Shown piece after piece: positions 1-64,000 of a DNA stretch of 64,000 bases. Origin of the DNA: Clostridiaceae bacterium. GTDB lineage: Bacteria > Bacillota > Clostridia > Saccharofermentanales > DTU023. The DNA lies in the NCBI GenBank assembly GCA_012841145.1, contig DUVH01000015.1, positions 37,237 through 101,236 of the forward strand. Reading direction: 5' to 3'. Both the position numbers and the translations under genes were made by a program. Position 1 is the first letter of the stretch. The number at the start of each line of letters is the position of its first letter. The notes under the pieces were generated by a model that was given only the letters and a program-made list of their open reading frames with translations, was not told where the DNA came from and made no database searches.

Positions 1-1386
1 CGCCTCCGCAAGCTCTTTGACCGTCAGATGTTCAGGCAGAACGACGTGTGTCAACTGGGCAACGGGCCGTTTCGGAGCACTGGCCACGGCTCCATCGCGT
101 TGACGGCGCAGACGTGCACTTCTATCCATCGCTTCCTGCTGCTCGCGACGCATTTGCCTGTCGCGATGTTCCTGATCACGCTGCCTTCCGCGTTCTCTTT
201 GACGTCTCGAGACGGAAGGCGGCGGAGCTTCAGCGAGAGGAGGTTCAACGGGCACGACAGGAACTGCCGACGATTGGCGTCTCGGTCGCGACCTGCGAGC
301 CGTTTGCTCGCGATCGGAAGGCGGTGTCGGAATCGGTGTCGGCGAAGAACGGCGCTCATCGCGCGTCTGCTGTGCGGCAGCTCGCGCAGGACGTCTCCGG
401 TCACTCACCGGGATATCGCGGTCTCTGCCGACATAACTGCCGCGCTGCGGCCTGACAGGACGCCCGTCACTCGTCGTCAAGGGCTTCCTGCGCACGGGCT
501 CCGGCGGCGCGACGGGGTCGGGCGTCGTGATGCGCTCCGTAATCGGCAGCGAGAGTTCCGCAATGCTCCTGCGTTCCCTACGAACCGGTCTGGCAGGCTT
601 TGCGGGCGCAGGTTTGTCCGGTGTTTCTCTCTTAACAGTCTGAACGCGTTTTGCAGGCTCTTTTTTCTTAGGTTTCGCCGTCGCCTTCGCAGAGCGCTTC
701 TCGGCACGGGGAGCTGTCTCTTCCGCAACCACAGCCGCACGAGGAGTCGTTTCACGCTTCGTCGTGAGGTCGCGCGCTTCTGCGGCGGCAGGACGCGCCT
801 CGACAACTTCAGAAGCGGCAGGTATTGCAGCAGGCGCTTTTTCGGTTTCGTCTTTAGTTGTTTCCGGTGTCGAGGGTTTTTCAGGTTTCTTCGCTTCCTC
901 TTTAGGAACTTCGGTCGCCTTGACCTCTTCCTTCGGAGCCTGAACTTTCTCGACGACAGGTGCCGGTTTCTCCGCCTCTTTTTTCTCCTCTGCAACAGGA
1001 GCAACAGGAGTAACAACCGGCGGAGCGACAGGTACAGTCTCAGCCTTCTTAGCTTCCGAAACGGGTTCACTCACGGCAGGCTGCGGTGCGACCTTAGGCT
1101 CCGCCTTGACGGGTTTCGGCTTCTTAACAATCTTAATTACGCCGGGAATGCTTTTACCGGATATGCCCTGTATCTCAATCGTCGAAGGACCGGGGAGGTC
1201 TTTTAACCTCTCATCAGGTGAAGGCTCAACCTTTACAGATTCTTCTTTCTCTTTTTCAGGTTTTTCCGGTATTTCGAGCGTCTCAAGAAAAGCGCGCGCC
1301 TCCAATTCACGGCGCTGTCTCATCGCCTCATCTTCAGTGATATACCCTGCTCTGAGTCCTGAATCTGCTTCTTCACGTTTTGCCAT
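1..1386 (-). CDS. infB: translation initiation factor IF-2, N-terminal part (partial, continues past window start)
   Basis: Absent from the ORF track because it runs off the edge. My minus-strand translation from ATG 1386..1384 gives MAKREEADSGLRAGYITEDE..., then a long K/E/A/P-rich low-complexity linker, and is still in frame at position 1 (...HLTVKELAEA). It lies directly downstream of nusA-ylxR, as in the conserved operon. Confidence 0.85.
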   Translation of the reverse strand, partial: MAKREEADSGLRAGYITEDEAMRQRRELEARAFLETLEIPEKPEKEKEESVKVEPSPDERLKDLPGPSTIEIQGISGKSIPGVIKIVKKPKPVKAEPKVAPQPAVSEPVSEAKKAETVPVAPPVVTPVAPVAEEKKEAEKPAPVVEKVQAPKEEVKATEVPKEEAKKPEKPSTPETTKDETEKAPAAIPAASEVVEARPAAAEARDLTTKRETTPRAAVVAEETAPRAEKRSAKATAKPKKKEPAKRVQTVKRETPDKPAPAKPARPVRRERRSIAELSLPITERITTPDPVAPPEPVRRKPLTTSDGRPVRPQRGSYVGRDRDIPVSDRRRPARAAAQQTRDERRSSPTPIPTPPSDREQTARRSRPRRQSSAVPVVPVEPPLAEAPPPSVSRRQRERGRQRDQEHRDRQMRREQQEAMDRSARLRRQRDGAVASAPKRPVAQLTHVVLPEHLTVKELAEA

Positions 1387-1417
1387 ATTCAGTTCATTCC
1401 TCCCGTCTATCGACGCC

Positions 1418-1771
1418 TTACGGACGATTGCTTCCCGCATTCGCTACGCTGTCCCGTCCTGAGACATCTGAACATGTCGACTCGCCATCGAGAGATGACA
1501 CGTCAGCCACGGCACTTTCAATATCTTTCCAGATCTCCTCCGGAATAGAGCATTTGAGCGCTCTTCGGAGCAAATCTCTTTTTCTCGCTTTTGCGACACA
1601 TTCATGCCGACAACATAAGTAAGCTCCCCTGCCCGGCAGCTTCTGTTCGCTGTCGAGCGCAACGTCTCCGTCCTTCGACGCCGTTACACGCAGGAGTTCG
1701 CGCTGTTCGCGTTTTTCACGACAGGCGATACACGTGCGCAGGGGTTGCCTTTTTTGTCGTCGAGTACTCAA
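1418..1771 (-). CDS. ylxR: YlxR/DUF448-family RNA-binding protein
   Basis: 117 aa. Contains RTCIACREKREQRELLRV and GRGAYLC motifs typical of YlxR. Sits between nusA and infB. Confidence 0.85.
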   Translation of the reverse strand: MSTRRQKRQPLRTCIACREKREQRELLRVTASKDGDVALDSEQKLPGRGAYLCCRHECVAKARKRDLLRRALKCSIPEEIWKDIESAVADVSSLDGESTCSDVSGRDSVANAGSNRP

Positions 1772-1788
1772 ATTATGCCGCCTTCCGA

Positions 1789-3132
1789 CTAACCTTGCAG
1801 GTTATTTTCAACGTCAACCTCGTCCGGATCGTTCTCGTCGAGCGCCTCAATGACACTCTCAATGATGCCCGGAGAGCTCGCAGGCGACGTCATCGACTGT
1901 GACACGCCGTTCAACTCATCGTCGTATTCATCAAAATAATCGTCACCCATCGCCTCTTCGCGCTCCGCCTCGTCAGCGGCAACAGCTTCGTCGAAATCGG
2001 AAATCCAGCTTGCTTCGAGCAATTCGCGATACTGGGTCTCGCTCTTTATGTCTATTTTCCATTCTGTCAACTTAGCGGCTAGGCGAGCGTTCTGGCCTTC
2101 TTTTCCGATCGCGAGTGACAACTGGTGGTCTGCAACGATCACGCGTGCGCTCTGATCTTCTTCATCAAGTACGACACGCATGACACGCGCCGGAGAGAGA
2201 GCGCTGCTGATAAATTCGGCAATATCGGGATCCCACTCGATCACGTCGATTTTCTCGCCATTGAGTTCCGTGATGACTGATTGGACGCGCATACCGCGCT
2301 GACCGACACAGGCTCCGACGGCGTCAATATTTTTATCGTGACTTGTCACGGCCATTTTTGTTCTCGATCCGGCTTCCCTGGCGATACTTACGATCTCCAC
2401 GATTCCAGCGCCGATCTCAGGCACTTCCTGTTCGAACAATCTCCTGACGAGGCCCGGGTGACTTCTCGAGATCATAATCACGGGGCGATGTTCTCGCTGG
2501 TCGACTTTCAGTATGTAGAAACGCATATGTTTTCTAAAAGTATAGTTATCAAGCCGCGACTGCTGATTGTACGGGAGCACCGCTTGAGCGCGCCCGATAT
2601 CCACGAGCACTTCGTTGCGATCACGGCGCTGAACAATACCGCTCGCAAGACCGCCCACACGACCTGAAAACTCCTCGTGAATGCGCATTTTTTCCGCTTG
2701 CGAGAGTTTCTGGTTTATGACGCTCTTGGCAGTCTGTGCCGCAAGGCGTCCGAAGTGTGAAGGATCAACTTCGCGCACGAGCTGGTCACCAAGCTCAAGA
2801 TCGGGCGAAAGCGCATGTGCCTGTTCGAGGGAGAGCTCACTGTTCGGATCCTGAACTTCTTCGACAACCGTCATAGGCTGGTAGACGCGCATCTCGCCGG
2901 TACGACGATCGATATGCGCCGTGATACCGTCACTATCAACGTGTTTCGATTCACTTTCCTGGCCTGCCGTACCTTCTCGCTCACGCGATTTATCGCGATC
3001 TTTCGAGCGAATTTCAAACTCGCGACGATAGGCAGCGACAAGCGCGCCTTCGATCGCTTCAATCAAAGTCTCCATCTCGATACCGCGTTCTTTTTCAAGA
3101 AGCCTCAGTGCCTCAATAAATTCGTGGTTCAT
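1789..3132 (-). CDS. nusA: transcription termination/antitermination factor NusA
   Basis: 447 aa. N-terminus MNHEFIEALRLLEKERGI, S1/KH-like core (GACVGQRGMRVQSVITELNGEKIDVIEW), acidic C-terminal tail. Conserved rimP-nusA synteny. Confidence 0.95.
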   Translation of the reverse strand: MNHEFIEALRLLEKERGIEMETLIEAIEGALVAAYRREFEIRSKDRDKSREREGTAGQESESKHVDSDGITAHIDRRTGEMRVYQPMTVVEEVQDPNSELSLEQAHALSPDLELGDQLVREVDPSHFGRLAAQTAKSVINQKLSQAEKMRIHEEFSGRVGGLASGIVQRRDRNEVLVDIGRAQAVLPYNQQSRLDNYTFRKHMRFYILKVDQREHRPVIMISRSHPGLVRRLFEQEVPEIGAGIVEIVSIAREAGSRTKMAVTSHDKNIDAVGACVGQRGMRVQSVITELNGEKIDVIEWDPDIAEFISSALSPARVMRVVLDEEDQSARVIVADHQLSLAIGKEGQNARLAAKLTEWKIDIKSETQYRELLEASWISDFDEAVAADEAEREEAMGDDYFDEYDDELNGVSQSMTSPASSPGIIESVIEALDENDPDEVDVENNLQG

Positions 3133-3242
3133 TCAATCTCCTTCACCATCGCTATCCTGATCTTACGAGCGGTCGGTAAATCTTCCACATCGATCAATCA
3201 GCACACTTTTGTCTGTCCGACAGACAAAGTTCAAGCCCTATA

Positions 3243-3707
3243 CTAGAAAACAATCTCGCGCTTTATATTCGCGATTTGTTCCAAATCAAAAAGCACCCGC
3301 TCTCCGCCTTCCGCTTCTACACCGACACGATCTCCGTCAACGATAAGATGACCGAACAACCGCTTTTCTCCGTCGATAGCACGATAAAGGCTTAATCTGA
3401 CGTAAGCTCCCTCATGTCGGATGAAATCATCCATCGTCTTTAACGGCCTGTCAATCCCGGGCGACGAGACTTCAAAAGTGTCAAAATCATCAAGCCCGAG
3501 TTCATCAGAGATGATGGGGTCGGCAAGCTCGCTCAGCGACTCGCAATCCTCGATTCCGACACCGCCGCGCTTATCGATCACCAAACGGAGAATGTTCCTG
3601 CCATTCTCATGTACGTAAATCACGTCAAGCAAATCGAGGTCGAGCGACTTCGCTACGGGCGTGATCGCCTCGACAATGCGGAGTATATTTGTTTTTCTTG
3701 AACGCAT
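3243..3707 (-). CDS. rimP: ribosome maturation factor RimP
   Basis: The track ORF extends to 3851. The internal ATG at 3707 (MRSRKTNILRIVEAITPVAKSLDLDLLDV...) is preceded by AGGAGA at 3711..3719 (minus) and matches the usual RimP length and N-terminus. Confidence 0.85.
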   Translation of the reverse strand: MRSRKTNILRIVEAITPVAKSLDLDLLDVIYVHENGRNILRLVIDKRGGVGIEDCESLSELADPIISDELGLDDFDTFEVSSPGIDRPLKTMDDFIRHEGAYVRLSLYRAIDGEKRLFGHLIVDGDRVGVEAEGGERVLFDLEQIANIKREIVF

Positions 3708-3909
3708 ATCAATTCTCCTATACCGCACGCGATCGACCATTACATACAAAAGAGCGGACCACCCCGCTCTTTCAACCCGATACACGCTGTGTTTCTTAAT
3801 TATAACAGGTTTATCAACACGGTCAAGCGCCTGTGCGCCGTCAGTCTCCACCGCTTTACGAAACTTGCGCTACTCCCCATACAAAACCGAAAAACGGCCA
3901 GTTGCCCTA

Positions 3910-3986
3910 TGGTGATCCCGGCGCGATTCGAACGCGCGACCTGCCGCTTAGGAGGCGGCCGCTCTATCCTGCTGAGCTACGGGACC
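3910..3986 (-). tRNA. tRNA-Arg (anticodon CCU)
   Basis: Minus-strand read: GGTCCCGTAGCTCAGCAGGATAGAGCGGCCGCCTCCTAAGCGGCAGGTCGCGCGTTCGAATCGCGCCGGGATCACCA. It has a 7-bp acceptor stem (one G-U), a D-arm, anticodon loop CT-CCT-AA, the T-arm GTTCGAATC and an encoded CCA. Confidence 0.9.
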
Positions 3987-4041
3987 GATTAACGACGGTC
4001 AAAGATCATTGTACAGAAAAATGATCTCCCGGTCATCCCGC

Positions 4042-4200
4042 GTGTACAATTTTTCAATTAATTACGAATTATTGTACTCAGCAGCGGCAGGACTCTCCGA
4101 GAGCCCCTCACACGTGTACAGTTTTTCAATTAATATCGAATTTCTGCACTTTACGCCCAGAGTCCGGCACCCCGGGAATTTTGCAACTAATATCGATTTT
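4042..4200. repeat. three degenerate tandem copies (~71 and ~63 bp spacing) of a GTGTACA(A/G)TTTTTCAATTAAT(T/A)(A/T)CGAATT core
   Basis: Copies at 4042-4070 and 4113-4141, plus a diverged copy at 4174-4200. The periodic peptide of track ORF 4009..4278 (YNFSINYELLYS / YSFSINIEFLHF / NFATNIDFLDI) is only a reflection of this repeat. Confidence 0.7.
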
Positions 4201-4276
4201 TTGGATATTTTGCTTGGGAGGACTAAGCTTCGCATATTTTCTAATGGATCATTTTCAGAAAAACTTCACCATGTTT

Positions 4277-4307
4277 AAGGGGGCCCTCTCTTTGAGAAAG
4301 CCCCCTT
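4277..4307 (-). terminator. hairpin just downstream of the cyclase gene (possible operon terminator)
   Basis: AAGGGGGC (4277-4284) pairs with GCCCCCTT (4300-4307). There is no clean U-run on the minus strand, so the call is weak. Confidence 0.35.
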
Positions 4308-4352
4308 CCAGTGAACATTAAGCTAACGAAAAACGTTTAACCGCGATCGAGA

Positions 4353-5156
4353 TTACTCCACCGTGTCGAATGCGACGCAGCGGCAGAAGGCCGATTCACC
4401 ATACTGGAACTTCCACGGGAACGTTCCGAGGATCATGCGCTTGTTCTTAGGCACGATGTCGATTTCGCCGCCGAGACATTCAACGTGAATGATTTCCCAA
4501 GGCTGCGGGAAGACCCAGATGTGCATCGCTTGATACGTATCGGGCCATTTGTAGATCTCATTGAGTCCTTTGCCATAGCGCTCTCTCATAAACGCATCAC
4601 AACGCTCTGCTTCAAGAGGCTCCCAGTCACGGATTTTCGTATTCATCGGATGGTCGGCGGAGCCGGCATCGACAGCGATGTACTTGAGTTCCATTTCCTT
4701 CATCCAGTCGGGGAAATCGACTGAAGGACCGGGGTGACGAAGCATATAACGGCGCTCATCCGGCGTTTCCCCATCTAACGAATATTTGTGGTAACCCGTG
4801 TAGATGAAGATGATGTCGCCCTTGCGGATGTCCGCACGATCCATGAGATCTTGAGGCGTGTAGATCGACCAGTCTTCCGCGATATCGGAGATATCGACGA
4901 CGACGCCCGGTCCGACGAGTTTTTCCATCTCGAGCGATGCGATATCGCGTCCGCCCGTGTCAAAATGCTGCGGGCCGTCGAGGTGTGTTCCGACGTGGTT
5001 TGACGTCGTGATAATCATGCCGTTCGCCCCGTTAGGCGCCAAACGCTTGAAATATTTGACGTTCAAGGGCTCATAAGTCGGCCACGGAGGCGTCATATGA
5101 TTTGTGTTCAGTGTCAAGTCATACACTTTGATTTTGTCCCAATTTTTGAGTAACAT
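4353..5156 (-). CDS. cyclase-family metal-dependent hydrolase (kynurenine formamidase / isatin hydrolase-like)
   Basis: 267 aa. Carries the family signature HxGTHxDxPxH as HVGTHLDGPQHF. Last gene of the PucR-led minus-strand operon. Confidence 0.75.
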   Translation of the reverse strand: MLLKNWDKIKVYDLTLNTNHMTPPWPTYEPLNVKYFKRLAPNGANGMIITTSNHVGTHLDGPQHFDTGGRDIASLEMEKLVGPGVVVDISDIAEDWSIYTPQDLMDRADIRKGDIIFIYTGYHKYSLDGETPDERRYMLRHPGPSVDFPDWMKEMELKYIAVDAGSADHPMNTKIRDWEPLEAERCDAFMRERYGKGLNEIYKWPDTYQAMHIWVFPQPWEIIHVECLGGEIDIVPKNKRMILGTFPWKFQYGESAFCRCVAFDTVE

Positions 5157-5262
5157 AAAGCAATTCCTTTCATTCTTTACTTTTCAGGTTAGTAAAGCCT
5201 CTATTCTTTTCCGCCCTGTTATTGAAACGGGCGTACCTTCCTATTTGTTGCCGTTATCAGGC

Positions 5263-6525
5263 TCAGCCCAGCATTCCCTCGCTCTCGAGAAGCTCGACAT
5301 ACGCCTCTAAAGCGTCGGTAAAGCACTTCATCGGAGGATTGACGATACCAGCTCCCACCTGTCCGATACCGGCTCGTTTATGGGCGATACCAGTATTGAT
5401 GACGGGGAGGATTTGCGTCTCGACGACGAGACGAATATCGATACCTGTCGGTGTTCCGCGGAAATTCATCGTCGGCATCTTATAGATCACGCTCTCCTCA
5501 AGTGTAATCTCGTACATGCTCGTCGTGTAATTGACCGCGTCCTGCGGAGTTCCCCCGACGAACTGCACGATCGCGGGCGCCGTCGCCATAGCGAAACCGC
5601 CGATACCGTACGTCTCCGTAATGCAAGAGTCGCCGATGTCGGGGTTGGCATCGTCCGTGCTGTAGCCCGGGAAGTATAGACCGTCGATGATTGCGGCGGG
5701 ACCCGTGAACCAGCGGTCTCCGAGAGCGGCGACTCTGATGCCGAATTCCGTTCCGTTGCGCGCCATAGTGTAAACGATTGTCGAATGCTTAACTTTTCCG
5801 ACGGGATCCATCGCTGACTTGGCTGCCGGCATCGAGAGATTCAGGAAGAAGTGGTCGTTCGAATTCAGGAAATCGAAGACAGCAACTTGATCTTCTTTCG
5901 ATGCGTCTGTTTTGACGATGCTTGATGCAATCTCGCGGATAAACAGCGATGTCGCAGCTTTGTTGCGGTTGTGCACTTCATCGCCCATCTGAGCCGCTTG
6001 CGCGATCATGCTCTTGAGATCCAATGGACCGTAGATCTCCAACGTTTGCTTCATGATAGGATAGAGCGTTTTTTCCATCCATTTCAAATGCTTGATAACA
6101 TCTTCGCCATATGCACCGAAACGAAGGACGTTGCCGAGCCCCTCATTCATCGTGCAGTATGCAAAGTTGCCTTGTGCCTTGTTCTCAATGATAAAGACCG
6201 GCATCGATGCCGTTACGACACCCGCCATCGGTCCCACAGCCTGATGATGGTGGCAAGGATCGAATTCAATTTCGCCCGAAGCTGCAAGCTTCTCCGCCTC
6301 TTCCGGCGTCGCCGCAAGACCCTCATAGATCAGTCCGCCGATTACGGCACCGCGGAGCGGCCCAGACATCTTCTCCCACGTGATGGGAGGACCGGCGTGC
6401 ATGACGAGTTTCTTGTGCATGCCCGGAACAACATCTTTTGCTACGCCCATACCAACGAGTGTCGGCTGCGCATTCTGCATGATTTCCAGTGCTTTCCTGT
6501 TGGCGGCCTCAATAAAATTTGCCAT
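5263..6525 (-). CDS. DUF1116 (YlbE-like) protein
   Basis: 420 aa. Its sequence (AGPPITWEKMSGPLRGAVIGGLIYEG, DPCHHHQAVGPMAGV) and its position next to FdrA match the fdrA-ylbE-ylbF association known from E. coli. Confidence 0.75.
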   Translation of the reverse strand: MANFIEAANRKALEIMQNAQPTLVGMGVAKDVVPGMHKKLVMHAGPPITWEKMSGPLRGAVIGGLIYEGLAATPEEAEKLAASGEIEFDPCHHHQAVGPMAGVVTASMPVFIIENKAQGNFAYCTMNEGLGNVLRFGAYGEDVIKHLKWMEKTLYPIMKQTLEIYGPLDLKSMIAQAAQMGDEVHNRNKAATSLFIREIASSIVKTDASKEDQVAVFDFLNSNDHFFLNLSMPAAKSAMDPVGKVKHSTIVYTMARNGTEFGIRVAALGDRWFTGPAAIIDGLYFPGYSTDDANPDIGDSCITETYGIGGFAMATAPAIVQFVGGTPQDAVNYTTSMYEITLEESVIYKMPTMNFRGTPTGIDIRLVVETQILPVINTGIAHKRAGIGQVGAGIVNPPMKCFTDALEAYVELLESEGMLG

Positions 6526-6630
6526 AAATCCCTTCTTTCTCTAACTTGTGCCTTTCCGTAAGACGACACATTCCTCTTATTCAAACTTAAAACCTGCGCG
6601 CTGCATGGCAGAGTACAGGTTTATAAACCT

Positions 6631-6804
6631 CTATAACCCTTTCAGTCTGCCGAGCAGTGATGCCATTTTTTTGTCACCGCCGGCGGCTGGTTTCCAATCG
6701 ACGTGGATTGTTCCCACATCCTGACTGCGCAGCTCTTCGTAAAAAGATTCGAGCCCCATGTTGATCACTTTCAACTCCCGTTTAAATAGTTCGTTGACTG
6801 ACAT
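6631..6804 (-). CDS. small ORF (57 aa) between fdrA and the DUF1116 gene, below the ORF-track cutoff
   Basis: My translation is MSVNELFKRELKVINMGLESFYEELRSQDVGTIHVDWKPAAGGDKKMASLLGRLKGL*. A GGAGGAG RBS lies 7-8 nt upstream, and the ORF starts 15 nt after the fdrA stop. Confidence 0.6.
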   Translation of the reverse strand: MSVNELFKRELKVINMGLESFYEELRSQDVGTIHVDWKPAAGGDKKMASLLGRLKGL

Positions 6805-6819
6805 ATCGCTTTCTCCTCC

Positions 6820-8373
6820 TTATGCGCTGACTTTTTCCATGATGAGATCGACAAGCCTGACCGCTTGCGCATTGGAAGGCATGACGATGACGCCTGCCTG
6901 TTCAAGACTTGCAATCGACTGATCGAGACCCTGGGGATCTTTATCCGTTCCCGTCACGGAAGCTACGACGACGAGATCTTTGCCTTCTGCCTTCAAGCGC
7001 TCGCGCGCTTCCGAGACCGATGCGGCGACAGCGCCGGCGGGGTTCTCGTGCGCCCCGTAGCCGATCACGACATCGCAGAGCACCACGGCTGTCGAGCTGT
7101 TGACGTGCGTCTTGAAGAAATCCGCTCTCGTCAAGGGATCGATCATCGGGTGCGGTCTGCCGCGTGTGAACTCGTCTTCTCCGAGATCGAGACAGATATG
7201 ACCGTTCAGACCTTCCAGATTCGCCAAGGCTCGGTCAGGCGTGAGCGGGATATTTGAATAGATCGGATAATGGTCTCCCAAATACTTGATCGCTTCGTCG
7301 GCGAGCGTTCCGCCCGTGTAAAGCGCACGCAAATATTTCTGACCTGCCGATAGTTTTGCCGCTGAGCCCGAAACGAGCTTTTCGATCTCCTCTTCTGACG
7401 CATCAAAACCGTCAAAATCCACAACTTTTTCACCGCGCAGTAATGCTACGGCTTTGCGAGCGGCGTCTTCCAAGCTTAAGCAAGGCGTTGCGCCGGCATC
7501 GACAATAGAAGCGGCGTCGCCTCCGATAAAATCGATGACGACGGGTTTGTCCGCCTGTTTCACCAAGTCGATGATCTTCTTTTCGACGGTAGGGTGAGGA
7601 GGCTTAGAAACGAGCACGATGACTTCCGTCTCAGGATCGTTCAGCAGCGCTTCAATACCCTGAATCATCATCAGTCCGCCGATCTCCTCGCGCAGGTCGC
7701 GACCGCCCGTACCTATGACTTGCGAGAGTCCCTCGCCGAGCTGATCGATGCGCACGGTGATCTCCTGCGTGCCTGTCCCCGAAGCGCCTACGAGACCGAT
7801 TTTCCCTCTCGATACAACGTTGGCGAAACATAGAGGGACACCGTTGATGATCGCCGTCCCGCAATCGGGTCCCATCATCAAAAGTCCCTTTTCTACTGCC
7901 ATCTTTTTCAGCCGGAGTTCATCGTTGATCGATACGTTATCCGAAAACATCATGACGTGGAGTCCAGCTCTAAGAGCTGTCTCCGCCTCTTCCGCGGCAT
8001 ACTGGCCGGGGATTGAGATCTGGACAAGGTTAGCGCCCTCGAGGTGATCGATCGCCGAACGGAGCGTCGGCGGTCGATAATCGCCAGCCGATGCGTCCTT
8101 TTTACGGTTAATCTGCTCCTCGAAAGACTCGACAAGCTGTTCCATCGTGACGAACTCTTCGTTGAACTTTGCCGCGATGAAGAGATCGTTCGGCGTAATA
8201 CTTTCGAGATTTGCGTCGAACATGTTGAGATTACGAACGAGATCTAAATTCAGATCAGTACCCATTCCGACGAGGACTTCCTCGACGCCTTCGATTGATT
8301 TCATTTCGCGAGAAATCAACATCAACGTTACAGAGTCGTAATAAGCATTTTTTCTTACTATACTTTGAATCAT
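6820..8373 (-). CDS. fdrA: FdrA-family protein (succinyl-CoA-synthetase-like / acyl-CoA synthetase fold)
   Basis: The track ORF extends to 8445. The ATG at 8373 (MIQSIVRKNAYYDSVTLML...) has an AAGGAGG RBS and forms an ATGA overlap with the stop of the upstream gene. Contains CoA-ligase-like motifs (GPDCGTAIINGVPLCFANVV, GLVGASGTGTQE). Confidence 0.85.
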   Translation of the reverse strand: MIQSIVRKNAYYDSVTLMLISREMKSIEGVEEVLVGMGTDLNLDLVRNLNMFDANLESITPNDLFIAAKFNEEFVTMEQLVESFEEQINRKKDASAGDYRPPTLRSAIDHLEGANLVQISIPGQYAAEEAETALRAGLHVMMFSDNVSINDELRLKKMAVEKGLLMMGPDCGTAIINGVPLCFANVVSRGKIGLVGASGTGTQEITVRIDQLGEGLSQVIGTGGRDLREEIGGLMMIQGIEALLNDPETEVIVLVSKPPHPTVEKKIIDLVKQADKPVVIDFIGGDAASIVDAGATPCLSLEDAARKAVALLRGEKVVDFDGFDASEEEIEKLVSGSAAKLSAGQKYLRALYTGGTLADEAIKYLGDHYPIYSNIPLTPDRALANLEGLNGHICLDLGEDEFTRGRPHPMIDPLTRADFFKTHVNSSTAVVLCDVVIGYGAHENPAGAVAASVSEARERLKAEGKDLVVVASVTGTDKDPQGLDQSIASLEQAGVIVMPSNAQAVRLVDLIMEKVSA

Positions 8374-9344
8374 ATACGATCCTCCTTTTTTACTATACAC
8401 TCCTCCTGCCGCGCCCAGCGCGAAAATATTGTCTGAATACACCAAACCCCGAACAGAAAATCCGCTCCGGATGTCGCACCGAACTCCAACACGCGCTCAA
8501 TCGCGCGATGAAGTTCGGGGATGTTCTGCGTTGCCAATGCATCTAATACCTTAAGATAACTGCAGCTCGCTTTCCCCCTTGATGCGTGTTTGAGCATTGA
8601 ATAGCTCACGATTGTCGTTCTCGATCTCGCGAGATCAACAACGTCATGCAAAAAATTCAACAAGGCATGATCATCACTGTGATTCCACAGGTTCCTGTAG
8701 TAAAGGGACAAAATAAACGCCGCAAGAAAATCATCGCACGAAGGTGTCAGCCCCGGCCCAAAACCGATGAGCAGCTCAGCTCTGCTAAGCGACAAGTCCC
8801 AATTTTTCCCCTCAACAGCTTCCAGAAATGAACAAATATCTCCCGTAATAAAACGCGCATAGATATTCGTGCACGAAGAAGGCTCGTTCGAGTCACCGTC
8901 AATGAAACGAATGACCGACGCAACACCGCCGGAGTCGAGTTCCAGTAAAGTCTTTTTGATCAAATCGAGCATTTCTTTGCTCGCACAGGTTACTTCTCCT
9001 GAGGGTACCGCAAGTTCCGGACTCCATACACGCGCATTTCGAAACCTGATGCGACTTTCGCTGTTCGGTAAGACAAACTCCATCTGTCCCCCATATAACA
9101 CGCTGTCATCATTTTCAAAAGGCCAGGCAGCGTGTGAAGACAAATCAACGATCATACCCATCGGCATTATGTCAAGATCGGTTCTGGCGATCGTCGCCAA
9201 TTCTTTATCCGGCGACAACAGATTGACAGCACCGCGAAAGATTGAGTGAACGCGAAATACAACATCGTCTCGCTGAAGCAGGAAATCATAGAGATCTTGC
9301 GACATCTGCAAAACACTGATCGTTCGCTCGAATCTTCCCGCCAT
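8370..9344 (-). CDS. DUF2877 (YlbF-like) protein
   Basis: ~324 aa. Start is ATG 9344 (or GTG 9347), sharing one base with the PucR stop (TGATG). Its stop overlaps the fdrA start (ATGA). The family call rests on my recollection of the sequence and on synteny with fdrA/DUF1116. Confidence 0.65.
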   Translation of the reverse strand: MAGRFERTISVLQMSQDLYDFLLQRDDVVFRVHSIFRGAVNLLSPDKELATIARTDLDIMPMGMIVDLSSHAAWPFENDDSVLYGGQMEFVLPNSESRIRFRNARVWSPELAVPSGEVTCASKEMLDLIKKTLLELDSGGVASVIRFIDGDSNEPSSCTNIYARFITGDICSFLEAVEGKNWDLSLSRAELLIGFGPGLTPSCDDFLAAFILSLYYRNLWNHSDDHALLNFLHDVVDLARSRTTIVSYSMLKHASRGKASCSYLKVLDALATQNIPELHRAIERVLEFGATSGADFLFGVWCIQTIFSRWARQEECIVKKEDRI

Positions 9345-11029
9345 CACCGAATAAGCTCCTTTATCCGAATCGCCAGTTGTATATTGAACGCCGTTTCAGG
9401 ATCTCGCAGATCAATCCCGTAAACATCGCGAATCCTGTTGATCCGATAAATAATCGTGTTGTAGTGCGTAAACAATATCTCCGACACGCGTTTCAAGTTA
9501 CCGCCGGAAGCGAAATAAACGCGCACTGTTTCGAGCAGATCGCCGTGCTGCCTGTGATCGTGTTCTTCAAGCGGATTAAGGATTTCATCCGCATAGGCAA
9601 GCGCCTCATCTCTGAGGAGCGGGTGTCCCAACACACGAAGCAATCCCAGATCATCGTAATAGAGAACGGGGTTATCCCTTTCCTGTCGGCTCATCAGTAT
9701 GCGAACAGTCTGCTCCGCCTGTTGTAAACTCATCGGCAAAGAGCGAAACGTCTCGACGCACGAACCGACTCCGATGAAAGTATAATCAAGCACGCCTTTC
9801 TCATCGATGCACTTGATCAGCGTATCGATAAATCGTTGCGCATCAGCCTCCCGCCTCTCGGATGTACACTCTTTATCAAACTGCAAGAGAAAGACGGCGC
9901 GATCACTTTTTCGCGTCACGAGAAAGTAGCCGTCGTACTCCTGCTTCAAGCGATTTGTGAGGTTTAAGAGATTCGTGTTGAGGTTCTTGGCCATGCGTGC
10001 GTTATTGGGCGTCAGCTGATACTGCCTATTCTGTTCCATCATGAGCACGACGCATTGGCTTGGAAGATCAGGATGAAACAGATAAAAATCGGCATTCTCG
10101 AGCGCTTTGTTCTGTTCTTCCCGATCATCACTGAGCAGCTGCTCGAGAAAGGTAGTCTGATGGACATTTTCTCGCTCTACGAGCGTAATACGATTTAAGA
10201 TATCAAGAGCGATCAGCGACGTAGCCGACTCGATCACGAATAAATCCTGCACGCGAATCACATTTTCCGTATCCCACAGATAGATGCTTCCGTAGTGCAT
10301 ATTGTCAAAGTAGATGGGAATCGCAAATCGTTTGACGGAATGCTCTGTCACGATCGACTCGCTGATACGCATATCGGGAGCTTGCGGGTAACGTCTTGAG
10401 AAAGCATTGGCCATCACATCCTTCAAATCATCCTCGATCATCGCCTCTTTATCACGATCCAGACAATAAAAGTGAACATCGCGGAAAATGTCATCACAGA
10501 TAGCGACGGGCACTCGAACGGAACGGTAGATCTGTTCTGCGATCGCTTTCATACCGCCATGACGCAACATGATATTGCGCACTTTCGAATTGAAATCATT
10601 GATATGACCCAGCAATTTAGTCTGCTCACCGATGATCCTGTTGAAAATCTCTTTAATCAGATCCCCATAGGGTACTGCTTGAGGAATTCTAATGATGGGG
10701 AACGAGATCTCATCGGCAATTTTCAGCACATTTTCAGGCACCTCGCTGATGTATCTCTGCGTCTTAATCCCCATTCCACAAACTTGTCGCTCCTTCAACT
10801 GAGGGATAAGGCGCTCAAATGCCCCAATATCACGACTGAACGTATACGCCGTCGTCAAAAGGAATTCACCGGGACGAACCCAGTCGACAATATCGGGAAC
10901 TTCAAGAACATTGACAGAGACAATCCTGTTGGTCAGACCGTCTTTCCCTGCCAACACTTCAGCATCTTTCAACAAACTGACTTGTAGAATATCTTTTAAT
11001 TCAATCATAAGTTTGTGATCGTTAGGCAT
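9344..11029 (-). CDS. PucR-family transcriptional regulator (purine catabolism regulator-like)
   Basis: 561 aa. Has the N-terminal PucR-type sensory region and the C-terminal PucR helix-turn-helix (LKRVSEILFTHYNTIIYRINRIRDVYGIDL). First gene of the operon. Confidence 0.8.
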   Translation of the reverse strand: MPNDHKLMIELKDILQVSLLKDAEVLAGKDGLTNRIVSVNVLEVPDIVDWVRPGEFLLTTAYTFSRDIGAFERLIPQLKERQVCGMGIKTQRYISEVPENVLKIADEISFPIIRIPQAVPYGDLIKEIFNRIIGEQTKLLGHINDFNSKVRNIMLRHGGMKAIAEQIYRSVRVPVAICDDIFRDVHFYCLDRDKEAMIEDDLKDVMANAFSRRYPQAPDMRISESIVTEHSVKRFAIPIYFDNMHYGSIYLWDTENVIRVQDLFVIESATSLIALDILNRITLVERENVHQTTFLEQLLSDDREEQNKALENADFYLFHPDLPSQCVVLMMEQNRQYQLTPNNARMAKNLNTNLLNLTNRLKQEYDGYFLVTRKSDRAVFLLQFDKECTSERREADAQRFIDTLIKCIDEKGVLDYTFIGVGSCVETFRSLPMSLQQAEQTVRILMSRQERDNPVLYYDDLGLLRVLGHPLLRDEALAYADEILNPLEEHDHRQHGDLLETVRVYFASGGNLKRVSEILFTHYNTIIYRINRIRDVYGIDLRDPETAFNIQLAIRIKELIR

Positions 11030-11559
11030 GATTTGTACTCCAGATCTATTTTATACGAATTCGACAGAAAATGATTTAGTTTTAAATAACAATGTCAAAA
11101 ATATTATATCACAGTCATGTGTGAAATTAGCACAGATTTTTATCATTAATTAACAATCTTCTTGCATAAAGTGATTGGTTTTTGAATTTTCATTTTAGTG
11201 ATTATTTATAATTAGACTCAAATTAAAAGAATAAGAACAAATCAAATGCCTCAAACGGCAGCGCCGCCGTATCTTGCACTTACGAAATGGCCGCATCGCA
11301 ATTATAACTCGAATCGCACAAAAAAACAGACGTGAATATCATCGTATTTGTTGATTGATACCAAATCTAAGTCAGAGAACTCTAATAACTTGTACCCAGT
11401 AACAAGGTTCTATTCCAATAAACGTGTTAAAATTGGTAATATCGAACTAGTATTGGTGGCTATATCGTCCGGATAGTCAGTTTCCTGACGGATAAACATC
11501 AATAAGAAAACGGCTCGAATTCAATCCGAAGAGAAAGTCTTTATCGCAAGGAGGTTTCT
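11030..11559. promoter_or_regulatory. 530-bp AT-rich divergent control region between the PucR operon and the Mo-hydroxylase operon
   Basis: Visibly much more AT-rich than the flanking coding DNA. I saw no credible ORF in it. It contains short hairpins (e.g. GTCAGtttcCTGAC near 11478-11491). It must hold both divergent promoters. Confidence 0.6.
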
Positions 11560-12411
11560 GTGCTAAGTCAATTTGATTATGTCAAACCGCTTGTTCTGGA
11601 TGAGGCGCTCGCAGCTCTTGCAAAGGAAGATGATTCCTATGTATTGGCAGGAGGTACTGACCTCCTGATCATGTTGCGCCACAATCTGATCAATGCCCGC
11701 CACATCATTGACATCAAGGGCATCCCCGAACTGAATGAACTTTGTTTTATTGAGAACGAAGGCCTGACGATCGGCGCCAATGTGGTGGTAAACGCGCTCG
11801 TTGACTCGGAGCTCGTCAAGAACAAGTACAAAGCATTACATGACGCCGCCTCATGTCTCGCGTCGTTTCAATTGAGAAACAGAGCGACACTTGTCGGCAA
11901 CATTTGTAATGCCTCACCCGGGGCAGACCTGCCCCCCGCACTTCTAATCTATGACGCCGTCGTCAAGATCGCGAGCGTTGACGGAGTGCGAGAAGTTCCG
12001 CTCGTAGAATTCTTTACAGGTGTCAAGAAAACAGTCCTGTCAGATGAAGAGCTCGTCATCTCCGTCTTCCTGCCCGATCCGGGCGAGAATGACTCAAGCT
12101 GCTATATGCGTCAGACACGCCTCAAGGGGCACGACCTCTCGACCGTAGGCGTCGCGTGCCGGCTGGACGGAGAAGGTAAAGTCTCCGTCGCCATCGGTGC
12201 CGTCGCGACCACACCGCTCAGGCTGACCGCGTTGGAAGCCGAGATCAATCAGAGAGGCATCTCCGAGGAGACAATTTTGTGGGCGTCGAATGCCATCAAC
12301 GATCACATTAAACCGATCTCAGACGTACGCGCATCAGAAGCTTACCGCCGCCATATGGCGTCAGTTCTTCTGAAACGATGCCTAGTGACATTGACAGGCA
12401 AGGAGGTATAA
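11560..12411 (+). CDS. molybdenum hydroxylase FAD-binding subunit (CoxM/XdhB-like)
   Basis: 283 aa, GTG start after AGGAGG. Shows the FAD-binding PCMH-type pattern (LAGGTDLLIMLR) and a CO-dehydrogenase flavoprotein C-terminal region (DVRASEAYRRHMA). Confidence 0.85.
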   Translation: MLSQFDYVKPLVLDEALAALAKEDDSYVLAGGTDLLIMLRHNLINARHIIDIKGIPELNELCFIENEGLTIGANVVVNALVDSELVKNKYKALHDAASCLASFQLRNRATLVGNICNASPGADLPPALLIYDAVVKIASVDGVREVPLVEFFTGVKKTVLSDEELVISVFLPDPGENDSSCYMRQTRLKGHDLSTVGVACRLDGEGKVSVAIGAVATTPLRLTALEAEINQRGISEETILWASNAINDHIKPISDVRASEAYRRHMASVLLKRCLVTLTGKEV

Positions 12412-12414
12412 AAC

Positions 12415-12972
12415 ATGACAGTCGCAGAATTGAAACATGACGAAAAAGGTTGTGCCATGGAGACGGCGCATATCAGTTCGGCAAGAGAATCTCGTGTTGT
12501 CATTGACCTTGTCGTCAACGGAGAGCGCGTAATCGAAGAAATCGAACCGAACATGCTCTTGCTCCACTTTTTGCGTGACAAGCTGAAGCTTTTCGGCGCA
12601 AAAGAATCGTGCGGAGAAGGTGAATGCGGCGCATGCACCGTTCTGATGAACGGCTACGCCGTTACGTCCTGTCTCGTCCTAGCTATTGAGGCGAACGGCG
12701 CTGAGATACTCACCGTTGAGGGCCTTTCCAAAGGAAATGAACTCAGCATTCTCCAGCAGGAATTCGTGTTCCAGGATGCGCTCCAATGCGGTTTCTGCAC
12801 ACCGGGCATGCTGATGTCGGCGCGCGGACTCCTCGACAAGAACCCCGATCCGACCGATGAAGAGATTCGCGAGGCAATGGCAGGCAACCTCTGTCGTTGC
12901 ACCGGGTATCTCCAGATCTTCGATGCGGTCAAACGGGCTGCCGAGCGCGAGAGAGAAGAGAGAGAGGAGTAG
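12415..12972 (+). CDS. molybdenum hydroxylase [2Fe-2S] subunit (CoxS/XdhC-type iron-sulfur subunit)
   Basis: 185 aa. Two cluster motifs are present: CGEGECGACTV and CGFCTPGM...CRCTGY. It has a ~28 aa N-terminal extension relative to typical small subunits (alternative start at the internal METAH...). Confidence 0.9.
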   Translation: MTVAELKHDEKGCAMETAHISSARESRVVIDLVVNGERVIEEIEPNMLLLHFLRDKLKLFGAKESCGEGECGACTVLMNGYAVTSCLVLAIEANGAEILTVEGLSKGNELSILQQEFVFQDALQCGFCTPGMLMSARGLLDKNPDPTDEEIREAMAGNLCRCTGYLQIFDAVKRAAEREREEREE

Positions 12973-12979
12973 GATACTC

Positions 12980-15394
12980 ATGTCAAATCTTTGTCAATTA
13001 GAAAACTTTGAATACAGTTGCTGCAGGGATTACGAGTCTAAGTACAAGCATGTGGGACAACCCTACGTCAGGAAAGATGCCGTCGAAAAGGTGACGGGTC
13101 AGGCAACGTATACGGTCGACATGGAACTGCCCGGTATGCTACACGCGAAGACTCTGCACTCACCTTATGCTAGAGCGAGAATTGTCTCGATCGATATGAG
13201 CAAGGCAAGAGCGCTCTATGGCGTCAAAGCCTGTCTGTGCGGTGAAGATGCCAATACAAAAGTCGGTCTTTACATGCAGGATAAGATGGTCTTTGCCAGC
13301 GGTGAAACGCGCTATCAAGGTGAAGTCGTCGCCGCCGTCGCCGCCACAACGGAAGCGATCGCGGAGCGCGCCATTTCTCTCATCGAAGTCGAATATGAAG
13401 TGCTCGAACCGGTGATCAATGTCGACCAGGCGCTTGAAGCGAAGACACTCGTCCACCCGGACATCAATACGATACAACATACTGTGGGCGTCTTCTTCCC
13501 GCAACCCGATACCAACATCGCTAGCCTCAATACGAGCCGCCGCGGCAGCCTCGTAAAGGGTTTCGAGGAAGCCGATCTCATCGTCGAGAACGAATTCTCG
13601 TTACCTGCCGTCGCACACGTTCCTCTTGAAACACACGTGACGATTGTCGAAGCTGATCCTTACACCGATAAAATCCGTATATGGTCCTCAGCGCAATCAC
13701 CGTTCGCCTTGAGACAGATGATGGCGGCCGCATTCGACATTAAGGAATCCGATATTGAAGTTCATATTCCTTACGTCGGCGGAGCTTTCGGAGGAAAAGC
13801 CGGCATCCACCTCGAGCCGTTGGTCACCTTGTTGTCGAAAGCTGCAGGTGGAGTTCCCGTCAAGCTGCGCATGACGCGTGAGCAGGAATTCAATTACATG
13901 CCAACACGCGCCGGCATGCGCGGCAGGATCAAGTCGGGTGTAACGAAGGACGGCCAGATCACTGCAACCGAAATCGTGTACGACTGGGACAGCGGCGCAT
14001 ACGCTGACTACGGAGTCAACGTCGGAAAGACTGCCGTTTACGGCGGTCTCGGCCCTTACGACATTCCAAATGCGAGCATCGTCTCGAACACAATTTACAC
14101 GAACAAAGTCTTCAGCACAGCGTACCGCGGTTTTGGTCACCTCGAGACTCTCTGGACAGTGGAACGTCAAACCGATATCCTCTCACAGAAACTCGGGATC
14201 GATCCTTATGAATTCCGCATGATGAATTTGTTGAAGCCGGGATCAAAGACAATCACAGAGGAAACCATCACGGAGAGCTCCGGTAGTCCTTGCGACTGCT
14301 TGTCCGCCGTCGTCAAAGAAATCGGATGGACCGGACGCAAGACACAGGAAGAACGCGAGAAAGAGTGGAAAACAGGTAAGGTTCGCGGCAAGGGTTTCGC
14401 CATGATCCAAAAGGCGCCGGCGATGCCTGCTAATACGGCCACATCCGTCATCATGCAGATGGCTGGGGACGGGCACGTCAATATCATGATGGGAGCCGTC
14501 GACTACGGGCAGGGCGCGCTCACGGCGCTCGCTCAGATCGCGGCGCAAGAGCTCGATATCCCGTTTGACATGGTCAAGGTCATTCCGCAAACCAATACGG
14601 AGACCAATCCATACGACTGGAACACCGTGGCGTCTAAGCTCACATTCATGGCGGGCAATGCCGTCATTCAAGCAAGCCGTAACATGGTCGCCCAGTTGAA
14701 AGACGTCGCGGCTCGCGCTCTGCGCTGCTCACCCGACGTGTTGGCGCATGCTGACGGTTACATTTACAAAAAGCACATGCCGGAAATCCGTATTGCTTAC
14801 AAGGACATGGCACTCGGTTATGCTTATCCGGACGGCATGGGAATCGGCGGCCCGATCATTTCGCACGGCGTTTGCATGGCGGACGGTCTGACGAACCTCG
14901 ACCCGAAATCGGGTAAAGGCTTCCCTGCCCTCGCATGGACATTCGGCGCACACGCCGTCGAGATTGAACTTGACGTCGAAAGCGGAAACATCGATATCCT
15001 GAAAGTCGCTTCGGCGTTCGACATCGGACAAGTCATCAACGAAAGAATGGTCTACAGCCAAGTCGTCGGCGGCGTCATGCAGGGAATCGGATCTGCGATC
15101 CTCGAAGGGTACAAATTCAGTCCCGACAATGTGTTGCTGAACCCCTCGTTCACCGATAACAAGATCCCGACGATGAAAGATATGCCGTTCGAGGTCGTCC
15201 CGATCTACATCGAGAATCCTCAGTTAAACGGCCCATACGGTGCCCGCGGTATTGCGGAACACACGATGATCTCCGTTCCCTCCGCGATCGGCAATGCTCT
15301 CTATGAGGCGACAGGCATCAACTTCTATCGTCTGCCGCTCACACCGGAGAACGTCATGCTGGGTATTCTGTCAGGCAAAAAAGACATTAAATAA
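12980..15394 (+). CDS. molybdenum hydroxylase molybdopterin-binding large subunit (xanthine dehydrogenase / aldehyde oxidase family)
   Basis: The track ORF starts at 12857 inside the FeS gene. The ATG at 12980 follows GAGAGAGGAG and gives MSNLCQLENF...VGQPYVRKDAVEKVTGQATYTVD, a typical a/b-hammerhead start. About 804 aa. Substrate cannot be inferred. Confidence 0.85.
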   Translation: MSNLCQLENFEYSCCRDYESKYKHVGQPYVRKDAVEKVTGQATYTVDMELPGMLHAKTLHSPYARARIVSIDMSKARALYGVKACLCGEDANTKVGLYMQDKMVFASGETRYQGEVVAAVAATTEAIAERAISLIEVEYEVLEPVINVDQALEAKTLVHPDINTIQHTVGVFFPQPDTNIASLNTSRRGSLVKGFEEADLIVENEFSLPAVAHVPLETHVTIVEADPYTDKIRIWSSAQSPFALRQMMAAAFDIKESDIEVHIPYVGGAFGGKAGIHLEPLVTLLSKAAGGVPVKLRMTREQEFNYMPTRAGMRGRIKSGVTKDGQITATEIVYDWDSGAYADYGVNVGKTAVYGGLGPYDIPNASIVSNTIYTNKVFSTAYRGFGHLETLWTVERQTDILSQKLGIDPYEFRMMNLLKPGSKTITEETITESSGSPCDCLSAVVKEIGWTGRKTQEEREKEWKTGKVRGKGFAMIQKAPAMPANTATSVIMQMAGDGHVNIMMGAVDYGQGALTALAQIAAQELDIPFDMVKVIPQTNTETNPYDWNTVASKLTFMAGNAVIQASRNMVAQLKDVAARALRCSPDVLAHADGYIYKKHMPEIRIAYKDMALGYAYPDGMGIGGPIISHGVCMADGLTNLDPKSGKGFPALAWTFGAHAVEIELDVESGNIDILKVASAFDIGQVINERMVYSQVVGGVMQGIGSAILEGYKFSPDNVLLNPSFTDNKIPTMKDMPFEVVPIYIENPQLNGPYGARGIAEHTMISVPSAIGNALYEATGINFYRLPLTPENVMLGILSGKKDIK

Positions 15395-15422
15395 TCCACG
15401 TGACCTGTGACATAGTCCACCA

Positions 15423-15462
15423 GTGTCCCGGAACACAGCATCGTGATCCGGGACACTTTTTT
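15423..15462. terminator. rho-independent terminator shared by the convergent Mo-hydroxylase and bioY transcripts
   Basis: GTGTCCCGGA (15423-15432) pairs with TCCGGGACAC (15447-15456), followed by TTTTTT. Confidence 0.75.
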
Positions 15463-15464
15463 CG

Positions 15465-16001
15465 TTATGTCGTTCCGGTCTTATCCGAAAAAGGGGTTAA
15501 GCGATACGCAAGAAACCATGCGGTAACAGCCTTGAGAGCATCTCCCGGTAAAAATACAACCATCCCTGTCATGAGGATATTCCCAAAAGTTATTGTTTGA
15601 TTCAGATAGAAACGAAGAACCAAAGCCATGTACGGCAAACCTAAAATGTAGATTAGAAACGTAACGGCGGCAATATTAAGCGCCGTCCGGACACAGTTCC
15701 CTTTGTTTCTTTGCGTCAAAAAGGAAAGGAGCGGTGACGCGACCACAAAAGCGAGAACAAAACCGAAGCCGGGCGAAACGAAAGGCGATGAACCGCCTAG
15801 GATAATCTTCAAAAACGCATGGAGCAGCATAGCCAAACATGACGTAGCCGGTTTCAGAAGAAGTCCTGCCATAAGTACAGCGAGTGTCTGCAGCGTGATG
15901 GGAACAGGCCCGACAGGTATTCTGATAAAACCGAACACAAACGTCAGCACGCCGAACAAAGCGGCGTACGTCATCATTCTTGTCGTCACTTTCACCTTCA
16001 T
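15465..16001 (-). CDS. bioY: biotin transporter S-component BioY
   Basis: 178 aa, multi-pass membrane protein. BioY-like sequence (IRIPVGPVPITLQTLAVLMAGLLL). Adjacent to birA. Confidence 0.85.
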   Translation of the reverse strand: MKVKVTTRMMTYAALFGVLTFVFGFIRIPVGPVPITLQTLAVLMAGLLLKPATSCLAMLLHAFLKIILGGSSPFVSPGFGFVLAFVVASPLLSFLTQRNKGNCVRTALNIAAVTFLIYILGLPYMALVLRFYLNQTITFGNILMTGMVVFLPGDALKAVTAWFLAYRLTPFSDKTGTT

Positions 16002-16058
16002 TATTCAACCTCAGCCCCGCGACATAATACATAGTCGGTGTCGGTTATATAAAGAAAA

Positions 16059-17069
16059 CTAAAAGCTGACGAGGCTGATTTCACCCGATGTGATTTCGCG
16101 TATTTTGCCATCGGCATCGCAATAAGTGAGCGCGCCGTCATCCGAAATGCCGGTCGGAACGATCGTGCGGCCGTCATCAAGAACCACTTCCCTGTCGATA
16201 ATAAAACAGCGCTCACGATACTCGTCGAGATAATCCCGACCGGGGAGCTCGCTCATAATGCAAGTCAACTCATTAATCATCATCGCGACTAAAACGTTGC
16301 GATTAAACGTGAGATTGCCCTCTTCATCTTTTGCGAAAGCCGTCCCGTCGATACACATGTTCGTGTGATCCAAAGCATCGGATAGAGCGCCGACCTTTTC
16401 CCGCAACTCAGCAGGATAGCCTTGTTCAGGACGCTCCAAATTCAAACCGACACCTATTACAATTGCTTTTTCATCTGACAAATCACGTTGTGCTATCGCT
16501 TCAGTCAATATGCCGCCAACCTTTTTCCCATCAATGAAAATATCGTTCACCCATTTAACATCGGCGCGCACCCCTAACTCTCTTTCGAGAACACGACAAA
16601 TAGCAACAGCCGCCATCGTCGTCAGAAGCGAAGGAGGCTCTTCGCGATCCCAGGAAAAAGCGAGTGAAAAATAGAGTCCGACATGAGGCGGAGAATAAAA
16701 AGACTTACCACGGCGTCCTCTTCCGCCCGTCTGTCCGTTCGTAACGATGAGACACGGAATCTTTCCTTCGCCGACCGCCACCCTCGCGAAAAGGTTTGTC
16801 GAAGTAACTGTCTCAAAACAGCGAATATACAGGTCGCTCCAATCATCGGATAATCGACTCCTAATAGCTTCTTCCGAGAAAAGATACGGTTCGCTGACTA
16901 GGCGATACCCGCGATTCTGGACGCCTTCAATCACATACCCCTGACTTCTGAAAACGTCGATTACTTTCCATACGGCTGTACGTGATACGTCAAGTTTTGA
17001 TGCTATTTGCTCCCCCGATAGAGACTCTTCTGCTTCTTTAAGTAATTTCAAAATAATCTGATTGTTCAT
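16059..17069 (-). CDS. birA: bifunctional biotin-[acetyl-CoA-carboxylase] ligase / biotin operon repressor
   Basis: 336 aa. N-terminal winged HTH (LSGEQIASKLDVSRTAVWKVIDVFRSQGYVIEG), followed by a ligase core with GRGRRGKSF (the GRGRxGR motif). Confidence 0.9.
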   Translation of the reverse strand: MNNQIILKLLKEAEESLSGEQIASKLDVSRTAVWKVIDVFRSQGYVIEGVQNRGYRLVSEPYLFSEEAIRSRLSDDWSDLYIRCFETVTSTNLFARVAVGEGKIPCLIVTNGQTGGRGRRGKSFYSPPHVGLYFSLAFSWDREEPPSLLTTMAAVAICRVLERELGVRADVKWVNDIFIDGKKVGGILTEAIAQRDLSDEKAIVIGVGLNLERPEQGYPAELREKVGALSDALDHTNMCIDGTAFAKDEEGNLTFNRNVLVAMMINELTCIMSELPGRDYLDEYRERCFIIDREVVLDDGRTIVPTGISDDGALTYCDADGKIREITSGEISLVSF

Positions 17070-17201
17070 ATTAATGAAAGTTTACCATAAATACGCACTG
17101 ACAATACTTAGCGACATCCTCTCTAACATGACAAATGCGTAACAATACTTTTGAAGTCACCTCTTTCTATAGCTAGGTCGATTACGTCAAAAGATATGAC
17201 G

Positions 17202-18680
17202 TCAGTCGATTGGCGGCGTAGAGGCCGGCGGCTTGCGGAACTTTGACAGCTGCTCGAATGCGTACGCGATCTCAATCAAAACAGGCTCGCTGAAAGGGCG
17301 TCCGATGATTTCAAGACCGACCGGAACGCCGACGGGTGCATCAGGAGCCGGTGCAAACCCTGCCGGAACGGCAATCGAAGGAAAGCCTGTCGCCGAACAT
17401 AGTACTCCGTTTCGCTGTTGCTGCCCTTCACCGATCAGGCAGACGAGCTGTTGTTGATGCGGATAGACGAGCGCATCCAATTGACGATCAGCCATGATGT
17501 TCATAATCCTCGTGCGCATCTCCGCCTGTCTGATTAATTTCTTATTGTATGCCGCCGTACCGACGTCCAGTTTCAAGGCCGTCAGCATATTATCTTCAAT
17601 GCCAGGATGATACTTCCCACCCGCCAGAATCTCCTCAACTGAATGGACGGGAGCGTCATCTCCAAGCGCCGAGAGATAGCCGTTGAGATGTGTTTTGAAA
17701 TCATCGAGATGGACGCTGGCATTCCGAATCATCTCATCGGAATCGATATCGTCATCGACCTCGATCAGTACGGCACCGCCCTCTTCAAAGACAGCCAGAG
17801 CTTCTTTCATCACGTCATTGACCGGTTCATTAATCTCCTCTTTGCCGAAAAAACTGCGTAAGATCCCTACTCGCTTACCTTGCAAACCGTCAAGCTTAAG
17901 AAACGGCATGTAACTTTCCGGTTGACGACCGATACTCCAAGCTGTCTCGGGATCATCTGGATCATAACCTGCGATCACGTCAAGCGTCCGCACGCAATCC
18001 TCAACCGTCCTGCAGATCGGTCCCGCCGTATCCTGCGTCAGACTGTACGGAACAATACCCGCACGGCTCACAAGTCCGACCGTCGGCCTTATACCTGCGA
18101 GACTGCACGCCGAAGCGGGACTCCTGATTGAATTGATTGTGTCGGTTCCGATACCGATAATTCCGATGTTGGCAGCGATCGCCGAACCTGTTCCGCCGGA
18201 AGAACCTCCGGGCGTACGCGTCAAATCATAAGGGTTGACCGTCTGTCCGAGCATGGAGCTGATCGTCTCGCCCCAGATCGCGAATTCATGGAGGTTCGTC
18301 TTTGCCAGAATGATGGCGCCTGCTTCCCGCAGGCGTTTCGTGATAAAAGCGTCCTCGTTAGGAACATAGCCCTCAAGCGAAGCAGATCCGGCCGTCGTCG
18401 CCATGTCAAACGTATTGACATTGTCTTTCAACATGACAGGGATGCCGTGGAGCGGTCCTTGCAGCTCGCCTGTCTCCGCCAACATTCGGTCGAGAGCGTC
18501 GGCTTCATCGCATGCTTTCGGGTTAACCTCTATAATTGAATGAAGCGAGGGGCCTTGTTTATCATAAGCTTCGATACGTTTTAAATACGCATCGACGAGT
18601 TCACGGCTTGTCACTTCGCCTGCCTTCATCGAGGCATGAACGAGCGCAACCGTCGTTTCCATGATGTCAAAATATTTCAT
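17202..18680 (-). CDS. amidase-signature family amidohydrolase
   Basis: 492 aa. Has the classic signature GGSSGGTGSAIAA and the Ser-cisSer-Lys context. Lies 74 nt downstream of the decarboxylase beta subunit on the same strand. Confidence 0.85.
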   Translation of the reverse strand: MKYFDIMETTVALVHASMKAGEVTSRELVDAYLKRIEAYDKQGPSLHSIIEVNPKACDEADALDRMLAETGELQGPLHGIPVMLKDNVNTFDMATTAGSASLEGYVPNEDAFITKRLREAGAIILAKTNLHEFAIWGETISSMLGQTVNPYDLTRTPGGSSGGTGSAIAANIGIIGIGTDTINSIRSPASACSLAGIRPTVGLVSRAGIVPYSLTQDTAGPICRTVEDCVRTLDVIAGYDPDDPETAWSIGRQPESYMPFLKLDGLQGKRVGILRSFFGKEEINEPVNDVMKEALAVFEEGGAVLIEVDDDIDSDEMIRNASVHLDDFKTHLNGYLSALGDDAPVHSVEEILAGGKYHPGIEDNMLTALKLDVGTAAYNKKLIRQAEMRTRIMNIMADRQLDALVYPHQQQLVCLIGEGQQQRNGVLCSATGFPSIAVPAGFAPAPDAPVGVPVGLEIIGRPFSEPVLIEIAYAFEQLSKFRKPPASTPPID

Positions 18681-18754
18681 GGTATATTATTACCTCCTAA
18701 ATTACGTCAATAACAATTGTCTTGAGCTCTTAACAGTTAATCCCGAGCAGGCCT

Positions 18755-19918
18755 TTATCCGAAAAAATTCAGCAACAACCCCGCGGCAACTGCCGAGCCG
18801 ATGACGCCGGCGACATTCGGCCCCATCGCATGCATCAACAGGAAGTTCGATGGATTGTACTTCTGCCCTTCTCTCTGGACGACGCGAGCCGCCATCGGCA
18901 CGGCAGAAACGCCGGCTGCACCGATCAACGGATTGATTTTACTCTTCGTCAAGAAACACATCAGTTTACCGAGCAAAACACCTCCCGCGGTTCCGATCGA
19001 GAATGCGAGAAGTCCGAGCCCGACGATCATTAGCGTTTGAGGGCGTAAGAATCGTTCGGCCGTGGCCGTCGCACCAACTGTCATGCCGAGAAAAATCGAG
19101 ACGATGTACATGAGCGAATCTTTGATCGCATTGACGAGAAGCGGTACTTTGCCCGACTCCTTCAATAAATTGCCGAGCATGAGCATACCGATCAGCGAAG
19201 CGGCGGAAGGAAGGAGCAGTATGGTAAACAGTGTGACAGCGATCGGAAAGATAATCTTCTCGTCTTGACTGACTTCGCGAAGCTGTTCCATTTTAATCAT
19301 ACGCTCTTTTTCCGTCGTCAGCACTTTCATAATCGGCGGCTGAATGATAGGCACAAGCGCCATGTACGAGTAGGCTGCAATCGCGATTGGACCAAGAAGG
19401 TCAGGCGCAAGACGCCCCGTGAGAAAGAGCGCTGTCGGGCCGTCTGCCCCGCCGATGATACCGATTGACGCCGCTTCCGCTCCCGTAAATCCTAGTGCGA
19501 TCGCGCCGATAAACGTAATAAAAATACCGAGCTGCGCGGCGGCTCCAAGGAGAAGGCTTCTCGGGTTGGCAATCAGCGGTCCGAAATCGGTACCGACTCC
19601 TATGCAGAGGAAGATGAGAGGCGGATAAATGCCGAGCGCAGTTCCTTGATAGAGGTAGTACAATAGACCACCAGGCTGTGTCCCTAAGGGCCCATCCATC
19701 AGTCCTGCAAGCGGCAAGTTGGTGAGCAGCATACCGAAAGCGATCGGAATCAATAAATACGGTTCGTAGCCCCTTTTCACACCGAGGTAGATAAAGGTAA
19801 GCGCGATTACCACCATGATCAATTTCCCGGGAATCATCACGCCGAAGAGCTCCGTATCGAAACGGAAAAGCTCCGTGATGCCGGTACTCCTAAAGAAATC
19901 TACGAGTATGTCGTGCAT
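18755..19918 (-). CDS. Na+-translocating decarboxylase beta subunit (OadB/MmdB/GcdB family)
   Basis: 387 aa polytopic membrane protein. Family-typical stretches include LLIPIAFGMLLTNLP and AAGVSAVPMAARV. Confidence 0.9.
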   Translation of the reverse strand: MHDILVDFFRSTGITELFRFDTELFGVMIPGKLIMVVIALTFIYLGVKRGYEPYLLIPIAFGMLLTNLPLAGLMDGPLGTQPGGLLYYLYQGTALGIYPPLIFLCIGVGTDFGPLIANPRSLLLGAAAQLGIFITFIGAIALGFTGAEAASIGIIGGADGPTALFLTGRLAPDLLGPIAIAAYSYMALVPIIQPPIMKVLTTEKERMIKMEQLREVSQDEKIIFPIAVTLFTILLLPSAASLIGMLMLGNLLKESGKVPLLVNAIKDSLMYIVSIFLGMTVGATATAERFLRPQTLMIVGLGLLAFSIGTAGGVLLGKLMCFLTKSKINPLIGAAGVSAVPMAARVVQREGQKYNPSNFLLMHAMGPNVAGVIGSAVAAGLLLNFFG

Positions 19919-19927
19919 AGAATGCTC

Positions 19928-20317
19928 CTATTTGAACGTGACAAGAAGATCGCCAGATGACACAACGACACCTTTGCTAGTGTGAACTTTGGCGATCTCG
20001 CCATCGTGCGGAGCGACAATTTCATTCTCCATTTTCATCGCTTCGATCACTACGAGAATATCACCTGCTTTCACTTGGTCGCCGGCAGCAACATCGACGC
20101 TGAGAATCGTGCCCTGTAACGGCGCTTTCACGTCATCCCCGCCGGAAGCTGCCGCAGGTGGAGACGCCTTCGGTGCGGATGTGACGGGCGCCACGGGCGT
20201 AGGCACGGCCTTTACGGGGCGCGGTATCGACGCCGAGCGCTCCGCTTTGACTTCCTCTACTTCAACGAAATATTCTTCTCCGTCAATGACGATACGAAAT
20301 GTCTTAACTGTGGACAT
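19928..20317 (-). CDS. biotin carboxyl carrier subunit of the decarboxylase (MmdC/OadA-C-terminal-like)
   Basis: The track ORF extends to 20446. The ATG at 20317 gives MSTVKTFRIVIDGEEYFVEVEEV..., an A/P-rich linker and the biotinylation motif EAMKMEN. Confidence 0.9.
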   Translation of the reverse strand: MSTVKTFRIVIDGEEYFVEVEEVKAERSASIPRPVKAVPTPVAPVTSAPKASPPAAASGGDDVKAPLQGTILSVDVAAGDQVKAGDILVVIEAMKMENEIVAPHDGEIAKVHTSKGVVVSSGDLLVTFK

Positions 20318-20336
20318 GTGATTAAACCCTTTCTCT

Positions 20337-20702
20337 TTATAGCGAGCGCCTGAGCGACTCTTCAATGGCGGCGGCCTCCCATCCGGTTGACCCCGCTGAT
20401 TCGCGATAGATACGACGGACGACAAGCGTGACATCATCACCCGCATAAGCCTGAATCGCGGCGGATAGCGCGGCGATTTTTACTGAACTCAGTTTCGTCT
20501 CCGGCGCGTCGGTCGCGAGGAGTTCCGTCTCCTTCAGTTCGGGAGAATCGGAATCTTTCTTATTTTTTTTCTTTTTTCTATTCACGAAGAATGCCGTAAT
20601 ATCGACCAAGTACGAGATCGCAAGCAACACGATGAATACGAAAACCATATAGATAATCGACAATACGACGCTGTCTATCACTGTAATATTATCTGGCGTC
20701 AT
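20337..20702 (-). CDS. small membrane-anchor subunit of the decarboxylase (OadG/MmdD-like)
   Basis: The ATG at 20702 gives MTPDNITVIDSVVLSIIYMVFVFIVLLAISYLV (one TM helix), then a lysine run and a soluble tail. Size and position match gamma/delta subunits. Confidence 0.7.
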   Translation of the reverse strand: MTPDNITVIDSVVLSIIYMVFVFIVLLAISYLVDITAFFVNRKKKKNKKDSDSPELKETELLATDAPETKLSSVKIAALSAAIQAYAGDDVTLVVRRIYRESAGSTGWEAAAIEESLRRSL

Positions 20703-20712
20703 ACACTCACCT

Positions 20713-22275
20713 CTATAGGGGGATATTGCCATGTTTCTTGGCAATCTTCGGCATGCGTTTCCCGCGCAGCGAGTCGAAGGAGGAGATAAGGCGCTGACGC
20801 GTCTCCTCAGGCAAGATTACATCGTCAAGGTAACCGCGCTCCGCCGCTACAAACGGATTCATCATAGTCTCGGAATATTCGTCAATCTTCTCTTTACGTT
20901 TTTCTTCCGGATTGTCGGCGTTGCGAATCTCACGCGAGAAAATAATATTCGCGGCGCCCTCCGCACCCATGACGGCAATTTCCGCAGTGGGCCAGCCGAG
21001 CACGATGTCGCCGCCGAGATGCTTTGAGCACATTCCGATGTAGGCGCCGCCATAAGCTTTGCGGGTGATGACTGTTACTTTTGGAACGCTCGCTTCGCTA
21101 TAGGCGTAAAGCATCTTCGCGCCGTGACGAATGATTCCGCCGTACTCCTGCTGTGTGCCGGGGAGGAATCCCGGGACATCGACGAGTGTCAAAAGGGGCA
21201 CGTTAAACGCATCGCACATACGGATAAATCTCGACGCCTTGTCGGATGCATTGATATCGAGACAACCTGCCATCACGCGCGGCTGATTGGCGATGACACC
21301 GACACTTTCTCCGTTCAGGCGTATAAATCCCGTTACGATGTTTTGCGCAAAATAGGGCTGAACCTCAAACAGCGCCTCATCGTCCGCGAGCGCATAGATT
21401 AACTCTTTCATATCGTATGGCGTGCGCGGATCTTCCGGGATAATCGTATTCAGCGCTTTGACCATCTCATTAGGATCACGGAAACATTCCGTGCGCGCCG
21501 GCTTTTCGAGATTATTTTGAGGTAAGAAACTCAACAACTGTTTGATCTGAGCGAGGCACTCGTCTTCATCGGAAGCGCGGAAATGCGCGACACCGCTCAC
21601 ACTGTTATGCGTCATCGCGCCGCCGAGCGTCTGAGCAGAAACTTCTTCACCTGTAACAGCAAGAATGACCTGCGGACCTGTGATGAACATCTCACTCGTC
21701 TCATCAACCATAAACACGAAATCCGTAAGCGCAGGAGAATAGACGGCTCCGCCGGCACAGGGACCCATGATGACGGAAATCTGCGGGATGACGCCCGACG
21801 CCTTCGTATTGTTGTAGAAGATACGCCCGTACCCCGCCAGCGAGTCGACGCCTTCCTGAATACGTGCGCCGCCGGAATCGTTGATGGCAATCATCGGCGC
21901 GCCGACCTTGAGCGCCGCTTCCTGCGTACGCGCAATCTTATCGGCGTGCATTTCGCCCAAAGAACCGCCTATTACGGTAAAATCCTGAGCCGAGACATAG
22001 ACGAGTCGACCGTCGATCGTCCCGTAACCAGTCACAACGCCGTCGCCCGGGGCATTCTTCGAGTCCATTCCGAAGTTTGTCGCCCTGTGTTTGACGAAAA
22101 GGCCTGTCTCGACAAAACTTTTTTCATCGAGAAGCTTTTCGATACGTTCGCGTGCCGTCATCTTTCCTCGCGCGTGTTGCCGCTTAACGCCGGCTTCACT
22201 GCCGCCTGAAGAAAGCGTTTTCTTCATTTCAAGCAACGCTTTTTGTTTTTCATCCAACAAATTCGTATCCTCCAT
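20713..22275 (-). CDS. acyl-CoA carboxyltransferase, MmdA/PccB type (decarboxylase alpha subunit)
   Basis: 520 aa. High-similarity stretches to methylmalonyl-CoA decarboxylase alpha / propionyl-CoA carboxylase beta: DFTVIGGSLGEMHADKI, INDSGGARIQEGV, MGPCAGGAVYSPALTDF. Confidence 0.9.
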   Translation of the reverse strand: MEDTNLLDEKQKALLEMKKTLSSGGSEAGVKRQHARGKMTARERIEKLLDEKSFVETGLFVKHRATNFGMDSKNAPGDGVVTGYGTIDGRLVYVSAQDFTVIGGSLGEMHADKIARTQEAALKVGAPMIAINDSGGARIQEGVDSLAGYGRIFYNNTKASGVIPQISVIMGPCAGGAVYSPALTDFVFMVDETSEMFITGPQVILAVTGEEVSAQTLGGAMTHNSVSGVAHFRASDEDECLAQIKQLLSFLPQNNLEKPARTECFRDPNEMVKALNTIIPEDPRTPYDMKELIYALADDEALFEVQPYFAQNIVTGFIRLNGESVGVIANQPRVMAGCLDINASDKASRFIRMCDAFNVPLLTLVDVPGFLPGTQQEYGGIIRHGAKMLYAYSEASVPKVTVITRKAYGGAYIGMCSKHLGGDIVLGWPTAEIAVMGAEGAANIIFSREIRNADNPEEKRKEKIDEYSETMMNPFVAAERGYLDDVILPEETRQRLISSFDSLRGKRMPKIAKKHGNIPL

Positions 22276-22297
22276 CTACCAAATCAAATATTATTCA

Positions 22298-23929
22298 CTA
22301 TTTCTTAAAACTGTCGGGAATTTCATACAGACCGCCCGACCATTCGACGAGCTCATCAAGGGACTTAGCCGCGAGAAGGTCTTTTGTCGCGAGCGCCTGG
22401 TCAATGTCAAGATCGTCGGGGAGCGCGATTTTACCTGATTTCCTCAACTTTTCAATTACAGCCGGAGTCGCCATGTCACCGATCGGCGTCCCTTGCGCGA
22501 CAGCGCCCATCAGCGTCGTCCTCTCATCTTCGCTTTCAGCAAGATAGAGGTATGCGATCCCCTGCTCCGTCACGACGTGCGTTACATCTTCTCCGTAGAT
22601 CATGACAGGCGTGCTATCCAAACCTGCCTTCCTGCCGATCTCAACGGCATCAAGTTCGGGGACAAAATTGTTTCCGAACCGCCCGCTGCTTGACAACATC
22701 TGAACGATGAGTTTTCTTCCGCCTATCATGGAACGGCCCGGGTTCGGCATCATCGCTTTCCATGCCGGTGTCGAATGGCGTCGCCCTTGCGTGTTATGAC
22801 CCATGTTCGGAGCTCCTCCGAACCCCGACAGCCTGCCGCTCGTTACGGTCGAAGAGTTTGCAAGATAATCCATCTGCAGTGTCGCGCCTAAGAACAAATC
22901 GATACCGTATAATCCGGCCAACTGTGCGTATGCGCGGTTGGATCTTAGCGTTCCGTCATTTCCTGTAAAGAAGATATCGGAGCGAGCTTCCGTATACTTC
23001 TCCATCCCTTTTTCGCCGCCAAACGCGTAGATGCTCTCCACCCAGCCTCTTTCAATCGCCGGGATCATCATCGGATGAGGATTGAGAACCCAGTGACGGC
23101 AAATCTTTCCTTTCAAACCGAGGCTTTCACCGTACGTAGGGAGAATAAGTTCAATCGCAGCACCGTTATAGCCGATACCGTGATTGAGCGACATGACGCC
23201 GTGCTTGGCATAGATCCCCTTGATTGTCATCATCGCCATCAAAATATGTCTGTCGCGAATCTTCGCCGGATCTCTCGTGAAAAGCGCCTCCATCTGGTAC
23301 GGCTCATCCGATTGAACAACGATGTCAACCCAGTCTCCCGGGATATCGACACGCGGCAACGCGCCCTTACCGACAATCTCGTTGACTTGCACGATGACGA
23401 TACCGTCCTTAAACGCGGTCGCCTCGACGAGAATAGGCGTATCCTCCGTACTGTATCCGGTGAAAAGATTCCCGTCTTCATCGGCCATCTCCGCGGCGAC
23501 AAGACAGATATTGGGGATAAGGTCGACAAGCAGTCTCGCGTAAAGCTCGAGGTATGTGTGAATCGAACCTATCTTCAACTGATTGTCTTCAAGCATTTTT
23601 GCCAGTCGCACACTCTGCATGCCGGCAAACGCAAAATTGAGTTCATGCGCAATGCCTTTCTCGAAAAGGTCAAGATGCTCATCGCGCGATACGGCGGGGA
23701 TCATCATTGTGAGACCGTGCACAACAGCAGGGTCTACCGAAGCTAACGCCTGTGAAAGAAACGTCGCTTGCTTCTGGTTATCTCCTTCAAGCACTACTCG
23801 ATCGTTCGGACAGACAACTGCCTCCAGTACGGAGACAATATCTTCGGCTTGAACGATTTTCCCGCGCATCATATCCGAAGCGCGCTGCAGCCTTTGCTGC
23901 TTTCTAATCTTTTGCACATTCCATTCCAT
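22298..23929 (-). CDS. malonate decarboxylase alpha-subunit family protein (MdcA/MadA-like malonate:acetyl-thioester transferase)
   Basis: 543 aa. From my memory of MdcA it aligns along the whole length (LEGDNQKQATFLS, IHTYLELYARL, TEDTPILVEATAFKDGIVIVQVNEIV, LFTRDPAKI, KICRHWVLNPHP, GFGGAPNMG). First gene of the decarboxylase operon. Confidence 0.8.
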   Translation of the reverse strand: MEWNVQKIRKQQRLQRASDMMRGKIVQAEDIVSVLEAVVCPNDRVVLEGDNQKQATFLSQALASVDPAVVHGLTMMIPAVSRDEHLDLFEKGIAHELNFAFAGMQSVRLAKMLEDNQLKIGSIHTYLELYARLLVDLIPNICLVAAEMADEDGNLFTGYSTEDTPILVEATAFKDGIVIVQVNEIVGKGALPRVDIPGDWVDIVVQSDEPYQMEALFTRDPAKIRDRHILMAMMTIKGIYAKHGVMSLNHGIGYNGAAIELILPTYGESLGLKGKICRHWVLNPHPMMIPAIERGWVESIYAFGGEKGMEKYTEARSDIFFTGNDGTLRSNRAYAQLAGLYGIDLFLGATLQMDYLANSSTVTSGRLSGFGGAPNMGHNTQGRRHSTPAWKAMMPNPGRSMIGGRKLIVQMLSSSGRFGNNFVPELDAVEIGRKAGLDSTPVMIYGEDVTHVVTEQGIAYLYLAESEDERTTLMGAVAQGTPIGDMATPAVIEKLRKSGKIALPDDLDIDQALATKDLLAAKSLDELVEWSGGLYEIPDSFKK

Positions 23930-24288
23930 CGTCGTGGCTCCTTTATCTTTTCATTTACGCGGGGCAGTATAATGGATCGTCGTGTCCCTTCATCTGCTCG
24001 ATTGACCAGACCGATAAACGACAGGTTTCCATGAACATTCGCGAGTCATTTAGCGACATGGCCACTGCCCTTCCTGACATACAAACCTGCTATTCTTAAC
24101 TACCTTTAACGCTATCATTTGAGGTGTTGAACGTCAAATATATAACGTGCTAAACTTTACAGTTTATCGCCTTTTTTCCGGGTATGTTTTATAAGTAAAA
24201 TGACAAGGCCGCTTTAAATAATTATAAAAAACGGTCATGACCGCGCTATCAAACCGTCTCAATGTTTTACAGACAATCTTCGGATTCA

Positions 24289-25362
24289 TCAAGACTCATA
24301 TTTGTTATCCGCAATTACCTGATTGATGAACGCAAGCTTTCGTTTCGGATACTCCGGTCCGGCGACAAAAGACGACAATGCGTGCTGAGCACCCTCGACA
24401 ACCCAGTATTCTTTAAGTTCGGAAGAACAGGCATCGAAGAGTTTTTGCGACATCCACGTCGGCACAAAAACATCCTCGCTGCCGTGAATAATAAAAATAG
24501 GAACAGAAGCTCTCGCGATGGCGCTAAGCGCCGTCGGATCGTTCAATCGGTAGCCCATCGCAAAATAGAAGAAAAATTTAGAAAAAAAGAGTGCCGGACC
24601 GCGCAAAATCGGGCTCATACCGCGAGTCAGCCATTTGCCCTGATCGATGAGCGACGTAAACCCGCAATCGGAGATGACAGCGATAACGTTATCGGGGAAC
24701 CGTACGTCACCGGTCGCGGTCAGCACCGTCGCGGCACCCATGGACAGCCCGTCGAGCACGTACCATTCCGGAGCATCCTCGCCTAATCGCTTGTTAATCT
24801 CGTCTATCCAGACAAACAGATCGTCGTAATGTTTACACCCGATATCGATTCTCTTTCCCTCGCTCGGCTTGTGCCCTCGGAGCGAAGGAAGAAAGACTGA
24901 AATACCCGCCTCGATGTACGGTTTCGCGTCGAGGATTCTTGACCCGCTCGCATCACGCCAGCCGTGAACGACGATGGCACATCCGTTTCGGAAAGCAGAT
25001 AGCTCCGTCGATCCGATACAGGCAGGAATGTAAACGCCTCGGAGTTTCAAACCATCTCGCACGATCTCAAGTTCAATCTCGTCACCCGTCAAAAGTTCCT
25101 CTTTGACTTGCTGAGCCGTTGCGAAATAGGCTACCGTCTCCTCGGAAACATAAGCTCTGCTGCCTTGATCCTCATTCCCTTCCGGCGGTTTCGTCGCGTA
25201 GCGGAACAACACGCGTCCGAGAGACAACTCAAACCATAAAAAGATAAGCAGAACGGCACCGACGACAATCAATGCGATCAACCAAGGCGGCGCAGAAGCA
25301 CCAACAGTCGGTACAAACACCGCTTGAGCGAGCAAAAAAGAATACCGCGATAAACAAGCCAT
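24289..25362 (-). CDS. membrane-anchored alpha/beta-hydrolase
   Basis: 357 aa. N-terminal TM helix, nucleophile elbow GLSMGA, late HGSEDVFVP and GAQH motifs typical of the fold. Confidence 0.7.
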   Translation of the reverse strand: MACLSRYSFLLAQAVFVPTVGASAPPWLIALIVVGAVLLIFLWFELSLGRVLFRYATKPPEGNEDQGSRAYVSEETVAYFATAQQVKEELLTGDEIELEIVRDGLKLRGVYIPACIGSTELSAFRNGCAIVVHGWRDASGSRILDAKPYIEAGISVFLPSLRGHKPSEGKRIDIGCKHYDDLFVWIDEINKRLGEDAPEWYVLDGLSMGAATVLTATGDVRFPDNVIAVISDCGFTSLIDQGKWLTRGMSPILRGPALFFSKFFFYFAMGYRLNDPTALSAIARASVPIFIIHGSEDVFVPTWMSQKLFDACSSELKEYWVVEGAQHALSSFVAGPEYPKRKLAFINQVIADNKYES

Positions 25363-25539
25363 AGTTCAACCTCTTCTCACCAATCAAAGCACGTGACGAT
25401 ACGGAGCGCCCAGCGAGCACGTCGTCAATACTTCATCTTCGCTTATCATTATACGCAATTGATCAAAGGAGCATCACATAATGTCTTCTTTTAAATCATG
25501 CGCCCATTTGCCGCGAAAAGAGACACAACTGCTTAATAT

Positions 25540-26967
25540 TTAGTGACGGACGATCGGATCTGTGTACCATTTACCTTTACGATACAAGATCGCTCCCACG
25601 ATAATGATGATTACGTTGGAGGCAAGCATAGAGATCCAGAGTCCTGTCGCTCCGAGCGAAGTAACCGATTTAAAAAAGTAGATGAGCGGAAGTCGAATAC
25701 CCCACAATCTGAGTATCGAAATAAACGCGGAGTATCGATGGTATCCTGCACCGCTGAAAATACCGGCAAACGCATTAAAATATCCCATTGGAGGCGTCAT
25801 GAGAGCGGAGTAAACCATATACTCTAACGACTGCTCCCAGACAAGATCGGCATGCGTGCCCGTTTCTCGGATAAAGAGCGATAGCACGGGGTGACGCAGG
25901 AGCCACATTAGAAAGCCTCCGGCGATCGTTATATACGTGATGTAGCGGAAGGCCGTACTTGAGAATTCTCGCGCTCTTTCGCGATTATCGGCTCCCATGT
26001 TCTGTCCGATAAGCGGCGTCAATGCGCCCCCGATACCTGAGGCGGGCATCATAATAAAACTGTTAATCCTGTTGACCGCGGCGTACGCGGTAATGGTCGC
26101 ATCGCCGTAGCCTACAATGAGCGAGTGCATTAACGTAAACCCCAGCGCCGCACTCGATTGCCCGAGCGCCGTCGGGAAACCTGTACGTGCGAGCCTCGCA
26201 AATTGTGAAACGGTCAGCTTCGTACCCTTTAAACGCAATCTCACCTCATTGACATCGGAGCGAATCGCCATAGCGGCCATGACCATACGAACTGCCTGCG
26301 ATATAATGGTCGCCCATGCCGCTCCGGCAATCCCCATTCCCAGTCCTGACAGATTTACGAAAGGAATTCGCGTAAAAATGAAAACTGGGTCGAGAATGAT
26401 GTTCAAGATAGCTGATACTGCACTGATCCTCGTCGTCACGCGCGTCTTACCTTGAGCGCTTAAGATCGCATAATACGACAAATAGACCATTTCAAACACG
26501 AATCCGATCATCAGAATCGAGAAATACGTCGTCGCCGCATCGTAAAGCGCTCCTGTAGCGCCCATCACCTTAATGATGTAAGGCGCTAAGAAATAACCTG
26601 TGACAGAAAAAAACACGCCTATTACAAGACAAAAGAAAAAGATATGTGTTGCGTATGACTCGGCCCGCTCCTTCTCACCCGCCCCGATCAGTTGCGAGAT
26701 GATCGCCGTTCCGGCGATTGAGATTCCGATACCAAGCGAAATAAACAGATAGTGCGGAGGCCAAACAAAGCTCGTCGCGGAAAAATCGACAAGTGAAAGT
26801 TGCGCTACCCAAAGTCCGTCCGCCAAGTTGTATACGGCATTGATCAAGTTGGTAAGCATCAACGGGACTGAAACAGAAAAAAGGACCGGGACGATCGGTC
26901 CTTTCAAAATGTCTCCGCTGCCTTGAGTTTGAGATGTCAGTTGTTTTGCATTATCTTCGTCTTTCAT
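25540..26967 (-). CDS. MATE-family efflux transporter
   Basis: 475 aa with ~12 predicted TM helices and a MATE-like N-terminus (PIVPVLFSVSVPLMLTNLINAVYNLADGLWV). Confidence 0.85.
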   Translation of the reverse strand: MKDEDNAKQLTSQTQGSGDILKGPIVPVLFSVSVPLMLTNLINAVYNLADGLWVAQLSLVDFSATSFVWPPHYLFISLGIGISIAGTAIISQLIGAGEKERAESYATHIFFFCLVIGVFFSVTGYFLAPYIIKVMGATGALYDAATTYFSILMIGFVFEMVYLSYYAILSAQGKTRVTTRISAVSAILNIILDPVFIFTRIPFVNLSGLGMGIAGAAWATIISQAVRMVMAAMAIRSDVNEVRLRLKGTKLTVSQFARLARTGFPTALGQSSAALGFTLMHSLIVGYGDATITAYAAVNRINSFIMMPASGIGGALTPLIGQNMGADNRERAREFSSTAFRYITYITIAGGFLMWLLRHPVLSLFIRETGTHADLVWEQSLEYMVYSALMTPPMGYFNAFAGIFSGAGYHRYSAFISILRLWGIRLPLIYFFKSVTSLGATGLWISMLASNVIIIIVGAILYRKGKWYTDPIVRH

Positions 26968-26972
26968 GACTG

Positions 26973-27635
26973 TCAGCCTCTTTCCATCCTACATCGAACA
27001 TCGGCAATTCTTTTGTCCGCTGTTGCAGATTCATAGAATAAGCCGTCAGTGATATACAGGTCTCTCGCTTCACATAACAGATTGAGCGCCTTTGACAGTT
27101 CTCCGTCCTCCTCAAGACAACGTGCCTTTAACGTCAACATGTCGGCATACGCTTTTTCCGATGTCACCCGATCGGCATAATCCCGTGCCAATCTCAAATA
27201 GATTTCGCAGTTCTCCCTTTCGCCGATTTCGAGAAATATCGTGCCCTGCCTGATATAATTCTCCGCCAATCTCCGGAAATAATGCGGCATGGAGGACGAC
27301 AAGTGGAGTAACTCCTCGCGATAGTAAGCAATCGCATCGTGCCTGTTACCCTGAAAATCCGCAATTCTCGCCCGTTCATGGAAAAAATAAGGACGAAGGT
27401 TCGGCTGGACTTGTTGCTTCTTATCCTCAAATATTCGCTCAATGAGGTCAATCGCCTCCTCGAAGTTACCGAGTCCGATCAAAGCGCGAACCTCACCGAG
27501 ACGAGCACGACCCTTGATAAGGGGTGCCGACTCGACATCGACGATGAGTGCAGAAAAAAGTTCTCGCGCTTTGGAAAATTGTCCGGCGTCGAGAAGTCGG
27601 TTTGCATCGTCAAGCTTGCTCATGTGTGATTTCAT
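26973..27635 (-). CDS. TPR-like helical repeat protein, function unknown
   Basis: 220 aa, helical repeat character (repeated A..Y/F..A..L patterns). Lies 5 nt upstream of the MATE gene. Confidence 0.5.
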   Translation of the reverse strand: MKSHMSKLDDANRLLDAGQFSKARELFSALIVDVESAPLIKGRARLGEVRALIGLGNFEEAIDLIERIFEDKKQQVQPNLRPYFFHERARIADFQGNRHDAIAYYREELLHLSSSMPHYFRRLAENYIRQGTIFLEIGERENCEIYLRLARDYADRVTSEKAYADMLTLKARCLEEDGELSKALNLLCEARDLYITDGLFYESATADKRIADVRCRMERG

Positions 27636-27906
27636 GTATATATATTATCATCGTTATCTTTTTTTGCACGATCTATTATAGCCAATCAAAATCTCATTGT
27701 TCACAATTTGTTTGTCACTTATTAGCACTTTTACTGTACAATGTGTATAGATTGAAAGGAGATAACGATAAAATTTTCTTCGAACGGAAAATCTGATCGA
27801 AGGAATTTATTGTTGTATACCCTCTTTCTTTAATCAGATTTGTGTTGTGATCTTAAAACGAATATCGGCAACTTGACCGGTATCCAAACGATTGAAAGGA
27901 TCGGGA

Positions 27907-28437
27907 ATGATTGGAAAACATATCGGAAAGTTTCTGATACAGGGCGAAGATCCGCTGATGATCAATGCCGATCAGTGCGCCACAGTCAGAACGGAAAATA
28001 CACTGCTTCACGCGTTGCTGCTGTTGTCCAGTGTCGGTTTCACATCAGTCCCCGTATTAGACGAATCTTCTCGCGTCGCCGGCATTATCACGATGCCTGC
28101 CATCATCAACGGCTTACTCGATAATGAAGACTACAACTGGGATCTTCTACCTGTTCTAAAAGTAAAAGACGTCATGACGACAAATGTCCCGCTCGTCTAT
28201 CGAGACTCGCCCTTTGAGGACATCCTCCGTGTCCTGGTCAACACTAACTACCTCTGCGTCACGGAACGAGATAAAAGTTTCCTCGGCATTATCGCAAGAA
28301 AACAATTGCTGACGCGCGTCAACAGGCTGGCACACGAGTTCGAAGTAGTTTACGAAGTCAGAGAACGTAAAAATGACGGAGTCGAGAACCTACCGCTGCA
28401 TGCAACAGCAGGAAACAATTGTCGGATTACTTTTTAA
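27907..28437 (+). CDS. CBS-domain pair protein (CbpB/YkuL-like)
   Basis: The ATG at 27907 follows AAAGGA. Two CBS modules are present (FTSVPVLDESSRVAGIITMPAIINGL; NYLCVTERDKSFLGIIARKQLL). Confidence 0.75.
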   Translation: MIGKHIGKFLIQGEDPLMINADQCATVRTENTLLHALLLLSSVGFTSVPVLDESSRVAGIITMPAIINGLLDNEDYNWDLLPVLKVKDVMTTNVPLVYRDSPFEDILRVLVNTNYLCVTERDKSFLGIIARKQLLTRVNRLAHEFEVVYEVRERKNDGVENLPLHATAGNNCRITF

Positions 28438-28459
28438 GGTTAAATATTTTCTGTGCATG

Positions 28460-28491
28460 AAAACAGCCGGAGCGCGGCTCCGGCTGTTTTT
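28460..28491. terminator. bidirectional rho-independent terminator (CBS gene / gcvPB convergent)
   Basis: AAAACAGCCGGAGC - gcg - GCTCCGGCTGTTTTT: a perfect stem flanked by an A-run and a T-run. Confidence 0.85.
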
Positions 28492-28540
28492 AATTTGCCT
28501 TTAAGCTGTGTGGACGAGATGTCGTCAAACGACTCTCAGA

Positions 28541-29995
28541 CTAGCCTGCCAAAATCGGATCTCTGGCAGCGGCAGTCTCGTCGGGTCTTGCGATCGGCGT
28601 ATAGCGCGGTGCGCCCTTCAAGAGTTCAGGATCTTCCTTCGCCTCCTCCGCGATCTTGATGAAAGCATCAGCGAGAGCGTCGAGGTCACGCCACGTCTCC
28701 GTTTCGGTCGGCTCGATCATGATCGCCTCCGCGACGACAAGCGGGAAGTACACGGTCGGCGGGTGGAATCCGTAATCGATCAGACGCTTGACGATGTCGA
28801 GCGTGTTGCAACCGCTTTCCTTCTTCTGCCACTCGCTTGTCATGACAAACTCATGCATGGATGGCGTGTCATACGGGATGTGGTAGTAATCCTTCAATCT
28901 CTCGCGGAGATAGGTGGAGTTCGCGACAGCGCCTTCCGAGACTTCGTAAAGACCTTCGGCACCGTTCGAGAGCATGTACGCATAAGTACGGACGAGAACG
29001 CCGAATGTACCGACAAAAGAACGGATCATGCCGAACGATTTCGGACGGTCAAAGTCGAGATAGTACATGTCGTCCTTTTTCGCGACGACAGGTCTCGGCA
29101 GATAGGGCTCCAACAGCTCGTTACAGCCGACAGGGCCGGCACCGGGACCGCCCCCGCCGTGAGGCGTCGAGAGAGTCTTATGAACGTTCCAGTGAACACA
29201 GTCGAATCCCATGTCACCGGGGCGGGCATGCATCATGATCGCGTTCATGTTCGCGCCGTCATAATAACAGAGTCCGCCGCAGTCGTGGATCATTCTCGTA
29301 ATCTTCTCGATGTTGCCGTCGTACAGGCCGAGCGTATTCGGGTTCGTCAGCATCAATCCGGCGACGTCATCACCGAGCGCCGCTTCCAATGATTCTAAAT
29401 CAACCGTACCGTACTCGTTCGATTTGACTTCGCGGACTTTATAACCAGCCATCGCCGCTGTCGCGGGATTCGTGCCGTGGGCAGCGTCGGGAACGATGAT
29501 CGTGTCGCGTTTCGTGTCGCCGCGATCTTCGTGGTACGCCTTGATCAGGAGGATACCTGCAAGTTCGCCGTGAGCGCCGGCCGCGGGTTGGAACGTATGG
29601 GCGGCCATACCGGTCACATCGTTCAGCATCTTTTCAAGGTGATAAAGCAGCTCGAGGTTGCCTTGAACCGTCTCATCCGGCTGCATGGGGTGTGTCGCCG
29701 CAAAGCCCGTTAAGGCGGACATATCCTCATTGACTTTCGGATTGTACTTCATCGTACATGAGCCGAGCGGATACGTGCCAACTTCGACGTGATAATTTTT
29801 CGATGAAAGATTCGTAAAGTGGCGCACAACGGAAATCTCGTCGACATCGGGGATGTTCGGTTTGCCTTCACGGTATGCATCACCGAACCACTCGGAAAAG
29901 TCAGGTTTCGGAACGTCCAAAGGACGAATGTACCGGCTTCCCTCGTTCGAAGTCGCAAGTTCAAAAATTAGTGGTGTTTCTTTATATCTTGACAT
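28541..29995 (-). CDS. gcvPB: glycine dehydrogenase (decarboxylating) subunit 2
   Basis: The ATG at 29995 (MSRYKETPLIFELA...) is 8-9 nt from GGGAGGG. Strong P-protein beta-subunit similarity throughout. Confidence 0.93.
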   Translation of the reverse strand: MSRYKETPLIFELATSNEGSRYIRPLDVPKPDFSEWFGDAYREGKPNIPDVDEISVVRHFTNLSSKNYHVEVGTYPLGSCTMKYNPKVNEDMSALTGFAATHPMQPDETVQGNLELLYHLEKMLNDVTGMAAHTFQPAAGAHGELAGILLIKAYHEDRGDTKRDTIIVPDAAHGTNPATAAMAGYKVREVKSNEYGTVDLESLEAALGDDVAGLMLTNPNTLGLYDGNIEKITRMIHDCGGLCYYDGANMNAIMMHARPGDMGFDCVHWNVHKTLSTPHGGGGPGAGPVGCNELLEPYLPRPVVAKKDDMYYLDFDRPKSFGMIRSFVGTFGVLVRTYAYMLSNGAEGLYEVSEGAVANSTYLRERLKDYYHIPYDTPSMHEFVMTSEWQKKESGCNTLDIVKRLIDYGFHPPTVYFPLVVAEAIMIEPTETETWRDLDALADAFIKIAEEAKEDPELLKGAPRYTPIARPDETAAARDPILAG

Positions 29996-30009
29996 AATCA
30001 TTTCCCTCC

Positions 30010-31347
30010 CTATGCATCGCAAAGACGAAGCATGGCCTCCGCAAAGCGGTCAAGCTGCTCTTTCGTCTTTTTCTCCGTCACGGCAATCAGCAACTTGTTG
30101 TCGTCGACGATGAGTCCGCCGATGATGCCTTCTTCGAGGAGCGCCTTGTTGAGCTTCTCGAGATCGACACCTTCTTTCGCCTCAATAAGGAATTCACGGA
30201 AGTATGGTTTGTCATAGACGAGTTTGAAGTGACCGTTTGCGGTCAGTTTCTTCTCAAGATAGATCGCCTTCGCCGCTGACTGTTCGGCAACGTCCAGCAA
30301 TCCCGATCCGCCTTGCAGCGCCAGCCAGATCGTGGCGGCAGTCGCAATCAGCGCCTGCGATGTGCAGATGTTCGATGTCGCGCGCTCACGGCGGATATGC
30401 TGCTCACGTGCTTGAATCGTAAGAACGTAACATGTTTTTCCATCGCGATCGACTGTCTGTCCGCAGATTCTTCCGGGCATCTTGCGCATCAACTTGTTTG
30501 TCACTGCCATATACCCGATACCGGGGCCGCCGTACGATGTCGGAATTCCGAGCGACTGGGCCTCACCGATAGCGATGTCGACACCGGCATCTCCGGGACG
30601 CTTCAACATCGCCAAACTGACGGGATCGGCGGAGACGACTGCCAGTGCGCCTACGGCGTGTGCTTTCTCAACCAGCAAATCGAGATCCTCGACAATACCG
30701 AAATAGTTCGGGCTCTGAATCATGAAACAGGCGAATTCCCTATTCGCATCGGGGTAAACAGTCTGTTGACCGTTTTCATCAATCTCACCGACGACGACTT
30801 CAATGTCTGCCGCGTGGCAATACGTCTGGACCGTTTCGAGTGTTTCAGGATGCATGCCGCCCGAAACGAACACTTTGTAACGGCGCTTGTCACGGCATGC
30901 GAGAAGCACGGCCTCGGCGGCGCCCGATGCGGCATCATAGAGCCCCGCGTTCGCGATAGGCATACCTGTCAGACGCGTAATGTAGCTTTGCCACTCGAAA
31001 TAAGCCTGAAGCGTACCCTGCGAGATTTCCGCCTGATAAGGCGTGTACGATGTCAGGAACTCGGATCTGTTGATAAGATGCTTAACGGCCGCCGGCTGGT
31101 AATGATCGTAATAACCGGCTCCGAGATAGCAGTCATATTTCGCTGTATTCAAGTTCTTGTCAGCTAACGCCTGAACGTGTTCGACGACTTCCATTTCCTT
31201 CATGCCTTTGTCAGCCAGCGCTTCATACTCTTCCACGCTGCACCTGTCACATTCAGGAATCATGTCAAACAGTTTATCGAGGTCGACGCCGACGGATGCA
31301 AGCATCCGGCGGCGTTCCTCACGGCTCATCGGAAGATAGCCGATCAT
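30010..31347 (-). CDS. gcvPA: glycine dehydrogenase (decarboxylating) subunit 1
   Basis: 445 aa (MIGYLPMSREERRRMLASVGV..., TSYTPYQAEISQGTLQ). Confidence 0.93.
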   Translation of the reverse strand: MIGYLPMSREERRRMLASVGVDLDKLFDMIPECDRCSVEEYEALADKGMKEMEVVEHVQALADKNLNTAKYDCYLGAGYYDHYQPAAVKHLINRSEFLTSYTPYQAEISQGTLQAYFEWQSYITRLTGMPIANAGLYDAASGAAEAVLLACRDKRRYKVFVSGGMHPETLETVQTYCHAADIEVVVGEIDENGQQTVYPDANREFACFMIQSPNYFGIVEDLDLLVEKAHAVGALAVVSADPVSLAMLKRPGDAGVDIAIGEAQSLGIPTSYGGPGIGYMAVTNKLMRKMPGRICGQTVDRDGKTCYVLTIQAREQHIRRERATSNICTSQALIATAATIWLALQGGSGLLDVAEQSAAKAIYLEKKLTANGHFKLVYDKPYFREFLIEAKEGVDLEKLNKALLEEGIIGGLIVDDNKLLIAVTEKKTKEQLDRFAEAMLRLCDA

Positions 31348-31349
31348 AA

Positions 31350-31712
31350 TTACTCCTCCTCACAGAATGCTTTGTATGCGTCTTCGTCGAGGAGTGCGTC
31401 GAGCTCGGCGGGATCCGCCATCTCGATCTTGACAAACCATGTGTCCCACGGTGCTTCGTTGATCAGTTCGGGTGCATCCTCGATCTCTTCGTTCGCTTCA
31501 ACGATTTCGCCGCTGATCGGTGCATAGAGATCCGATGCCGCCTTGACGGATTCCACGGTTCCGATGATGCCTTCGAGTTCAACAACAGTACCCTCCGGCT
31601 CGGCTTCCGCATATACGATCTCGCCCAATTGATCCTGTGCATAATCGGTCAATCCGATCGTTGCGATGTTTCCGTCAACTTTAATCCATTCATGTGTTTT
31701 GGCAAATTTCAT
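31350..31712 (-). CDS. gcvH: glycine cleavage system H protein
   Basis: The ATG at 31712 gives MKFAKTHEWIKVDG.... Lipoyl-lysine motif VESVKAASD is present. Confidence 0.93.
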   Translation of the reverse strand: MKFAKTHEWIKVDGNIATIGLTDYAQDQLGEIVYAEAEPEGTVVELEGIIGTVESVKAASDLYAPISGEIVEANEEIEDAPELINEAPWDTWFVKIEMADPAELDALLDEDAYKAFCEEE

Positions 31713-31834
31713 AATTCTGATTCCTTCCTGCATCTATTTCATTTGTATACCGGTTTCCGATACCGTCTCGAACCGGCTGTTTCATGGCACGAACATCAAA
31801 GAGCCGTGCCGAGATACCTGCTGTTCCGTGCCAA

Positions 31835-32944
31835 CTAGCCTACAAAAGGCGGTTTGACGACGGTGAAAGGCTGCATTTTCTTACGAACGAGCACTTCGAC
31901 GGCTTCAACTTCCGGCGTCTCAACATCTACTAGAGCAAACGCAATACCCTTCTCGAGCACGGGAGAGAACGTACCGGACGAAATAGCACCGATCTTTTTT
32001 CCGTCAAAATAGACTTCATAGCCTTCGCGCGGGATCACTTTCGTGTCGCTGACGAGCGCCAGTTGACGACGAGTGACTTTATCCTTCATCACGTCGCCTT
32101 GGAATTCGCGATCTTTATCGACGAAGAATCCCATACCGCCCTCCAGCGGACTGATCGTTGGCGACATCTCATGACCGTAAAGCGGCAACCCGGCCTCGAG
32201 GCGGAGCGTGTCGCGCGAACCGAGACCGCACGGCTCGATGCCGGCTTCCACGAAGATATCCCAGTAATAGCCTGTCTTATCGATGGGAATGTAGAGCTCA
32301 TAGCCGTTTTCACCCGTATAACCTGTACGCGAAATGATCATGGCGAGCTCTTCGCCTTCGACAGGAACCGTCATATCGCGGAAACGTCTGAGTCCTTCAA
32401 GCTGGGCACGCTGTTCTTCCGTCAGACCGAGTTTATCGGAAAGATCAAGAAGGACTGCGAGGCTCTCCGGTCCCTGAACAGCGATTTGACCGTAGAGATC
32501 TGATTCATCGATGATTTTGATGTCAGAAATATCGCGGTCGGGATACTTTTCCCCGTAGATCGGCAGACTGGTTTCGATATGGACGACGTCCTTATCCTTG
32601 TTAGCGGCATTAACGACGAGCAGATAATCTTCCTCACCTAAAGTGTAGACGAGAAGATCGTCGACCGTGCCTCCGTCAGCCGCACAAAGGATGGTGTATG
32701 TGATCTGATCAGGTTTTTTGCCTGTAACGCGACGCGTCATCAGCCAGTTGAGAAATTCTCCCGCACCTTGACCGCACACACGAACTTCACCCATATGCGA
32801 GACATCGAACATACCGACTTTGTTGCGGACGGCCAAGATTTCATTGCTGATGCCGGCATACTGCACAGGCATGTTCCAGCCCGCATACTCGACCATACGA
32901 GCGCCAAGATCGACATGGCGCTGATATAACGGTGTTTTCTTCAT
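31835..32944 (-). CDS. gcvT: aminomethyltransferase (glycine cleavage T protein)
   Basis: The ATG at 32944 follows GAGGAGG and gives MKKTPLYQRHVDLGARMVEYAGWNMPVQY. Confidence 0.93.
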   Translation of the reverse strand: MKKTPLYQRHVDLGARMVEYAGWNMPVQYAGISNEILAVRNKVGMFDVSHMGEVRVCGQGAGEFLNWLMTRRVTGKKPDQITYTILCAADGGTVDDLLVYTLGEEDYLLVVNAANKDKDVVHIETSLPIYGEKYPDRDISDIKIIDESDLYGQIAVQGPESLAVLLDLSDKLGLTEEQRAQLEGLRRFRDMTVPVEGEELAMIISRTGYTGENGYELYIPIDKTGYYWDIFVEAGIEPCGLGSRDTLRLEAGLPLYGHEMSPTISPLEGGMGFFVDKDREFQGDVMKDKVTRRQLALVSDTKVIPREGYEVYFDGKKIGAISSGTFSPVLEKGIAFALVDVETPEVEAVEVLVRKKMQPFTVVKPPFVG

Positions 32945-33084
32945 GTTTACCTCCTCTGAAAAATCAAGATTCATTTTGATTAGTTATCTACCTGTTATAT
33001 TAACATATGAGCACATGCATATGATACGCGGTATTACGATTAAACATGAAACTGCACATCGGACTTGAGCACAAAAGGCAGGGG

Positions 33085-33822
33085 TCATTCCCCGGAATAA
33101 TCAAGGCCGAATTTATGCTTGATGCGCGTGAGTTTTCTCGTCCACGAACCCAAAATCGGGACAAGGAAGATGACCGTGGCGAACGAATGTGCAAGATTGA
33201 AAAAGAAGCCAGACCCGTAAGCTGTGAGTGCCCCTTTCCATGTCAATGGCGATACAAAGCTGATAATATGCCAAGAATCCATGATCAGACCGAATAGGAG
33301 ACCCGATACGAAACCGTAGACATAGACAACCCAACGATTTCGAAACAAATCGCGGCTTTCCATAACGCCCGATAAGTAACCGATAAGCCCCCATGCGAAC
33401 ATCTGCCACGGCGTCCACGGTCCCTGTCCCATAAACATATTCGACGCGAGCGCCGTAAGCGCTCCCGTAAGATATCCGCTCCGTCTGCCGAAAGCGATCC
33501 CCGTCACGATCACGATGGCGGATACGGGCTTCACATGCGGGATGGGAGTGAAGAGAATTCTCCCGCCGGTTGCAAGAGCCGACATGACCACAATAGGAAG
33601 GATATGGCGCGGTTTCGGGCGTGATTTTTCAAAATTGATAAAGAACGGAATATTGGCGAGGATCGCTGCCAACAACGTCAAAAGAGCAGTCTGTTCGACC
33701 TCGTAATAGACGCAGAGGAACATAAGGATCGGTAAAGCGATCAGCGTAACCCTCTCGATGATCCTTCCCGTATCGATTGAACGTTTATCCGATGCCATCA
33801 CAAGGCTCCTCTTGAGCGACAT
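33085..33822 (-). CDS. ECF-transporter substrate-capture (S) component, substrate presumed corrinoid
   Basis: 245 aa, ~6 TM helices. Last gene of the riboswitch-led operon. Its start overlaps the ATPase gene (alternative ATG at 33798). Confidence 0.65.
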   Translation of the reverse strand: MSLKRSLVMASDKRSIDTGRIIERVTLIALPILMFLCVYYEVEQTALLTLLAAILANIPFFINFEKSRPKPRHILPIVVMSALATGGRILFTPIPHVKPVSAIVIVTGIAFGRRSGYLTGALTALASNMFMGQGPWTPWQMFAWGLIGYLSGVMESRDLFRNRWVVYVYGFVSGLLFGLIMDSWHIISFVSPLTWKGALTAYGSGFFFNLAHSFATVIFLVPILGSWTRKLTRIKHKFGLDYSGE

Positions 33823-35578
33823 TGAAAACTCGGTCGAATCCGCCTATCGCCACAACGGGATTCATGATTCCGCGCGTCACGCGAAAGGCATCGGTCGTGT
33901 AGAAAGCGTTATCTCGAAAAAACGATGATGTCTCATCTTTTGCCACGATACGTCCGTCAAAGATTAACGAACACTCGTCGGCGATATCTGCAGAAAATTC
34001 GAGATCGTGTGTGACAACGAGCAGCGTCATCGCTCGATCACGAAGGCGATTAAAGATCTCAGCGATCTCACGTTTATTCACGGCATCGAGTCCTTTGACA
34101 GGCTCATCGAGCAAAAGGACATCAGGCTCCAAGAGCAAAATCTTTGCGAGCGCACCCTTCTGCATCTCGCCTCCGCTCAAATCGTAGGGATGACGCTCTA
34201 AAAGATGGATCAGACCGAGACTGTCCGCGACGTCCAATACGCGTTGCTCATCATAGTTTCCTAGAGAACGATGTTCCATCAAATCGTCCATGAGTGTATC
34301 GCGAGCAAAGACTGCTTGAGGATTCTGCGTAAGGAGACTGACTTTGACATTAGGAGCGCGCACAATTTTGCCGTACTGCGCTCTCAAGACGCCCGCAAGA
34401 AGATAGAGCAACGTGCTCTTGCCGCTGCCGTTGCCTCCGACAAGCGCGTGAATCGTACCGCGGTAGAGTTCGAAATTCAAGTCCTCCAGAACAAACGGCG
34501 TTTCACTCCTGTAACGAAACGAGAGTCGCTTCACTTGAAGAAGAGGCTTTTCTCTTGATTTGCATTCCTGTAATCTGCTGACTGCGGCACAACAGTCCTC
34601 TGTGGTGCTAACGTGATGTTGTGATGATGTACGGCTATTAATTGCTATGTTCGTTTGACTGCCGCATTTTTCGCCGCCGCTACTTTCATCAGCACTTTTG
34701 GGAAACGACATACGGGACAACTGTACTCTCGCTTCCTGTACGGAGAGCGGAAGCGCGCAATTCTCGCTTTTCAGCGCTCCTTTCGATTCTTCAAGAGCTT
34801 GACGTGCTCTCCAAACAATCTGCGTTGCCGCGGGCAATGCGTATTTGAACGGCTTATCGCTCTCGAGAAGATGCAATGCAAAATCGTACGGTGTTCCGGA
34901 AAAGGAGATTCGTCCGTCCTCCAGATACAACACATCGCTCGCCATTGGGAGCACATCGCCCATCCTATGCTCCGACATAATGATCGTCGTGCCGATTTCA
35001 CGGTGAACGCGTTGCAACATGTTGAGAAGATGCTTGATCGCCACCGGATCGAGTTGAGCCGTCGGTTCATCGAGGATGAGAACGTGCGGGTGCATGATGA
35101 GAGCCGACGCAAGATTGAGAATCTGCTTCTCCCCTCCGGACAGCTCACTGACTTTCTTGTGGATCCAGTTCGATATTCCGAAGAAGTGCGCCGTCTCCGC
35201 GATGCGGCGCTCGATCAGTTCAGGCGACAGCCCGCTATTCTCAAGCCCGAAAGCCAACTCATGCCAGACGACATCCATGACGATCTGGTTTGTCGGGTTC
35301 TGCATGACAAAAGCAATATCGAGAAAAGAATGATGTCCCGATGAACCGTGCGGAACATCGCCATTGAAATGAATGGTGCCTTCTCTTTCTCCGTGCGGCG
35401 CAAGCTCAGGCTTTAGACATCGCAAGAGTGTCGTCTTTCCGCTCCCGCTCGGACCCGCGACAACAGTAAAAGAGCCGGGCGCGACAGAGAAAGAGACACC
35501 GTCAACGGCTTTCTTGTCACTTCCGGGATAGCGGAAACTGAAGTCCTTAATCACGATGCCGCCCGATCCGATCATCAT
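33785..35578 (-). CDS. fused ECF-transporter ATPase (EcfA-EcfA' duplicated ABC ATPase)
   Basis: 597 aa. Two Walker A sites (GPSGSGKTT, GGNGSGKST) and two signature motifs (LSGGEKQ, LSGGEMQ), joined by an S/T-rich linker. Confidence 0.9.
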   Translation of the reverse strand: MMIGSGGIVIKDFSFRYPGSDKKAVDGVSFSVAPGSFTVVAGPSGSGKTTLLRCLKPELAPHGEREGTIHFNGDVPHGSSGHHSFLDIAFVMQNPTNQIVMDVVWHELAFGLENSGLSPELIERRIAETAHFFGISNWIHKKVSELSGGEKQILNLASALIMHPHVLILDEPTAQLDPVAIKHLLNMLQRVHREIGTTIIMSEHRMGDVLPMASDVLYLEDGRISFSGTPYDFALHLLESDKPFKYALPAATQIVWRARQALEESKGALKSENCALPLSVQEARVQLSRMSFPKSADESSGGEKCGSQTNIAINSRTSSQHHVSTTEDCCAAVSRLQECKSREKPLLQVKRLSFRYRSETPFVLEDLNFELYRGTIHALVGGNGSGKSTLLYLLAGVLRAQYGKIVRAPNVKVSLLTQNPQAVFARDTLMDDLMEHRSLGNYDEQRVLDVADSLGLIHLLERHPYDLSGGEMQKGALAKILLLEPDVLLLDEPVKGLDAVNKREIAEIFNRLRDRAMTLLVVTHDLEFSADIADECSLIFDGRIVAKDETSSFFRDNAFYTTDAFRVTRGIMNPVVAIGGFDRVFNVAQEEPCDGIG

Positions 35579-36579
35579 GAATTATCCCTCTTTCTCTCAT
35601 CGATCACGACGCATGAAGCCAACCTCCACCGCCCGGCATCGTGACGGCGCGGCAGCATCGCCGCGACATACGGACTGATCTCATCTGATGAACGATGGCG
35701 CCTGAGACATAGCTCATCACGAAACCATTCACCTAAATCCAGCAGGAGCGGAAGCGCCCCCAACGTTGCGAAAGCACATACGAGGACGTAAAGGCGTCCG
35801 CCTTGCAGAGCGCGTGAGGGAACGTACCACTCAGGATAAAAGAGAAAAGCCGCCCCCCCCATGGCGATACCGACGACAGCCAAACAGGTCAGTAGAACAG
35901 TCAGCAAAACAGGCAACACATCGCGCTGCATCCAACGGACGCGCGCATAAGGTCGGCGAAGTCCCGACTGGTAACCTTTTGCTCTCATCGCGTCGGCCGT
36001 CTCTATGGCGTTTTCCATACTCCATGCCATGAGAATCGAAGCGAGACGAACCGCACGCGTTACCTTCGCTTTTCGTTGTCGATCATCTGAACCGAGCAGA
36101 GCCCGCTGACTCATATCGATCTCCCGTCCGTGTCGAATCGTATCGGGGATATAACGAAAAATCATCGATACCATCATGCTGATCACTGGCAATCGTTTCC
36201 CCAGCATCGCAAGAAAGCGACCGTTATCCATCAAGTCACTGTAACAGGAAAACCAAAACAGCACTGAAAGAAGTGTCAGCCCTGAGATAAATCCGTAAAG
36301 TAATGCTTCCAAGGAGAATGACCTTCGACCGATCGTAAACAGCACCGTCATGCCGCGATCATTCGCTACGGCATTGAAACAAGTGATAAACACAAGCATC
36401 GGCAGGATGTAGAGCAGCGATTTCAATGTTTTGACAACACCCGTCAAGCGCCATCTCATAAAAACTGCGAAAAGAAACGAAATGCCCGCGATCACAGGGT
36501 GGCGAACAAGCATCGTCACCAACAGCACGGCGGCAAAATAAAGGAAGATGACTGTAGGATGATAGCGTTTCAGGGCCAA
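35575..36579 (-). CDS. ECF-transporter transmembrane (T) component (EcfT/CbiQ family)
   Basis: 334 aa polytopic protein (YHPTVIFLYFAAVLLV...). 4-nt overlap with the ATPase gene. Confidence 0.8.
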   Translation of the reverse strand: MALKRYHPTVIFLYFAAVLLVTMLVRHPVIAGISFLFAVFMRWRLTGVVKTLKSLLYILPMLVFITCFNAVANDRGMTVLFTIGRRSFSLEALLYGFISGLTLLSVLFWFSCYSDLMDNGRFLAMLGKRLPVISMMVSMIFRYIPDTIRHGREIDMSQRALLGSDDRQRKAKVTRAVRLASILMAWSMENAIETADAMRAKGYQSGLRRPYARVRWMQRDVLPVLLTVLLTCLAVVGIAMGGAAFLFYPEWYVPSRALQGGRLYVLVCAFATLGALPLLLDLGEWFRDELCLRRHRSSDEISPYVAAMLPRRHDAGRWRLASCVVIDERKRDNS

Positions 36580-36611
36580 CGGTCTTCGAACTCCCTTTCT
36601 GAGGCTTGACG

Positions 36612-37427
36612 TTACTTGACGTCACCTTTCTCAATCGTGTACCCCCAGTGTACGACATCGCCGTCATTCAGAATACATTGACCGGCACCTTTCATCACAA
36701 AGACGCCGTTGACGAGATAGACCCATCCGCTGTAAGATCCGCCCTCTTTTTCAGCGAGTCCTCCGATCGCCACAATATAACCGGGATTGAATGCGCTGAC
36801 CTTAACATCCAAGGGAAGCGAAAGCAAGGCATCGTACACAGTCGTATCGCGTGGAAACGAAGCTGTCTTTTTGAGCATATGACCGTCGGCCGAGCATAGA
36901 TTTTTCTCAATCATATAATCGATCTTATCCTCAAGACCGGAAAACTCTTTTTTGCGAAGAACGGCGTTGCGGCACTCGACGACAAACGTAACGGTGATCT
37001 TATCTGATACAGTTGTCGGCGGCGGCGTTGTCGACCGACTAGTCGACGTCGTTACCGTCGTGACGCGACGCGTCGTTTTGGTGACACGGCTTGTTGTCGT
37101 CTTGGCAGTACGGCTTGCAGGCGACTGTGTTGTCGTACCGGACGTCGACGTACCGGATGAAGTCTCCTCTGTCGCCGTACTCTCAGCCGGCAGCTCGCTA
37201 TCAGTCAGCTTATCTGATGCGCCGTATAAAACAGGTGTACTGGAGGAAGTGTCGGAAGGCGAATCTGACGTGCTCAACGTCGGTTCGGCGAGACTGCTTG
37301 TCGCAGGATCCACGCTCTCGATCACAGGCGGCGCACACGCGACGCAGCTTATGACCAGCAGACAGGCCAGAACTAAGACGACCCGCCGAAGCGTGGTTTC
37401 AGTTTTTTGCTTGCTGTACTTCAACAT
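36612..37427 (-). CDS. lipoprotein with S/T-rich linker and C-terminal DUF4430 (transcobalamin-like beta) domain
   Basis: 271 aa. Signal peptide with Cys lipobox (LLVISCVAC), ~120 aa S/T/P-rich linker, then a DUF4430-like domain (ITVTFVVE...GWVYLVNGVFVMKGAGQCILNDGDVVHWGY). Confidence 0.7.
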   Translation of the reverse strand: MLKYSKQKTETTLRRVVLVLACLLVISCVACAPPVIESVDPATSSLAEPTLSTSDSPSDTSSSTPVLYGASDKLTDSELPAESTATEETSSGTSTSGTTTQSPASRTAKTTTSRVTKTTRRVTTVTTSTSRSTTPPPTTVSDKITVTFVVECRNAVLRKKEFSGLEDKIDYMIEKNLCSADGHMLKKTASFPRDTTVYDALLSLPLDVKVSAFNPGYIVAIGGLAEKEGGSYSGWVYLVNGVFVMKGAGQCILNDGDVVHWGYTIEKGDVK

Positions 37428-37539
37428 CTCTATTATTTACCGCGATGCATGGCAAGATAGCCGCAAGGCCTGCGCGCGTCCGGCATGAAAGCCGGACGAG
37501 GCGCAAGCCTGTCACACAGTTAATAGCGGTTATAAACTA

Positions 37540-39759
37540 TTACTCGTCGGAAACCGTCGAATGTCTCCTCTTGCGTGCCGCGCATACGAACCCTGCTGAG
37601 AGGGCAACAAACAACAGCCCTGCAAACACGAGTTCTCGCGTCTCGCCCGTCGGCGGTATGCCGTCCAGCGCCGGCTCCTTCGCCTCCGCTTTTTTCACGC
37701 TCATTTGGATCGCGAAGATATGCCCGCTGTCGTTCGTATAATAGATCGTCCCCTTCCCGTCTGTTACAGGACTGGCCGTGCAATAATTCCGCTGATCTTG
37801 AACAGGTTCGTGCGCCATCTTGACGTCTTTGCCGTCGTAGACATAAAGCGCGCCCGGTTCATTATTCGCCGTAAAGAAGGTGAACGGATTACCTGTAGCG
37901 CCCGCGATCACAAGCGGCGCCGATTTCACATCTCCGACAACGTCGTATTGAAAGTCGATCGCCATGGTCGCAAGATCGATCACGGCGAATACGCCTTTGC
38001 CCTCTTTAGCGCCTCCGACGTAGGCTTTCCCTCGATAGATGGTCGGCGTCGACGTCGACACTTGACCGATCTTAACACTTCTGAGCTTGCCGAAACTGCC
38101 GTCCTCTTTGTTGAAAGTTATCTCGTGGAACTTGCCGTCACGCGAGGTAAAGTAGAGTTTTCCGTCGGCGTGAACGATCGTCGAGCGGATCGGCCCACCG
38201 ATGTTCACGGTGTTTTTAGCAACTACAGGTTGCGCGAGTGTATCAATCGCCTCGAGACCGCCGCCGTCATTTCCGATGACAAGCCATTTTCCGATCTTCA
38301 CGGGACCTGCCCAGTAATAGCCTGCAGCTGAGTTTTGATATTGCCACAGCGTTTTGCCCGTCGCCATGTCGATTGCCCGGATAATCCCGCCTAGAGCGGC
38401 ACCCTCCTTGTCAACGGCCGTCGTCGTAGAATAAGCAACTTCATCGGCGATAAGAAGCGTCGCAAGGCTTTGAATGCCGTGATTGGTAGGTTGCCATGCC
38501 TCATCATAGATTGTTATCAGGTCTTGCGCCTCGGCGACCCACTTTGTCTTCATCGTCTTCGCGTCGACCGCCTGAACGGCGCCGCCGTCAAGAGGAACAA
38601 CGACGAGTCCGTAATCGTAGGCAAGTCGACCGAAATAGCCGATGGTGTTGCGGAGCGTCTCTTTCGCGATGACATCGCCATTCCCGTTCAGCTTGAACAA
38701 TTCATTACCAGCCGCGAAGTAGAGATTGCCGCCGATAATCAGAAAGTCGGACTTCGTGGCGTAATAGTCACCCCATTCAAATTTAATCTTTTCCCCGTAC
38801 GTATTACTCCAAAGAAGCTTAAAATTACTCTCCAGCGTGCCTTCAACGTTCTTGGCGGCGTTGTGGAGACTGCCCGATCCGAAGCTCGTCCAATAATCGG
38901 GGGTCATTATTAAAGCGAGCGGTGAATCGGGCGTCTCCTGCGCGATACTGAGCGGATATCTCGGATCGTTGACAAACTTCCACTCGATCACGTCATCGGC
39001 CACGGGAATCGTTTCATCCATTCCCTTTTCTGCGCTTTTGCCGTTGATCAGCAGATACCAATAAGAGTTTTGCCCGTTGGTGACGCCTCCGGTGTTCGTC
39101 TTGCCTTCCACGGTAATCTCGTTAAGGAAAGACCCCCAATCAGAGGAAAAAATGACGACCGATCTGTTATTTGCCTGATCGTCGAGCAACTGTTTTGTAA
39201 TGTCGGCAACCGTCTTGCCGCTTTCGATCTCGACCTTCTCGCTCAACCACGGCCCGCCATCGTACGCCGTCTCTTGGTCGCCTTTCGTTTCGAGAATCTT
39301 GGAACCTGTCACGGTGAACGTCACCGTAATCGTCTCCTTAACGCTCTCAGCGGGAAGTGCTGCTAAACCGCCCTCTTCAGTCGCGACTTCCTCCGAAGAG
39401 TCCGCGGGCTTCTCCCCTTCCGAGGTGTTGGCGCCTCCCTGTTCAGCTTCCGTCGCAACTCCCTTAGTAGAGTCTGCGGGCTGCTCCCCGCCCGAGGCAT
39501 TGGCGCCTCCCTCTTCAGCTTCTGTCACAGGGTCTTGCCCGCTGCTCGGAGCTTGCGACTCCGCATTCGGATCGCCAGCCGTTTCTCCTCCGGACTCAGA
39601 CGCTTCCCCTCCCGTCGAGCCCTCGCCGCTTCCCGTTTCCGTCGCAACCGTCTCGCCGCCTTGCGCTGACGCATACGTTGTCGGCATGACGAACGGCGCA
39701 ATTGACACCATGAGCGCCACAATCACTAAGATGGCGCCCCATCTTTTCAGTTCCTTCAT
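37540..39759 (-). CDS. cell-wall-anchored surface protein: acidic tandem repeats + DUF4430 domain + PQQ/BamB-like beta-propeller + [LI]PxTG sorting signal
   Basis: The ATG at 39759 is 8 nt after GGAGG (the track ORF starts at an upstream TTG, 39774). The protein has a signal peptide, a DUF4430-like segment (ITVTFTVTG...YWYLLINGKSAEKGMDETIPVADDVIEWKF), repeated beta-propeller-like blades, and a C-terminus IPPTGE + hydrophobic helix + ARKRRH. Confidence 0.75.
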   Translation of the reverse strand: MKELKRWGAILVIVALMVSIAPFVMPTTYASAQGGETVATETGSGEGSTGGEASESGGETAGDPNAESQAPSSGQDPVTEAEEGGANASGGEQPADSTKGVATEAEQGGANTSEGEKPADSSEEVATEEGGLAALPAESVKETITVTFTVTGSKILETKGDQETAYDGGPWLSEKVEIESGKTVADITKQLLDDQANNRSVVIFSSDWGSFLNEITVEGKTNTGGVTNGQNSYWYLLINGKSAEKGMDETIPVADDVIEWKFVNDPRYPLSIAQETPDSPLALIMTPDYWTSFGSGSLHNAAKNVEGTLESNFKLLWSNTYGEKIKFEWGDYYATKSDFLIIGGNLYFAAGNELFKLNGNGDVIAKETLRNTIGYFGRLAYDYGLVVVPLDGGAVQAVDAKTMKTKWVAEAQDLITIYDEAWQPTNHGIQSLATLLIADEVAYSTTTAVDKEGAALGGIIRAIDMATGKTLWQYQNSAAGYYWAGPVKIGKWLVIGNDGGGLEAIDTLAQPVVAKNTVNIGGPIRSTIVHADGKLYFTSRDGKFHEITFNKEDGSFGKLRSVKIGQVSTSTPTIYRGKAYVGGAKEGKGVFAVIDLATMAIDFQYDVVGDVKSAPLVIAGATGNPFTFFTANNEPGALYVYDGKDVKMAHEPVQDQRNYCTASPVTDGKGTIYYTNDSGHIFAIQMSVKKAEAKEPALDGIPPTGETRELVFAGLLFVALSAGFVCAARKRRHSTVSDE
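39367..39525 (-). repeat. 72-bp coding tandem repeat (~2.2 copies) in the surface protein N-terminal region
   Basis: Peptide units are TEAEEGGANASGGEQPADSTKGVA / TEAEQGGANTSEGEKPADSSEEVA / TEEGG. The DNA units are visibly near-identical (GAGG(T/C)(G/A)TTGGCGCCTCCCT(G/C)TTCAGCTTC). Confidence 0.85.
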
Positions 39760-39825
39760 CGATAAAACCTCCAATTCCTCTTGTCGATGGACCTGGGGTT
39801 TTGCTCGTTTCGGGATGCGTCGCCA

Positions 39826-39874
39826 TAAAAAGAACCGCGCGTCCGTCTCACAGTCGGAACGCGCGGTCCGTTTT
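39826..39874 (-). terminator. second terminator-like hairpin in the operon leader
   Basis: Perfect 9-bp GC-rich stem: ACCGCGCGT (39834-39842) / ACGCGCGGT (39859-39867). Flanked by an A-run and a T-run (bidirectional-looking). Lies between the riboswitch terminator and the RBS. Confidence 0.5.
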
Positions 39875-39889
39875 CACACCATACGCATC

Positions 39890-39928
39890 AAAAAACCCGT
39901 AACGCACAATAACCCGTTGCACTGTTAC
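39890..39928 (-). terminator. riboswitch expression-platform terminator
   Basis: Minus-strand GTAACAGTGCAA-cgggtta-TTGTGCGTTAC (one bulge, G-U pairs), followed by GGGTTTTTT. Confidence 0.6.
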
Positions 39929-39930
39929 TC

Positions 39931-40093
39931 TACTGCGCTCGGCAGGTCTTCTGGCTCATGAGGCGAAGCTGTGACTTCCGTTTTTTCCGCCTTCCCAATT
40001 TCTCAGTGGCTGACCTAGTCAGGAAAAAACACTCATTTACAGCGGCGGTACCGCACAGGTTTTTCACCTGTTTCCCTTCGCTCGAACGCACTA
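39931..40093 (-). promoter_or_regulatory. cobalamin (B12) riboswitch aptamer
   Basis: Minus-strand read contains AGGGAAACAGGTGAAAAACCTGTGCGGTACCGCCGCTGTAA and the B12 box GAGCCAGAAGACCTGCC. It is closed by a P1-like pairing TAGTGCG/CGCAGTA (one mismatch) and lies upstream of the surface-protein/ECF operon. Confidence 0.85.
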
Positions 40094-40218
40094 TTCATTT
40101 ATACATTGATCATAGAATAGAATCGTCTCTGAAGTCAAACAATAGAGAGCAAACTCCCCTGCATCCTGTCTTTATTTTCCGGCATCTTCGTTATGTATCT
40201 CGCGCGATTCCGTATCAG

Positions 40219-41799
40219 TTACCACTCGGGACATCTGTACACACCGATGAGAATCGGCGTATTGTACTTTCCCTCTGTCAAACAGAAGATAAACGGACGA
40301 TCAAAAACAGCCTCCAGCGACATCCGGTCGACGGCATCGAGACCGTGCGCGTCGGGTTCATGGACTGAACCGTCAATCGAGAACTCAATGACTTGATCGA
40401 TCACAGGAAAGGATACGCCTTCGCCGTCTAACCACTGCAGATTTACGGGCATCTTAATAAACTCGCACAACTCCTCTACACATGAAGAGCCGACGAGATT
40501 GTGCCTGTCGGCGATTTTGAACATAGGGAATCGAGCGACGGCGTTCTCACCAGCCGGATCTGCCGTCAGAAGTCTCGTAAAGAAATGATCCTGCCTCAGC
40601 AGATCATCGGGTGTCAAATCTTCATCGGGTAAAACAAGATAGATATTGCCGCCCTCAACAGGCAATTCACATGCGACCGCGCCGTCGAGCTGAAAATGCC
40701 TGAGCGACGCATCATCGGAATCGTAAAATGACAAATCTGTTAATGTTCCGCGAGATGTATGGAACACTCCCTCGCTGAGGTTAACATCCGCCAGACTGCG
40801 TTTCGACATGGCATCGATGTTACACCGGAACGTAAGCAGCAGTTCATTCCCGGGATTCCAGCGGGCGGAATCAACTGACTGAGAAAACACAACAGGCACA
40901 GGATCATCCGGCTCGCTTTCCAACGTATAGACATCGAATAAATATCTTTTACACAGTGATCCCAACAACGTCCGGTCACACTTCTCATACAAGTCTGCGC
41001 CCATCAACAATGAGTTTTGCGCATCGAATTCATCTATTGAGAAATGGTATGGAAAAGAGCTCGCATCAAACTCATCTTCATCGGGCACATCTATATCCCA
41101 GCGATCAAGCAATGCAAGCCGATCGCTATCGACGCTGTCAGCAAGGAAAGCGAACATCTGGTACAGATTAAGGGGTGAGTACACGGCATTTACCTCGCCA
41201 CCGGAGAGAACTTGACAGGCAGATTGATCGGCCAAGCGCGCGATCTCTCGCGACACGGCAGATGCGCTTTCATCACCTGTCGTCGTTGTCGGTTTCATTG
41301 GAGGCATTTCGATCGACTCGATGGCTTTAACGGGCTTATCACTATCTAAAAGGAGGAGGTAATCGTTTTGAGCTACGACTCCCTCGAGTGAATCAAAGTC
41401 GTGCGAGTCAGACTTTTGCCCCGGGGCGTTCTGCATTTCGAATTTTGCGGAGGCGTCTTCCGGCGCCCTCGCACCCTGCGTGGCATTCAAAACGAAGAGG
41501 ATGCCGAAGACGACGACGAGACACGCCGCGATACTCGCCACGGAAATTAAGACCTTGCGATTCGACCAGCCCTTGCGTTTGTTTCGCACGTTCATGTTGC
41601 GGCGATCGTCGGACGCAGCTTGAAGGACAGTTTGATTTCGCTCGACTTCGACAGCGGAACTAGCGTCAATACGGCGAAGAGGCATCCTGATGACGTTCTT
41701 CCTCTTTGCAGGCTCGACGTCGAGCAGCAAGTCGTCATCAATCGACGAAAGACTTTGCATCAATCGATTTAACATCTCTTGCTCATCACTCATAGCCAT
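40219..41799 (-). CDS. single-pass membrane protein with extracytoplasmic serpin-fold domain; putative anti-sigma factor by synteny
   Basis: 526 aa. About 95 aa cytoplasmic N-terminus, a TM helix (VLISVASIAACLVVVFGILFVL), then a serpin-like domain. Serpin landmarks: NAVYSPLNLYQMFAFLA, ACELPVEGGNIYLVLPDE, VARFPMFKI, and the C-terminal FDRPFIFCLTEGKYNTPILIGVYRCPEW (compare the serpin F-x-a-D-r-P-F-l-F...G-r-v-x-x-P). Its start overlaps the sigma gene by 14 nt. Confidence 0.7.
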   Translation of the reverse strand: MAMSDEQEMLNRLMQSLSSIDDDLLLDVEPAKRKNVIRMPLRRIDASSAVEVERNQTVLQAASDDRRNMNVRNKRKGWSNRKVLISVASIAACLVVVFGILFVLNATQGARAPEDASAKFEMQNAPGQKSDSHDFDSLEGVVAQNDYLLLLDSDKPVKAIESIEMPPMKPTTTTGDESASAVSREIARLADQSACQVLSGGEVNAVYSPLNLYQMFAFLADSVDSDRLALLDRWDIDVPDEDEFDASSFPYHFSIDEFDAQNSLLMGADLYEKCDRTLLGSLCKRYLFDVYTLESEPDDPVPVVFSQSVDSARWNPGNELLLTFRCNIDAMSKRSLADVNLSEGVFHTSRGTLTDLSFYDSDDASLRHFQLDGAVACELPVEGGNIYLVLPDEDLTPDDLLRQDHFFTRLLTADPAGENAVARFPMFKIADRHNLVGSSCVEELCEFIKMPVNLQWLDGEGVSFPVIDQVIEFSIDGSVHEPDAHGLDAVDRMSLEAVFDRPFIFCLTEGKYNTPILIGVYRCPEW

Positions 41800-42364
41800 A
41801 CCCCTTTCTTATGAACTTATCCTTCAACTCGGCTCTCATCCTAAACATCAATGATTTGACGGCGCCTTCCGTCATTCCGTGCTCTTCCGCAATCTCGCGC
41901 ACACCCGAGGCGTAGAAATAGCGTTGGATGAAAATGGTTCTACGCAGTTTCGTTTGAGAGCGGAGATACTCGCTGATTACCTCCGCCATCTCGGCATTCT
42001 CCAACAGCCGAACCGTGTCCGCCTCGGATGCGATGCATTCACTTAACTCGTCCAGCAAAAGATTAATCTTTCCGCCTCCGCGTTTACTTCTCGTCTTCTC
42101 TTTTACACGATCGAGCGCATTGTTGCGGGCTATCTTGCACAAATACGCTTTTAAATACTCAGGGCGCTCAGGAGGAATCGAATTCCAAGCGGCCAAGTAC
42201 GTATCGTTTACGCACTCCTCAACATCTTCGCGATTCCCGAGAATGTTCCATGCCAAACTGCGCAACAGAACACCGTATTTATCCATCGACGACATGATCG
42301 CTTCTTCTGAGCGCTCAAAGTAGAGTTCGATAATCGCTTCATCTGTCAGGTGGCCCGATACCAT
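41786..42364 (-). CDS. ECF-type sigma-70 family RNA polymerase sigma factor
   Basis: The track ORF extends to 42406; the ATG at 42364 (MVSGHLTDEAIIELYF...) is the more typical N-terminus. Region 2 (DVEECVNDTYLAAW) and a region 4 HTH (GVREIAEEHGMTEGAVKSLMFRMR) are present. Confidence 0.8.
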   Translation of the reverse strand: MVSGHLTDEAIIELYFERSEEAIMSSMDKYGVLLRSLAWNILGNREDVEECVNDTYLAAWNSIPPERPEYLKAYLCKIARNNALDRVKEKTRSKRGGGKINLLLDELSECIASEADTVRLLENAEMAEVISEYLRSQTKLRRTIFIQRYFYASGVREIAEEHGMTEGAVKSLMFRMRAELKDKFIRKGYGYE

Positions 42365-42586
42365 GCCCTGCGCGGATCTCTCTTTCCGATAATAAGTTGA
42401 CCGCAAGCCGTCTCACAGCCGGCGACAGTCATCTCTCTATCGGAAATTGTATCACGCGCCACATCAATATTTCCTTTCACTGCATAAGACGACAAAAATG
42501 ATCTGCGGTTACGCATAAAGTGCTTAAACACGAACTCTTCTCGGATTCTCATCGATACTTGTTCAATTTGACGAGACTTTTTCCGC

Positions 42587-42615
42587 TTGACACGTTGAAT
42601 TTCCTTCTCTATACT
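42587..42615 (+). promoter_or_regulatory. sigma-A type promoter of the acpP-fab operon
   Basis: TTGACA (42587-42592), 17-nt spacer, TATACT (42610-42615). A perfect 12-bp palindrome ATTTATATAAAT at 42632-42643 lies just downstream and is a candidate operator. Confidence 0.6.
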
Positions 42616-42724
42616 TCGAATGGTTAAAATTATTTATATAAATTTATTTAACATTCATTTCTTAATGACCGACCGCGGTCGAAAGAGTGAAGACGAAGAA
42701 AAGATCTTAGGAGGTCATCATCGT

Positions 42725-42955
42725 ATGGTAAAGGAAAAAATTGTAGATATCTTTGTCGATCTGTTGGGAGTATCCGCAGAAGAGGTCACGGAGAACGCGC
42801 GCCTGATTGAAGATTTAGCAGTCGATTCTCTTGACGCCGTCGAACTCTCGCTGGCTCTCGAAGAGCAGTTCTCGCTCACAGTTGAAGACCACGAGATTGA
42901 ACAGCTTCAAACAGTTTCCGATGTTATCAATTTGATTCAAGGGAAACTCGGCTGA
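42725..42955 (+). CDS. acpP: acyl carrier protein
   Basis: The ATG at 42725 follows TAGGAGG. 76 aa: MVKEKIVDIFVDLLGV...LAVDSLDAVELSLALEEQF with the phosphopantetheine Ser in DSLD. The track ORF from 42620 is an artefactual 5' extension. Confidence 0.9.
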   Translation: MVKEKIVDIFVDLLGVSAEEVTENARLIEDLAVDSLDAVELSLALEEQFSLTVEDHEIEQLQTVSDVINLIQGKLG

Positions 42956-42971
42956 TTCATTTTCCGATGTA

Positions 42972-43019
42972 AAAGCCTGCCTGTTCATCCCACCCCCCGG
43001 GAAGGCAGGCTTTCTTTTT
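42972..43019 (+). terminator. hairpin terminator/attenuator after acpP
   Basis: AAAGCCTGCC...GGCAGGCTTT followed by CTTTTTAT. Confidence 0.7.
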
Positions 43020-43054
43020 ATCAGCGATTCCAACTATTACCATGAGGCAATAAC

Positions 43055-44014
43055 ATGAAACTAACACTTTGCAGTTGCGGGCATGCTGTACCCGCCAAAT
43101 GCATTCACAATAACTATTTCACTACATTTCTCGAAACGTCCGATCAGTGGATAAGGGAACGATCCGGCATTGTCACGCGACACCATGTCGAAGACGAATC
43201 GCTTGTCGAGCTGACGATCGAGGCGGCACAACACTGTCTCGACGGAGTCCCTGAGCGCGTGCGCGAGAAAATAGGCGTCGTCATCGTCGCTTCTGTCAAT
43301 CCGGAGCGCATCGTACCGTCGATCGCGTCGTGCCTGCAGACTCCGCTCAGACTTTCAGAAGATGTACTCACGTTTGATATGAACACTGGTTGCAGCGGAC
43401 TCGTCTATGCCATTGAGATCGCAGGCAAACTGCTCGCCGGAATGGAAGAAGGAACTTATGCGCTGACAGTCGGCGCGGAAACACTTTCGCGCATGACCGA
43501 TTTTACGGATCGTTCGACGTGCGTCTTATTCGGTGACGCGGCAGCCGCTTCGCTCTGGACGTTGACGCCCGGTGAACGCGATACTTTTTCCGCATTTACA
43601 CGTAGCGATGACCAAGTCTTATTCACCGATGAACGAGGCAAAATACACATGGAAGGCAAAAATGTCTTCCGTTTCGCCGTAACGACAGTCCCCCGGCTGA
43701 TAAGAAAAACGGCCGAAATGGCGGATATCACGCTTTCCGATATCGACTTTTTCCTGACACATCAGGCAAACAGCCGAATTATCCAATCGATCGCGCGCGA
43801 TCTCAAAGTTCCTATCGAACGCTTTCCCATGAACCTCGAACACTACGGAAATACGTCGGCCGCGAGTATCGGCCTCCTGATGAGCGAACTGTGGCATAGC
43901 GGTCAGCTCGATGGAGAAAAAACGCTCTGCCTGTCAGGATTCGGCGCGGGACTCACCGCCGGCTCTCTTCTGTTGAAAGGACATAGACCACATGTGGCTT
44001 CAGAAAACATTTAA
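43055..44014 (+). CDS. fabH: 3-oxoacyl-ACP synthase III
   Basis: 319 aa. Active-site context NTGCSGLVYA, with HQANSRI and GNTSAASI motifs. Confidence 0.92.
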   Translation: MKLTLCSCGHAVPAKCIHNNYFTTFLETSDQWIRERSGIVTRHHVEDESLVELTIEAAQHCLDGVPERVREKIGVVIVASVNPERIVPSIASCLQTPLRLSEDVLTFDMNTGCSGLVYAIEIAGKLLAGMEEGTYALTVGAETLSRMTDFTDRSTCVLFGDAAAASLWTLTPGERDTFSAFTRSDDQVLFTDERGKIHMEGKNVFRFAVTTVPRLIRKTAEMADITLSDIDFFLTHQANSRIIQSIARDLKVPIERFPMNLEHYGNTSAASIGLLMSELWHSGQLDGEKTLCLSGFGAGLTAGSLLLKGHRPHVASENI

Positions 44015-44927
44015 TCTCGAATACCCCGTACTGCAAGGCGGCATGGCGCACGTCGCAACGGCCACATTCGCGGCGGCCGTGTCGAATGCGGGAGCTATGG
44101 GACAAATAGGCACCGGAGCGATGACCTCTTCTCAGGTGCGCGACGCCATCCGTCAAACACGCGCGCTGACCGAGAAGCCTTTCGGCGTCAACATCATGCT
44201 GATGAATCCCGAAGCCGACGAGATCGCCAAGATCATCGCGGAAGAACGCGTTCCGCTTGTCACAACGGGCGCAGGAAGTCCCGGACGCTTTATACCGATG
44301 TGGAAAGATGCGGGGTGTATCGTTATCCCCGTCGTCTCCTCACTCAGTCTTGCCGTTCGTATGGAGCGAACAGGCGCCGATGCCGTTATCGCCGAGGGTC
44401 AGGAGGCGGGCGGTCATATCGGAGAAATGACCTCACTCGTCCTCTGGCCTCTTCTCTCAGAGAACTTAAGCATTCCCGTCATCGCCGCCGGCGGACTGGC
44501 TAAAGGGAGTCAGCTTCTAGCCGCAAGGCTGCTCGGTGCCGAAGGATTTCAGCTCGGTACGATCTTTCTGGCAACTGAGGAATGCCCCATACACGAACAT
44601 TACAAGGATGCCGTCGTACAGGCGCGCGATTCGCAAATCGGCGTCATCGGCCGATTCAACGGTTTACCTTGTCGCGTGTTGAAAAACTCGCTCGCTCGTC
44701 AGGCAGTCGAACTCGAAAAACACGAATCGGACAAGATGATTCTCGAACAGAAGCTTGCAGGATCTCTGAGGCGCGCAGTATTCGACGGCGACAAAGTTGA
44801 CGGCGGTTTTATGATGGGCCTCTCCGCGAGTTTAATCAGCGAGATCAAGCCGATTCGTCAATTGCTTGAGGACTTGTTTGAAGAGATGGAGTCGGCCAAG
44901 ACACGTTGTAGAGAAGAAAGGTCGTGA
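43992..44927 (+). CDS. fabK: enoyl-ACP reductase II (FMN-dependent, nitronate monooxygenase fold)
   Basis: 311 aa: LEYPVLQGGMAHVATATFAAAVSNAGAMGQIG, AEGQEAGGHIG. Located between fabH and fabD. Confidence 0.88.
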   Translation: MWLQKTFNLEYPVLQGGMAHVATATFAAAVSNAGAMGQIGTGAMTSSQVRDAIRQTRALTEKPFGVNIMLMNPEADEIAKIIAEERVPLVTTGAGSPGRFIPMWKDAGCIVIPVVSSLSLAVRMERTGADAVIAEGQEAGGHIGEMTSLVLWPLLSENLSIPVIAAGGLAKGSQLLAARLLGAEGFQLGTIFLATEECPIHEHYKDAVVQARDSQIGVIGRFNGLPCRVLKNSLARQAVELEKHESDKMILEQKLAGSLRRAVFDGDKVDGGFMMGLSASLISEIKPIRQLLEDLFEEMESAKTRCREERS

Positions 44928-45919
44928 AAGAGATGAAAGAAATAAAAGATCAATCATTTGTCTTCCTGTACGGAGGACAAGGTTCGCAAGTTGCGGGTAT
45001 GGGGCGCGATTTTGCCGACCATTACCCTGAAATCGGGGCGTTCTACAGTCATTTTTTTGCCCGTTACCCAGTCTATAAGAACTTGCTCGATCCGTCATTT
45101 GACAAGATCAACGAGACATTTTACGCGCAACCGGCGCTCACACTCCTAGGACTCGCCGTGACGCACTTATTAAAAAAGGAGGGCGTAGAACCGGCGGCAA
45201 CAGCAGGACTCAGCATCGGGGAATTCCCGGCTCTCACGACGGCAGGCATTTACTCAGATGTATCAGTACTCGACATCGTTGCCAAACGTGCCGCGTTGAT
45301 GGATCGACGGTTAAAAAAACGTCGTGAAGACGGCTTTGATGACGGAATGCTCGCCGTCATCGGGCTCTCCGGAGACGCTGTCGAAGAACAGCTTGTCCCT
45401 TTCGGGAAGGAAGTCTCAATCACTAATATCAACGCGCCGACACAGCTCGTTGTCGGCGGTGAAAGGGCGACGCTCGAAAAAGTTAGAGAAGCCGTTCTGA
45501 AAGCCGGCGCCCGACGGGCAGTCATGCTTGAATGTGAAGGAGCTTTCCACACCTCCGTCTTCGAAGATGAGGTTGATGAGCTCGCTGCGGAAATATCGGG
45601 TCACAGGGCCTCGGACCCTGTCATCCCCATGCCGCTCAATGCGCTCGGAGAATTTATGTCGGATGAGAATGTTCCTGAGGAAATCCTCTCCTTGCCGACT
45701 TCCGAGCGCTACGCCCGTCTCATGTCGCGTCAAATGAGCACCACAGTCAATCTGAACGGTTGTCTGGATACCTTGTTGGCAGAGGGATGGACACATTTCA
45801 TCGAAATTGCGCCGCGCGCCGTTCTGACGCCCATGCTGAAAAAGAAATCATCCGACTCCGTCGCTTTCACAGTCAGCGATCTTCATTCTTTTAACGCGTT
45901 ATTGGCGACACTTAATTAA
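44924..45919 (+). CDS. fabD: malonyl-CoA:ACP transacylase
   Basis: 331 aa. FLYGGQGSQ and the GLSIGEF nucleophile motif are present. Confidence 0.9.
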   Translation: MKEMKEIKDQSFVFLYGGQGSQVAGMGRDFADHYPEIGAFYSHFFARYPVYKNLLDPSFDKINETFYAQPALTLLGLAVTHLLKKEGVEPAATAGLSIGEFPALTTAGIYSDVSVLDIVAKRAALMDRRLKKRREDGFDDGMLAVIGLSGDAVEEQLVPFGKEVSITNINAPTQLVVGGERATLEKVREAVLKAGARRAVMLECEGAFHTSVFEDEVDELAAEISGHRASDPVIPMPLNALGEFMSDENVPEEILSLPTSERYARLMSRQMSTTVNLNGCLDTLLAEGWTHFIEIAPRAVLTPMLKKKSSDSVAFTVSDLHSFNALLATLN

Positions 45920-45932
45920 AGGAGACTAGAGA

Positions 45933-46676
45933 ATGACAGATAAACAGATTGTCCTCGTCACAGGCGCCGGCCGAGGTATCGGGCGCGCTATCGCGAAGAG
46001 ATTGGCTTCCGAAAACAGAAAACTGTACCTGCATTACGGCCAATCGGCTGAAGGAGCGGAAGCTTTGCGTCGGGAACTTGACGTTGAGGGATTCGAAGCG
46101 GAGACGATCAGAGCCGACCTTTTCGATCTTGATGCAACGACAAAACTCGTCAAGACAATCGCAGATAAAGAAGGTCGCTTCGACATTCTCGTCAACAACG
46201 CAGGCATTACGCGCGACGGGTTGGCAGTCCGAATGTCAAACGACGACTACGATGACGTCATCACAGTCAATCAGCGCGCCCCTTTCATCTTAATGAGAGA
46301 AGCGGGAAAAATCATGATGCGCCGTCGTTTCGGGCGAATCATCAATATCGCGAGCGTCGTCGGACTCACAGGAAATGCGGGGCAAATCAATTACGCGGCT
46401 TCTAAAGCGGCGCTGATCGCTATGAGCAAGAGCCTCGCTTTCGAACTCGCCACACGCGGTGTGACGGTCAACTGCATCGCGCCGGGCTACATCGAGACTG
46501 AAATGACCGATGTGCTGAGCGAATCGGTTCGTGAAGCGATCATGGCGCAAATTCCGCAGAAGCGCGCAGGATCACCTGAAGATATCGCGGCGGTCGCCGC
46601 TTTTCTCGCAAGCGATGACGCCGCCTATATTACGGCTCAGACAATCTCCGTCGACGGCGGCATGCTTCGCGGATAA
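45933..46676 (+). CDS. fabG: 3-oxoacyl-ACP reductase
   Basis: 247 aa SDR. Motifs TGAGRGIGRAIA, NNAGIT, YAASKAA. Confidence 0.92.
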   Translation: MTDKQIVLVTGAGRGIGRAIAKRLASENRKLYLHYGQSAEGAEALRRELDVEGFEAETIRADLFDLDATTKLVKTIADKEGRFDILVNNAGITRDGLAVRMSNDDYDDVITVNQRAPFILMREAGKIMMRRRFGRIINIASVVGLTGNAGQINYAASKAALIAMSKSLAFELATRGVTVNCIAPGYIETEMTDVLSESVREAIMAQIPQKRAGSPEDIAAVAAFLASDDAAYITAQTISVDGGMLRG

Positions 46677-46700
46677 AGGAAAAGGAAACGGGAGGTTTAC

Positions 46701-47945
46701 ATGGATAAGAGACGTGTTGTCGTCACAGGTATCGGCCTCGTGACACCGCTCGGTTTAGACGCCGAGACAAATAGAAAGAACATTCAATCTGGTACGCTAG
46801 GCATCGGCTATATGACGCGCGTTCAGCGCGACGACATCGACATCAAAGTCGCAGGAGAATTGAAAGATTATAACCCGGCCGACTACTTTGATTCAAAAAC
46901 GATTCGTCGCACCGATCCCGTCATGCAATACGGCATGATCGCCGCGCGCGAGACGCTAAAAAATGCGCGTCTTTCCGAGGGCGATTTTGACCCCGCCATG
47001 GCAGGCGTCATCATAGCATCAGGTATAGGCGGACTTTCAACGGTCGAAAAAGAAGTGGAAAATGCTCTGAACAGAGGATATAACCGCGTCTCGCCCTTTT
47101 TTATCCCGCTGACGATCGCCAACACGACGGCAAGTTCCGTCGCGATGGAATCGGGATTTAAAGGTCTTTGCACTTGCATCATCACCGCCTGTGCCGCCGG
47201 AACGAACGCGATCGGCGAGGCATTTCACAAAATACGCGACGGCTATCTCGATCTCGCTCTGACAGGAGGCGCGGAAGCGACGCTGACCCCGATGGCGTTC
47301 GGCGGTTTTGCTTCGATGCGCGCACTCTCGCGGTCGGCTGATCCCGCGCTCGCTTCAATACCCTTCGACAGACGTCGCGACGGTTTCGTCATGGGCGAAG
47401 GCGCCGGCGTCCTGCTCCTCGAATCACTTGAACACGCGCAAAAGCGCGGCGCCGCGATCCTCGCCGAAATCATCGGATACGGCGCATCGTGCGACGCCTT
47501 TCACATGACGGCACCCGATCCGTCCGGAGAACAGCCGGCGCGATCGATGTCGCTTTGTCTTGAGGATGCGGGCATTCACCCCGAAGACGTCCAATACATC
47601 AACGCTCACGGCACCTCAACGCCGCTCAACGATGTCATGGAAACGCAGGCGATCAAAAATGTATTTGGCGAGCACGCCTATAAGCTCCTTATCTCATCAA
47701 CAAAATCGATGACTGGTCACTTGCTCGGAGCAAGCGGAGCTCTGGAGGCGGCAGCAACTATTTTCGCGCTGCGAGACCAGTTCGTCCACCCGACGATCGG
47801 CTTGAGCGAACAGGATCCCGATTGTGATCTCGACTATGTCCCCGGTAAGGGCCGTCATGTCGATCTCACCTACGCGCTCAGCAACTCTCTCGGTTTCGGC
47901 GGGCACAATGCGAGTATCGCCTTCAAAGTCTGGAAAGAAGCTTAA
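46701..47945 (+). CDS. fabF: 3-oxoacyl-ACP synthase II
   Basis: 414 aa. RRVVVTGIGLVTPLG, active-site ITACAAGTNAIGEA, HGTSTPLND, GHLLGASG. Confidence 0.93.
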   Translation: MDKRRVVVTGIGLVTPLGLDAETNRKNIQSGTLGIGYMTRVQRDDIDIKVAGELKDYNPADYFDSKTIRRTDPVMQYGMIAARETLKNARLSEGDFDPAMAGVIIASGIGGLSTVEKEVENALNRGYNRVSPFFIPLTIANTTASSVAMESGFKGLCTCIITACAAGTNAIGEAFHKIRDGYLDLALTGGAEATLTPMAFGGFASMRALSRSADPALASIPFDRRRDGFVMGEGAGVLLLESLEHAQKRGAAILAEIIGYGASCDAFHMTAPDPSGEQPARSMSLCLEDAGIHPEDVQYINAHGTSTPLNDVMETQAIKNVFGEHAYKLLISSTKSMTGHLLGASGALEAAATIFALRDQFVHPTIGLSEQDPDCDLDYVPGKGRHVDLTYALSNSLGFGGHNASIAFKVWKEA

Positions 47946-47968
47946 AACCCGATAGGAGAACACAAACA

Positions 47969-48451
47969 ATGCCAAATCAATCACATGAACAGACAGGAGC
48001 CGCTGACAAAAAGCCTCTTGCGTTCGAATACGAAGAGATTCAGAACATTCTCCCTCACCGATACCCTTTCCTTCTCGTCGATCGCATCATTGACGGAGAA
48101 CTCGGTTCATTCGCCAAGGGAATTAAGCAGGTAACCGGGAATGAGATCTTTTTCCAAGGTCACTTCCCGGGGCAACCTGTCTTTCCGGGCGTTCTGCAGA
48201 TTGAAGCTCTCGCACAAGTCGGTGCCATCGCCGTGCTGGCCATGCCGGAGCATCGAGGAAAGATTGCGCTCTTCGCAGGGGTCAATCGCGCCCGTTTTAA
48301 AGGAATCGTTCGACCGGGAGATACGCTTGTTATGACGACAAAATTCACAGGCAAAAAAGCTGGTATCGGTTTTGCCGAGGGTAAAGCGACGGTAGACGGA
48401 AAGACGGTCTGTCAAGCGGAATTCATGTTTGCGTTGACAGAAAATACTTAA
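47969..48451 (+). CDS. fabZ: 3-hydroxyacyl-ACP dehydratase
   Basis: 160 aa. LPHRYPFLLVDRI, FFQGHFPGQPVFPGVLQIEALAQ. Confidence 0.93.
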   Translation: MPNQSHEQTGAADKKPLAFEYEEIQNILPHRYPFLLVDRIIDGELGSFAKGIKQVTGNEIFFQGHFPGQPVFPGVLQIEALAQVGAIAVLAMPEHRGKIALFAGVNRARFKGIVRPGDTLVMTTKFTGKKAGIGFAEGKATVDGKTVCQAEFMFALTENT

Positions 48452-48536
48452 AATACGCTGCACGACTCTTTGCGAACACAGCGTTATCACCATTTCCGGT
48501 GTGAATCTGTTAATATGTTCAAGGGGTGTAAAATAG

Positions 48537-49022
48537 ATGTTACAAGATGATATCCATTCGATTTATCAAAAACTCAAACTGTATTACTACCGACGCATTT
48601 TCCGGAAAATGGACGTGCATGAGGAGGATGCGCTCACCGCACTTGAAACGTTTTGTGCCGAAGCAATTTACGGTCTCGGACTTCCGACACTGACAGAATT
48701 CGCCGAATTCATCAATGTGTCACAGCCGAACGCGGCCTACAAAATCGCGAACCTCGAAAAGAAAGGGTTCGTGAAGAAAATCCGCTCCCAAGAGGACGGG
48801 CGTGTCGTACTGCTTCAGGTCACGGACAAATTCCTCGACTTGTACGGTACGAGTCAACGCTATTCGTCAATTCTCACGAAGCGCATTGAACGCCGCTTTT
48901 CAAAAGAGGAAGTCGAAGTCTTCCAGCGTGTGATGCATACGCTCTCTGAAGAGCTGATGAAAGAAGTCAACCAATACTTGGTAAAAAGGGCCAATCTTCC
49001 CAAGGGTGTCCTCGAAGAATAG
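48537..49022 (+). CDS. MarR-family transcriptional regulator (possible FabT-like fab regulator by position)
   Basis: 161 aa. Winged-helix core (LTEFAEFINVSQPNAAYKIANLEKKGFVKKIRSQEDGRVVLLQVTDK). Terminal gene of the fab cluster. Confidence 0.7.
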   Translation: MLQDDIHSIYQKLKLYYYRRIFRKMDVHEEDALTALETFCAEAIYGLGLPTLTEFAEFINVSQPNAAYKIANLEKKGFVKKIRSQEDGRVVLLQVTDKFLDLYGTSQRYSSILTKRIERRFSKEEVEVFQRVMHTLSEELMKEVNQYLVKRANLPKGVLEE

Positions 49023-49064
49023 ACGTCCTATCCCCCCTAAGTCCTTCTGCCTCAATACCAAACT

Positions 49065-50021
49065 TTAAGCATCGGGATCAATCCATACGAACGGTGTCTT
49101 TTCTTCGTGTGAAACGGGAATCTTGAGCGGGCGATCAGGAATGAGCGTACGTATCGTATAACGCTGCAGGTCGGATCGTCTCGCTTTTCTCACGGAGATT
49201 TCGATATCGCCGTGTTCCTCACACTTCGCCGCGGCAAACCACCTTTTGCCGGTTTTGAGCGTATGCCAATAACCGCCTGATTCGGTCTTGGCCAAATCAA
49301 GTTTTCTCCCGCACGCGGGACACGTATATTCGCGCGACTCAAGAAACGAGACAACATCGATACCTTTGTCAAGCGTGACGACGCTTTCCAACTGCCTTGT
49401 CAAGTGCGGATCGAAGATATAAGGCTTGAGCAGAGACTCGACCGTCTCTCCGGGATGATCCGTCAATTCCATCTCAAGCGTGCGCGCCAAAATACGGGCC
49501 GTGTAGATAGCGTCGGTAATCGCCTCATGAAACGGGAGATCCTTTGGAAGCCTCAGAAAATCGAGTGCGTATTCGACGGAGCGCTGATTGCCCGACGTCT
49601 CACCCTCCGCCAGACCGGAAAAAACTGCCTGTGCATTGAGGGCACGAAATTTGAAATCGCCTGCGACATCATGAAAGTGACAATTGGAAAGAAATACGTC
49701 GGCATCAGCTGTTCCCCACGATGCAAAAACGGGGTTTTCGCCTGCATACGCGATAATATCGTCGATCATGTGCGTGAATAATACGCCCTCACGCAGACTC
49801 TGCTGTGTTCTTTTTGTCACTGCCGCGATATGATAATGGATTTTCTTGTATAAGACAGGTGTCACATAACGATGAAACTCGCTGCCGAGCGAAAGATCCT
49901 CTCTCAAGCGCACGGCACCGAGTTCAATAATTTCAAATCTCATTAATGACGCGAGTTCTTGATCGACTTTTTGGGATCTCGACGCGGAATTCCACTCCAA
50001 ATCGACAACGATAAGGTTCAT
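49065..50021 (-). CDS. DEDDh-type 3'-5' exonuclease domain protein with C-terminal zinc-ribbon-like region
   Basis: 318 aa. Exo I VVDLEWN, a terminal H-x4-D ([11 protein letters not shown]), and C-terminal CPACG...CEEHG. ATGA overlap with the dnaJ stop. Confidence 0.7.
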
Positions 50022-51190
50022 GTCGATGTGTTGCCTTTCAGCGTATCGCGCACACGCTCAAAGAAACCGCGACGTTTCACATAATTCTGCTCCGTGCACG
50101 AGTCGTCAAACGCGCGCAACAAATCCTTTTGCTCCTGCGACAGGTAACGAGGCACTTCAATCACGACACGGAACTGATGATCACCACGCGCCGTCGGACG
50201 GCCGATATAGGGAATACCTTTCCCGCGCATGGTAAATACTTCGCCGGGCTGCGTTCCCTCGCGCAATTTATATTTTTGTTCACCGTCAATCGTCGGGACG
50301 TTTATTTCATCGCCGAGAGCCGCCTGTGCGAACGTGATCGGCACCTCACAGAATGTCATATTGCCCTCGCGTGTAAAAACGGGATGAGGCCTGATAAAGA
50401 CCTGGACATAGAGGTCACCGAACGGACCGCCGTTGCGACCCGGTTCCCCCTCGCCGCGAAGCGTCAGCATCTCACCCTCGTTAATGCCCGCCGGAACGGA
50501 AACGAGGAGCTTTCTGTCACGCATGACGGTGCCTTCTCCGTGACACGTCGGACACGGGTTTGTGATCACTTGTCCCGAACCGCCGCAACGCGAACACGTA
50601 CGCGACGTCAGCATCGAGCCGAAGAGCGTTTGCTGCTGCGTATGTTCCTGACCTGTTCCGTCACAAACGGGACATATCGTAGGCTCTGTCCCGTCCGCCG
50701 TCCCTTTACCTGAACATGTCGAACAGCGATCCGCCTTACGAATCGAAATTTCACGTTCTGTTCCGAAAGCCGCCTCTTCAAAATCGAGATTCATGCGATA
50801 GCGTAAGTTCGCGCCGCGCGTCGGACCCGTTCTGCGTCTCGTCTGCGTGCCGCCGAAACCGCCAAATCCGCCGAACCCTCCGAAGTTGCCGAAAAGTGTC
50901 GAAAAGAGATCATCCAAATTAATGTTATAAGCTCCGCCGCCGAAACCGCCGTAAGCTGAAGGGTCGACGCCCGCATGGCCGTACTGGTCGTAATTGGCAC
51001 GTTTCTCGGCATCGGAAAGGACTTCATAGGCTTCATTCGCTTCCTTGAATTTCTCTTCCGCGTCCTTGTCATCGGGATTGACGTCGGGGTGATACTGCTT
51101 CGCAAGCTTCCAGAAAGCTTTCTTGATCTCACCCTCGTCCGCATCGCGAGGAACGCCAAGCACTTCGTAATAATCGCGTTTTCCTGCCAA
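50018..51190 (-). CDS. dnaJ: molecular chaperone DnaJ
   Basis: 390 aa. J-domain (DYYEVLGV...HPD), G/F region, four CxxCxGxG zinc motifs. Confidence 0.95.
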
Positions 51191-51346
51191 TTGTGACCTC
51201 CTGTGCGGATGGATATACTCTCTCTTCCGCCACTCTATCTTATCATTCTTGCGTCATGAGAGCGGGGCGGCTCCCCGCTCTCATGCGGTTGATTTTGTTG
51301 CTCGGCGATTACAGTTTGTCCGCCGAATTATCTTCTGAAATTCCGC

Positions 51347-53191
51347 TTACTGAGGGTCGCCGCCGACATCTTTGAAATCAGCCTCATACGCTCCGGGGCC
51401 GGCACCTTGGCCATTCGCCTGCTGCTGATAAGGATCGGCCTGCGGAGGCTGTTCCTGCTGAGCCTGTTGGTATAGTTTCTCAGACGCCTTATAGATTGAC
51501 TGGCTCAGCGATTCCATATCTTGTTTCATAGCATCCAGATCGCCGCGGCCATGGCTGTCGCGCAGTTTTGCCAGATGCTCTTCAATGGCCTGTTTATCTG
51601 CGCCGTCAAACTTGTCGCCTGTCTCTTTTAAGAGCTTCTCCGTCTCGTAGATCGTCGTCTCTGCCCTGTTCTTCGTGTCGACTTCATCTTTCTTCTTGCG
51701 ATCTTCCTCTGCAAAGCGCTCCGCGTCTTTGACAGCCTGATCGATCTCGCTGTCCGACAGGTTCGTGCTCGCCGTGATCGTGATGTGCTGTTGACGGTTT
51801 GTTCCCTTGTCGATCGCGGATACGTTCACTATGCCGTTCGCGTCAATATCAAAGCTGACTTCAATCTGCGGAATACCGCGCGGCGCAGGGGCGATGCCGT
51901 CGAGGATAAAGCGACCGAGCGACTTGTTGCCCGCCGCCATCTCGCGCTCACCTTGAAGGACGTGGACTTCAACTTGTGTCTGTCCATCAGCCGCCGTCGA
52001 GAAGATTCGCTTCTTACTCGTCGGGATACGCGTATTGCGGTCGATCATGCGCGTCATAACGCCGCCGAGCGTCTCAATGCCGAGCGTCAACGGTGTAACG
52101 TCAATCAGAACCATGTCGTCAATCTCACCCGCCAAGATACCGCCCTGAATGGCGGCACCCATCGCGACACACTCGTCGGGGTTGATACCCTTGAACGGCT
52201 CCTTGCCGAAGAAATCACGCACCATGTCCTGCACGGCAGGGATTCTCGTCGAACCGCCGACTAATAGAACCTTGTCGATGTCGGCAGGTTTCAGACCGGC
52301 ATCGTTCATCGCTGCTCTTAAAGGCACTTTCGTCTTCTCGACAAGATCGTATGTCATTTCATCAAATTTAGCTCTCGTCAGCGAGAGATCGAGGTGTTTC
52401 GCACCGTGCTGGTCGGCCGAGATAAAGGGCAGGTTGATGCTCGTCGTCAGAACGCTCGACAGTTCAATCTTCGCCCTTTCCGCCGCCTCGCGCAGTCTCT
52501 GCATCGCCAGACGATCGCCTGAAAGATCGAGCCCTTGCTCTCTCTTCATCTCACTGACCATCCAGTCAACAATCTTATTATCAAAGTCATCGCCGCCGAG
52601 ACGCGTATTGCCTGAAGTCGCCTTCACTTCAAAGACGCCGTCCCCGATCTCCAGGATCGAGACGTCAAAAGTACCGCCGCCGAGGTCGAAAATCAAGATC
52701 TTCTGGTCGGATTCTTTATCAAGCCCGTAAGCGAGCGACGCAGCCGTCGGCTCGTTAATGATGCGATCGACGGTAAGTCCGGCGATAAGTCCCGCATCTT
52801 TCGTCGCCTGACGTTGAGAGTCGGAAAAGTAAGCGGGAACGGTCACGACGGCGTGCGTCACGGTCTCTCCGAGATACGCCTCCGCATCCTGTTTCAGCTT
52901 CTGGAGAATCATCGCCGAAATTTCCTGCGGCGAATACGCTTTTCCGTCGATCACGTTGCGGTGATCGCTTCCCATCTCGCGCTTGATCGACTGGATCGTG
53001 CGCTCGGGATTCTTCTGCGCCTGATTTTTCGCGATCTGCCCCACGAGACGCTCTCCCGTCGCCGTAAAAGCGACGACAGACGGTGTCGTTCGACTTCCCT
53101 CCGCGTTAGGGATTACAACCGGCTCTCCGCCTTCCATCACAGCGACAACGGAGTTCGTCGTTCCTAAGTCAATACCGATAATTTTTGCCAT
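51347..53191 (-). CDS. dnaK: molecular chaperone DnaK
   Basis: The ATG at 53191 gives [18 protein letters not shown].... Full Hsp70 similarity. Confidence 0.97.
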
Positions 53192-53293
53192 AATCATTTC
53201 CTCGTTTCGTTATAGTCGTTTTATTGCGCCACGGTTTAACTTGGCTCACGTCCCCCATGGCAAAGGCGCGAGCATGTGTGTCTTCCGTCAGTA

Positions 53294-53854
53294 TTAGTTG
53301 ACGACCTTGACCATGCTGTGTCGAATGACGCGGTCGCCTTTTTTGTATCCTTTCCGGAATACCTCCGTTACGGTGTTTTCCGGTTGATCCTCTTCTTCTG
53401 TATGCAGGACAACTTCGTGGACGTTGGGGTCGAACTGTGAGCCGACACCCTCGATCTCTTCGACTCCGAGCTTTCGGAACGCTTCATTGAGCTGTTGACC
53501 GATCAACACGATCCCTTCCGTAATCTCGCGCGCTTCATCCGTTTCCCATTGAGATGACCCCTTGATCGCGCTGTCGATGCTGTCGATCACGGGCATAAGG
53601 GCGCGGACTGTTTCCATAACGCCTTCTTCATAGCTTATCGCCTGATCTTGGCGCGTCCGACGTCTGTAATTGTCGAAGTCGGCACAAACGCGAAGATAGC
53701 GCCTGTTCAGCTCGTCATACTTGTCCTGCTCCGTTTCTTCCTTTTCGACTTCCTCCGTTTCAGGCAGTTCAACAGTCGTTTCTTCGACGACCTCTTCTTC
53801 CGTCAAACGGTATTTCTTCTCTTTCGCTTTCGCTTCTCCCTGTCGTTCGCTCAT
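53294..53854 (-). CDS. grpE: nucleotide exchange factor GrpE
   Basis: 186 aa. Acidic N-terminus, YLRVCADFDNYRRR, C-terminal beta domain. Confidence 0.93.
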   Translation of the reverse strand: MSERQGEAKAKEKKYRLTEEEVVEETTVELPETEEVEKEETEQDKYDELNRRYLRVCADFDNYRRRTRQDQAISYEEGVMETVRALMPVIDSIDSAIKGSSQWETDEAREITEGIVLIGQQLNEAFRKLGVEEIEGVGSQFDPNVHEVVLHTEEEDQPENTVTEVFRKGYKKGDRVIRHSMVKVVN

Positions 53855-53888
53855 TGCCGACTTACACTCCTTTGCCTCTTACGCTCTT

Positions 53889-55031
53889 TCAGTCCTCAAT
53901 CTCCGGGTGGTCATCGACGCGTGCGTAATGATCTCTTGCCACGTCGCAGAGCACCCTGTTGACGAAACTGATTTGCGAGATAATATTTCCATATTCCATA
54001 CGTTTAGGTCCGATGACGCCGATCTGTCCCGAGATCTGTCGCCCAATCCTATATGTCGTCGTAATGAACGACATGTCTTCCATGCCGCTCAGCGCGATCT
54101 CCTGCCCGATCCTGACCATATACGCCGGTCTGTCTTTTCGTGTAGCGAGGGCAGTCGGCGAAGACTCCATCTTTTCAAGCGTATCTAGACCCTCAACGAT
54201 GTTCCTTTCTTCTTCCTGCTCCATCTCCAGCATATAGCCCGCTACCATATGCTCCTGCCGCATCGTGTCATAGAAACGGCTGGCACGATCGACATCGCGG
54301 AACTCAGGGTGTTTGAGCAGTCGATATTTGCCGTCAATATAAACGTCGATCCTCTCTGTCTGCTTAATCGCGATATACGCCTCATATAAGACTTGGTTAA
54401 CGAGCGCTTCGGGGAGTTCCGTCTCTTCGGCAGCCGACGAAATCGTTACGAGTGTGATGTCATCGAGACGCTTGCCTGCCAGACAGCGCTCGATCGCCTG
54501 ACCGATTTCGTTGAGATCCTCCTCATCGATTAACGACGGTATCCTGATCAGCCTGTCATGGACAACGCCGGGTGACAGCACGAGAACGACGATCGCCCTC
54601 CCGGGCTCGATCATCATGATTTTGATCTGTTCCAAACTCGTATCGGAATACTGAGGCGAGAGTACGACAGAGAGATAGTTCGTCTTTTCCGCTAAGTATT
54701 CAGCCGTGCGCTCGATCATCTCGCGCGCCTCCCTGAGATTCTCCGACAAAAAATGTCGGACGGCGACTTCTTCCTCGGGAGGAATCTCCGGCAGAGAGAG
54801 CATATTGTCGACATATGCCCTATATCCCCTATCGGACGGCATGCGACCGGCTGAAGTGTGCGGTTTCACGAGGAATCCCATCTCTTCCAGTTCAGCCATC
54901 TCGTTCCGAATCGTAGCCGACGAATAGTTCAGATTGTGTCGTTTGACAAGCGACTTCGATCCGACAGGCTCACAAGTTTTGACGTAATCGTCTACGATTG
55001 CCTTCAATATGATCTTTTTACGATCGTCCAT
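53889..55031 (-). CDS. hrcA: heat-inducible transcription repressor HrcA
   Basis: The ATG at 55031 gives MDDRKKIILKAIVDDYVKTCEPVGSKSLV.... The track ORF extends to 55058, into the operator. Confidence 0.93.
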   Translation of the reverse strand: MDDRKKIILKAIVDDYVKTCEPVGSKSLVKRHNLNYSSATIRNEMAELEEMGFLVKPHTSAGRMPSDRGYRAYVDNMLSLPEIPPEEEVAVRHFLSENLREAREMIERTAEYLAEKTNYLSVVLSPQYSDTSLEQIKIMMIEPGRAIVVLVLSPGVVHDRLIRIPSLIDEEDLNEIGQAIERCLAGKRLDDITLVTISSAAEETELPEALVNQVLYEAYIAIKQTERIDVYIDGKYRLLKHPEFRDVDRASRFYDTMRQEHMVAGYMLEMEQEEERNIVEGLDTLEKMESSPTALATRKDRPAYMVRIGQEIALSGMEDMSFITTTYRIGRQISGQIGVIGPKRMEYGNIISQISFVNRVLCDVARDHYARVDDHPEIED

Positions 55032-55051
55032 GTCGCTCGTCCTTTCTCGCT

Positions 55052-55078
55052 TTGGCACTCGATGGCGTTGAGTGCTAA
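55052..55078. promoter_or_regulatory. CIRCE operator (HrcA binding site)
   Basis: TTGGCACTC-GATGGCGTT-GAGTGCTAA: a 9-bp inverted repeat with a 9-nt spacer, one mismatch from the consensus TTAGCACTC-N9-GAGTGCTAA. Confidence 0.92.
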
Positions 55079-55082
55079 TTAC

Positions 55083-55111
55083 AAGATATCACCATCTAAA
55101 TGGTGTGTCAA
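55083..55111 (-). promoter_or_regulatory. probable sigma-A promoter of the hrcA operon
   Basis: On the minus strand: TTGACA (55111-55106), 17-nt spacer, TATCTT (55088-55083), immediately upstream of CIRCE. Confidence 0.55.
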
Positions 55112-55176
55112 GAAAGAGAGCGTGACGAACGTGACAACGCCGTTAATTGTTGAGAAAAAGATTTATCTTCCCTCGA

Positions 55177-56439
55177 TTAGAGAAATTCGCGGGCGACAAC
55201 ATCGGCAAAATCGAACCCTTTTGCCGTTAAACAGACGCACTCATCGGAGCGTTCGAGAAGTCCTCTTTCCTCAAGGCGCGCCATCTGATCGCCGAAGACA
55301 TCGTCATAGTCGATATTATGTCTTAGTTGAAAACGAGAACGCGAAACACCCCGCATCAACCTCAAACCGAGTATCATCGTCTCGACGCGGGCGGCCGATT
55401 CGTCGACGACTTCCTCGACGATCGCCTGTCCGTAAGGCCCTTGCGCCGCATCGTAGACGTTGGCGAGCCAGCGCTCGATCGAGGTCTCGTTGCGTCTCCT
55501 TATCCCGCCCATGTAGCTGGCGGCAGCGGGACCTGCCGCCAGATAGGGGTCGGCATTCCAATAGACGAGGTTGTGTTTTGATTCCGCGCCGGAGAGTGCA
55601 AAATTACTGAGTTCATAATGAGTGAATCCAAACTCAAGAAGTCCGTCAGTCAGTCGACGGTTCATCAGACGCTCCGCCTCATCATCGGGGAATCGGGCGG
55701 GGTGTTCATTTCGAAAAAAGTAGAACGGCGTCCCTTCTTCCACAGTCAAGGCGTACGAAGAAACGTGATTGACGGGCAGTTGAGCGATCGTTTGAAGAGC
55801 ATATTCAATGTCTTCGACGGTCTGTGACGGCAGACCCGTCATCAAATCGACTGAAATATCGCGAAACCCGACATCGGCGGCGATTCGCACCGCTTCAACC
55901 GCCTGTGCGCACGTATGACGGCGACCGGCAAGACGTAAAAGCGAATCGGTCGCCGATTGCATACCGAAACTGACGCGATTGATACCGGGCTCGACCCAAC
56001 GATGTGCCGTTTCTCGCCCACGATCACTCTCTCCGAACATCAAATCACCGGCAATCGATTCGGGATTGGCCTCGAGCGTGATATCGCAACAGTCTTTCAA
56101 CATAAAGAGTGACTTTGCGTGTGCAATGATCGAGGCGATGATATCAGGACTTAAAAACGACGGCGTCCCGCCGCCGAAATAGATCGTCTCAAGCGGTTCA
56201 ATCATTACACCGTGGTCATACGCCTCTTCTCCGATGCGTTGAAGTTCAGTCCGGATACCCTCGTGCCAAGCATCGACAAGGTCATCGCCGGCTCCGGCGA
56301 TCGAGTAAAAATCACAGTAGCCACACTTGTCGTGACAAAAAGGAACGTGAACATAAAGCGAGGTGACACTGCACCTCGCGGCGTATGTCACCTCGTTCTT
56401 CTCATTCACATGTATCATAGCGTAAAACGCCGCATCCAA
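55177..56439 (-). CDS. hemW: radical SAM heme chaperone HemW (HemN-like, oxygen-independent coproporphyrinogen oxidase family)
   Basis: 420 aa. Radical-SAM CxxxCxxC as CHDKCGYCDF. Conserved position upstream of hrcA. Confidence 0.85.
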   Translation of the reverse strand: MDAAFYAMIHVNEKNEVTYAARCSVTSLYVHVPFCHDKCGYCDFYSIAGAGDDLVDAWHEGIRTELQRIGEEAYDHGVMIEPLETIYFGGGTPSFLSPDIIASIIAHAKSLFMLKDCCDITLEANPESIAGDLMFGESDRGRETAHRWVEPGINRVSFGMQSATDSLLRLAGRRHTCAQAVEAVRIAADVGFRDISVDLMTGLPSQTVEDIEYALQTIAQLPVNHVSSYALTVEEGTPFYFFRNEHPARFPDDEAERLMNRRLTDGLLEFGFTHYELSNFALSGAESKHNLVYWNADPYLAAGPAAASYMGGIRRRNETSIERWLANVYDAAQGPYGQAIVEEVVDESAARVETMILGLRLMRGVSRSRFQLRHNIDYDDVFGDQMARLEERGLLERSDECVCLTAKGFDFADVVAREFL

Positions 56440-56454
56440 AAACGGCGAACCGGG

Positions 56455-57414
56455 TTATGACGGATCAGCAACCGTCGACGTATCAATGTTTGAATCGTTG
56501 ATTAACTCTTTAATAGATACCGCCATGCCCGCAAGACTTTGGATATCCGACGGGATGATGATCTTGGTGGCACGACCGTCCGCGACGTTCACCATCGTCT
56601 CGAGACCTTTAAGCGCGATCAGCGCCCTGTCGGCCTCGACTTCCTTGATCATGCGCAAGCCTTCCGCCGTTGCTTTCTGGATCGTCAGGATCGCCTCCGC
56701 GCGGCCTTGCGATTCGCGGATTGCCTGCTCCTTTTTCGCATCGGCACGCAAAATCGCAGCTTCTTTTTCTCCTTCAGCGACGCGGATCAAAGCTTCTTTC
56801 TCGCCCTCAGAGATCAGGATCTTCTCGCGTTTCTCACGCTCCGCCTTCATCTGGCGCTCCATCGCCGTCTGAATCTCTCTCGGCGGGATGATATTTTTCA
56901 ACTCTACACGATTGACTTTGATGCCCCATGGGTCTGTCGCTTCGTCGAGTGTCTGGCGCATACGCGTATTGATCACATCGCGCGATGTCAGCGTTTCGTC
57001 GAGCTCCAGATCTCCGATCAAGTTACGTAGCGTTGTCGCCGACAAGTTCTCAATAGCGACGATCGGGTTTTCGATGCCGTAACAGTAGAGAACCGGGTCG
57101 ACGATCTGATAGAACACGACCGTATCAATCTGCATCGTGACGTTATCTCGCGTAATGACGGCCTGTGGAGGGAAGTCGGCGACTCTCTCCTTCAGCGAGA
57201 CACGACGTTCGATCTTGTCGATAAACGGCATTTTCGCATGAAGTCCCGTGTGCCATGTCGTCTTGTAAGTACCGAGACGCTCAATGACAAACGCATGAGC
57301 TTGAGGGACGACACGAATATTCCTGACAAAGATGATCAGAACGGCAAGTGCAAGTATGCCCAATGCAATGTATCCTATGAAAGGTACGGACGATGCTAAA
57401 AACAAACTGTACAT
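56455..57414 (-). CDS. SPFH/band-7 (stomatin-like) membrane protein
   Basis: 319 aa. N-terminal TM helix, SPFH core, coiled-coil E/K/A-rich region. Confidence 0.88.
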   Translation of the reverse strand: MYSLFLASSVPFIGYIALGILALAVLIIFVRNIRVVPQAHAFVIERLGTYKTTWHTGLHAKMPFIDKIERRVSLKERVADFPPQAVITRDNVTMQIDTVVFYQIVDPVLYCYGIENPIVAIENLSATTLRNLIGDLELDETLTSRDVINTRMRQTLDEATDPWGIKVNRVELKNIIPPREIQTAMERQMKAEREKREKILISEGEKEALIRVAEGEKEAAILRADAKKEQAIRESQGRAEAILTIQKATAEGLRMIKEVEADRALIALKGLETMVNVADGRATKIIIPSDIQSLAGMAVSIKELINDSNIDTSTVADPS

Positions 57415-57489
57415 AGGATCCTCCTCGTTGAATTCCCATCGTGGTCGTGGCGACCATATTCTTGCTCTTTATGTCAGAGCGTTTTCACT

Positions 57490-57987
57490 TTACCTTTTTG
57501 TCCAAGGCGTCGGCGTATCCCCTGCAACCGGTTTGACAATCGCCTTAACGCCAGCGATGCCGAGAACATGTACGAGTTCGCCCTCCGCGATCGTTCCCTC
57601 GCCTTCGACCCTCGCACTCCAGACCTGTCCTTGCACTTTGATCTGTCCCGTGCCCTTTATCGAATCGATCGGCTCGATGACGACACCCTCTTGGCCGATG
57701 ATGCGATCGGCGTTTGTCGCTCTGACGACGCGCTTAGCGAGCCTCGGCTTGATCGCAAAGAAAAAGATAATAAAACCAACACCTGACAGAACGACAAAAA
57801 GTACGAACTGCAACGCTATAGAAGCGCCGAGAAGTGCAGCGATCAGTGACACGATCGCTCCGAAAATGAACCAGATTGAGACTAGGTTCAGGGTCGCTAA
57901 TTCAGCAATAACCGCGATCGCCAGAATGATGCCCCAAAAAAGCACATCCGACACACCTAAAATCTTGTACGTCATTAAGATATTCAT
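57490..57987 (-). CDS. NfeD-family membrane protein
   Basis: The ATG at 57987 follows AGGAGGAGAG. TM helices followed by a C-terminal OB-like domain (GTGQIKVQGQVWSARVEGEG). Paired with the SPFH gene as usual. Confidence 0.8.
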   Translation of the reverse strand: MNILMTYKILGVSDVLFWGIILAIAVIAELATLNLVSIWFIFGAIVSLIAALLGASIALQFVLFVVLSGVGFIIFFFAIKPRLAKRVVRATNADRIIGQEGVVIEPIDSIKGTGQIKVQGQVWSARVEGEGTIAEGELVHVLGIAGVKAIVKPVAGDTPTPWTKR

Positions 57988-58107
57988 CGTTTCATTCTCT
58001 CCTCCTGCGCACTTACATCGGTTATGAATCTTCTTATTGCACAACGAAAATCACGGTGCATTGCGGCAAAATTCATATCGCACAATGGCCGGCCGGCACA
58101 AGGCATG

Positions 58108-59412
58108 CTACCCGTCGAACTCGTAATCGAGCGGGCCTTTCCTAGCCAACTGTACGATCACAAACGCCGTATTGTTCACTCGCAACGGCAGACGCGGAAT
58201 GCGCTGCTGTTCATCCTCATCAACGCTCCCGTCCGTTTCTTCTTCCTGAGTTTCCTGAGTATCCCAATCGACCGGTAATGTCTGTCGCGCGCTCTGCTCC
58301 TCAATGTCTTTGAAAAGATCTTCCAGTGTGCTCTGTCGATCAAACTGCGTCCCGGAAATCACACCTTCCGACGCCATAAACAGAGGGTTCTTATTCTCCA
58401 GTCCGACTTCCTCAATAGACTTGATGCGGTACTCGCCGGACTCCATAAAAACAACGGGAATACCTGCATCGTCGAACGGTGTATGGTCTGAAAGCTTCGT
58501 CGTCCATTCGCGAAAAATCCCGCTCTTGCCGGTACGCGTCGAAGCGATAAAAGAAGCCTGATTCGTGTAAATTGCGTATCCGTTCCGCGTATTGAGCTTG
58601 TATTCGAAGAAAATATCTGTCATTTGATAGAGCTTTCTTCTGTTAGCGTAATTTTTATACTCTCCGCCCGTCACGGAATTTTGCCCGGCGTGCGCGTAGA
58701 CCTTATCGCCTGCGAAGATCGGACCTACGTTGACCATAGCGTCGATGCGCGCACGTTCTTCATTTGACAATGAGTTCAAAAAATGTTTCGCTCCCGCGAA
58801 GGAGTCGGTTCCGGCTCCGAAAAAAACGAAAATGATATCGTATCCCGGTTTCATCTCGCGCATGATCTTTGCTGCAGTCATCACGGCAGCGACGCCTGAC
58901 GCGTTGTTATGGATGCCGTCGGCAACTAAAGGCTCCGTGTACCCTTCTTCATTCGGTTCAAGATGGACTGACGGAGTATCGTAGTGGGCACCGACAACCA
59001 AGACAAGATCGTCCGCTCGACCCGGTGTCGCCTGATCTGTCGCGTCTTTCGACTTAGGAGCATAGCGAAACCCCAGACCGTCAAGTCGAACGATCACATT
59101 CTGCGAAGCCTTCGTACTGCCGTCGCCGGCGACGGCTTTAAACTCCTGAATCTCAGGTTCATAACCAAACGACTTTAACCGTTCGGCGATCAAAGCGGAC
59201 GCATCTTTCTCCTGGCCGGTAAACGCCTCACGACGCGGAAATTTCTTGGCAAGTTCTCGTGCGAAATCGGCGCCGTCATTTCCGTAATCTGCGATACGAA
59301 TACTTTCCTTGTCAGTCTCCGTCGAACATGCTGTGAAGGTTAAAAGAAGCAAAATCACAAAAAACAGCGAGAATACACGGAGTCTTAACGTTCTGTACGG
59401 GGGCCGATTCAT
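58108..59412 (-). CDS. M28-family metallopeptidase lipoprotein
   Basis: The ATG at 59412 gives MNRPPYRTLRLRVFSLFFVILLLLTFTAC (lipobox). M28 motifs present: VGAHYDT, NNASGVAAV, FVFFGAG. The longer track ORF (to 59715) would overlap the divergent gene. Confidence 0.7.
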   Translation of the reverse strand: MNRPPYRTLRLRVFSLFFVILLLLTFTACSTETDKESIRIADYGNDGADFARELAKKFPRREAFTGQEKDASALIAERLKSFGYEPEIQEFKAVAGDGSTKASQNVIVRLDGLGFRYAPKSKDATDQATPGRADDLVLVVGAHYDTPSVHLEPNEEGYTEPLVADGIHNNASGVAAVMTAAKIMREMKPGYDIIFVFFGAGTDSFAGAKHFLNSLSNEERARIDAMVNVGPIFAGDKVYAHAGQNSVTGGEYKNYANRRKLYQMTDIFFEYKLNTRNGYAIYTNQASFIASTRTGKSGIFREWTTKLSDHTPFDDAGIPVVFMESGEYRIKSIEEVGLENKNPLFMASEGVISGTQFDRQSTLEDLFKDIEEQSARQTLPVDWDTQETQEEETDGSVDEDEQQRIPRLPLRVNNTAFVIVQLARKGPLDYEFDG

Positions 59413-59549
59413 CTGTCCGAACACGCCTGCCTTTTCTATCATTTGTGTCTGGTTTGCGCCGCAAGACGCGCCAAACAAGCGAGTTAATTGTATCACACTC
59501 GACACTTCGTTCTCGACGGACGACGGGCGTCGTATGGTATGATCTGGGT

Positions 59550-61091
59550 GTGAATAAAGTCGGCTTGCAATCGGTGTTTTCAAGTTTTTCTCCGTTGTCG
59601 TCAAAACGGTCTTTTGCCGCTGTTCTGCTATGTGCCGCACTTTTTTTCTCCCTGCTCCCGTCATCGCAGGGCGTCTTAGCGGACGACGGACAGACAACTG
59701 AACCGTCGGAACCACGTATCAGTGAAGGGTTCGAACCTTCCGTCAAGCTTCCCGCCGTACTTGTGCTCGACTCGTCGCTCCGATCGGAACTCTATGCGAA
59801 AAACAGCGAGATCGTTCTGGAAATTCCCGCCGTTTCTCGTCTGATGACTCTTTATCTCGCGTCCGAGCGCCTTGCCGCAGATGACATGATTCCCATAAGT
59901 AAAGATGCCGCGAGGATCTCCGAGTTTGAGGATCACATCGATATCCCGCTCCGAGAAGGCGACTCTTTTCCCGTTCGATATATGTTGTTGCGTCTCATGT
60001 TCCAGCAATCTGATGCGGCAGCAGTCGCGCTCGCCGAGAAGATCGCCGGCTCAAGAAGGGAGTTCGTCTCCGAAATGCAGAAAACGGCCATGATGCTCGG
60101 TATGAGTCAGACGACTATTCACAGGTGTGATGTAGTGCGGGCGGAACGCGAATCGAGCATTGCGAGTGAAATTGCCGATGCCGCCGCCATACTGGAGGAA
60201 CATATCGCTCAAAATGCTTCCGGAGCTCCCGCCTTACCCGAGGCATCCGACAGGGTATCAACGGCAAAGACGACGCTCCGAGACGTGGCACGGCTCCTCT
60301 CCGCCATACAGGCGAATGCGCGCGCAAAAAACGTACTCTCCCTTCAAGAAGAATTGATACAGGTGACGCTTTCGACCGGCGTCCGTGTTGTCGCGATGCG
60401 TTCTCCGGCGAGCAGGCTCAGAACGCTGTCCGAAAACCGTATCACGTGTGCCTGGCTGATGATGTCGGATCGCTACTCCTTGGCGGTCACCACCGGATCG
60501 ACAGTCGACGGCATCTCTGTCATGACGTTGACGGCATCGCTCAACCAAGCGAGCACGATACAGCCGACTTTGCAACTCTACCAGGAGATCGATACTTTTT
60601 ACACTAAATCAGTATTGACACGCTCCGGCGAAAAATACCCCGGGGCTCCGGAAGCGGCAGAAAACGGCGAACTGTTCTCGTTGATGTACCTCGATTCCGT
60701 CGATTACATCCACCCGAAAACGGACCACTTTCTCACGCCGAAACTCGATTACATCGGAAACGCGCCTTACCCCTTGCCTATTCTCAGAGGTACCATGACG
60801 GGGCAGGTGCTCTTTACGCTGAAAGACGGCACGCGTATACCGGTGCGCGTCGGATCGGACTCCGATATTCTGGCGAGTAACAACATCATAAGTCGCGGTA
60901 TTCAACTGATGTCGCGCAACCCTAACCTCGCCTACAGCATCATGGGAATCGCGGTCGTCCTGTCACTCGCTCTCTTATTCGTTATTATCCGGGAAATTAG
61001 AAAAATTCTCTATTGGCAGCGTATCAAATCACTGGAGGACACTGTCCAAGCTGCGCGCTCCATTCTCATCGGTGAACAGAAAGACCGATAA
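59550..61091 (+). CDS. PBP5/D-Ala-D-Ala carboxypeptidase-like protein with degenerate active-site motifs and C-terminal membrane anchor
   Basis: GTG at 59550 precedes a signal peptide (FAAVLLCAALFFSLLPSSQG). It aligns to S11 peptidases, but SxxK reads AVSR and SxN reads QQS. C-terminal TM helix (AYSIMGIAVVLSLALLFVII). The start codon is uncertain. Confidence 0.6.
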   Translation: MNKVGLQSVFSSFSPLSSKRSFAAVLLCAALFFSLLPSSQGVLADDGQTTEPSEPRISEGFEPSVKLPAVLVLDSSLRSELYAKNSEIVLEIPAVSRLMTLYLASERLAADDMIPISKDAARISEFEDHIDIPLREGDSFPVRYMLLRLMFQQSDAAAVALAEKIAGSRREFVSEMQKTAMMLGMSQTTIHRCDVVRAERESSIASEIADAAAILEEHIAQNASGAPALPEASDRVSTAKTTLRDVARLLSAIQANARAKNVLSLQEELIQVTLSTGVRVVAMRSPASRLRTLSENRITCAWLMMSDRYSLAVTTGSTVDGISVMTLTASLNQASTIQPTLQLYQEIDTFYTKSVLTRSGEKYPGAPEAAENGELFSLMYLDSVDYIHPKTDHFLTPKLDYIGNAPYPLPILRGTMTGQVLFTLKDGTRIPVRVGSDSDILASNNIISRGIQLMSRNPNLAYSIMGIAVVLSLALLFVIIREIRKILYWQRIKSLEDTVQAARSILIGEQKDR

Positions 61092-61124
61092 TCAGGCGTA
61101 TTATTCGTAAGAATCGGAAGAACG

Positions 61125-61673
61125 CTATGAGCGCCGTCTCACCCACGGCGAAATTCTATCCATGTAAAACTGTTCAAAAACTTTCAAGACGTAATGGTAT
61201 ACGAGGAGAAAAATCTGTAATGCGACCATCACGAGCACAATAATCACAAGCGTCGACGGCTCAAATCGTGTAAACACAACACGATCGATTCCGACAATAA
61301 AGAGTGCCATCAGTGCCATCGCCGACATGACGATATGCGTCACCAGCTTTGTGACGAACATGCTCGTCCGCACGCGTAAAAACATGATAAGTTGAGGCAA
61401 ATGGCCGAAACAAAAGGCGAACATCACGCCGGAAAAGACACCGGGATGGATGAAGGCAAGAACTGTCGTAACGAGATAGACAAGAAATGTGCCGCGCGAA
61501 CCGAGCTCCAGATGAGCGACGACGATGACGAGAGAAGCCAGCGTCAAGAGAAAAAAACGGCCCGTTGGCAGGACACCCGCCAAAATCAGGAATAACCAAC
61601 AAAGGGCCGATAGAATACCGCCCAAAGCGATTTGAGCAGAACCGGAAAAAGACGACCTCGTTCCCCTCGCCAT
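61125..61673 (-). CDS. polytopic membrane protein, function unknown
   Basis: 182 aa, ~5 hydrophobic helices. Lies 7 nt downstream of the J-domain gene. Confidence 0.6.
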   Translation of the reverse strand: MARGTRSSFSGSAQIALGGILSALCWLFLILAGVLPTGRFFLLTLASLVIVVAHLELGSRGTFLVYLVTTVLAFIHPGVFSGVMFAFCFGHLPQLIMFLRVRTSMFVTKLVTHIVMSAMALMALFIVGIDRVVFTRFEPSTLVIIVLVMVALQIFLLVYHYVLKVFEQFYMDRISPWVRRRS

Positions 61674-61680
61674 ACCTTAA

Positions 61681-62088
61681 TCAGCAGCAAAGACAGAGAT
61701 CGCCGCCCATGCATTCACAACAAGAGTCGGCACAACAAAGGCATGTGAGCGTTTGACAACACGAATCTTCACTTCCGCCCGAGCGATAGTATGGAGATTG
61801 GTTTTGAGGATCGCCGTATGGCGACTGCTGGTGCGTCCACCGACGTCCGCCGTATCCGAAAGGATCCCATCCGGGATGCTGTTGCTGATCCTGTTGAACG
61901 TTGCCGAGCGTAATCTGGTCATACGCCGCGTTGATCTCGCGCATTTTAGCTTCGGCAAGTTCCTTGGCGCGCTCATCCTGAAACTGATCGGGATGGTATT
62001 TGCGTACGAGTTCTCGGTACGCTGTCCGGACTTCTTCTTCGGACGCTCCCGGAGAGATACCGAGGACGGAATATGGGTTTTTACTCAT
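61681..62088 (-). CDS. J-domain protein with Q/P-rich linker and C-terminal cysteine string
   Basis: 135 aa. J-domain NPYSVLGISPGASEEEVRTAYRELVRKYHPD. The tail CCQTLTCLCCADSCCECMGGDLCLCC has 13 Cys in 26 aa. Confidence 0.8.
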   Translation of the reverse strand: MSKNPYSVLGISPGASEEEVRTAYRELVRKYHPDQFQDERAKELAEAKMREINAAYDQITLGNVQQDQQQHPGWDPFGYGGRRWTHQQSPYGDPQNQSPYYRSGGSEDSCCQTLTCLCCADSCCECMGGDLCLCC

Positions 62089-62115
62089 TATTTACTCCTA
62101 CAAACGATCAGAACT

Positions 62116-63027
62116 TTAGACGTTGGGGAGCGGCTCCCCCGCCACCACACGGCCGCGCGTCATAGGCAAACCGAGCGTAACGATATTATACACAAGCCCA
62201 CCGTAGCGCTCATATGTCAAAAGAGCGAGATTCCTGTCGATCGCCTCCTCCGCCTCAATCAGTCGCATCTCGGCGATCTTACTGCCGTTCTCCAGCGATA
62301 AAAGCGGATTCCAGTTGTTCTTAGCGCGATCGTCCTCCAGATCGTCGAGCGCATCGACCAAATATACCCATCGACCGAGCGCACGCCCCGCGTCGCCAAG
62401 CAGTGTCCTATAGAGGTCGGCATTTTGCTCGCTCTCATACCATCTAGGAGCGCTCGGGACGCCGTCCTGTCCCCGCTCGGAAATATCCTCCGATGATACG
62501 ATTACATCAAAACCGTCCTCGAAAAGACACCCTAGGATATCGCCGAAACAATCTGCGGGATCACGCGACGAGCGCCCCTTCTCGATCTCTTCCAGCTGTT
62601 TCAGCTCATCGCGGATGTACGATGCGACGGCAGGTCTCGCGCGAACTGCCTTATTCGCGGAGTGCCGGAGCAAGAGCGACAGCACGCGCCCGCGAATCGG
62701 TTTATCGTCTTGTGCGTCATCTCTCATCGATTCATATGCGAGAAGACACGACAAGTCCGCCGCGTAGTCCAGCACATGATGGTCAGCTGCGATCGCCTTC
62801 TTCTTAAAAGGATTCAAGACACACCCCTCGTGTCTGACGTCGGGCTCGACGGTCGAAAAAGCGAGGAGCAGAAGTGCCAAAAAAGTCATGTCGTACGAAA
62901 CCGTAAAACGCTGTAGTTGACCGATCCGTTTCCCGATCGCCTTGCAAAGACCGCAGTAAACCGCCTTGTACAAAGTGAAGTCGCGCATCAGAAGTTCAGG
63001 TTTTTCAGGTCTCACGTATCCGAACAT
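62116..63027 (-). CDS. DUF5685-like protein
   Basis: 303 aa. The N-terminus MFGYVRPEKPELLMRDFTLYKAVYCGLCKAIG matches my recollection of the DUF5685 family of Clostridia. Confidence 0.6.
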   Translation of the reverse strand: MFGYVRPEKPELLMRDFTLYKAVYCGLCKAIGKRIGQLQRFTVSYDMTFLALLLLAFSTVEPDVRHEGCVLNPFKKKAIAADHHVLDYAADLSCLLAYESMRDDAQDDKPIRGRVLSLLLRHSANKAVRARPAVASYIRDELKQLEEIEKGRSSRDPADCFGDILGCLFEDGFDVIVSSEDISERGQDGVPSAPRWYESEQNADLYRTLLGDAGRALGRWVYLVDALDDLEDDRAKNNWNPLLSLENGSKIAEMRLIEAEEAIDRNLALLTYERYGGLVYNIVTLGLPMTRGRVVAGEPLPNV

Positions 63028-63155
63028 GACGTATATTGTCCTTATTTTTATGCAATCTGTAAACAGCGTGCACCGCTGATATTCCGCGCAATTATGATAT
63101 CATTGATGAGATTGCGATACACGAGGAGGCGAACCCGTTTTTTAGGGTGATGTTT

Positions 63156-64000
63156 ATGGCAAAAATCACAAAAACTCGTTTTGCACCAAGTCCGACGGGC
63201 ATCATGCACATCGGCAACTTGCGCTCCGCGCTGTACGAGTATTTAATCGCGCGCTCCGAAGGGGGAAAGTTTCTCCTGCGCATCGAGGACACCGATCGCG
63301 AGAGGTACGTTGAGGGAGCCGTTGAAGCGATCTATCGAACGCTCGACGTGTGCGGTCTTCACCACGATGAGGGACCGGATATCGGAGGACCGAACGGGCC
63401 TTACGTTCAGAGCGAGCGCCTTCATCTATACAGTGAATACGCCGATCAACTTGTAGCCTCCGGACACGCATACCCCTGCTTTTGTTCGGTCGAACGACTG
63501 GCAGATATGTGGGAAGACGAAGAAACGGAATTTATCGGATACGATCGCCGCTGCCGCGACATCGATCCCGCAATTGCCGCTCATCGCGTCGCCGCAGGAG
63601 AGCCGCACGTCATCCGTCAACGAATGCCTCTTGACGGCGAGACGACGTTCTCAGATGAAGTCTACGGCGTCATTACCGTCATGAATCAAGAGCTTGAGGA
63701 TCAGATCCTTATCAAGTCGGACGGTTATCCGACCTACAATTTTGCAAACGTCATCGACGATCACCTGATGGAGATCACGCACGTCGTCCGAGGATCCGAG
63801 TATCTGTCGTCGACGCCGAAATACTGCATTCTGTATGACGCCTTCGGTTGGGAGATCCCCACGTTCGTCCACTTGCCGCTAATCGTCGGCGAAGACGGAA
63901 AGAAGCTCTCCAAACGCCACGGCTCCACGAGCTTTGAAGAACTCGTAAAAGACGGATATCTTCCTGAAGCGATCATCAATATGATCGCCTTCCTCGGCTG
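63156..64000 (+). CDS. gltX: glutamate--tRNA ligase (partial, continues past window end)
   Basis: Absent from the ORF track (runs off the edge). My translation from ATG 63156 gives [29 protein letters not shown]...[10 protein letters not shown]...KLSKRHG, with HIGH-like and KMSKS-like motifs. Confidence 0.92.

Follow-up and report, generated by a model that had tools for sequence, protein, structure and literature searches.

The five-gene minus-strand operon described here is most likely a B12-repressed corrinoid-scavenging system of a monoderm Clostridia bacterium, in which capture at the wall and at the membrane is combined with import through a CbrT-like ECF transporter. This reading is based on a cobalamin riboswitch accompanied by a promoter-like site and by terminator-like hairpins, on an S-component whose sole solved relative is CbrT, a carrier of cobalamin and cobinamide, on the conserved linkage of module and riboswitch including one locus joined to cobT, cobU and cobS, and on an independent prediction of the same function from gene context by Burroughs et al. 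2007 (PMC1796856). The locus lies in a window of 64 kb, the whole stretch of DNA that was analysed. All elements of the five-gene operon listed in an earlier note on this DNA were found essentially where it had placed them. The genes are tightly packed behind the riboswitch, with gaps of 112, 32, -4 and -38 nt between consecutive genes 1-5, and the assignment as a corrinoid acquisition locus is supported.

Riboswitch and transcription signals

An Rfam scan, the check that the earlier note had named for its proposed cobalamin riboswitch at the head of the operon, returned a full-length aptamer with B12 box (39924..40101, minus strand) matching RF00174 over model positions 1-189 with 79 bits, compared with a gathering score of 31.5 (E 8e-18). 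Each of the strings quoted at that time, AGGGAA, GGTGAAAAACC and GAGCCAGAAGACCTGCC, is found in the sequence. Located 8 nt 5′ of the aptamer is a promoter-like TTGACT-18-TATGAT (40109..40138, minus strand), a consensus match only (10/12 consensus positions), which is kept in the leader alignment. Two terminator-like hairpins with U-runs are situated 3′ of the aptamer (MFE -48.4 kcal/mol, z -3.5). Hairpin 1 of the expression platform (39890..39928, minus strand), obtained by RNA folding and followed by GGGUUUUUU, shows no variation in the alignment of four related leaders and is a putative regulated terminator. The long hairpin 2 (39815..39888, minus strand), likewise from folding, has a GC-rich core at 39869..39832, is followed by UUCUUUUUAU and represents a second terminator-like element; it is retained in the loci L001, L007 and L008 with changes from G-C to G-U. 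Leader identity among the four aligned operons is 89%. Judging from the riboswitch class, OFF logic is to be expected: plentiful adenosylcobalamin would be bound by the leader aptamer and transcription would halt at a downstream hairpin and U-run, and upon scarcity of B12 the five genes would be co-transcribed.

Within the operon, a strong GC-rich hairpin devoid of a U-run (37466..37510, minus strand; z -4.15) is located between genes 1 and 2 and could uncouple the expression of both. A terminator-like hairpin is predicted at the operon end (33079..33094, minus strand).

Surface proteins and ECF transporter

Gene 1 (37540..39759, minus strand) begins with an ATG preceded by a GGAGG ribosome-binding site and encodes a surface protein of 739 aa. 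Pfam and direct reading agree with the earlier description as a protein with acidic repeats, DUF4430, a propeller and IPPTG followed by a TM segment and ARKRRH. In detail, the protein comprises a signal peptide (aa 1-32, ending in ...TYASA), an acidic disordered region (aa 33-140), DUF4430 (aa 141-265), the propeller (aa 300-690) and a sorting signal (aa 701-739). The stretch of residues 31-140 is enriched in G, E, A and S and bears a net charge of -22; the repeat EAE[EQ]GGAN occurs in it twice. The DUF4430 or transcobalamin-beta-like domain (38965..39339, minus strand) matches PF14478 with 28.9 bits at a cutoff of 23.8, its structure model has a pLDDT of about 80-90, and a further Pfam match of the protein is PQQ_2 (42.5 bits, cutoff 27.6). 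The cell-wall sorting signal (37543..37659, minus strand), read directly from the sequence, consists of IPPTG, and not LPXTG, a hydrophobic helix and the basic tail ARKRRH; xPxTG variants occur at this site in relatives of the protein. Cleavage by a sortase at IPPTG is predicted from the motif; none of the anchor HMMs gave a match, and a sortase signature was not found within the 64-kb window.

The product of gene 2 (36612..37427, minus strand) is a lipoprotein of 271 aa, presumably lipid-anchored through its VISC lipobox (Cys28). It carries an S/T/P-rich linker (aa 29-140; 27% T and 21% S) and a DUF4430 domain (aa 141-271; E 1.3e-14) and thus corresponds to the previously noted lipoprotein with a long S/T linker and a second DUF4430. 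Both DUF4430 domains of the operon exceed the Pfam cutoff. The model of the gene 2 domain (pLDDT 92.6) found as its top 19 PDB fold matches only the beta domains of transcobalamin, haptocorrin and intrinsic factor or R. gnavus 3U7Z, in line with the transcobalamin-like fold that the earlier note gave for DUF4430. The first matches (2BB5, 4KKI, 2PMV, 5NP4) have the beta-grasp fold in common with DUF4430, with a target-normalised TM-score of about 0.68 against an isolated mammalian beta domain at a sequence identity of 11-17%. By analogy, each DUF4430 domain may bind corrinoids. The mammalian carriers possess an alpha/alpha-toroid as partner domain, whereas the present operon lacks a toroid and has the propeller in the neighbouring place.

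The dedicated ECF transporter postulated before is recovered by Pfam and ECF ATPase models. Gene 3 (35575..36579, minus strand) encodes the transmembrane coupling subunit EcfT of the CbiQ family (PF02361, E 6e-10) and gene 4 (33785..35578, minus strand) an ATPase in which EcfA and EcfA′ are fused (two ABC domains, ABC_tran twice) and which matches ECF_ATPase_1 and ECF_ATPase_2 with E about 1e-88. Gene 5 (33085..33822, minus strand) encodes a CbrT-like S-component of 245 aa (PF07155, PF12822), which at its N-terminus is longer than CbrT by about 60 aa. Its sole PDB sequence match is chain A of 6FNP (ECF-CbrT, E 3.4e-8), residues 74-237 aligning on 12-175. The likeness to CbrT is modest (E 3e-8), and both this and the extra N-terminal segment weigh against the corrinoid assignment.

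ECF-CbrT of Lactobacillus delbrueckii carries cobalamin and cobinamide without competition by hemin and functions without accessory proteins (PMC5997447); by analogy, the present transporter probably accepts cobalamin, other cobamides and cobinamide. Both are ECF-type importers with EcfT and two ATPase domains, and their S-components align over 164 residues (6FNP; PMC5997447). In L. delbrueckii the ECF module is common to several S-components, whereas here it is dedicated, encoded in the same operon and has EcfA and EcfA′ fused. Unlike ECF-CbrT, the operon also encodes two extracytoplasmic DUF4430 proteins beside the transporter, and it is under riboswitch control, of which the eLife paper makes no mention for cbrT (PMC5997447).

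Riboswitch, Pfam matches and CbrT likeness together uphold the earlier view that the operon serves corrinoid acquisition with two extracytoplasmic DUF4430 proteins, one predicted to be wall-anchored and one lipid-anchored. In the proposed mechanism, the gene 1 protein would be exported and linked by a sortase to peptidoglycan at IPPTG, where its acidic disordered tail, DUF4430 and propeller would jointly catch corrinoids at the wall surface. The gene 2 DUF4430, tethered by about 110 flexible, S/T-rich residues that may be long enough to span the wall, would take the corrinoid on to the membrane; there the CbrT-like S-component would bind it and EcfT with EcfA-A′ would drive import. A two-tier relay, with hand-over from the wall protein to the lipoprotein, would fit the anatomy of the system, but each of the two proteins may also act on its own.

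Related loci and known systems

Thirteen related loci in Clostridia and Coriobacteriia retain the module, made up of a propeller protein, a small DUF4430 protein, EcfT, EcfAA′ and a CbrT-like S-component. Of the 19 loci scanned, 13 (the present operon and 12 related ones) have a riboswitch of the cobalamin class above the Rfam gathering score immediately upstream and on the same strand, and two further loci of the 19 have sub-threshold AdoCbl-II matches. The association of module and riboswitch is far beyond chance. In L003, the ECF operon continues into the nucleotide-loop salvage genes cobT, cobU and cobS.

The architecture of the operon is not new. In 2007, Burroughs, Balaji, Iyer and Aravind predicted such a layout from CbiO/CbiQ operons whose transcobalamin-like surface proteins have an SLBB domain and a Gram-positive anchor, and they proposed B12 scavenging by Gram-positive non-producers (PMC1796856). 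Common to those systems and the present one are the signal peptide, the Gram-positive anchor and the SLBB (DUF4430) domain, as well as a second paralogous SLBB protein and CbiO- and CbiQ-like genes; even a beta-propeller fusion was listed (Clostridium, gi 28210494), which is likened here by its described architecture (PMC1796856). That study reported neither riboswitch control (the word is absent) nor a CbrT-like S-component, and it regarded the propeller as a probable tether (PMC1796856), whereas the present analysis places the propeller in a family of its own, with most members fused to DUF4430 and with a link to riboswitches. The earlier statement that the architecture is not recognised as characterised therefore holds for experiments, since the literature searched contained no experimental work on the system of wall protein, lipoprotein and ECF transporter, but not for the layout, which Burroughs et al. 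2007 had described (PMC1796856).

In Bacteroides, BtuG/BtuB with BtuH and BtuJ are likewise surface binders encoded with a transporter in B12 loci (PMC6143338, PMC10404256, PMC13616437), and both systems share a beta-propeller in the outermost tier, the concept of a multi-step relay and negative charge close to the capture module. The lipoprotein BtuG2 has seven blades (PMC10404256) and caps a TonB-dependent outer-membrane transporter, whereas the propeller found here has eight, is of the PQQ/BamB-like type and shows no detectable similarity in sequence to BtuG, and the host, unlike Bacteroides, lacks an outer membrane and uses an ECF-type transporter. Any likeness between the two systems would be convergent.

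The propeller domain and alternative readings

The propeller (37690..38862, minus strand) was assigned by fold and family searches to a distinct, eight-bladed, DUF4430-associated family. Its closest folds include BamB and YxaL (target-normalised TM-score 0.7-0.79) as well as alcohol dehydrogenases that depend on PQQ or lanthanide, and tetrathionate hydrolase. Sequence identity to BamB, YxaL and the PQQ-dependent dehydrogenases is only 11-16%, and A-x-D-x-x-T-G-x-x-x-W repeats of the tryptophan-docking type are visible in the propeller sequence. A BtuG-like propeller was ruled out by the blade number, and at a cutoff as loose as E<=10 the propeller-family profile still matched none of the BtuG chains in the PDB; the claim that both known capture folds are fused in one polypeptide thus had to be dropped. 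Eight blades and Pfam PQQ_2 are also common to gene 1 and BamB, YxaL and PQQ-dependent dehydrogenases; the context here is different, namely a DUF4430 fusion at the Gram-positive cell surface that is encoded behind a B12 riboswitch. The family comprises 274 clusters at E<=1e-30. Among the top 150 members, 104 carry DUF4430 together with the propeller; of the 106 with a length of at least 650 aa, 97 do so. A Prenyltrans toroid was absent from 47 sampled members and is present in L028. Database names such as 'BamB' on propeller relatives are misleading.

Since the family is distinct and mostly fused to DUF4430, the propeller is a testable candidate for a corrinoid-handling module. It may instead be purely structural, a spacer or a binder of peptidoglycan or polysaccharide without ligand contact, leaving corrinoids to DUF4430 and the transporter. 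This is a serious possibility, though the less probable one: fused extracellular domains were proposed as tethers in 2007 (PMC1796856), BamB and YxaL are scaffold proteins without cofactors, and family members bear many other surface modules (aBig_2, Flg_new, cadherin-like, SLH and choline-binding domains). Against it, another anchor would be redundant in proteins that already have dedicated ones (sortase signal, SLH, choline-binding repeats, TM helix), and the tie to DUF4430 is close. Moreover, in L009 and L013, the two among the 13 related loci that have DUF4430 and propeller on separate polypeptides, the first gene after the riboswitch encodes only a signal peptide, the propeller and a TM anchor, and conserved polar and aromatic residues just before strand A in successive blades would putatively line the central funnel. 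An extracellular enzyme that strips corrinoids from foreign carriers or remodels them is improbable; the dehydrogenase and hydrolase folds and the PQQ_2 matches speak for such a scaffold, but BamB and YxaL match just as well, only generic propeller repeats are hit while enzyme equivalogs stay far under cutoff (PQQ_membr_DH 14 bits vs 833), and a catalytic motif was not identified in the propeller.

Two further alternatives concern the system as a whole. The surface proteins could hoard corrinoids, withholding them from competitors or storing them in the envelope, with ECF-CbrT-like uptake proceeding independently. The self-sufficiency of L. delbrueckii ECF-CbrT (PMC5997447) is compatible with this, as are Collinsella loci retaining the propeller protein and second DUF4430 protein without adjacent ECF genes. 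Compared with the transporter, the binders diverge far more rapidly, which speaks against partners in tight, co-evolving contact. Hoarding is nevertheless rather unlikely, given that binders and transporter are strictly co-operonic in the 13 related loci from several orders, that the long leash of the lipoprotein would put its DUF4430 between wall and membrane, and that the Bacteroides surface binders, by analogy, feed BtuB. Import of heme or another tetrapyrrole is very unlikely. It was claimed for the ECF-like operon lsa1836-1840 of Lactobacillus sakei, which also combines a Gram-positive ECF transporter with extracellular transcobalamin-like proteins, on the basis of heme-related phenotypes and docking of heme into the modelled proteins (bioRxiv 10.1101/864751). 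That operon differs in that it lacks a propeller and encodes the alpha-toroid-like and the beta-like parts as individual proteins, and a riboswitch is not mentioned in the paper (bioRxiv 10.1101/864751). Corrinoids as cargo are favoured here by the cobalamin-class riboswitches of the present operon and the 12 related loci, by the salvage genes in L003 and by the CbrT-like S-component, as hemin did not compete with B12 in ECF-CbrT (PMC5997447).

Operon structure, leader and transporter

Five genes on the minus strand, running from position 39759 down to 33085, encode a surface protein, a lipoprotein, EcfT, a fused EcfA-A′ (EcfAA′) and an S-component. All five assignments are backed by Pfam and NCBIfam, which confirms the operon proposed in the earlier note. 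The gaps between successive genes are 112, 32, −4 and −38 nt, and a terminator-like hairpin is located at the 3′ end of the S-component gene. The 112-nt gap between the surface-protein and lipoprotein genes contains a strong GC-rich hairpin without a U-run (37466..37510, minus strand; z −4.15 for a 131-nt region), which might serve RNA processing or stability, or act as a partial attenuator setting the ratio of the two products.

The leader upstream of the first gene contains a cobalamin aptamer at 40101..39924 (minus strand), detected by the Rfam model RF00174 with 79 bits (gathering score 31.5; E 8e-18; model positions 1-189, untruncated). Its B12 box GAGCCAGAAGACCUGCC aligns to the RF00174 consensus. 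The covariance-model scan thus bears out the full riboswitch recognized previously from the sequence, and every riboswitch string quoted at that time is found in the window. A promoter-like TTGACT-18-TATGAT lies 8 nt upstream of the aptamer. On the 3′ side follow two terminator-like hairpins with U-runs (MFE −48.4 kcal/mol, z −3.5), both of which are kept in related leaders; the second is flanked by an A-run on its 5′ side and a U-run on its 3′ side. The 400-nt leader (39745..40145, minus strand), spanning promoter, aptamer, both hairpins, spacer and ribosome-binding site, was compared with those of the related loci L001/L007/L008 8590-9015. Mean nucleotide column identity over the four operons is 89%, although the first protein of these operons is only 44-62% identical to that of the window. 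We infer that the leader represses the operon in response to AdoCbl.

The transporter genes encode CbiQ, two ABC_tran domains with ECF_ATPase_1/2, and PF07155/PF12822 together, as is characteristic of the dedicated modules of group I ECF transporters, and the EcfT, EcfAA′ and S-component genes overlap by 4 and 38 nt. EcfT, the double ATPase and the S-component of the postulated dedicated transporter are therefore all confirmed by Pfam and NCBIfam. In a comparison with all PDB chains, the S-component matched chain A of 6FNP with E 3.4e-8 (residues 74-237 to 12-175 of 182; 164 aligned). Among the ten PDB matches listed at E<=10, this was the only one with E<0.1; all others had E of at least 0.29, and neither RibU nor any other S-component was among them. 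The prediction of CbrT reportedly goes back to Rodionov et al. in 2009. Entry 6FNP represents ECF-CbrT of L. delbrueckii, which carries cobalamin and cobinamide with nanomolar affinity and for which hemin is not inhibitory (PMC5997447).

At 245 aa, the S-component is longer than the compact format of ~180 aa, CbrT itself having 182 aa. The N-terminal extension (33640..33822, minus strand) comprises ~60 aa with two predicted hydrophobic helices, and the related S-components in these operons, all 233-261 aa in length, are extended likewise. On account of this extension, the protein is designated here as a member of a CbrT-like subfamily and not as an orthologue. It is tempting to speculate that the extension is a docking site for the lipoprotein. 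A riboflavin S-component, as suggested by PF07155 as the best Pfam match, was rejected in view of the cobalamin riboswitch class and of CbrT as the only solved relative. Likewise, the cobalt transporter CbiMNQO, suggested by the names CbiQ and CbiO, was rejected, since neither CbiM nor CbiN was found in the five-gene operon and the S-component resembles CbrT.

The surface protein and the lipoprotein

The surface protein (39759..37540, minus strand) comprises 739 aa, with an ATG behind GGAGG and a signal peptide ending in TYASA, as read from the sequence. Residues 31-140 have a net charge of −22 and include two EAE[EQ]GGAN repeats. The C-terminus IPPTGETRELVFAGLLFVALSAGFVCAARKRRH shows the tripartite organization of a sorting signal, with IPPTG followed by a hydrophobic helix and the basic tail ARKRRH, and xPxTG variants occur in relatives. 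No match to the Gram_pos_anchor or LPXTG models of Pfam and NCBIfam was obtained for this protein, and the sortase signature [TS]LxTC is absent from all window ORFs of at least 120 aa; a cognate sortase could be encoded elsewhere in the genome. The sortase anchoring proposed in the earlier note is regarded as putative.

Both this protein and the lipoprotein (37427..36612, minus strand) contain DUF4430 (PF14478), with 28.9 and 54.8 bits, respectively, at a cutoff of 23.8. The N-terminus of the lipoprotein, MLKYSKQKTETTLRRVVLVLACLLVISC, includes a VISC lipobox at residues 25-28, judged by eye, and its linker of ~110 residues consists of 27% T and 21% S. For the C-terminal domain, an AlphaFold model with a pLDDT of 92.6 was obtained from a 10-row alignment of the window sequence and earlier matches; a search of a word-indexed protein collection with this DUF4430 domain had yielded 16 candidates and three matches, too few for a deep alignment. 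When the model was compared with the PDB by Foldseek, the best 19 matches (E 2e-5 to 1e-3) were all beta domains of transcobalamin, haptocorrin or intrinsic factor, or 3U7Z of R. gnavus, a structural-genomics protein. This confirms the view of DUF4430 as a transcobalamin-beta fold, which the earlier note had taken as background. The lipoprotein sequence found nothing in the PDB at E<=10, so its link to transcobalamin rests on Pfam and fold. Contacts between transcobalamin and cobalamin are made mostly by backbone atoms (Burroughs et al. 2007, PMC1796856), and sequence therefore cannot decide on cobalamin binding by DUF4430.

In the model of the surface protein, pLDDT is ~70-95 over most of DUF4430 and the propeller, and the acidic N-terminal region is disordered. 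The propeller superposes best on eight-bladed folds, namely PQQ- and lanthanide-dependent alcohol dehydrogenases, tetrathionate hydrolase, BamB and YxaL, with a TM-score normalized to the target of up to 0.79 for BamB/YxaL. A PQQ-dependent dehydrogenase was rejected as an identity, as only repeat-level PQQ_2 matches were obtained and the NCBIfam model PQQ_membr_DH, whose cutoff is 833, scored 14 bits. Conserved polar and aromatic residues precede the innermost strand of successive blades (Q430, Y482-W483, R525-S526, S568..T571-P572 and Y673-Y674..N676-D677-S678) and would ring the central funnel of the propeller.

So far, surface capture of B12 has been worked out for Bacteroides, which possesses an outer membrane. 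There, BtuG is a lipoprotein capping the TonB-dependent BtuB, whereas the protein described here has no BtuB or outer-membrane context and is, to judge by its sorting signal, a C-terminally wall-anchored protein encoded beside an ECF transporter. A profile of 21 family members, run against the PDB sequences, matched PQQ-like propellers exclusively; at E<=10, BtuG chains were absent, and BtuG2 is seven-bladed (PMC10404256). The eight-bladed PQQ/BamB-like propeller is therefore not a relative of BtuG, and the suggestion that one polypeptide unites the BtuG and transcobalamin capture folds had to be abandoned. Any functional likeness to BtuG would be convergent.

An exhaustive phmmer search with the propeller alone as query against 1.84 billion cluster representatives returned 274 proteins with E<=1e-30, a number that rose to 1114 with the limit set at E<=1e-10. 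The best 150 matches mostly aligned over the whole domain; at least one DUF4430 domain was detected by a custom HMM in 104 of these 150, and in 97 of the 106 with at least 650 aa. Pfam assigned DUF4430 to 24 of 47 proteins in an every-third sample of the best 150 and an alpha/alpha toroid to none of these 47. In public databases, the relatives are named "PQQ-binding-like beta-propeller repeat protein", "hypothetical protein" or, in one case (P0007, a relative from the protein search), "outer membrane protein assembly factor BamB", and none of the annotations carries a B12-related name.

Related loci and divergence of the binder genes

Close relatives of the operon are found in metagenome-assembled genomes (MAGs) of Clostridia from anaerobic digesters, and distant ones in Oscillospiraceae, Christensenellales, Bittarella, Proteocatella, Collinsella and other Coriobacteriia. 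The five window proteins were compared with all ORFs of 31 fetched loci (L001-L031). A complete or nearly complete module of propeller surface protein, small DUF4430 protein, EcfT, EcfAA′ and CbrT-like S-component was detected in L001, L003, L007, L008, L009, L013, L015, L022, L025, L028, L030 and L031. In L009 and L013, the surface protein is a propeller without DUF4430, which is found in the next gene, and in L024 a CbrT-like S-component fused to an ATPase ORF lies just upstream of two large DUF4430 surface proteins. Proteins of 1000-2400 aa in other loci combine the propeller with one or more DUF4430 domains and with cadherin-like or Ig-like domains. These large proteins carry anchors of the SLH, choline-binding, sortase or transmembrane type and, once, a prenyltransferase-type toroid.

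Of 19 loci scanned with Rfam, 13 have a cobalamin-class riboswitch above the gathering score directly upstream on the same strand (the window, L001, L003, L007, L008, L009, L013, L015, L022, L023, L024, L028 and L030), that of L015 belonging to AdoCbl-II. Two Collinsella loci without adjacent ECF genes show a sub-threshold AdoCbl-II match of 31.1 bits against 36.5 directly upstream of the propeller-DUF4430 gene (L002 8826-8942 and L012 8217-8333). In L003 (1-2043), an SLH-anchored variant, the divergent ECF operon runs on into cobT (DBI_PRT), cobU and cobS, which is in keeping with incomplete corrinoids being taken up and then completed intracellularly.

Several peculiarities were observed in addition. 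Two EcfT genes flank the ATPase and S-component genes in L003, L028, L030 and L031, and S-component and ATPase are read as a single ORF in two loci (L022 14752-17550 and L024 101-1447). In L020, no riboswitch was found upstream of the DUF4430 and propeller genes; two cobalamin riboswitches are located on opposite strands just downstream of the propeller gene, with a NiCo riboswitch further along (these elements lie within 11489-12032 and 17134-17211).

Three loci, L001, L007 and L008, are syntenic with the window, with an ECF sigma factor and a 526-aa protein upstream and gcvT downstream. Identity to the window amounts to 91-95% for GcvT, 82-83% for the sigma factor, 78-83% for the S-component, 72-77% for EcfT and 70-72% for EcfAA′. 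The surface protein is 62% identical in L007 and 44-45% in L001 and L008, the lipoprotein 57% in L007 and 35-37% in L001 and L008, and the 526-aa protein is likewise low with 50-53%. The two binder genes (36612..39759) diverge jointly, like a cassette with two types. Both types are present in one MAG bin, on contigs L006 and L008. The 3.3-kb contig L006 (1-3267) is 99.5% identical to L008 (8883-12674) over its first 220 nt, shows no nucleotide similarity over both binder genes, and regains 85% identity where the lipoprotein gene ends, extending into EcfT. The contig carries either a second, paralogous copy of the operon or a cassette that exists as an alternative within the population. The divergence of the binders could stem from a preference for different cobamides or from pressure on a receptor that is exposed, or extracellular proteins may simply be less constrained.

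Putative function and genomic surroundings

Most bacteria of gut and digester communities require B12-type cofactors and are unable to make them. The riboswitch, the folds found in the proteins, the homology to CbrT and the linkage conserved among loci make it quite probable that the operon encodes a B12-repressed corrinoid-scavenging system. Corrinoids would be captured at the wall by the anchored DUF4430-propeller protein, carried across the wall by the leashed DUF4430 lipoprotein and imported by the CbrT-like ECF transporter. For this specific order of hand-over, from wall protein via lipoprotein to transporter, our confidence is closer to even.

Transcobalamin-like SLBB proteins with signal peptides, Gram-positive anchors and fusions including a beta-propeller were described by Burroughs et al. 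(2007, PMC1796856), with a second paralogous SLBB protein per operon and CbiO- and CbiQ-like genes in hosts without B12 biosynthesis, and scavenging of B12 was proposed for them. The architecture, which the earlier note did not recognize as characterized, is therefore of a known, predicted kind, and the window locus is a further member. The finding is real and its function well assigned, and it is not a new kind of system. Added to the picture of 2007 are the control by a riboswitch, an S-component resembling CbrT, a propeller family that is large, coherent and almost always paired with DUF4430, and the divergence pattern of the binders. These proteins were rightly held to be uncharacterized: full-text searches found no experimental study of them except a report on heme in L. 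sakei (bioRxiv 10.1101/864751). According to a review of September 2026, the capture of cobamides outside the cell is "entirely uncharacterized" in Gram-positive Firmicutes (PMC13616437).

Different roles of the individual components have to be weighed. A role of the propeller as nothing more than a tether, which was put forward in 2007, is a substantial possibility, held at less than even confidence. We consider it possible, though less likely than not, that the propeller is a corrinoid-binding or -handling module which arose independently of BtuG, works together with DUF4430 in the same polypeptide or operon and replaces the alpha/alpha toroid of transcobalamin. An enzymatic role of the propeller appears improbable. 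For the system as a whole, the binders are unlikely to hoard corrinoids without any relay. Heme as the substrate, which was claimed for the related operon of L. sakei, clashes both with the cobalamin class of the riboswitch and with the hemin data for ECF-CbrT, and is very improbable.

The locus and its relatives provide clonable candidates under one B12 switch, comprising a presumably wall-anchored DUF4430-propeller protein, a leashed DUF4430 lipoprotein and a CbrT-like ECF importer, and make Gram-positive B12 capture, an acknowledged gap, directly testable. Should the propeller turn out to bind corrinoids, Gram-positive and Gram-negative bacteria would each have recruited a propeller for B12 capture on their own, and the database names "PQQ-binding-like" and "BamB" of the relatives would need correcting. 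If it is indeed such a module working with DUF4430, many Clostridia and Coriobacteriia would rely on this family as their main device for capturing B12 outside the cell, and the fast, joint divergence of the binders beside a conserved transporter and leader would reflect differing cobamide preferences or an arms race on an exposed receptor.

The surroundings of the operon harbor further genes of interest. Immediately upstream of the riboswitch (40219..42406, minus strand), an ECF-type sigma factor gene overlaps that of the 526-aa protein; synteny of the pair extends to L001, L007 and L008. The 526-aa protein has no Pfam match, its homologue in L001 shows only a faint serpin match in the precomputed Pfam list, and it may be an anti-sigma or a surface protein. 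Directly downstream, a glycine cleavage operon (gcvT, gcvH, gcvPA and gcvPB; 28541..32974, minus strand) follows, an arrangement shared with L001, L007, L008 and L009; Rfam detected no glycine riboswitch at its threshold. In two further regions of the window (6820..15394 and 20713..23929), genes for a PucR-family regulator, an AllH-like protein, a CoA-ligase-type protein and a molybdopterin subunit of the xanthine-dehydrogenase type may form a purine/ureide catabolism cluster, and a malonate decarboxylase alpha subunit adjoining a carboxyl transferase is also encoded there.

Follow-up and report, generated by a model that had tools for sequence, protein, structure and literature searches.

A clostridial ECF sigma factor gene overlapping the gene for a putative anti-sigma factor with a serpin-fold ectodomain

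Organisation of the sigma factor and membrane serpin genes

The window, i.e. the whole 64-kb stretch of clostridial DNA analysed, includes a pair of genes that lie on the minus strand and overlap. The genes and the elements upstream of them are as follows.

40219..41799 (-): 526-aa membrane protein with a serpin ectodomain, putative anti-sigma factor; conserved start probably at 41793
41786..42364 (-): ECF (group 4) sigma-70 family factor, 192 aa; the ORF reaches a TTG at 42406
42383..42446 (-): structured hairpin in the 5' leader, located after the promoters and before the start of the sigma gene
42446..42455 (-): presumed basal promoter, a sigma-A-like extended -10 element with the sequence GTGATACAAT that lies downstream of the ECF-type one
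42488..42514 (-): ECF-type promoter GCGTAACC-N15-GTCGTC with -35 'AAC' and -10 'CGTC'; presumed autoregulatory

A first-pass annotation had described an ECF sigma factor gene overlapped by a membrane protein gene, and both ORFs were found where it placed them, at 41786-42406(-) and 40219-41799(-) (526 aa), with 14 nt shared as annotated. Homologs of the membrane protein begin at the second ATG of its ORF (MSDEQ..., 41793); with this start, the overlap is reduced to the 8 nt ATGAGTGA. Thus, the two genes overlap by 8 or 14 nt in the window, and the corresponding genes overlap by 4-35 nt in all related cassettes. The conserved ATG at 42364 is most likely the start of the sigma gene, giving a product of 192 aa.

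The identity of the first gene product as an ECF-type sigma factor was borne out by matches to Sigma70_r2 (4e-12), r4_2 (5e-8) and Sigma70_ECF (2e-5) in Pfam, and to TIGR02937 in NCBIfam (E 6.5e-18). The protein has sigma-2 and sigma-4 domains alone in ~190 aa, as expected for ECF group 4. It shares 70-90% identity with the sigma factors of the window family and 37-42% with those of the cassettes that include canonical serpins.

The sigma-serpin pairing is retained in all genomic contexts of the window family (L001-L010). It is also found in every canonical locus encoding an N-terminal module, a transmembrane (TM) helix and a serpin for which upstream DNA was available (L011, L014, L021, L024, L025, L054, L060, L069, L073, L083, L086, L096 and L097/98), the sigma gene overlapping the start of the serpin gene. 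None of the ~55 (redundant) lipoprotein-serpin loci in the metagenome set has an adjacent upstream sigma gene. Comparison of the cassette surroundings across loci revealed no other conserved gene, and no other anti-sigma candidate in the cassette. Hence, the anti-sigma-like gene position and N-in single-pass topology proposed earlier stand, and coupling to a sigma gene is kept in every related locus examined. Judging from the gene arrangement, translation of the ECF sigma gene is coupled to that of a predicted N-in single-pass membrane protein with a serpin-fold ectodomain.

Promoters and 5' leader

The sequence GCGTAACC-N15-GTCGTC is conserved upstream of the sigma gene in six loci (the window, L001, L003, L008, L009 and L010) and has a single occurrence in the 64-kb window, as against 0.07 expected. 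With its AAC -35 and CGT -10 elements, it is presumed to be an autoregulatory promoter of the window cassette, and the canonical cassettes are also preceded by a related ECF-type promoter. Further targets of the motif were not found in the 64-kb window. A downstream DUF4430/beta-propeller/ECF-transporter cluster was considered as a regulon and rejected, as it lacks the promoter motif and is unlinked in the distant family member L009.

All family and sister-clade loci keep the extended -10 element, as TGATACAAT/TGTTACAAT. The leader hairpin has an MFE of -32.4 kcal/mol (z -3.66), and a consensus stem with four compensatory pairs was present in 4/5 family members. A mixed alignment of eight leader sequences gave no consensus structure, and no Rfam family was matched by the leader RNA.

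N-terminal module and membrane topology of the serpin protein

The membrane protein is divided into the following segments.

41707..41772 (-): N-terminal cytoplasmic helix/motif, residues ~10-31, LNRLMQSLSSIDDDLLLDVEPA; proposed sigma-binding module
41485..41550 (-): single TM helix, residues ~84-105; the sole hydrophobic segment (Kyte-Doolittle maximum 2.87)
41275..41484 (-): juxtamembrane linker, residues ~106-175; variable, low-confidence
40222..41274 (-): serpin-fold extracytoplasmic domain, residues ~176-526, assigned from an AlphaFold2 (AF2) model and profile homology
40318..40371 (-): reactive-centre-loop equivalent, residues 477-494, GSVHEPDAHGLDAVDRMS; non-inhibitory hinge

A basic stretch, RNKRKGWSNRK, precedes the TM helix and, by the positive-inside rule, the N-terminus is predicted to be cytoplasmic. 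Thus, a cytoplasmic segment followed by one TM helix was retained from the first-pass annotation, but its estimate of ~95 aa for the cytoplasmic part was not, the predicted length being ~83 aa. The cytoplasmic part includes neither Cys nor His and therefore cannot carry an HxxxCxxC zinc anti-sigma motif, as had been noted. The linker is weakly conserved with indels, has pLDDT <50 in the full-length model, and is predicted to be disordered.

The block LNRLMQSLSSIDDDLLLDVEPA is invariant within the window family and aligns in register with an 'A.G.IDDdLI.EA' motif in 93/149 relatives. A helix is predicted at residues 5-24 in the full-length AF2 model, which was built on an 8-sequence alignment and has an overall pLDDT of 41.6. 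By its motif, this helix belongs to a module common to thousands of Clostridia proteins. No Pfam or NCBIfam match to known anti-sigma domains (class I/II ASD, zf-HC2, RskA, DUF4179 and RsgI_N) was obtained, comparison of the module with DUF4179 gave faint matches (6/43, best E 0.045), and the module profile had no match in the PDB.

There are two sigma types and two N-terminal types, and the module type switches with the sigma type while the serpin domain remains ~50% identical. In the type-2 cassettes (L017 and L028), the serpin domain is 49-56% identical to that of type 1, and the sigma factors and N-termini are unrelated. This tracking of the sigma type rather than of the serpin domain indirectly points to a specific pairing of the N-terminal module with its own sigma factor. 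A global mirror-tree comparison of sigma and serpin-domain similarity gave only a weak correlation (136 pairs, Spearman 0.09, p 0.29); the informative signal appears to be the clade-specific decoupling and not a global correlation.

These data bear on an explanation in which the membrane serpin is merely a co-transcribed surface effector under sigma control and not an anti-sigma factor, the sigma factor being controlled otherwise or only transcriptionally. The N-terminus is indeed unlike any known anti-sigma domain and its conserved element spans just about 20-25 residues. Serpins are also outputs of the same promoter type in L092 (see below), and in L097 a single sigma gene is followed by two tandem TM-serpin genes. 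However, a plain membrane anchor gives no obvious role to a cytoplasmic motif shared by 93/149 relatives, nor to its exact switch with sigma type over a serpin domain that stays ~50% identical. Moreover, no sigma gene directly precedes any gene for the differently anchored lipoprotein serpins in the metagenome set, and the cassette holds no alternative anti-sigma candidate. The effector explanation is therefore considered improbable. A two-gene ECF signalling cassette, in which the membrane serpin is the putative anti-sigma factor and sensor, is the assignment that we regard as probable, with some reserve.

Serpin fold of the ectodomain

The serpin landmarks reported previously are real, namely VYSPLNLY... 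near the start of the domain and FDRPFIFCLT...GVYRCP at the C-terminus. Alone, the window protein matches Pfam PF00079 below threshold (E 0.007, 16 bits vs the 27-bit cutoff), and all eight of the eight family members match it weakly, the best at E about 2e-6. The family profile gave 52 matches in the PDB, serpins throughout, the best being tengpin (E 1.2e-5), and 1013 matches in the profile search, of which those inspected were serpins. An HMM of canonical TM-serpins matched the window ORF at E 2e-23 and revealed no second serpin gene among the remaining ORFs of the 64-kb window.

Structure prediction and a fold search, suggested with the first-pass annotation, also led to a serpin fold. The AF2 model of the ectodomain has pLDDT 86.9 and pTM 0.90, with the caveat that canonical serpins made up most of the 150-sequence alignment used, a bias towards a serpin model. 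Each of the best 50 Foldseek matches of the model was a serpin (E from 7.7e-20, TM 0.6-0.75). The best matches were native, inhibitory-state serpins, and the top matches also included tengpin, miropin and PEDF. The ectodomain is thus modelled as a serpin fold with an exposed reactive-centre loop.

Reactive-centre loop and hinge

In the AF2 model, the loop is exposed between strands s5A (462-476) and s1C (495-498). It is as long as that of alpha1-antitrypsin, with 25 residues from Gly477 to Pro502. The hinge of inhibitory serpins has Glu at P17, Gly at P15, Thr/Ser/Val at P14 and small residues at P12-P9; at the hinge positions that face inward, a proline or a bulky or charged residue prevents the insertion that inhibition requires. 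The hinge reads GSVHEPDA in the window protein, and GPV, in the form G-P-V-[HR]-..., in a 99%-identical homolog and most others. Across the family, Ser or Pro occupies P14, His or Arg P12, and Pro, Ala or Thr P10.

The inhibitory consensus was found in register in 0/7 members of the window family vs 83/89 canonical relatives; a permissive hinge regex gave one false positive in the window family, which was out of register. The reading of GSVHEPDA as a non-inhibitory hinge is supported by this comparison, the window sequence departing from the inhibitory consensus. A surface-anchored serpin that is still inhibitory despite an unusual hinge would be in keeping with the standard loop length (Gly477-Pro502), the exposure of the loop in the model and the resemblance of the model to native, inhibitory-state serpins. 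By general serpin hinge rules, however, the residues at P14, P12 and P10 block insertion, and the consensus that is absent from all seven family members is present in nearly all of the canonical relatives. Retained inhibition is thus very improbable.

Relatives of the window protein

The window branch comprises seven clusters from four MAG species, every entry being named "hypothetical protein"; carriers of the family include a Saccharofermentanales MAG, with MGI6508206.1 on a 398-kb contig, and GCA_040364295.1. A word-indexed homology search with a mixed alignment added no more than two proteins. The related Clostridia serpins form at least several thousand 90%-identity clusters, and the closest relatives are mostly membrane-anchored and sigma-coupled, with a canonical inhibitory hinge. 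Hence, the general view of bacterial serpins as uncommon, normally soluble proteins, on which the first-pass annotation relied, fails here. The survey for further serpin-TM-anti-sigma fusions that it proposed yielded a very large Clostridia family, including 89 relatives of the canonical type. This family occurs in gut and digester Clostridia, and Clostridia of the human gut, e.g. Acutalibacter, carry the canonical cassettes in abundance. By sequence comparison, the window protein is a rare, divergent and fast-evolving branch of this very large family of ECF sigma factor, N-terminal module, TM helix and canonical serpin.

Identity within the window family is 43-62% for the serpin domain vs 70-90% for the sigma factor, and identity to the canonical cassettes is 23% vs 38%; the serpin domain changes about 2-3 times faster than its sigma factor. 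A full-length fold is nevertheless intact across 37-99% identity, with about 100 invariant positions, among them the core motifs of serpins and PDAVxRMSLEAVFDRPF, the distal segment of the loop.

In a sister clade, three serpin fragments are left and the loop is gone, and the protein is still sigma-coupled. In L092, which belongs to this clade, the gene order is serpin-serpin-serpin-sigma-antisigma, the three lipoprotein serpin genes running into the sigma gene. A sequence CGTAACC-N15-GACGTC, near-identical to the window promoter and with the same -35 element, lies ~60 nt ahead of the first serpin gene. This promoter position fits a regulatory logic leading from protease to serpin. In L093 and L094, a serpin gene is immediately upstream of the sigma gene.

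Given that the serpin domain outpaces the sigma factor in divergence, a sensor that is in decay or has been re-purposed is a serious alternative to the substrate-like bait. In that case, the protein would be a genuine anti-sigma factor, its serpin domain in the window lineage being a relic or serving, for example, a non-protease ligand in the manner of hormone-binding or chaperone serpins. The loss of the inhibitory hinge, the sigma coupling of the sister clade despite its three loop-less fragments, and the lack of a serpin effector gene near the cassette in the window agree with such decay, as does the difference in divergence (43-62% vs 70-90% in the family; 23% vs 38% to canonical cassettes). 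On the other side are the fold kept intact over 37-99% identity, with its invariant positions extending into PDAVxRMSLEAVFDRPF, the confident AF2 model, and the closest clades, which tie this sigma type to serpin genes. On balance, decay or re-purposing is considered unlikely, though less so than the effector explanation.

Proposed mechanism

In the signalling cassette proposed above, the N-terminal helix would sequester the sigma factor. For the ancestral cassettes, the proposal is that a protease outside the cell would attack the reactive-centre loop, either by cleavage or by covalent capture with the stressed-to-relaxed transition. This attack would mark the anti-sigma factor for regulated proteolysis and free the sigma factor, which would then re-express the cassette, so that the suicide inhibitor would be replaced while being consumed. 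In the window lineage, the hinge would no longer be able to insert into sheet A, and the domain would act as a sensor only, being either a bait for cleavage or a domain that binds proteases or serpin-protease complexes, and not an inhibitor.

Several points speak against this reading, among them the lack of a known anti-sigma domain in the N-terminal module and the lack of a second promoter target or serpin gene in the 64-kb window. Loop cleavage near the C-terminus alone would not shorten the ectodomain in the way that classical site-1 cleavage does, and the fast change of the serpin domain together with the loss of the loop in the sister clade could reflect a loss of sensing. It is suggested tentatively, as one possibility, that serpin anti-sigma factors are a protease-sensing class. 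The tethered serpin would be both inhibitor and sensor, with loop capture or cleavage leading to degradation of the anti-sigma factor, release of the sigma factor and resupply of the serpin; the window family and the sister clade would be sensor-only, inhibition having been lost or passed to lipoprotein serpins.

Comparison with known systems

Non-inhibitory serpins, such as ovalbumin, PEDF, maspin and the hormone-binding globulins, have a hinge incompatible with loop insertion. The window domain would resemble them in keeping the fold despite hinge residues unfit for insertion, but they are eukaryotic and soluble, and none is a membrane-tethered signalling domain.

The SigV-RsiV system is found in Bacillus subtilis, Clostridioides difficile and Enterococcus faecalis, and the RsiV ectodomain is a lysozyme receptor. 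By analogy, the window cassette would likewise combine a Firmicute ECF sigma factor and a co-transcribed single-pass anti-sigma factor in an autoregulated operon, with an ectodomain that may be the direct receptor of a hostile hydrolase and an output that may counter the enzyme sensed. The two differ in the sensor (an RsiV domain vs a serpin fold) and in the N-terminal module, which in the window is the shorter one and shows no sequence relationship. In Clostridium thermocellum, the SigI-RsgI systems include membrane anti-sigma factors whose extracellular sensor domains are modular and can be swapped (PMC10328401). The window protein would likewise be a clostridial membrane anti-sigma factor with a modular extracellular domain; however, SigI is not a canonical ECF factor, and RsgI has its own N-terminal domain, an autoproteolytic periplasmic domain and polysaccharide-binding, non-serpin sensors (PMC10328401).

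Tengpin (2pef/2pee), miropin (5ncs), the siropins (PMC5127057) and Bifidobacterium serpins have in common with the window domain the fold and a detectable profile homology, but these characterised bacterial serpins act as inhibitors, either soluble or as lipoproteins, and their hinges are canonical. In our literature search, neither sigma coupling nor an N-terminal cytoplasmic module plus TM helix was reported for any of them. In the 2012 work on B. breve, as cited in PMC8201313, a dedicated signalling system reportedly controls a serpin and itself, as proposed here; in that account the sensor is a histidine kinase, whereas here the proposed sensor is a serpin domain fused to a putative anti-sigma module. 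No paper joining serpins with anti-sigma factors or ECF signalling was found in the literature search, which does not prove that none exists.

ECF sigma/anti-sigma pairs are a major mode of bacterial signalling, and the signal is known for a minority of them. With a serpin as sensor domain, a concrete candidate for the signal is at hand, namely extracellular proteases, whether released by the host, by competitors or by the bacterium. The canonical, window and sister cassettes form a series from a fused inhibitor and sensor, through a full fold without the inhibitory hinge, to a degenerate domain beside separate serpins, which could show the re-use of a metastable inhibitor fold in signalling. 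Serpins of gut bacteria are under study for the way in which they modulate host proteases in inflammatory bowel disease, and to our knowledge nothing has been known of how they are regulated. For annotation, anti-sigma factors may be hidden among thousands of entries that are now named 'hypothetical' or 'serpin family protein'. Sigma-coupled membrane serpins may let bacteria sense proteases and, if this is true, the consumption of a suicide inhibitor would itself be the signal, a new logic.

Products of the two genes

The first-pass annotation described an ECF-type sigma factor gene overlapped by the gene for a membrane protein with serpin landmarks. Both open reading frames were found where it had placed them, overlapping by 14 nt:

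41786–42406, minus strand: ECF-type sigma factor
40219–41799, minus strand: membrane protein (526 aa), putative anti-sigma factor with a serpin ectodomain

Matches to Sigma70_r2 (4e-12), r4_2 (5e-8), Sigma70_ECF (2e-5) and TIGR02937 (6.5e-18) support the identification of the sigma factor. The sigma genes of homologs encode 192 aa, corresponding to ATG 42364 in the window, and homologs of the membrane protein begin at the second ATG (MSDEQ...), so that the overlap shrinks to 8 nt. The membrane protein has the one predicted transmembrane (TM) segment, a single hydrophobic stretch at residues ~84–105, and its N-in orientation is predicted because a basic stretch precedes this segment. The cytoplasmic part, of ~83 residues, contains no Cys and no His and so lacks a zinc anti-sigma motif, as annotated. 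Its N-terminus matched no known anti-sigma domain, and hence the protein is not assigned to a described anti-sigma class. Outside the membrane, a poorly conserved linker is followed by ~350 residues.

Fold of the ectodomain

Alone, the window sequence scored below the Pfam serpin threshold (16 bits against 27) and gave E 0.44 against conserpin. A profile of the window family (the window protein and seven relatives) matched 52 PDB chains, all 52 serpins, the best being the bacterial serpin tengpin (1.2e-5). When 1.84 billion representatives were searched exhaustively with the profile, 1013 matches at E≤1e-3 were returned, and those inspected were serpins. AF2 with a shallow alignment was not usable (pLDDT 41.6); a 150-sequence alignment dominated by canonical serpins gave pLDDT 86.9 and pTM 0.90 for residues 151–526. 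In a Foldseek search of the PDB with this model, the top 50 hits were all serpins, mostly native-state structures (E 7.7e-20 and weaker, TM 0.6–0.75). Thus, the modelled ectodomain is a serpin fold, as was proposed. The model places the following elements:

residues 462–476: s5A
residues 477–494: exposed loop (GSVHEPDAHGLDAVDRMS)
residues 495–498: s1C

Hinge positions were numbered by reference to alpha1-antitrypsin, in which Gly344 to Pro369 spans 25 residues, as does Gly477 to Pro502 in the window protein. At P14 the window protein has Ser and most homologs have Pro; the window family has His or Arg at P12 and Pro, Ala or Thr at P10. Under established hinge rules, such residues at P14, P12 and P10 prevent loop insertion, and the inhibitory hinge consensus was found in register in none of the seven family members; the suggestion of a non-inhibitory hinge therefore holds, and it is very improbable that the window serpin is still inhibitory. 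The Ser at P14 is encoded by codon 478 (40365–40367), where the 99%-identical protein cluster P0001 has Pro.

Distribution of related proteins

The window family is tiny, with only seven relatives (99–37% identity) among 5.8 billion clustered proteins. All are named 'hypothetical protein' (Saccharofermentanales and Clostridiaceae MAGs). The four GTDB species in which the family occurs, named 'Clostridiaceae bacterium' (two), 'Bacillota bacterium' and 'Mageeibacillus sp.', are represented by MAGs alone.

The 149 relatives considered from the exhaustive search were sorted into three groups. About 90 share the ground plan of the window protein, namely an N-terminal cytoplasmic motif and a basic stretch, followed by a single TM helix, a variable linker and the serpin domain; their motif, MKxEDLxDAxGxIDDDLIxEA, aligns in register with LMQSLSSIDDDLLLDVEPA of the window protein, and a hinge of inhibitory type, e.g. 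IDEEGCTAAAFT, is present in 83 of 89. A further ~35–40 are lipoprotein or signal-peptide serpins. The third group, a small sister clade (clusters P0009, P0011, P0037, P0076, P0078 and P0150), combines a window-like N-terminus with a truncated, loop-less serpin domain. A search for homologs of one canonical member recovered at least 4,974 clusters (90% identity) at E≤1e-20; where these bear a name, it is no more than 'serpin family protein [Acutalibacter sp.]' or 'serine protease inhibitor'.

Pairing of sigma factor and serpin

The sigma gene overlaps the serpin gene in all window-family contexts (L001–L010). Among 80 metagenome loci gathered with a canonical alignment, each serpin that has the N-terminal module, a TM helix and upstream DNA has a sigma ORF in front of it, overlapping its start by 4–35 nt. 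In Pfam, these ORFs match Sigma70_r2 plus r4_2, and their partners are true serpins (205–216 bits). An adjacent sigma gene was found at none of ~55 lipoprotein-serpin loci, a redundant set from a small number of human-gut species. The pairing is also seen in independent gene calls (an Acutalibacter MAG; loci L097 and L098). In L097 (5001–7913) and L098 (4732–7644), one ECF sigma gene is followed by two tandem serpins, both with the N-terminal module and a TM helix and near-identical in their N-termini, and thus by two candidate anti-sigma factors. The genes flanking the cassettes differ from one cassette to another, and the cassette is therefore autonomous.

Two loci represent a second cassette type, a short ECF sigma gene with a canonical serpin and a different N-terminal module:

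L017, 2827–4745
L028, 2743–4898

Their serpin domains are 49–56% identical to those of other cassettes, whereas the sigma factors are unrelated (~24 bits) and shorter (158–160 aa) and the N-terminus differs (...ANEGIHAPEELKQKV...). The N-terminal module thus follows the sigma factor and not the serpin. These comparisons indicate that the serpin domain was recruited independently by, or swapped between, two putative anti-sigma scaffolds, and lend indirect support to a sigma-binding role of the N-terminus. That the membrane serpin is an effector and not an anti-sigma factor is considered improbable.

Conservation of the serpin domain in canonical cassettes equals or exceeds that of the sigma factor (48–70% versus 31–73% identity). 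The window family shows the reverse (sigma 70–90%, serpin 43–62%), and compared with canonical cassettes its sigma factor is 38% and its serpin domain 23% identical. The reversed pattern points to relaxed or altered selection on the serpin domain, which accompanies hinge loss. One explanation, judged unlikely, is that the ectodomain is a relic or has been re-purposed; the distal part of its loop, PDAVxRMSLEAVFDRPF, is conserved in the window family.

Promoter, leader and output

The sequence GCGTAACC-N15-GTCGTC, a typical ECF-type -35/-10 pair, lies upstream of the sigma gene in all six family members and occurs once in the 64-kb window (0.07 expected). A similar motif, TGTAAGAT...GTTGAC, stands immediately upstream of the sigma gene in canonical cassettes. 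Downstream of the ECF-type promoter of the family come GTGATACAAT, an extended -10 element of sigma-A-like type, and then a structured leader. GTGATACAAT recurs exactly at 59487–59496 (minus strand; two copies in the window versus 0.09 expected).

The leader (42383–42446, minus strand) folds into a long hairpin (MFE -32.4 kcal/mol, z -3.66) that is probably not a terminator, as no U-tract follows. A consensus stem with four compensatory pairs was found in four of five family members, and comparison with the sister clade suggests covariation at its base (TCCGATA/TATCGGA versus CTGCC/GGCAG). No Rfam family matched.

Most can be learned about cassette output from the sister clade. In L092, syntenic with window-family locus L003, three genes for canonical-hinge lipoprotein serpins lie head to tail with the sigma gene and its degenerate partner, and CGTAACC-N15-GACGTC stands ~60 nt upstream of the first serpin gene. 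At this locus, an ECF-type promoter closely resembling that of the window thus appears to drive serpin genes directly. In sister-clade loci L093 and L094, a serpin gene lies directly in front of the sigma gene.

Neighbouring genes

Downstream of the cassette are:

37540–39774, minus strand: 744-aa surface protein; hydrophobic, signal-like segment at the N-terminus, low-complexity acidic linker, DUF4430 and PQQ_2 (beta-propeller) domains
36612–37427, minus strand: Ser/Thr-rich DUF4430 protein
35575–36579, minus strand: CbiQ-type transmembrane component

The C-terminus of the 744-aa protein resembles a sortase anchor (IPPTGE, a hydrophobic stretch and RKRR). Homologous loci add ABC ATPases and an S-component beyond the CbiQ-type gene, and together these genes make up a cluster for an energy-coupling-factor transporter and two surface proteins with DUF4430. 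The cluster is syntenic in close relatives only, is unlinked to the cassette in the distant member L009, and is not preceded by the ECF-sigma promoter motif.

An AT-rich palindrome (GTTAAATAAATTTATATAAATAATTTTAAC, ~42640–42670) in the divergent intergenic region between the sigma gene and ACP/fab genes is kept in L001, L003, L008 and L010. A MarR-family gene adjoins it in L003, L008 and L009, and for this reason it may serve as the operator for a regulator of fatty-acid synthesis.

Proposed function

The sigma factor would be held at the membrane by the N-terminal helix. In ancestral cassettes, protease attack on the loop, by capture or cleavage, would lead to degradation of the anti-sigma factor, and the sigma factor would then drive serpin resupply. 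In the window lineage, the serpin domain would act as a sensor only. In one variant of how loop attack might be coupled to site-1/site-2 proteolysis, the disordered linker would be the true cleavage site and the serpin would set the threshold.

Full-text searches, covering the main text of freely available papers, found no paper joining serpins with anti-sigma or ECF signalling. Serpins are absent from the main text of an ECF classification paper (PMC7826278), and neither a serpin superfamily phylogeny (PMC8233489) nor a gut serpinome review (PMC8201313) refers to sigma factors or to membrane anchoring. The cassette is rated as a putative ECF sigma/anti-sigma pair with a sensor fold previously unreported in the literature searched, and the window gene, as judged from its sequence, as an unusual, non-inhibitory member of these putative serpin-type pairs.

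Follow-up and report, generated by a model that had tools for sequence, protein, structure and literature searches.

Three minus-strand open reading frames lie close together near the end of the window, the 64,000-nucleotide stretch of a Clostridiaceae bacterium contig that was analysed here. They encode a DUF5685 protein, a small J-domain protein that ends in a dense run of cysteines, and a membrane protein. Which function could join three such proteins? The first-pass annotation had described the genes as tightly spaced, and the gaps are indeed 27 and 7 nt. It also placed a dnaK-dnaJ operon about 10 kb away, in agreement with hrcA-grpE-dnaK-dnaJ at 50018..55058, 8.5-10.5 kb from the trio. 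The features of the locus are:

63035..63063, minus strand: sigma-70-like promoter match TTTACA-17-GACAAT, a consensus match only
62116..63027, minus strand: DUF5685 protein, 303 aa, candidate tail-modifying enzyme with a predicted trans-isoprenyl-diphosphate-synthase-like all-alpha fold
62944..62958, minus strand: Y24-C25-G26-L27-C28 (CxxC) of DUF5685, with C69 and position 72 a putative Zn-type or Fe-S-type site
62704..62721, minus strand: first Asp-rich motif of DUF5685, D103-D104-A-Q-D107-D108 (DDxxD, FARM-like), at the C-terminal end of helix 84-106
62329..62355, minus strand: second Asp-rich motif of DUF5685, D225-A-L-D228-D229-L-E-D-D233 (SARM/NSE-like, acids at i, i+4, i+8), followed by the invariant N240
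61681..62088, minus strand: Cys-tail J-protein, 135 aa, with a J domain, a disordered Q/G/P linker and a C-terminal Cys motif
61900..62079, minus strand: J domain, residues 4-63 (PF00226, E=8e-15)
61684..61761, minus strand: C-terminal Cys motif, residues 110-135, 11 Cys, core CLCCADSCCECMGGDLCLCC-COOH
61125..61673, minus strand: membrane protein, 182 aa, resembling an ECF-transporter S-component

The promoter match is located in the 137-nt gap between the DUF5685 gene and the divergent gltX, and a Shine-Dalgarno sequence for the Cys-tail J-protein gene, AGGAG, is found at 62095-62099. A CIRCE element (heat-shock control) is present upstream of hrcA only and not upstream of the trio, so CIRCE control of the trio is rejected. 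A defence system is also rejected, with zero PADLOC matches, and Rfam has no match in 58000-64000.

The trio in the window represents, in one copy, a self-contained module which is widespread and strongly conserved in the class Clostridia. Its invariant core consists of the protein with the C-terminal Cys-rich motif, DUF5685 and the ECF S-component-like membrane protein. Starting from DUF5685, an adjacent Cys-tail gene is found at 78/79 genome loci with an intact DUF5685 ORF, and a membrane gene at 72/77 genome loci with room for one. Starting from the tail, i.e., from metagenome loci that match a degenerate DNA pattern for CECMGGD, DUF5685 is present at 84/86 testable loci and the membrane gene at 99/102. 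A lack of co-conservation had been named beforehand as what would speak against a dedicated module; the genes are clearly co-conserved from both sides. In many loci, the enzyme and tail genes share some nucleotides or adjoin directly, with gaps of -1, -4, -14 and -17 nt being common, and no conserved neighbours beyond the trio are found among the genome loci examined. The module occurs in housekeeping contexts with one copy per locus.

The linkage is not equally strong for all partners. The membrane gene is more weakly linked to DUF5685 than the tail gene is, and it has been lost in one clade. The canonical tail motif is nominally associated with the presence of the membrane gene (Fisher p=1.5e-4), a result that is not relied on here, as the five exceptions probably represent one clade. 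DUF5685 itself occurs in at least 589 species-representative genomes, and in C. botulinum-type genomes it is found without an adjacent tail gene. Going by the organisms in the database records, the module family appears to be confined to anaerobes. In the literature library that was searched, no paper describing the module family was found, and DUF5685 is named in one in-silico survey only.

The tail of the middle protein, CCQTLTCLCCADSCCECMGGDLCLCC, covers residues 110-135. The first-pass annotation had reported a Cys-rich C-terminal segment of 26 residues with 13 cysteines; the length and the richness in Cys hold, but the count is 11. At the Cys frequency of the neighbouring proteins, 1.2%, the probability of 11 or more Cys in 26 residues is 4e-15. 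Across the family, the tail follows the motif C..(L/C).CL(C/W)C(A/L)D(S)(C)CECMGGDL..CC. Conservation was counted position by position in 170 unique tails, picked by a regular expression that fixed C0, G4 and D6 (hence 100%) and allowed E, D or S at position 1. In spite of this freedom, position 1 is E in all 170 tails. Among the residues outside the selection, D-3 is found in 100% of the tails, L-7 in 97%, C-13 and C-5 in 92% each, C2 in 96%, C10 in 99% and C11 in 86%. The protein ends at +11 in 99% of the 170 tails, and 81% end in CC. The canonical tail thus contains six well-conserved Cys together with invariant D, E and D at fixed spacing. The tail is a conserved motif and not low complexity, and it is conserved in orthologues, which had been set as a second point on which the module could fail.

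In some lineages, the tails are degenerate, retaining only Cys and hydrophobic residues while D, E and GG are lost; every DUF5685 invariant is still kept in these lineages. The tail alone has zero matches in Pfam or PDB sequences, and a search of a representative library with a 36-aa tail, a short and compositionally biased query, gave only two matches. The string CECMGGD was found in no paper.

The head of the window protein is a canonical J domain, as the first-pass annotation had noted. It scores 55.1 bits with PF00226 against a gathering cut-off of 27.8, the HPD tripeptide is H32-P33-D34 (61987-61995), and its identity to the corresponding domain of the DnaJ encoded in the window is 37%. 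The Q/P/G-rich linker that had also been described is found at residues 64-109. Across lineages, however, the heads include J, J+TPR, HPD-less J-like+TPR and TPR alone. A J-like domain without HPD is seen in 15/90 metagenomic family members (about 17%) and in 2/78 genomic ones, and one lineage has a TPR head only; taken together, HPD is lost or the head is TPR-only in about 10-20% of the tail family. The J domain, and with it Hsp70 recruitment, is therefore not the conserved core of the family, as the core function cannot depend on stimulating Hsp70 when such members exist. The earlier proposal of an Hsp70-recruiting module thus survives for the window copy, where the canonical J domain makes DnaK recruitment plausible, but not for the family as a whole.

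The upstream protein belongs to Pfam family PF18937 (DUF5685; E=8.5e-67, 225.8 bits against a gathering cut-off of 26.7, residues 1-288). It had been described as DUF5685-like and beginning with a conserved YCGLC; the family and the conservation are correct, while the motif occupies residues 24-28 rather than the first residues of the protein. Among 54 homologues, Y24, C25, G26 and C28 do not vary. In 80 DUF5685 sequences, spanning 29-100% pairwise identity, C25 and C28 are present in 80/80 and Y24 and G26 in 79/80. C69 (62821-62823) is also present in 80/80, and position 72 is H in 49 and N in 28 of the 80 sequences. This CxxC...CxxH/N pattern is a putative metal site, of Zn-type or Fe-S-type. 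D103 and D107 of the first Asp-rich motif are found in 80/80 and D104 in 67/80, while D225, A226, D229 and D233 of the second, as well as G218 and N240, are all found in 80/80.

The AlphaFold2 model of DUF5685 is confident (pLDDT 92.7, pTM 0.91), and both Asp motifs are located at helix ends, as is the case for FARM and SARM. [quoted passage not shown] The best TM-scores are 0.60-0.61 at a probability of about 1.0 (4jxy: TM 0.60, probability 1.0); however, the E-values are only about 1e-2. At the sequence level, no link to the trans-IDS families is detectable. Pfam at E<=5 gives DUF5685 alone for the 54 members, with no polyprenyl_synt, SQS_PSY or terpene synthase; NCBIfam has no match for the protein; and a PDB profile search finds designed helical repeats only, at E>0.09. 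Alignment by hhalign to E. coli IspA and IspB, which alone form the trans-IDS side of the comparison, is not significant either (E 0.05-0.06, probability about 1%). These non-significant alignments put the first Asp-rich motif on the FARM of IspA (E 0.059) and, collinearly, G218/D225/D229/D233 onto G216/D223/D227/D231 of IspA. The conservation tables of DUF5685 show no recognisable counterpart of GGKRxR (G43-R48) and FQ (F219-Q220), the IspA motifs with which trans-IDS contact IPP and substrate. Going by the predicted structure, DUF5685 would belong to the class I isoprenoid-synthase (trans-IDS-like) fold as a divergent member. As this predicted fold comes with invariant Asp motifs, it points to an enzymatic modification of the tail rather than to simple tethering.

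The downstream protein had been called polytopic, and its AlphaFold2 model, built from a shallow 13-sequence alignment and of moderate confidence (pLDDT 78.6), has five long hydrophobic helices; the relatives show 5-6 hydropathy peaks. The top Foldseek matches are the S-components RibU (3p5n) and TmRibU (5kbw) with probability 1.0 and TM 0.55-0.64, followed by BioY and PanT. The window protein itself has no Pfam match above threshold. Among 42 relatives, 13 have a weak match to DUF2232 (best E 6e-4), one matches ECF_trnsprt (1.2e-5) and one ECF-ribofla_trS (0.011). EcfT/EcfA genes are absent among the conserved neighbours at the loci, although a shared module may lie elsewhere in the genome, and the family has no conserved His, Cys or Met. 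An ICMT-like protein or a metal transporter is rejected, as neither fold is matched and such conserved residues are missing. The membrane protein may serve for docking instead of transport.

Together, a chaperone-recruiting protein with a Cys tail, a protein with a predicted prenyl-synthase-like fold and a vitamin-transporter-like membrane protein suggest a bacterial system not described before, in which a protein tail is chemically modified and possibly anchored by a lipid. In our preferred reading, the tail cysteines are modified by DUF5685, with S-prenylation as the most plausible reaction; we give this reading a probability of roughly one in three. DUF5685 would bind an allylic (poly)prenyl diphosphate via Mg2+ held by the two invariant Asp-rich motifs, and the prenyl group would be passed on to the product of the next gene, where at least one cysteine thiolate of the tail would accept it. 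The CxxC...CxxH/N site may bind a Zn2+ for activation or positioning of the thiol. The logic would be that of ComQ-ComX and PalQ-PalX, with Cys replacing Trp and a folded protein replacing the peptide. The modified, hydrophobic tail would then bring the protein to the membrane, where it would probably dock on the S-component-like protein or close to it. For the window version, with its canonical J head, the outcome would be local recruitment of DnaK; as the head types differ between lineages, the adaptor function would vary with them (J+TPR, HPD-less J-like+TPR or TPR alone). The complete scheme, an endogenous clostridial S-prenylation in which DUF5685, with Mg2+ and Zn2+, lipidates J/TPR adaptors that are membrane-docked beside an ECF-S-like partner, is put forward more tentatively still.

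Several lines of evidence favour prenylation. Among them are the near-universal linkage of DUF5685 and tail, the overlapping genes, the predicted fold and the catalytic-looking invariants. The strictly C-terminal position of the tail and the frequent CC ends may be compared with PalQ, which strictly requires its acceptor residue at the C-terminus (PMC10853753). The degenerate tails, which keep Cys and hydrophobic residues while all DUF5685 invariants persist, also count in its favour. Trans-IDS-like peptide prenyltransferases with adjacent substrate genes, i.e., ComQ, PalQ and ChrPC, offer a precedent (PMC13290415). However, every characterised bacterial trans-IDS-like prenyltransferase acts on Trp, not Cys, and on small peptides, according to an April 2026 review (PMC13290415). 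In the canonical tail, invariant D, E and D and a GG are interspersed with the cysteines, which would fit ligation of a metal or a specific docking contact more readily than a simple lipid anchor. The fold comes from a predicted structure with Foldseek E-values near 1e-2 and a sequence link to trans-IDS is absent, the S-component-like protein is left without an explained role, and C. botulinum-type DUF5685 has no adjacent tail gene.

The main rival to prenylation, which we regard as unlikely, is that the tail binds metal, either as a metallothionein-like Zn/Cu/Cd-thiolate cluster or as an Fe-S/rubredoxin-like centre as in Dph4/DNAJC24 or DnaJ-Fer. DUF5685 would then be a non-modifying partner or client, whose three Cys might take part in sharing a metal, while a micronutrient would be supplied by the S-component-like protein. 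The metallothionein alpha-domain contains eleven Cys and ends in CSCC, and eleven is also the number in the tail; the six well-conserved Cys with D, E and D at fixed spacing and the apparent confinement to anaerobes agree with such a role. Three extra tail Cys occur together with an N72 DUF5685 in 18/27 loci against 0/35 others, an association that is confounded by phylogeny. J-proteins with metal-binding Cys domains also exist (PMC3564930), and a zf-CSL class is listed in 10.1101/2022.02.28.482344. However, metal binding does not explain why DUF5685 has invariant DDxxD and DxxxDxxxD motifs and a predicted isoprenoid-synthase fold, and DUF5685 is fully conserved even where the degenerate tails have lost D, E and GG. 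Further, the S-component-like protein lacks the conserved His, Cys or Met that a metal transporter would need, and the tail matches no known metal-binding motif in Pfam or PDB sequences. The predicted fold and both Asp-rich motifs are of synthase type, and S-component folds bind small molecules, so DUF5685 could instead be an isoprenoid synthase or cyclase of a small molecule that is handled by the membrane protein, with the tail protein as an assembly, regulatory or redox accessory. That DUF5685 stands alone in C. botulinum agrees with this. We find it improbable, since it is the tail to which DUF5685 is most strongly linked (78/79, 84/86) and not the membrane gene, which is lost in one clade. 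Moreover, no further isoprenoid-pathway genes are linked, and GGKRxR and FQ of IspA are not recognisable.

The order of enzyme then precursor, the C-terminal core and the enzyme fold also match comQ-comX and palQ-palX (PMC10853753). The tail could thus be modified by DUF5685, cut from a J/TPR "leader" and exported or sensed via the membrane protein, as a signal or antimicrobial peptide in a ComQXPA- or RiPP-like manner. The "leaders" are, however, folded J and TPR domains of the kind usual in intracellular adaptors, the loci have no linked gene for a protease, an ABC exporter or a two-component sensor, and the housekeeping contexts with a single module copy per locus speak against a signalling or antimicrobial cassette, which makes this reading hard to credit. 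Least probable of all, and by our estimate very much so, is a true analogue of the cysteine-string protein (CSP), with Cys that are S-acylated (palmitoylated) for membrane attachment and a DUF5685 unrelated to that step. J domain, linker and Cys-rich segment do come in the same order as in CSP (PMC4447612), but no DHHC-type or other acyltransferase is linked, and the motif with its conserved acidic and Gly residues is strictly C-terminal, unlike the central CSP string. Outside the J domain there is no Pfam family (Pfam at E<=0.01 gives only the DnaJ domain) and no homology to DNAJC5, so the shared J domain is the only link to CSP.

Cysteine prenylation of proteins is regarded as a eukaryotic process. 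If S-prenylation of the tail is correct, bacteria would lipidate their own proteins on cysteine, with an isoprenoid-synthase fold recruited for the reaction. DUF5685 would gain a function and would be the first trans-IDS-like prenyltransferase for which cysteine and a folded protein are demonstrated targets, as well as a new biocatalyst for lipidating C-terminal protein cysteines. Some Clostridia would have a new means of localising DnaK at the membrane, and the module would be a bacterial, convergently evolved counterpart of the cysteine-string protein and of Rab-type lipid anchoring. A literature search on bacterial cysteine-string or prenylated J-proteins found nothing relevant. If the tail binds metal instead, the module would still represent a new bacterial class of J/TPR proteins with an obligate partner pair.

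Each of the three proteins resembles parts of known systems. The membrane protein models as a small helical bundle, and RibU, BioY and PanT are the best structural matches to it; however, its relatives have only weak Pfam matches to S-components and DUF2232, and no EcfT/EcfA is linked. DjlA, Dph4/DNAJC24 and DnaJ-Fer are, like the Cys-tail protein, class C J-proteins, in which Hsp70 is localised or specialised by an appendage that does not bind clients: a transmembrane helix in DjlA of E. coli, a CSL zinc finger in Dph4 and a ferredoxin domain in DnaJ-Fer. They have neither this Cys tail nor a DUF5685 partner. In CSPalpha/DNAJC5, as in the tail protein, the J domain is at the N-terminus, then comes a linker and then a dense Cys segment, and both segments are proposed to serve membrane association and local Hsp70 recruitment. 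The likeness to cysteine-string proteins seen in the first-pass annotation therefore holds for the architecture. However, the CSP string is internal, has a C-terminal domain behind it and receives its palmitoyl groups from DHHC enzymes, while the motif here is a strictly C-terminal …CECMGGDL..CC with invariant D/E/G. Unlike CSP, the tail protein is linked to a prenyl-synthase-like protein, and some members have no functional J domain. The resemblance is at most convergent.

FTase, GGTase-I and RabGGTase use the chemistry proposed here, in which a Zn-activated Cys thiolate attacks a prenyl diphosphate. Their acceptors are also C-terminal, and Rab proteins end in CC or CXC, as do, with CC, most tails. 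The CaaX box of eukaryotic acceptors is not conserved in the tails, where position -4 is Cys in about 56%, and the enzymes are alpha-alpha-barrel heterodimers with a fold unrelated to the DUF5685 model. ComQ, PalQ and the P domain of ChrPC share with DUF5685 the isoprenoid-synthase alpha fold (predicted for DUF5685) and the Asp-rich motifs, and sequence-level similarity between them and DUF5685 is not detectable. In ComQ and PalQ, as here, the enzyme gene adjoins the acceptor gene, and the modified residue, a candidate in our case, is at or near the C-terminus of the acceptor. DUF5685 differs from ComQ by the invariant CxxC...C site and by a full second acidic motif, which is absent in ComQ. 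ComQ (on ComX), PalQ (on PalX) and ChrPC prenylate Trp in short secreted peptides, whereas the candidate acceptor of DUF5685 is the Cys-rich tail of an intracellular J/TPR protein.

The gene for DUF5685 (gene 1 of the trio) is tightly linked, in both directions, to a strictly C-terminal cysteine motif, the tail of the gene 2 product. With an alignment of 54 DUF5685 homologues, a scan that took a single genome for each GTDB species confirmed at least 589 relatives, of which 80 loci (L001-L080) were kept. With the linkage counts corrected for ORF-start artefacts, a Cys-tail gene adjoins DUF5685 in 78 of the 79 kept loci with an intact DUF5685 ORF, and a homologue of the membrane-protein gene (gene 3) is present in 72 of the 77 with sufficient downstream sequence. 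All-against-all clustering of the flanking ORFs finds only the DUF5685, tail and membrane genes conserved (80, 78 and 72 loci), the next commonest neighbours being clade-specific and present in at most 22 of the 80. As an independent reverse test, metagenome contigs were searched for CECMGGD, the core motif of the tail, by a degenerate pattern at the DNA level. The motif lies five residues before the stop, inside a Cys-rich tail, in 110 of 120 metagenome loci; DUF5685 adjoins the tail in 84/86 testable loci, nearly always directly upstream, and the membrane gene follows the tail gene in 99/102 testable ones. Tail, DUF5685 and membrane protein make up the invariant core.

Among the matches listed in the GTDB species scan, DUF5685 loci occur in Clostridium sensu stricto, Tissierellales, Butyricicoccus, Christensenellaceae, Lachnospiraceae, Cellulosilyticum and Sporanaerobium, as well as in the Saccharofermentanales/Mageeibacillus/Fastidiosipila group, which holds the closest relatives of the window copy.

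Features of the trio and its surroundings in the window
62116..63027, minus strand: gene 1, DUF5685, 303 aa (ORF listing; full-length PF18937 match, E=8.5e-67)
61681..62088, minus strand: gene 2, J domain, linker and tail, 135 aa (ORF listing; PF00226, E=8e-15)
61125..61673, minus strand: gene 3, membrane protein, 182 aa (ORF listing)
63063..63035, minus strand: putative sigma-70-like promoter match
from ~63165, plus strand: divergent frame upstream of the trio, which we take by eye to be gltX
59445..61091, plus strand: S11-peptidase-like gene, convergent, downstream of the trio
58108-59715, minus strand: M28-peptidase-like gene
57490..58044, minus strand: NfeD-like gene
56455..57414, minus strand: SPFH/Band-7 gene
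55052-55078 (plus coordinates): CIRCE inverted repeat, TTGGCACTC-N9-GAGTGCTAA, 1 mismatch, upstream of hrcA (53889..55058, minus strand)
50018..55058: hrcA-grpE-dnaK-dnaJ
48537..49022, plus strand: MarR-family regulator
47969..48451, plus strand: FabA/FabZ-like dehydratase, the end of a plus-strand ORF run (43055-48451)

The first-pass annotation had read three closely packed minus-strand genes, a DUF5685-like protein, a canonical J domain and a nearby dnaK-dnaJ operon, all of which the ORF listing (gaps of 27 and 7 nt) and the matches in the list bear out. The HPD of gene 2 is at residues 32-34, and its J domain is 37% identical to that of the window's own DnaJ. The single CIRCE of the window lies upstream of hrcA; thus the hrcA-grpE-dnaK-dnaJ genes look HrcA-controlled, whereas nothing obvious places the trio under HrcA. 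The trio region has no Rfam match and the trio no PADLOC match. The NfeD-like and SPFH/Band-7 pair, located between the trio region and a hemW-like radical-SAM gene and hrcA, is found close to the trio in some 10 related loci as well, and the M28-like and S11 genes flank the trio in 15-18. The longest-ORF calls of these two peptidase genes overlap head to head by ~270 nt, so the true starts must be further in; the S11 gene is D-Ala-D-Ala carboxypeptidase-like, its match being confined to the Pfam model's N-terminal 60%.

The tail, CCQTLTCLCCADSCCECMGGDLCLCC, covers residues 110-135 of the gene 2 product and contains 11 cysteines, the 13 counted earlier being a miscount; with Cys at 1.2% locally, 26 residues would hold at least 11 with a probability of 4e-15. 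Conservation was assessed in 170 unique tails anchored on the motif and numbered from its first C. The selection regex fixed or limited four of the anchor positions: C(0), G(+4) and D(+6) are necessarily at 100%, and at +1, where E, D or S was allowed, E is found in 170/170. Among positions not selected for, the 170 tails have C at -13 (92%), L at -7 (97%), C at -5 (92%), D at -3 (100%), C at +2 (96%), G at +5 (96%), L at +7 (87%), C at +10 (99%) and C at +11 (86%), and 99% end at +11. Another 15 tails are degenerate (e.g. …CLMCNLLCNCCCR, …CPCYCIPCCLPCDCMPCGCCC) and retain only Cys and hydrophobic composition and the C-terminal position; together, 150 of the 185 unique tails end in CC. The tail is a specific motif at the C-terminus rather than a string of biased composition. 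Neither Pfam nor the PDB sequences contain a match to it. Neither of the two computable refutations that the first-pass annotation had named for its own reading holds: the three genes are conserved together, and orthologues keep the tail.

The head of the tail protein is variable. The commonest architecture is a J domain, TPR and tail (~200 aa); the window lineage has lost the TPR and keeps J domain, Q/G/P linker and tail in 135 aa. In Sporanaerobium- and Cellulosilyticum-type genomes, a ~130-aa TPR-like head without J domain precedes the tail, and the gene order is tail, DUF5685, with the membrane gene directly after. J-less proteins in this order occur at loci L033 (5590-5988), L039, L043, L046, L074, L076 and L096; in these, a ~80-aa TPR-like head is followed by an extra CCCCC-DD-CCC run, then CLDTCCECMGGDLISCI. 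A J-like N-terminus (e.g. NPFSVLGV…AYRELARKY) without HPD is found in 15/90 unique metagenomic tail proteins (L097, L099, L111, L116, L134, L135, L151, L156, L160, L171, L180, L183, L185, L189, L204) and 2/78 genomic ones (L024, L036), with replacements such as SDS, QED or GDE (…ARKYSDSSDDG…, …RKYQEDSL…). These natural 'pseudo-J' variants still adjoin DUF5685 and the membrane gene. HPD is needed for Hsp70 stimulation, and since it or the whole J domain is absent in some members, Hsp70 recruitment cannot be the function conserved at the core of the family. The proposed Hsp70-recruiting module is plausible for the window's copy, which has HPD.

The AlphaFold2 model of DUF5685 from the 54-sequence alignment is all-alpha and confident (pLDDT 92.7, pTM 0.91). 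In Foldseek against the PDB, the top 18 matches are trans-isoprenyl diphosphate synthases (GGPPS, FPPS, OPPS, SPS), and ranks 19-29 include squalene and trichodiene synthases among further trans-IDS entries; 4jxy and 4jyx give TM 0.60-0.61, probability 1.0 and E ~1e-2. Across 80 sequences (29-100% identity), C25, C28, D46, T48, C69, D103, D107, G218, W220, D225, A226, D229, D233 and N240 are invariant, while D104 is found in 67, D228 in 65, and position 72 is H in 49 and N in 28. In the predicted model DDxxD ends helix 84-106 and DxxDDxxxD, its acids spaced i, i+4, i+8, ends helix 200-228; class I isoprenoid enzymes carry FARM and SARM (or NSE/DTE) at these places. The CxxC…CxxH/N residues form a putative Zn site or three-Cys Fe-S site. 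Sequence-level links to known families are absent or not significant: hhalign against E. coli IspA and IspB gives a non-significant E=0.05-0.06. In a full-length alternative alignment, also non-significant, the IspA FARM is matched by D103/D104/D107 and IspA G216/D223/D227/D231 by G218/D225/D229/D233, both motif pairs being collinear; this is consistent with the fold result and no independent proof.

The gene 3 product has no match in Pfam or NCBIfam and 13 word-index homologues; iterative search within loci finds the gene after the tail gene homologous across clades. Its AF2 model (shallow alignment, pLDDT 78.6) best matches the ECF S-components RibU 3p5n and TmRibU 5kbw (TM 0.55-0.64, probability 1.0); next come a further S-component, BioY and PanT. 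Among 42 relatives, 13 match Pfam DUF2232 weakly and one ECF_trnsprt. The family has no conserved His, Cys or Met, which argues against a metal-type S-component, and flanking-ORF clustering finds no EcfT or EcfA gene among the neighbours. One clade (L027, L050, L054, L056, L061) has degenerate tails without CECMGGD and DUF1385-prmC in place of the membrane gene, and keeps every DUF5685 invariant. Where the tail is canonical and room suffices, the membrane gene is present in 62/62 loci (Fisher p=1.5e-4); we do not lean on this association, as the absence is probably a single evolutionary event.

All functional statements on the trio are predictions. We suggest, with a probability of about 0.35, that DUF5685 binds a prenyl diphosphate via Mg2+ held on its Asp motifs and alkylates the tail cysteines with the prenyl group. 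Its Cys site would hold Zn2+ and activate or position the tail thiolate, as Zn does in Zn-dependent thiol alkyltransferases. The lipidated tail would lie at the membrane, close to the S-component-like protein, and the J domain of the window copy would recruit DnaK to this site. Against this speak the invariant acidic residues of the tail, the lack of a sequence-level link to trans-IDS, a gene 3 left without explained role, and C. botulinum-type genomes in which DUF5685 stands alone. There (L049, L084, L085) it has rubrerythrin genes on one side and a chemotaxis-receptor gene on the other, with no tail or membrane gene by tblastn within 6 kb.

That the tail instead binds a metal or Fe-S cluster is a possibility we hold at lower odds. 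Three extra tail cysteines (-6, -1, +8; pattern 'CCC') occur in 18/27 loci with DUF5685 N72 and 0/35 with H72 (L001-L080; residue 72 is encoded at window 62812-62814), a co-variation that could be compensation within a shared metal site, or simply phylogeny. We doubt that DUF5685 is a small-molecule synthase, as its gene nearly always adjoins a tail gene. A ComX-like cleaved peptide seems improbable. S-acylation as in cysteine-string proteins, the likeness first noticed, is very improbable. The remaining probability belongs to an explanation other than prenylation and these four, one yet to be imagined.

In the literature DUF5685 is present in one in-silico survey, and the components of the trio are known superfamilies. 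The CECMGGD string is in no paper found by literature search, a large census of J-protein architectures makes no mention of a Cys-tail class, and no published description was found of the trio module, the tail motif or the DUF5685 fold assignment. The precedent for tail prenylation by DUF5685 is given by ComQ, PalQ and ChrPC, trans-IDS-like peptide prenyltransferases with adjacent substrate genes. The PalQ acceptor must be C-terminal (PMC10853753), and according to a 2026 review all characterised enzymes of this kind target Trp (PMC13290415). The combination in the trio and its implied chemistry would extend this theme in a new form.
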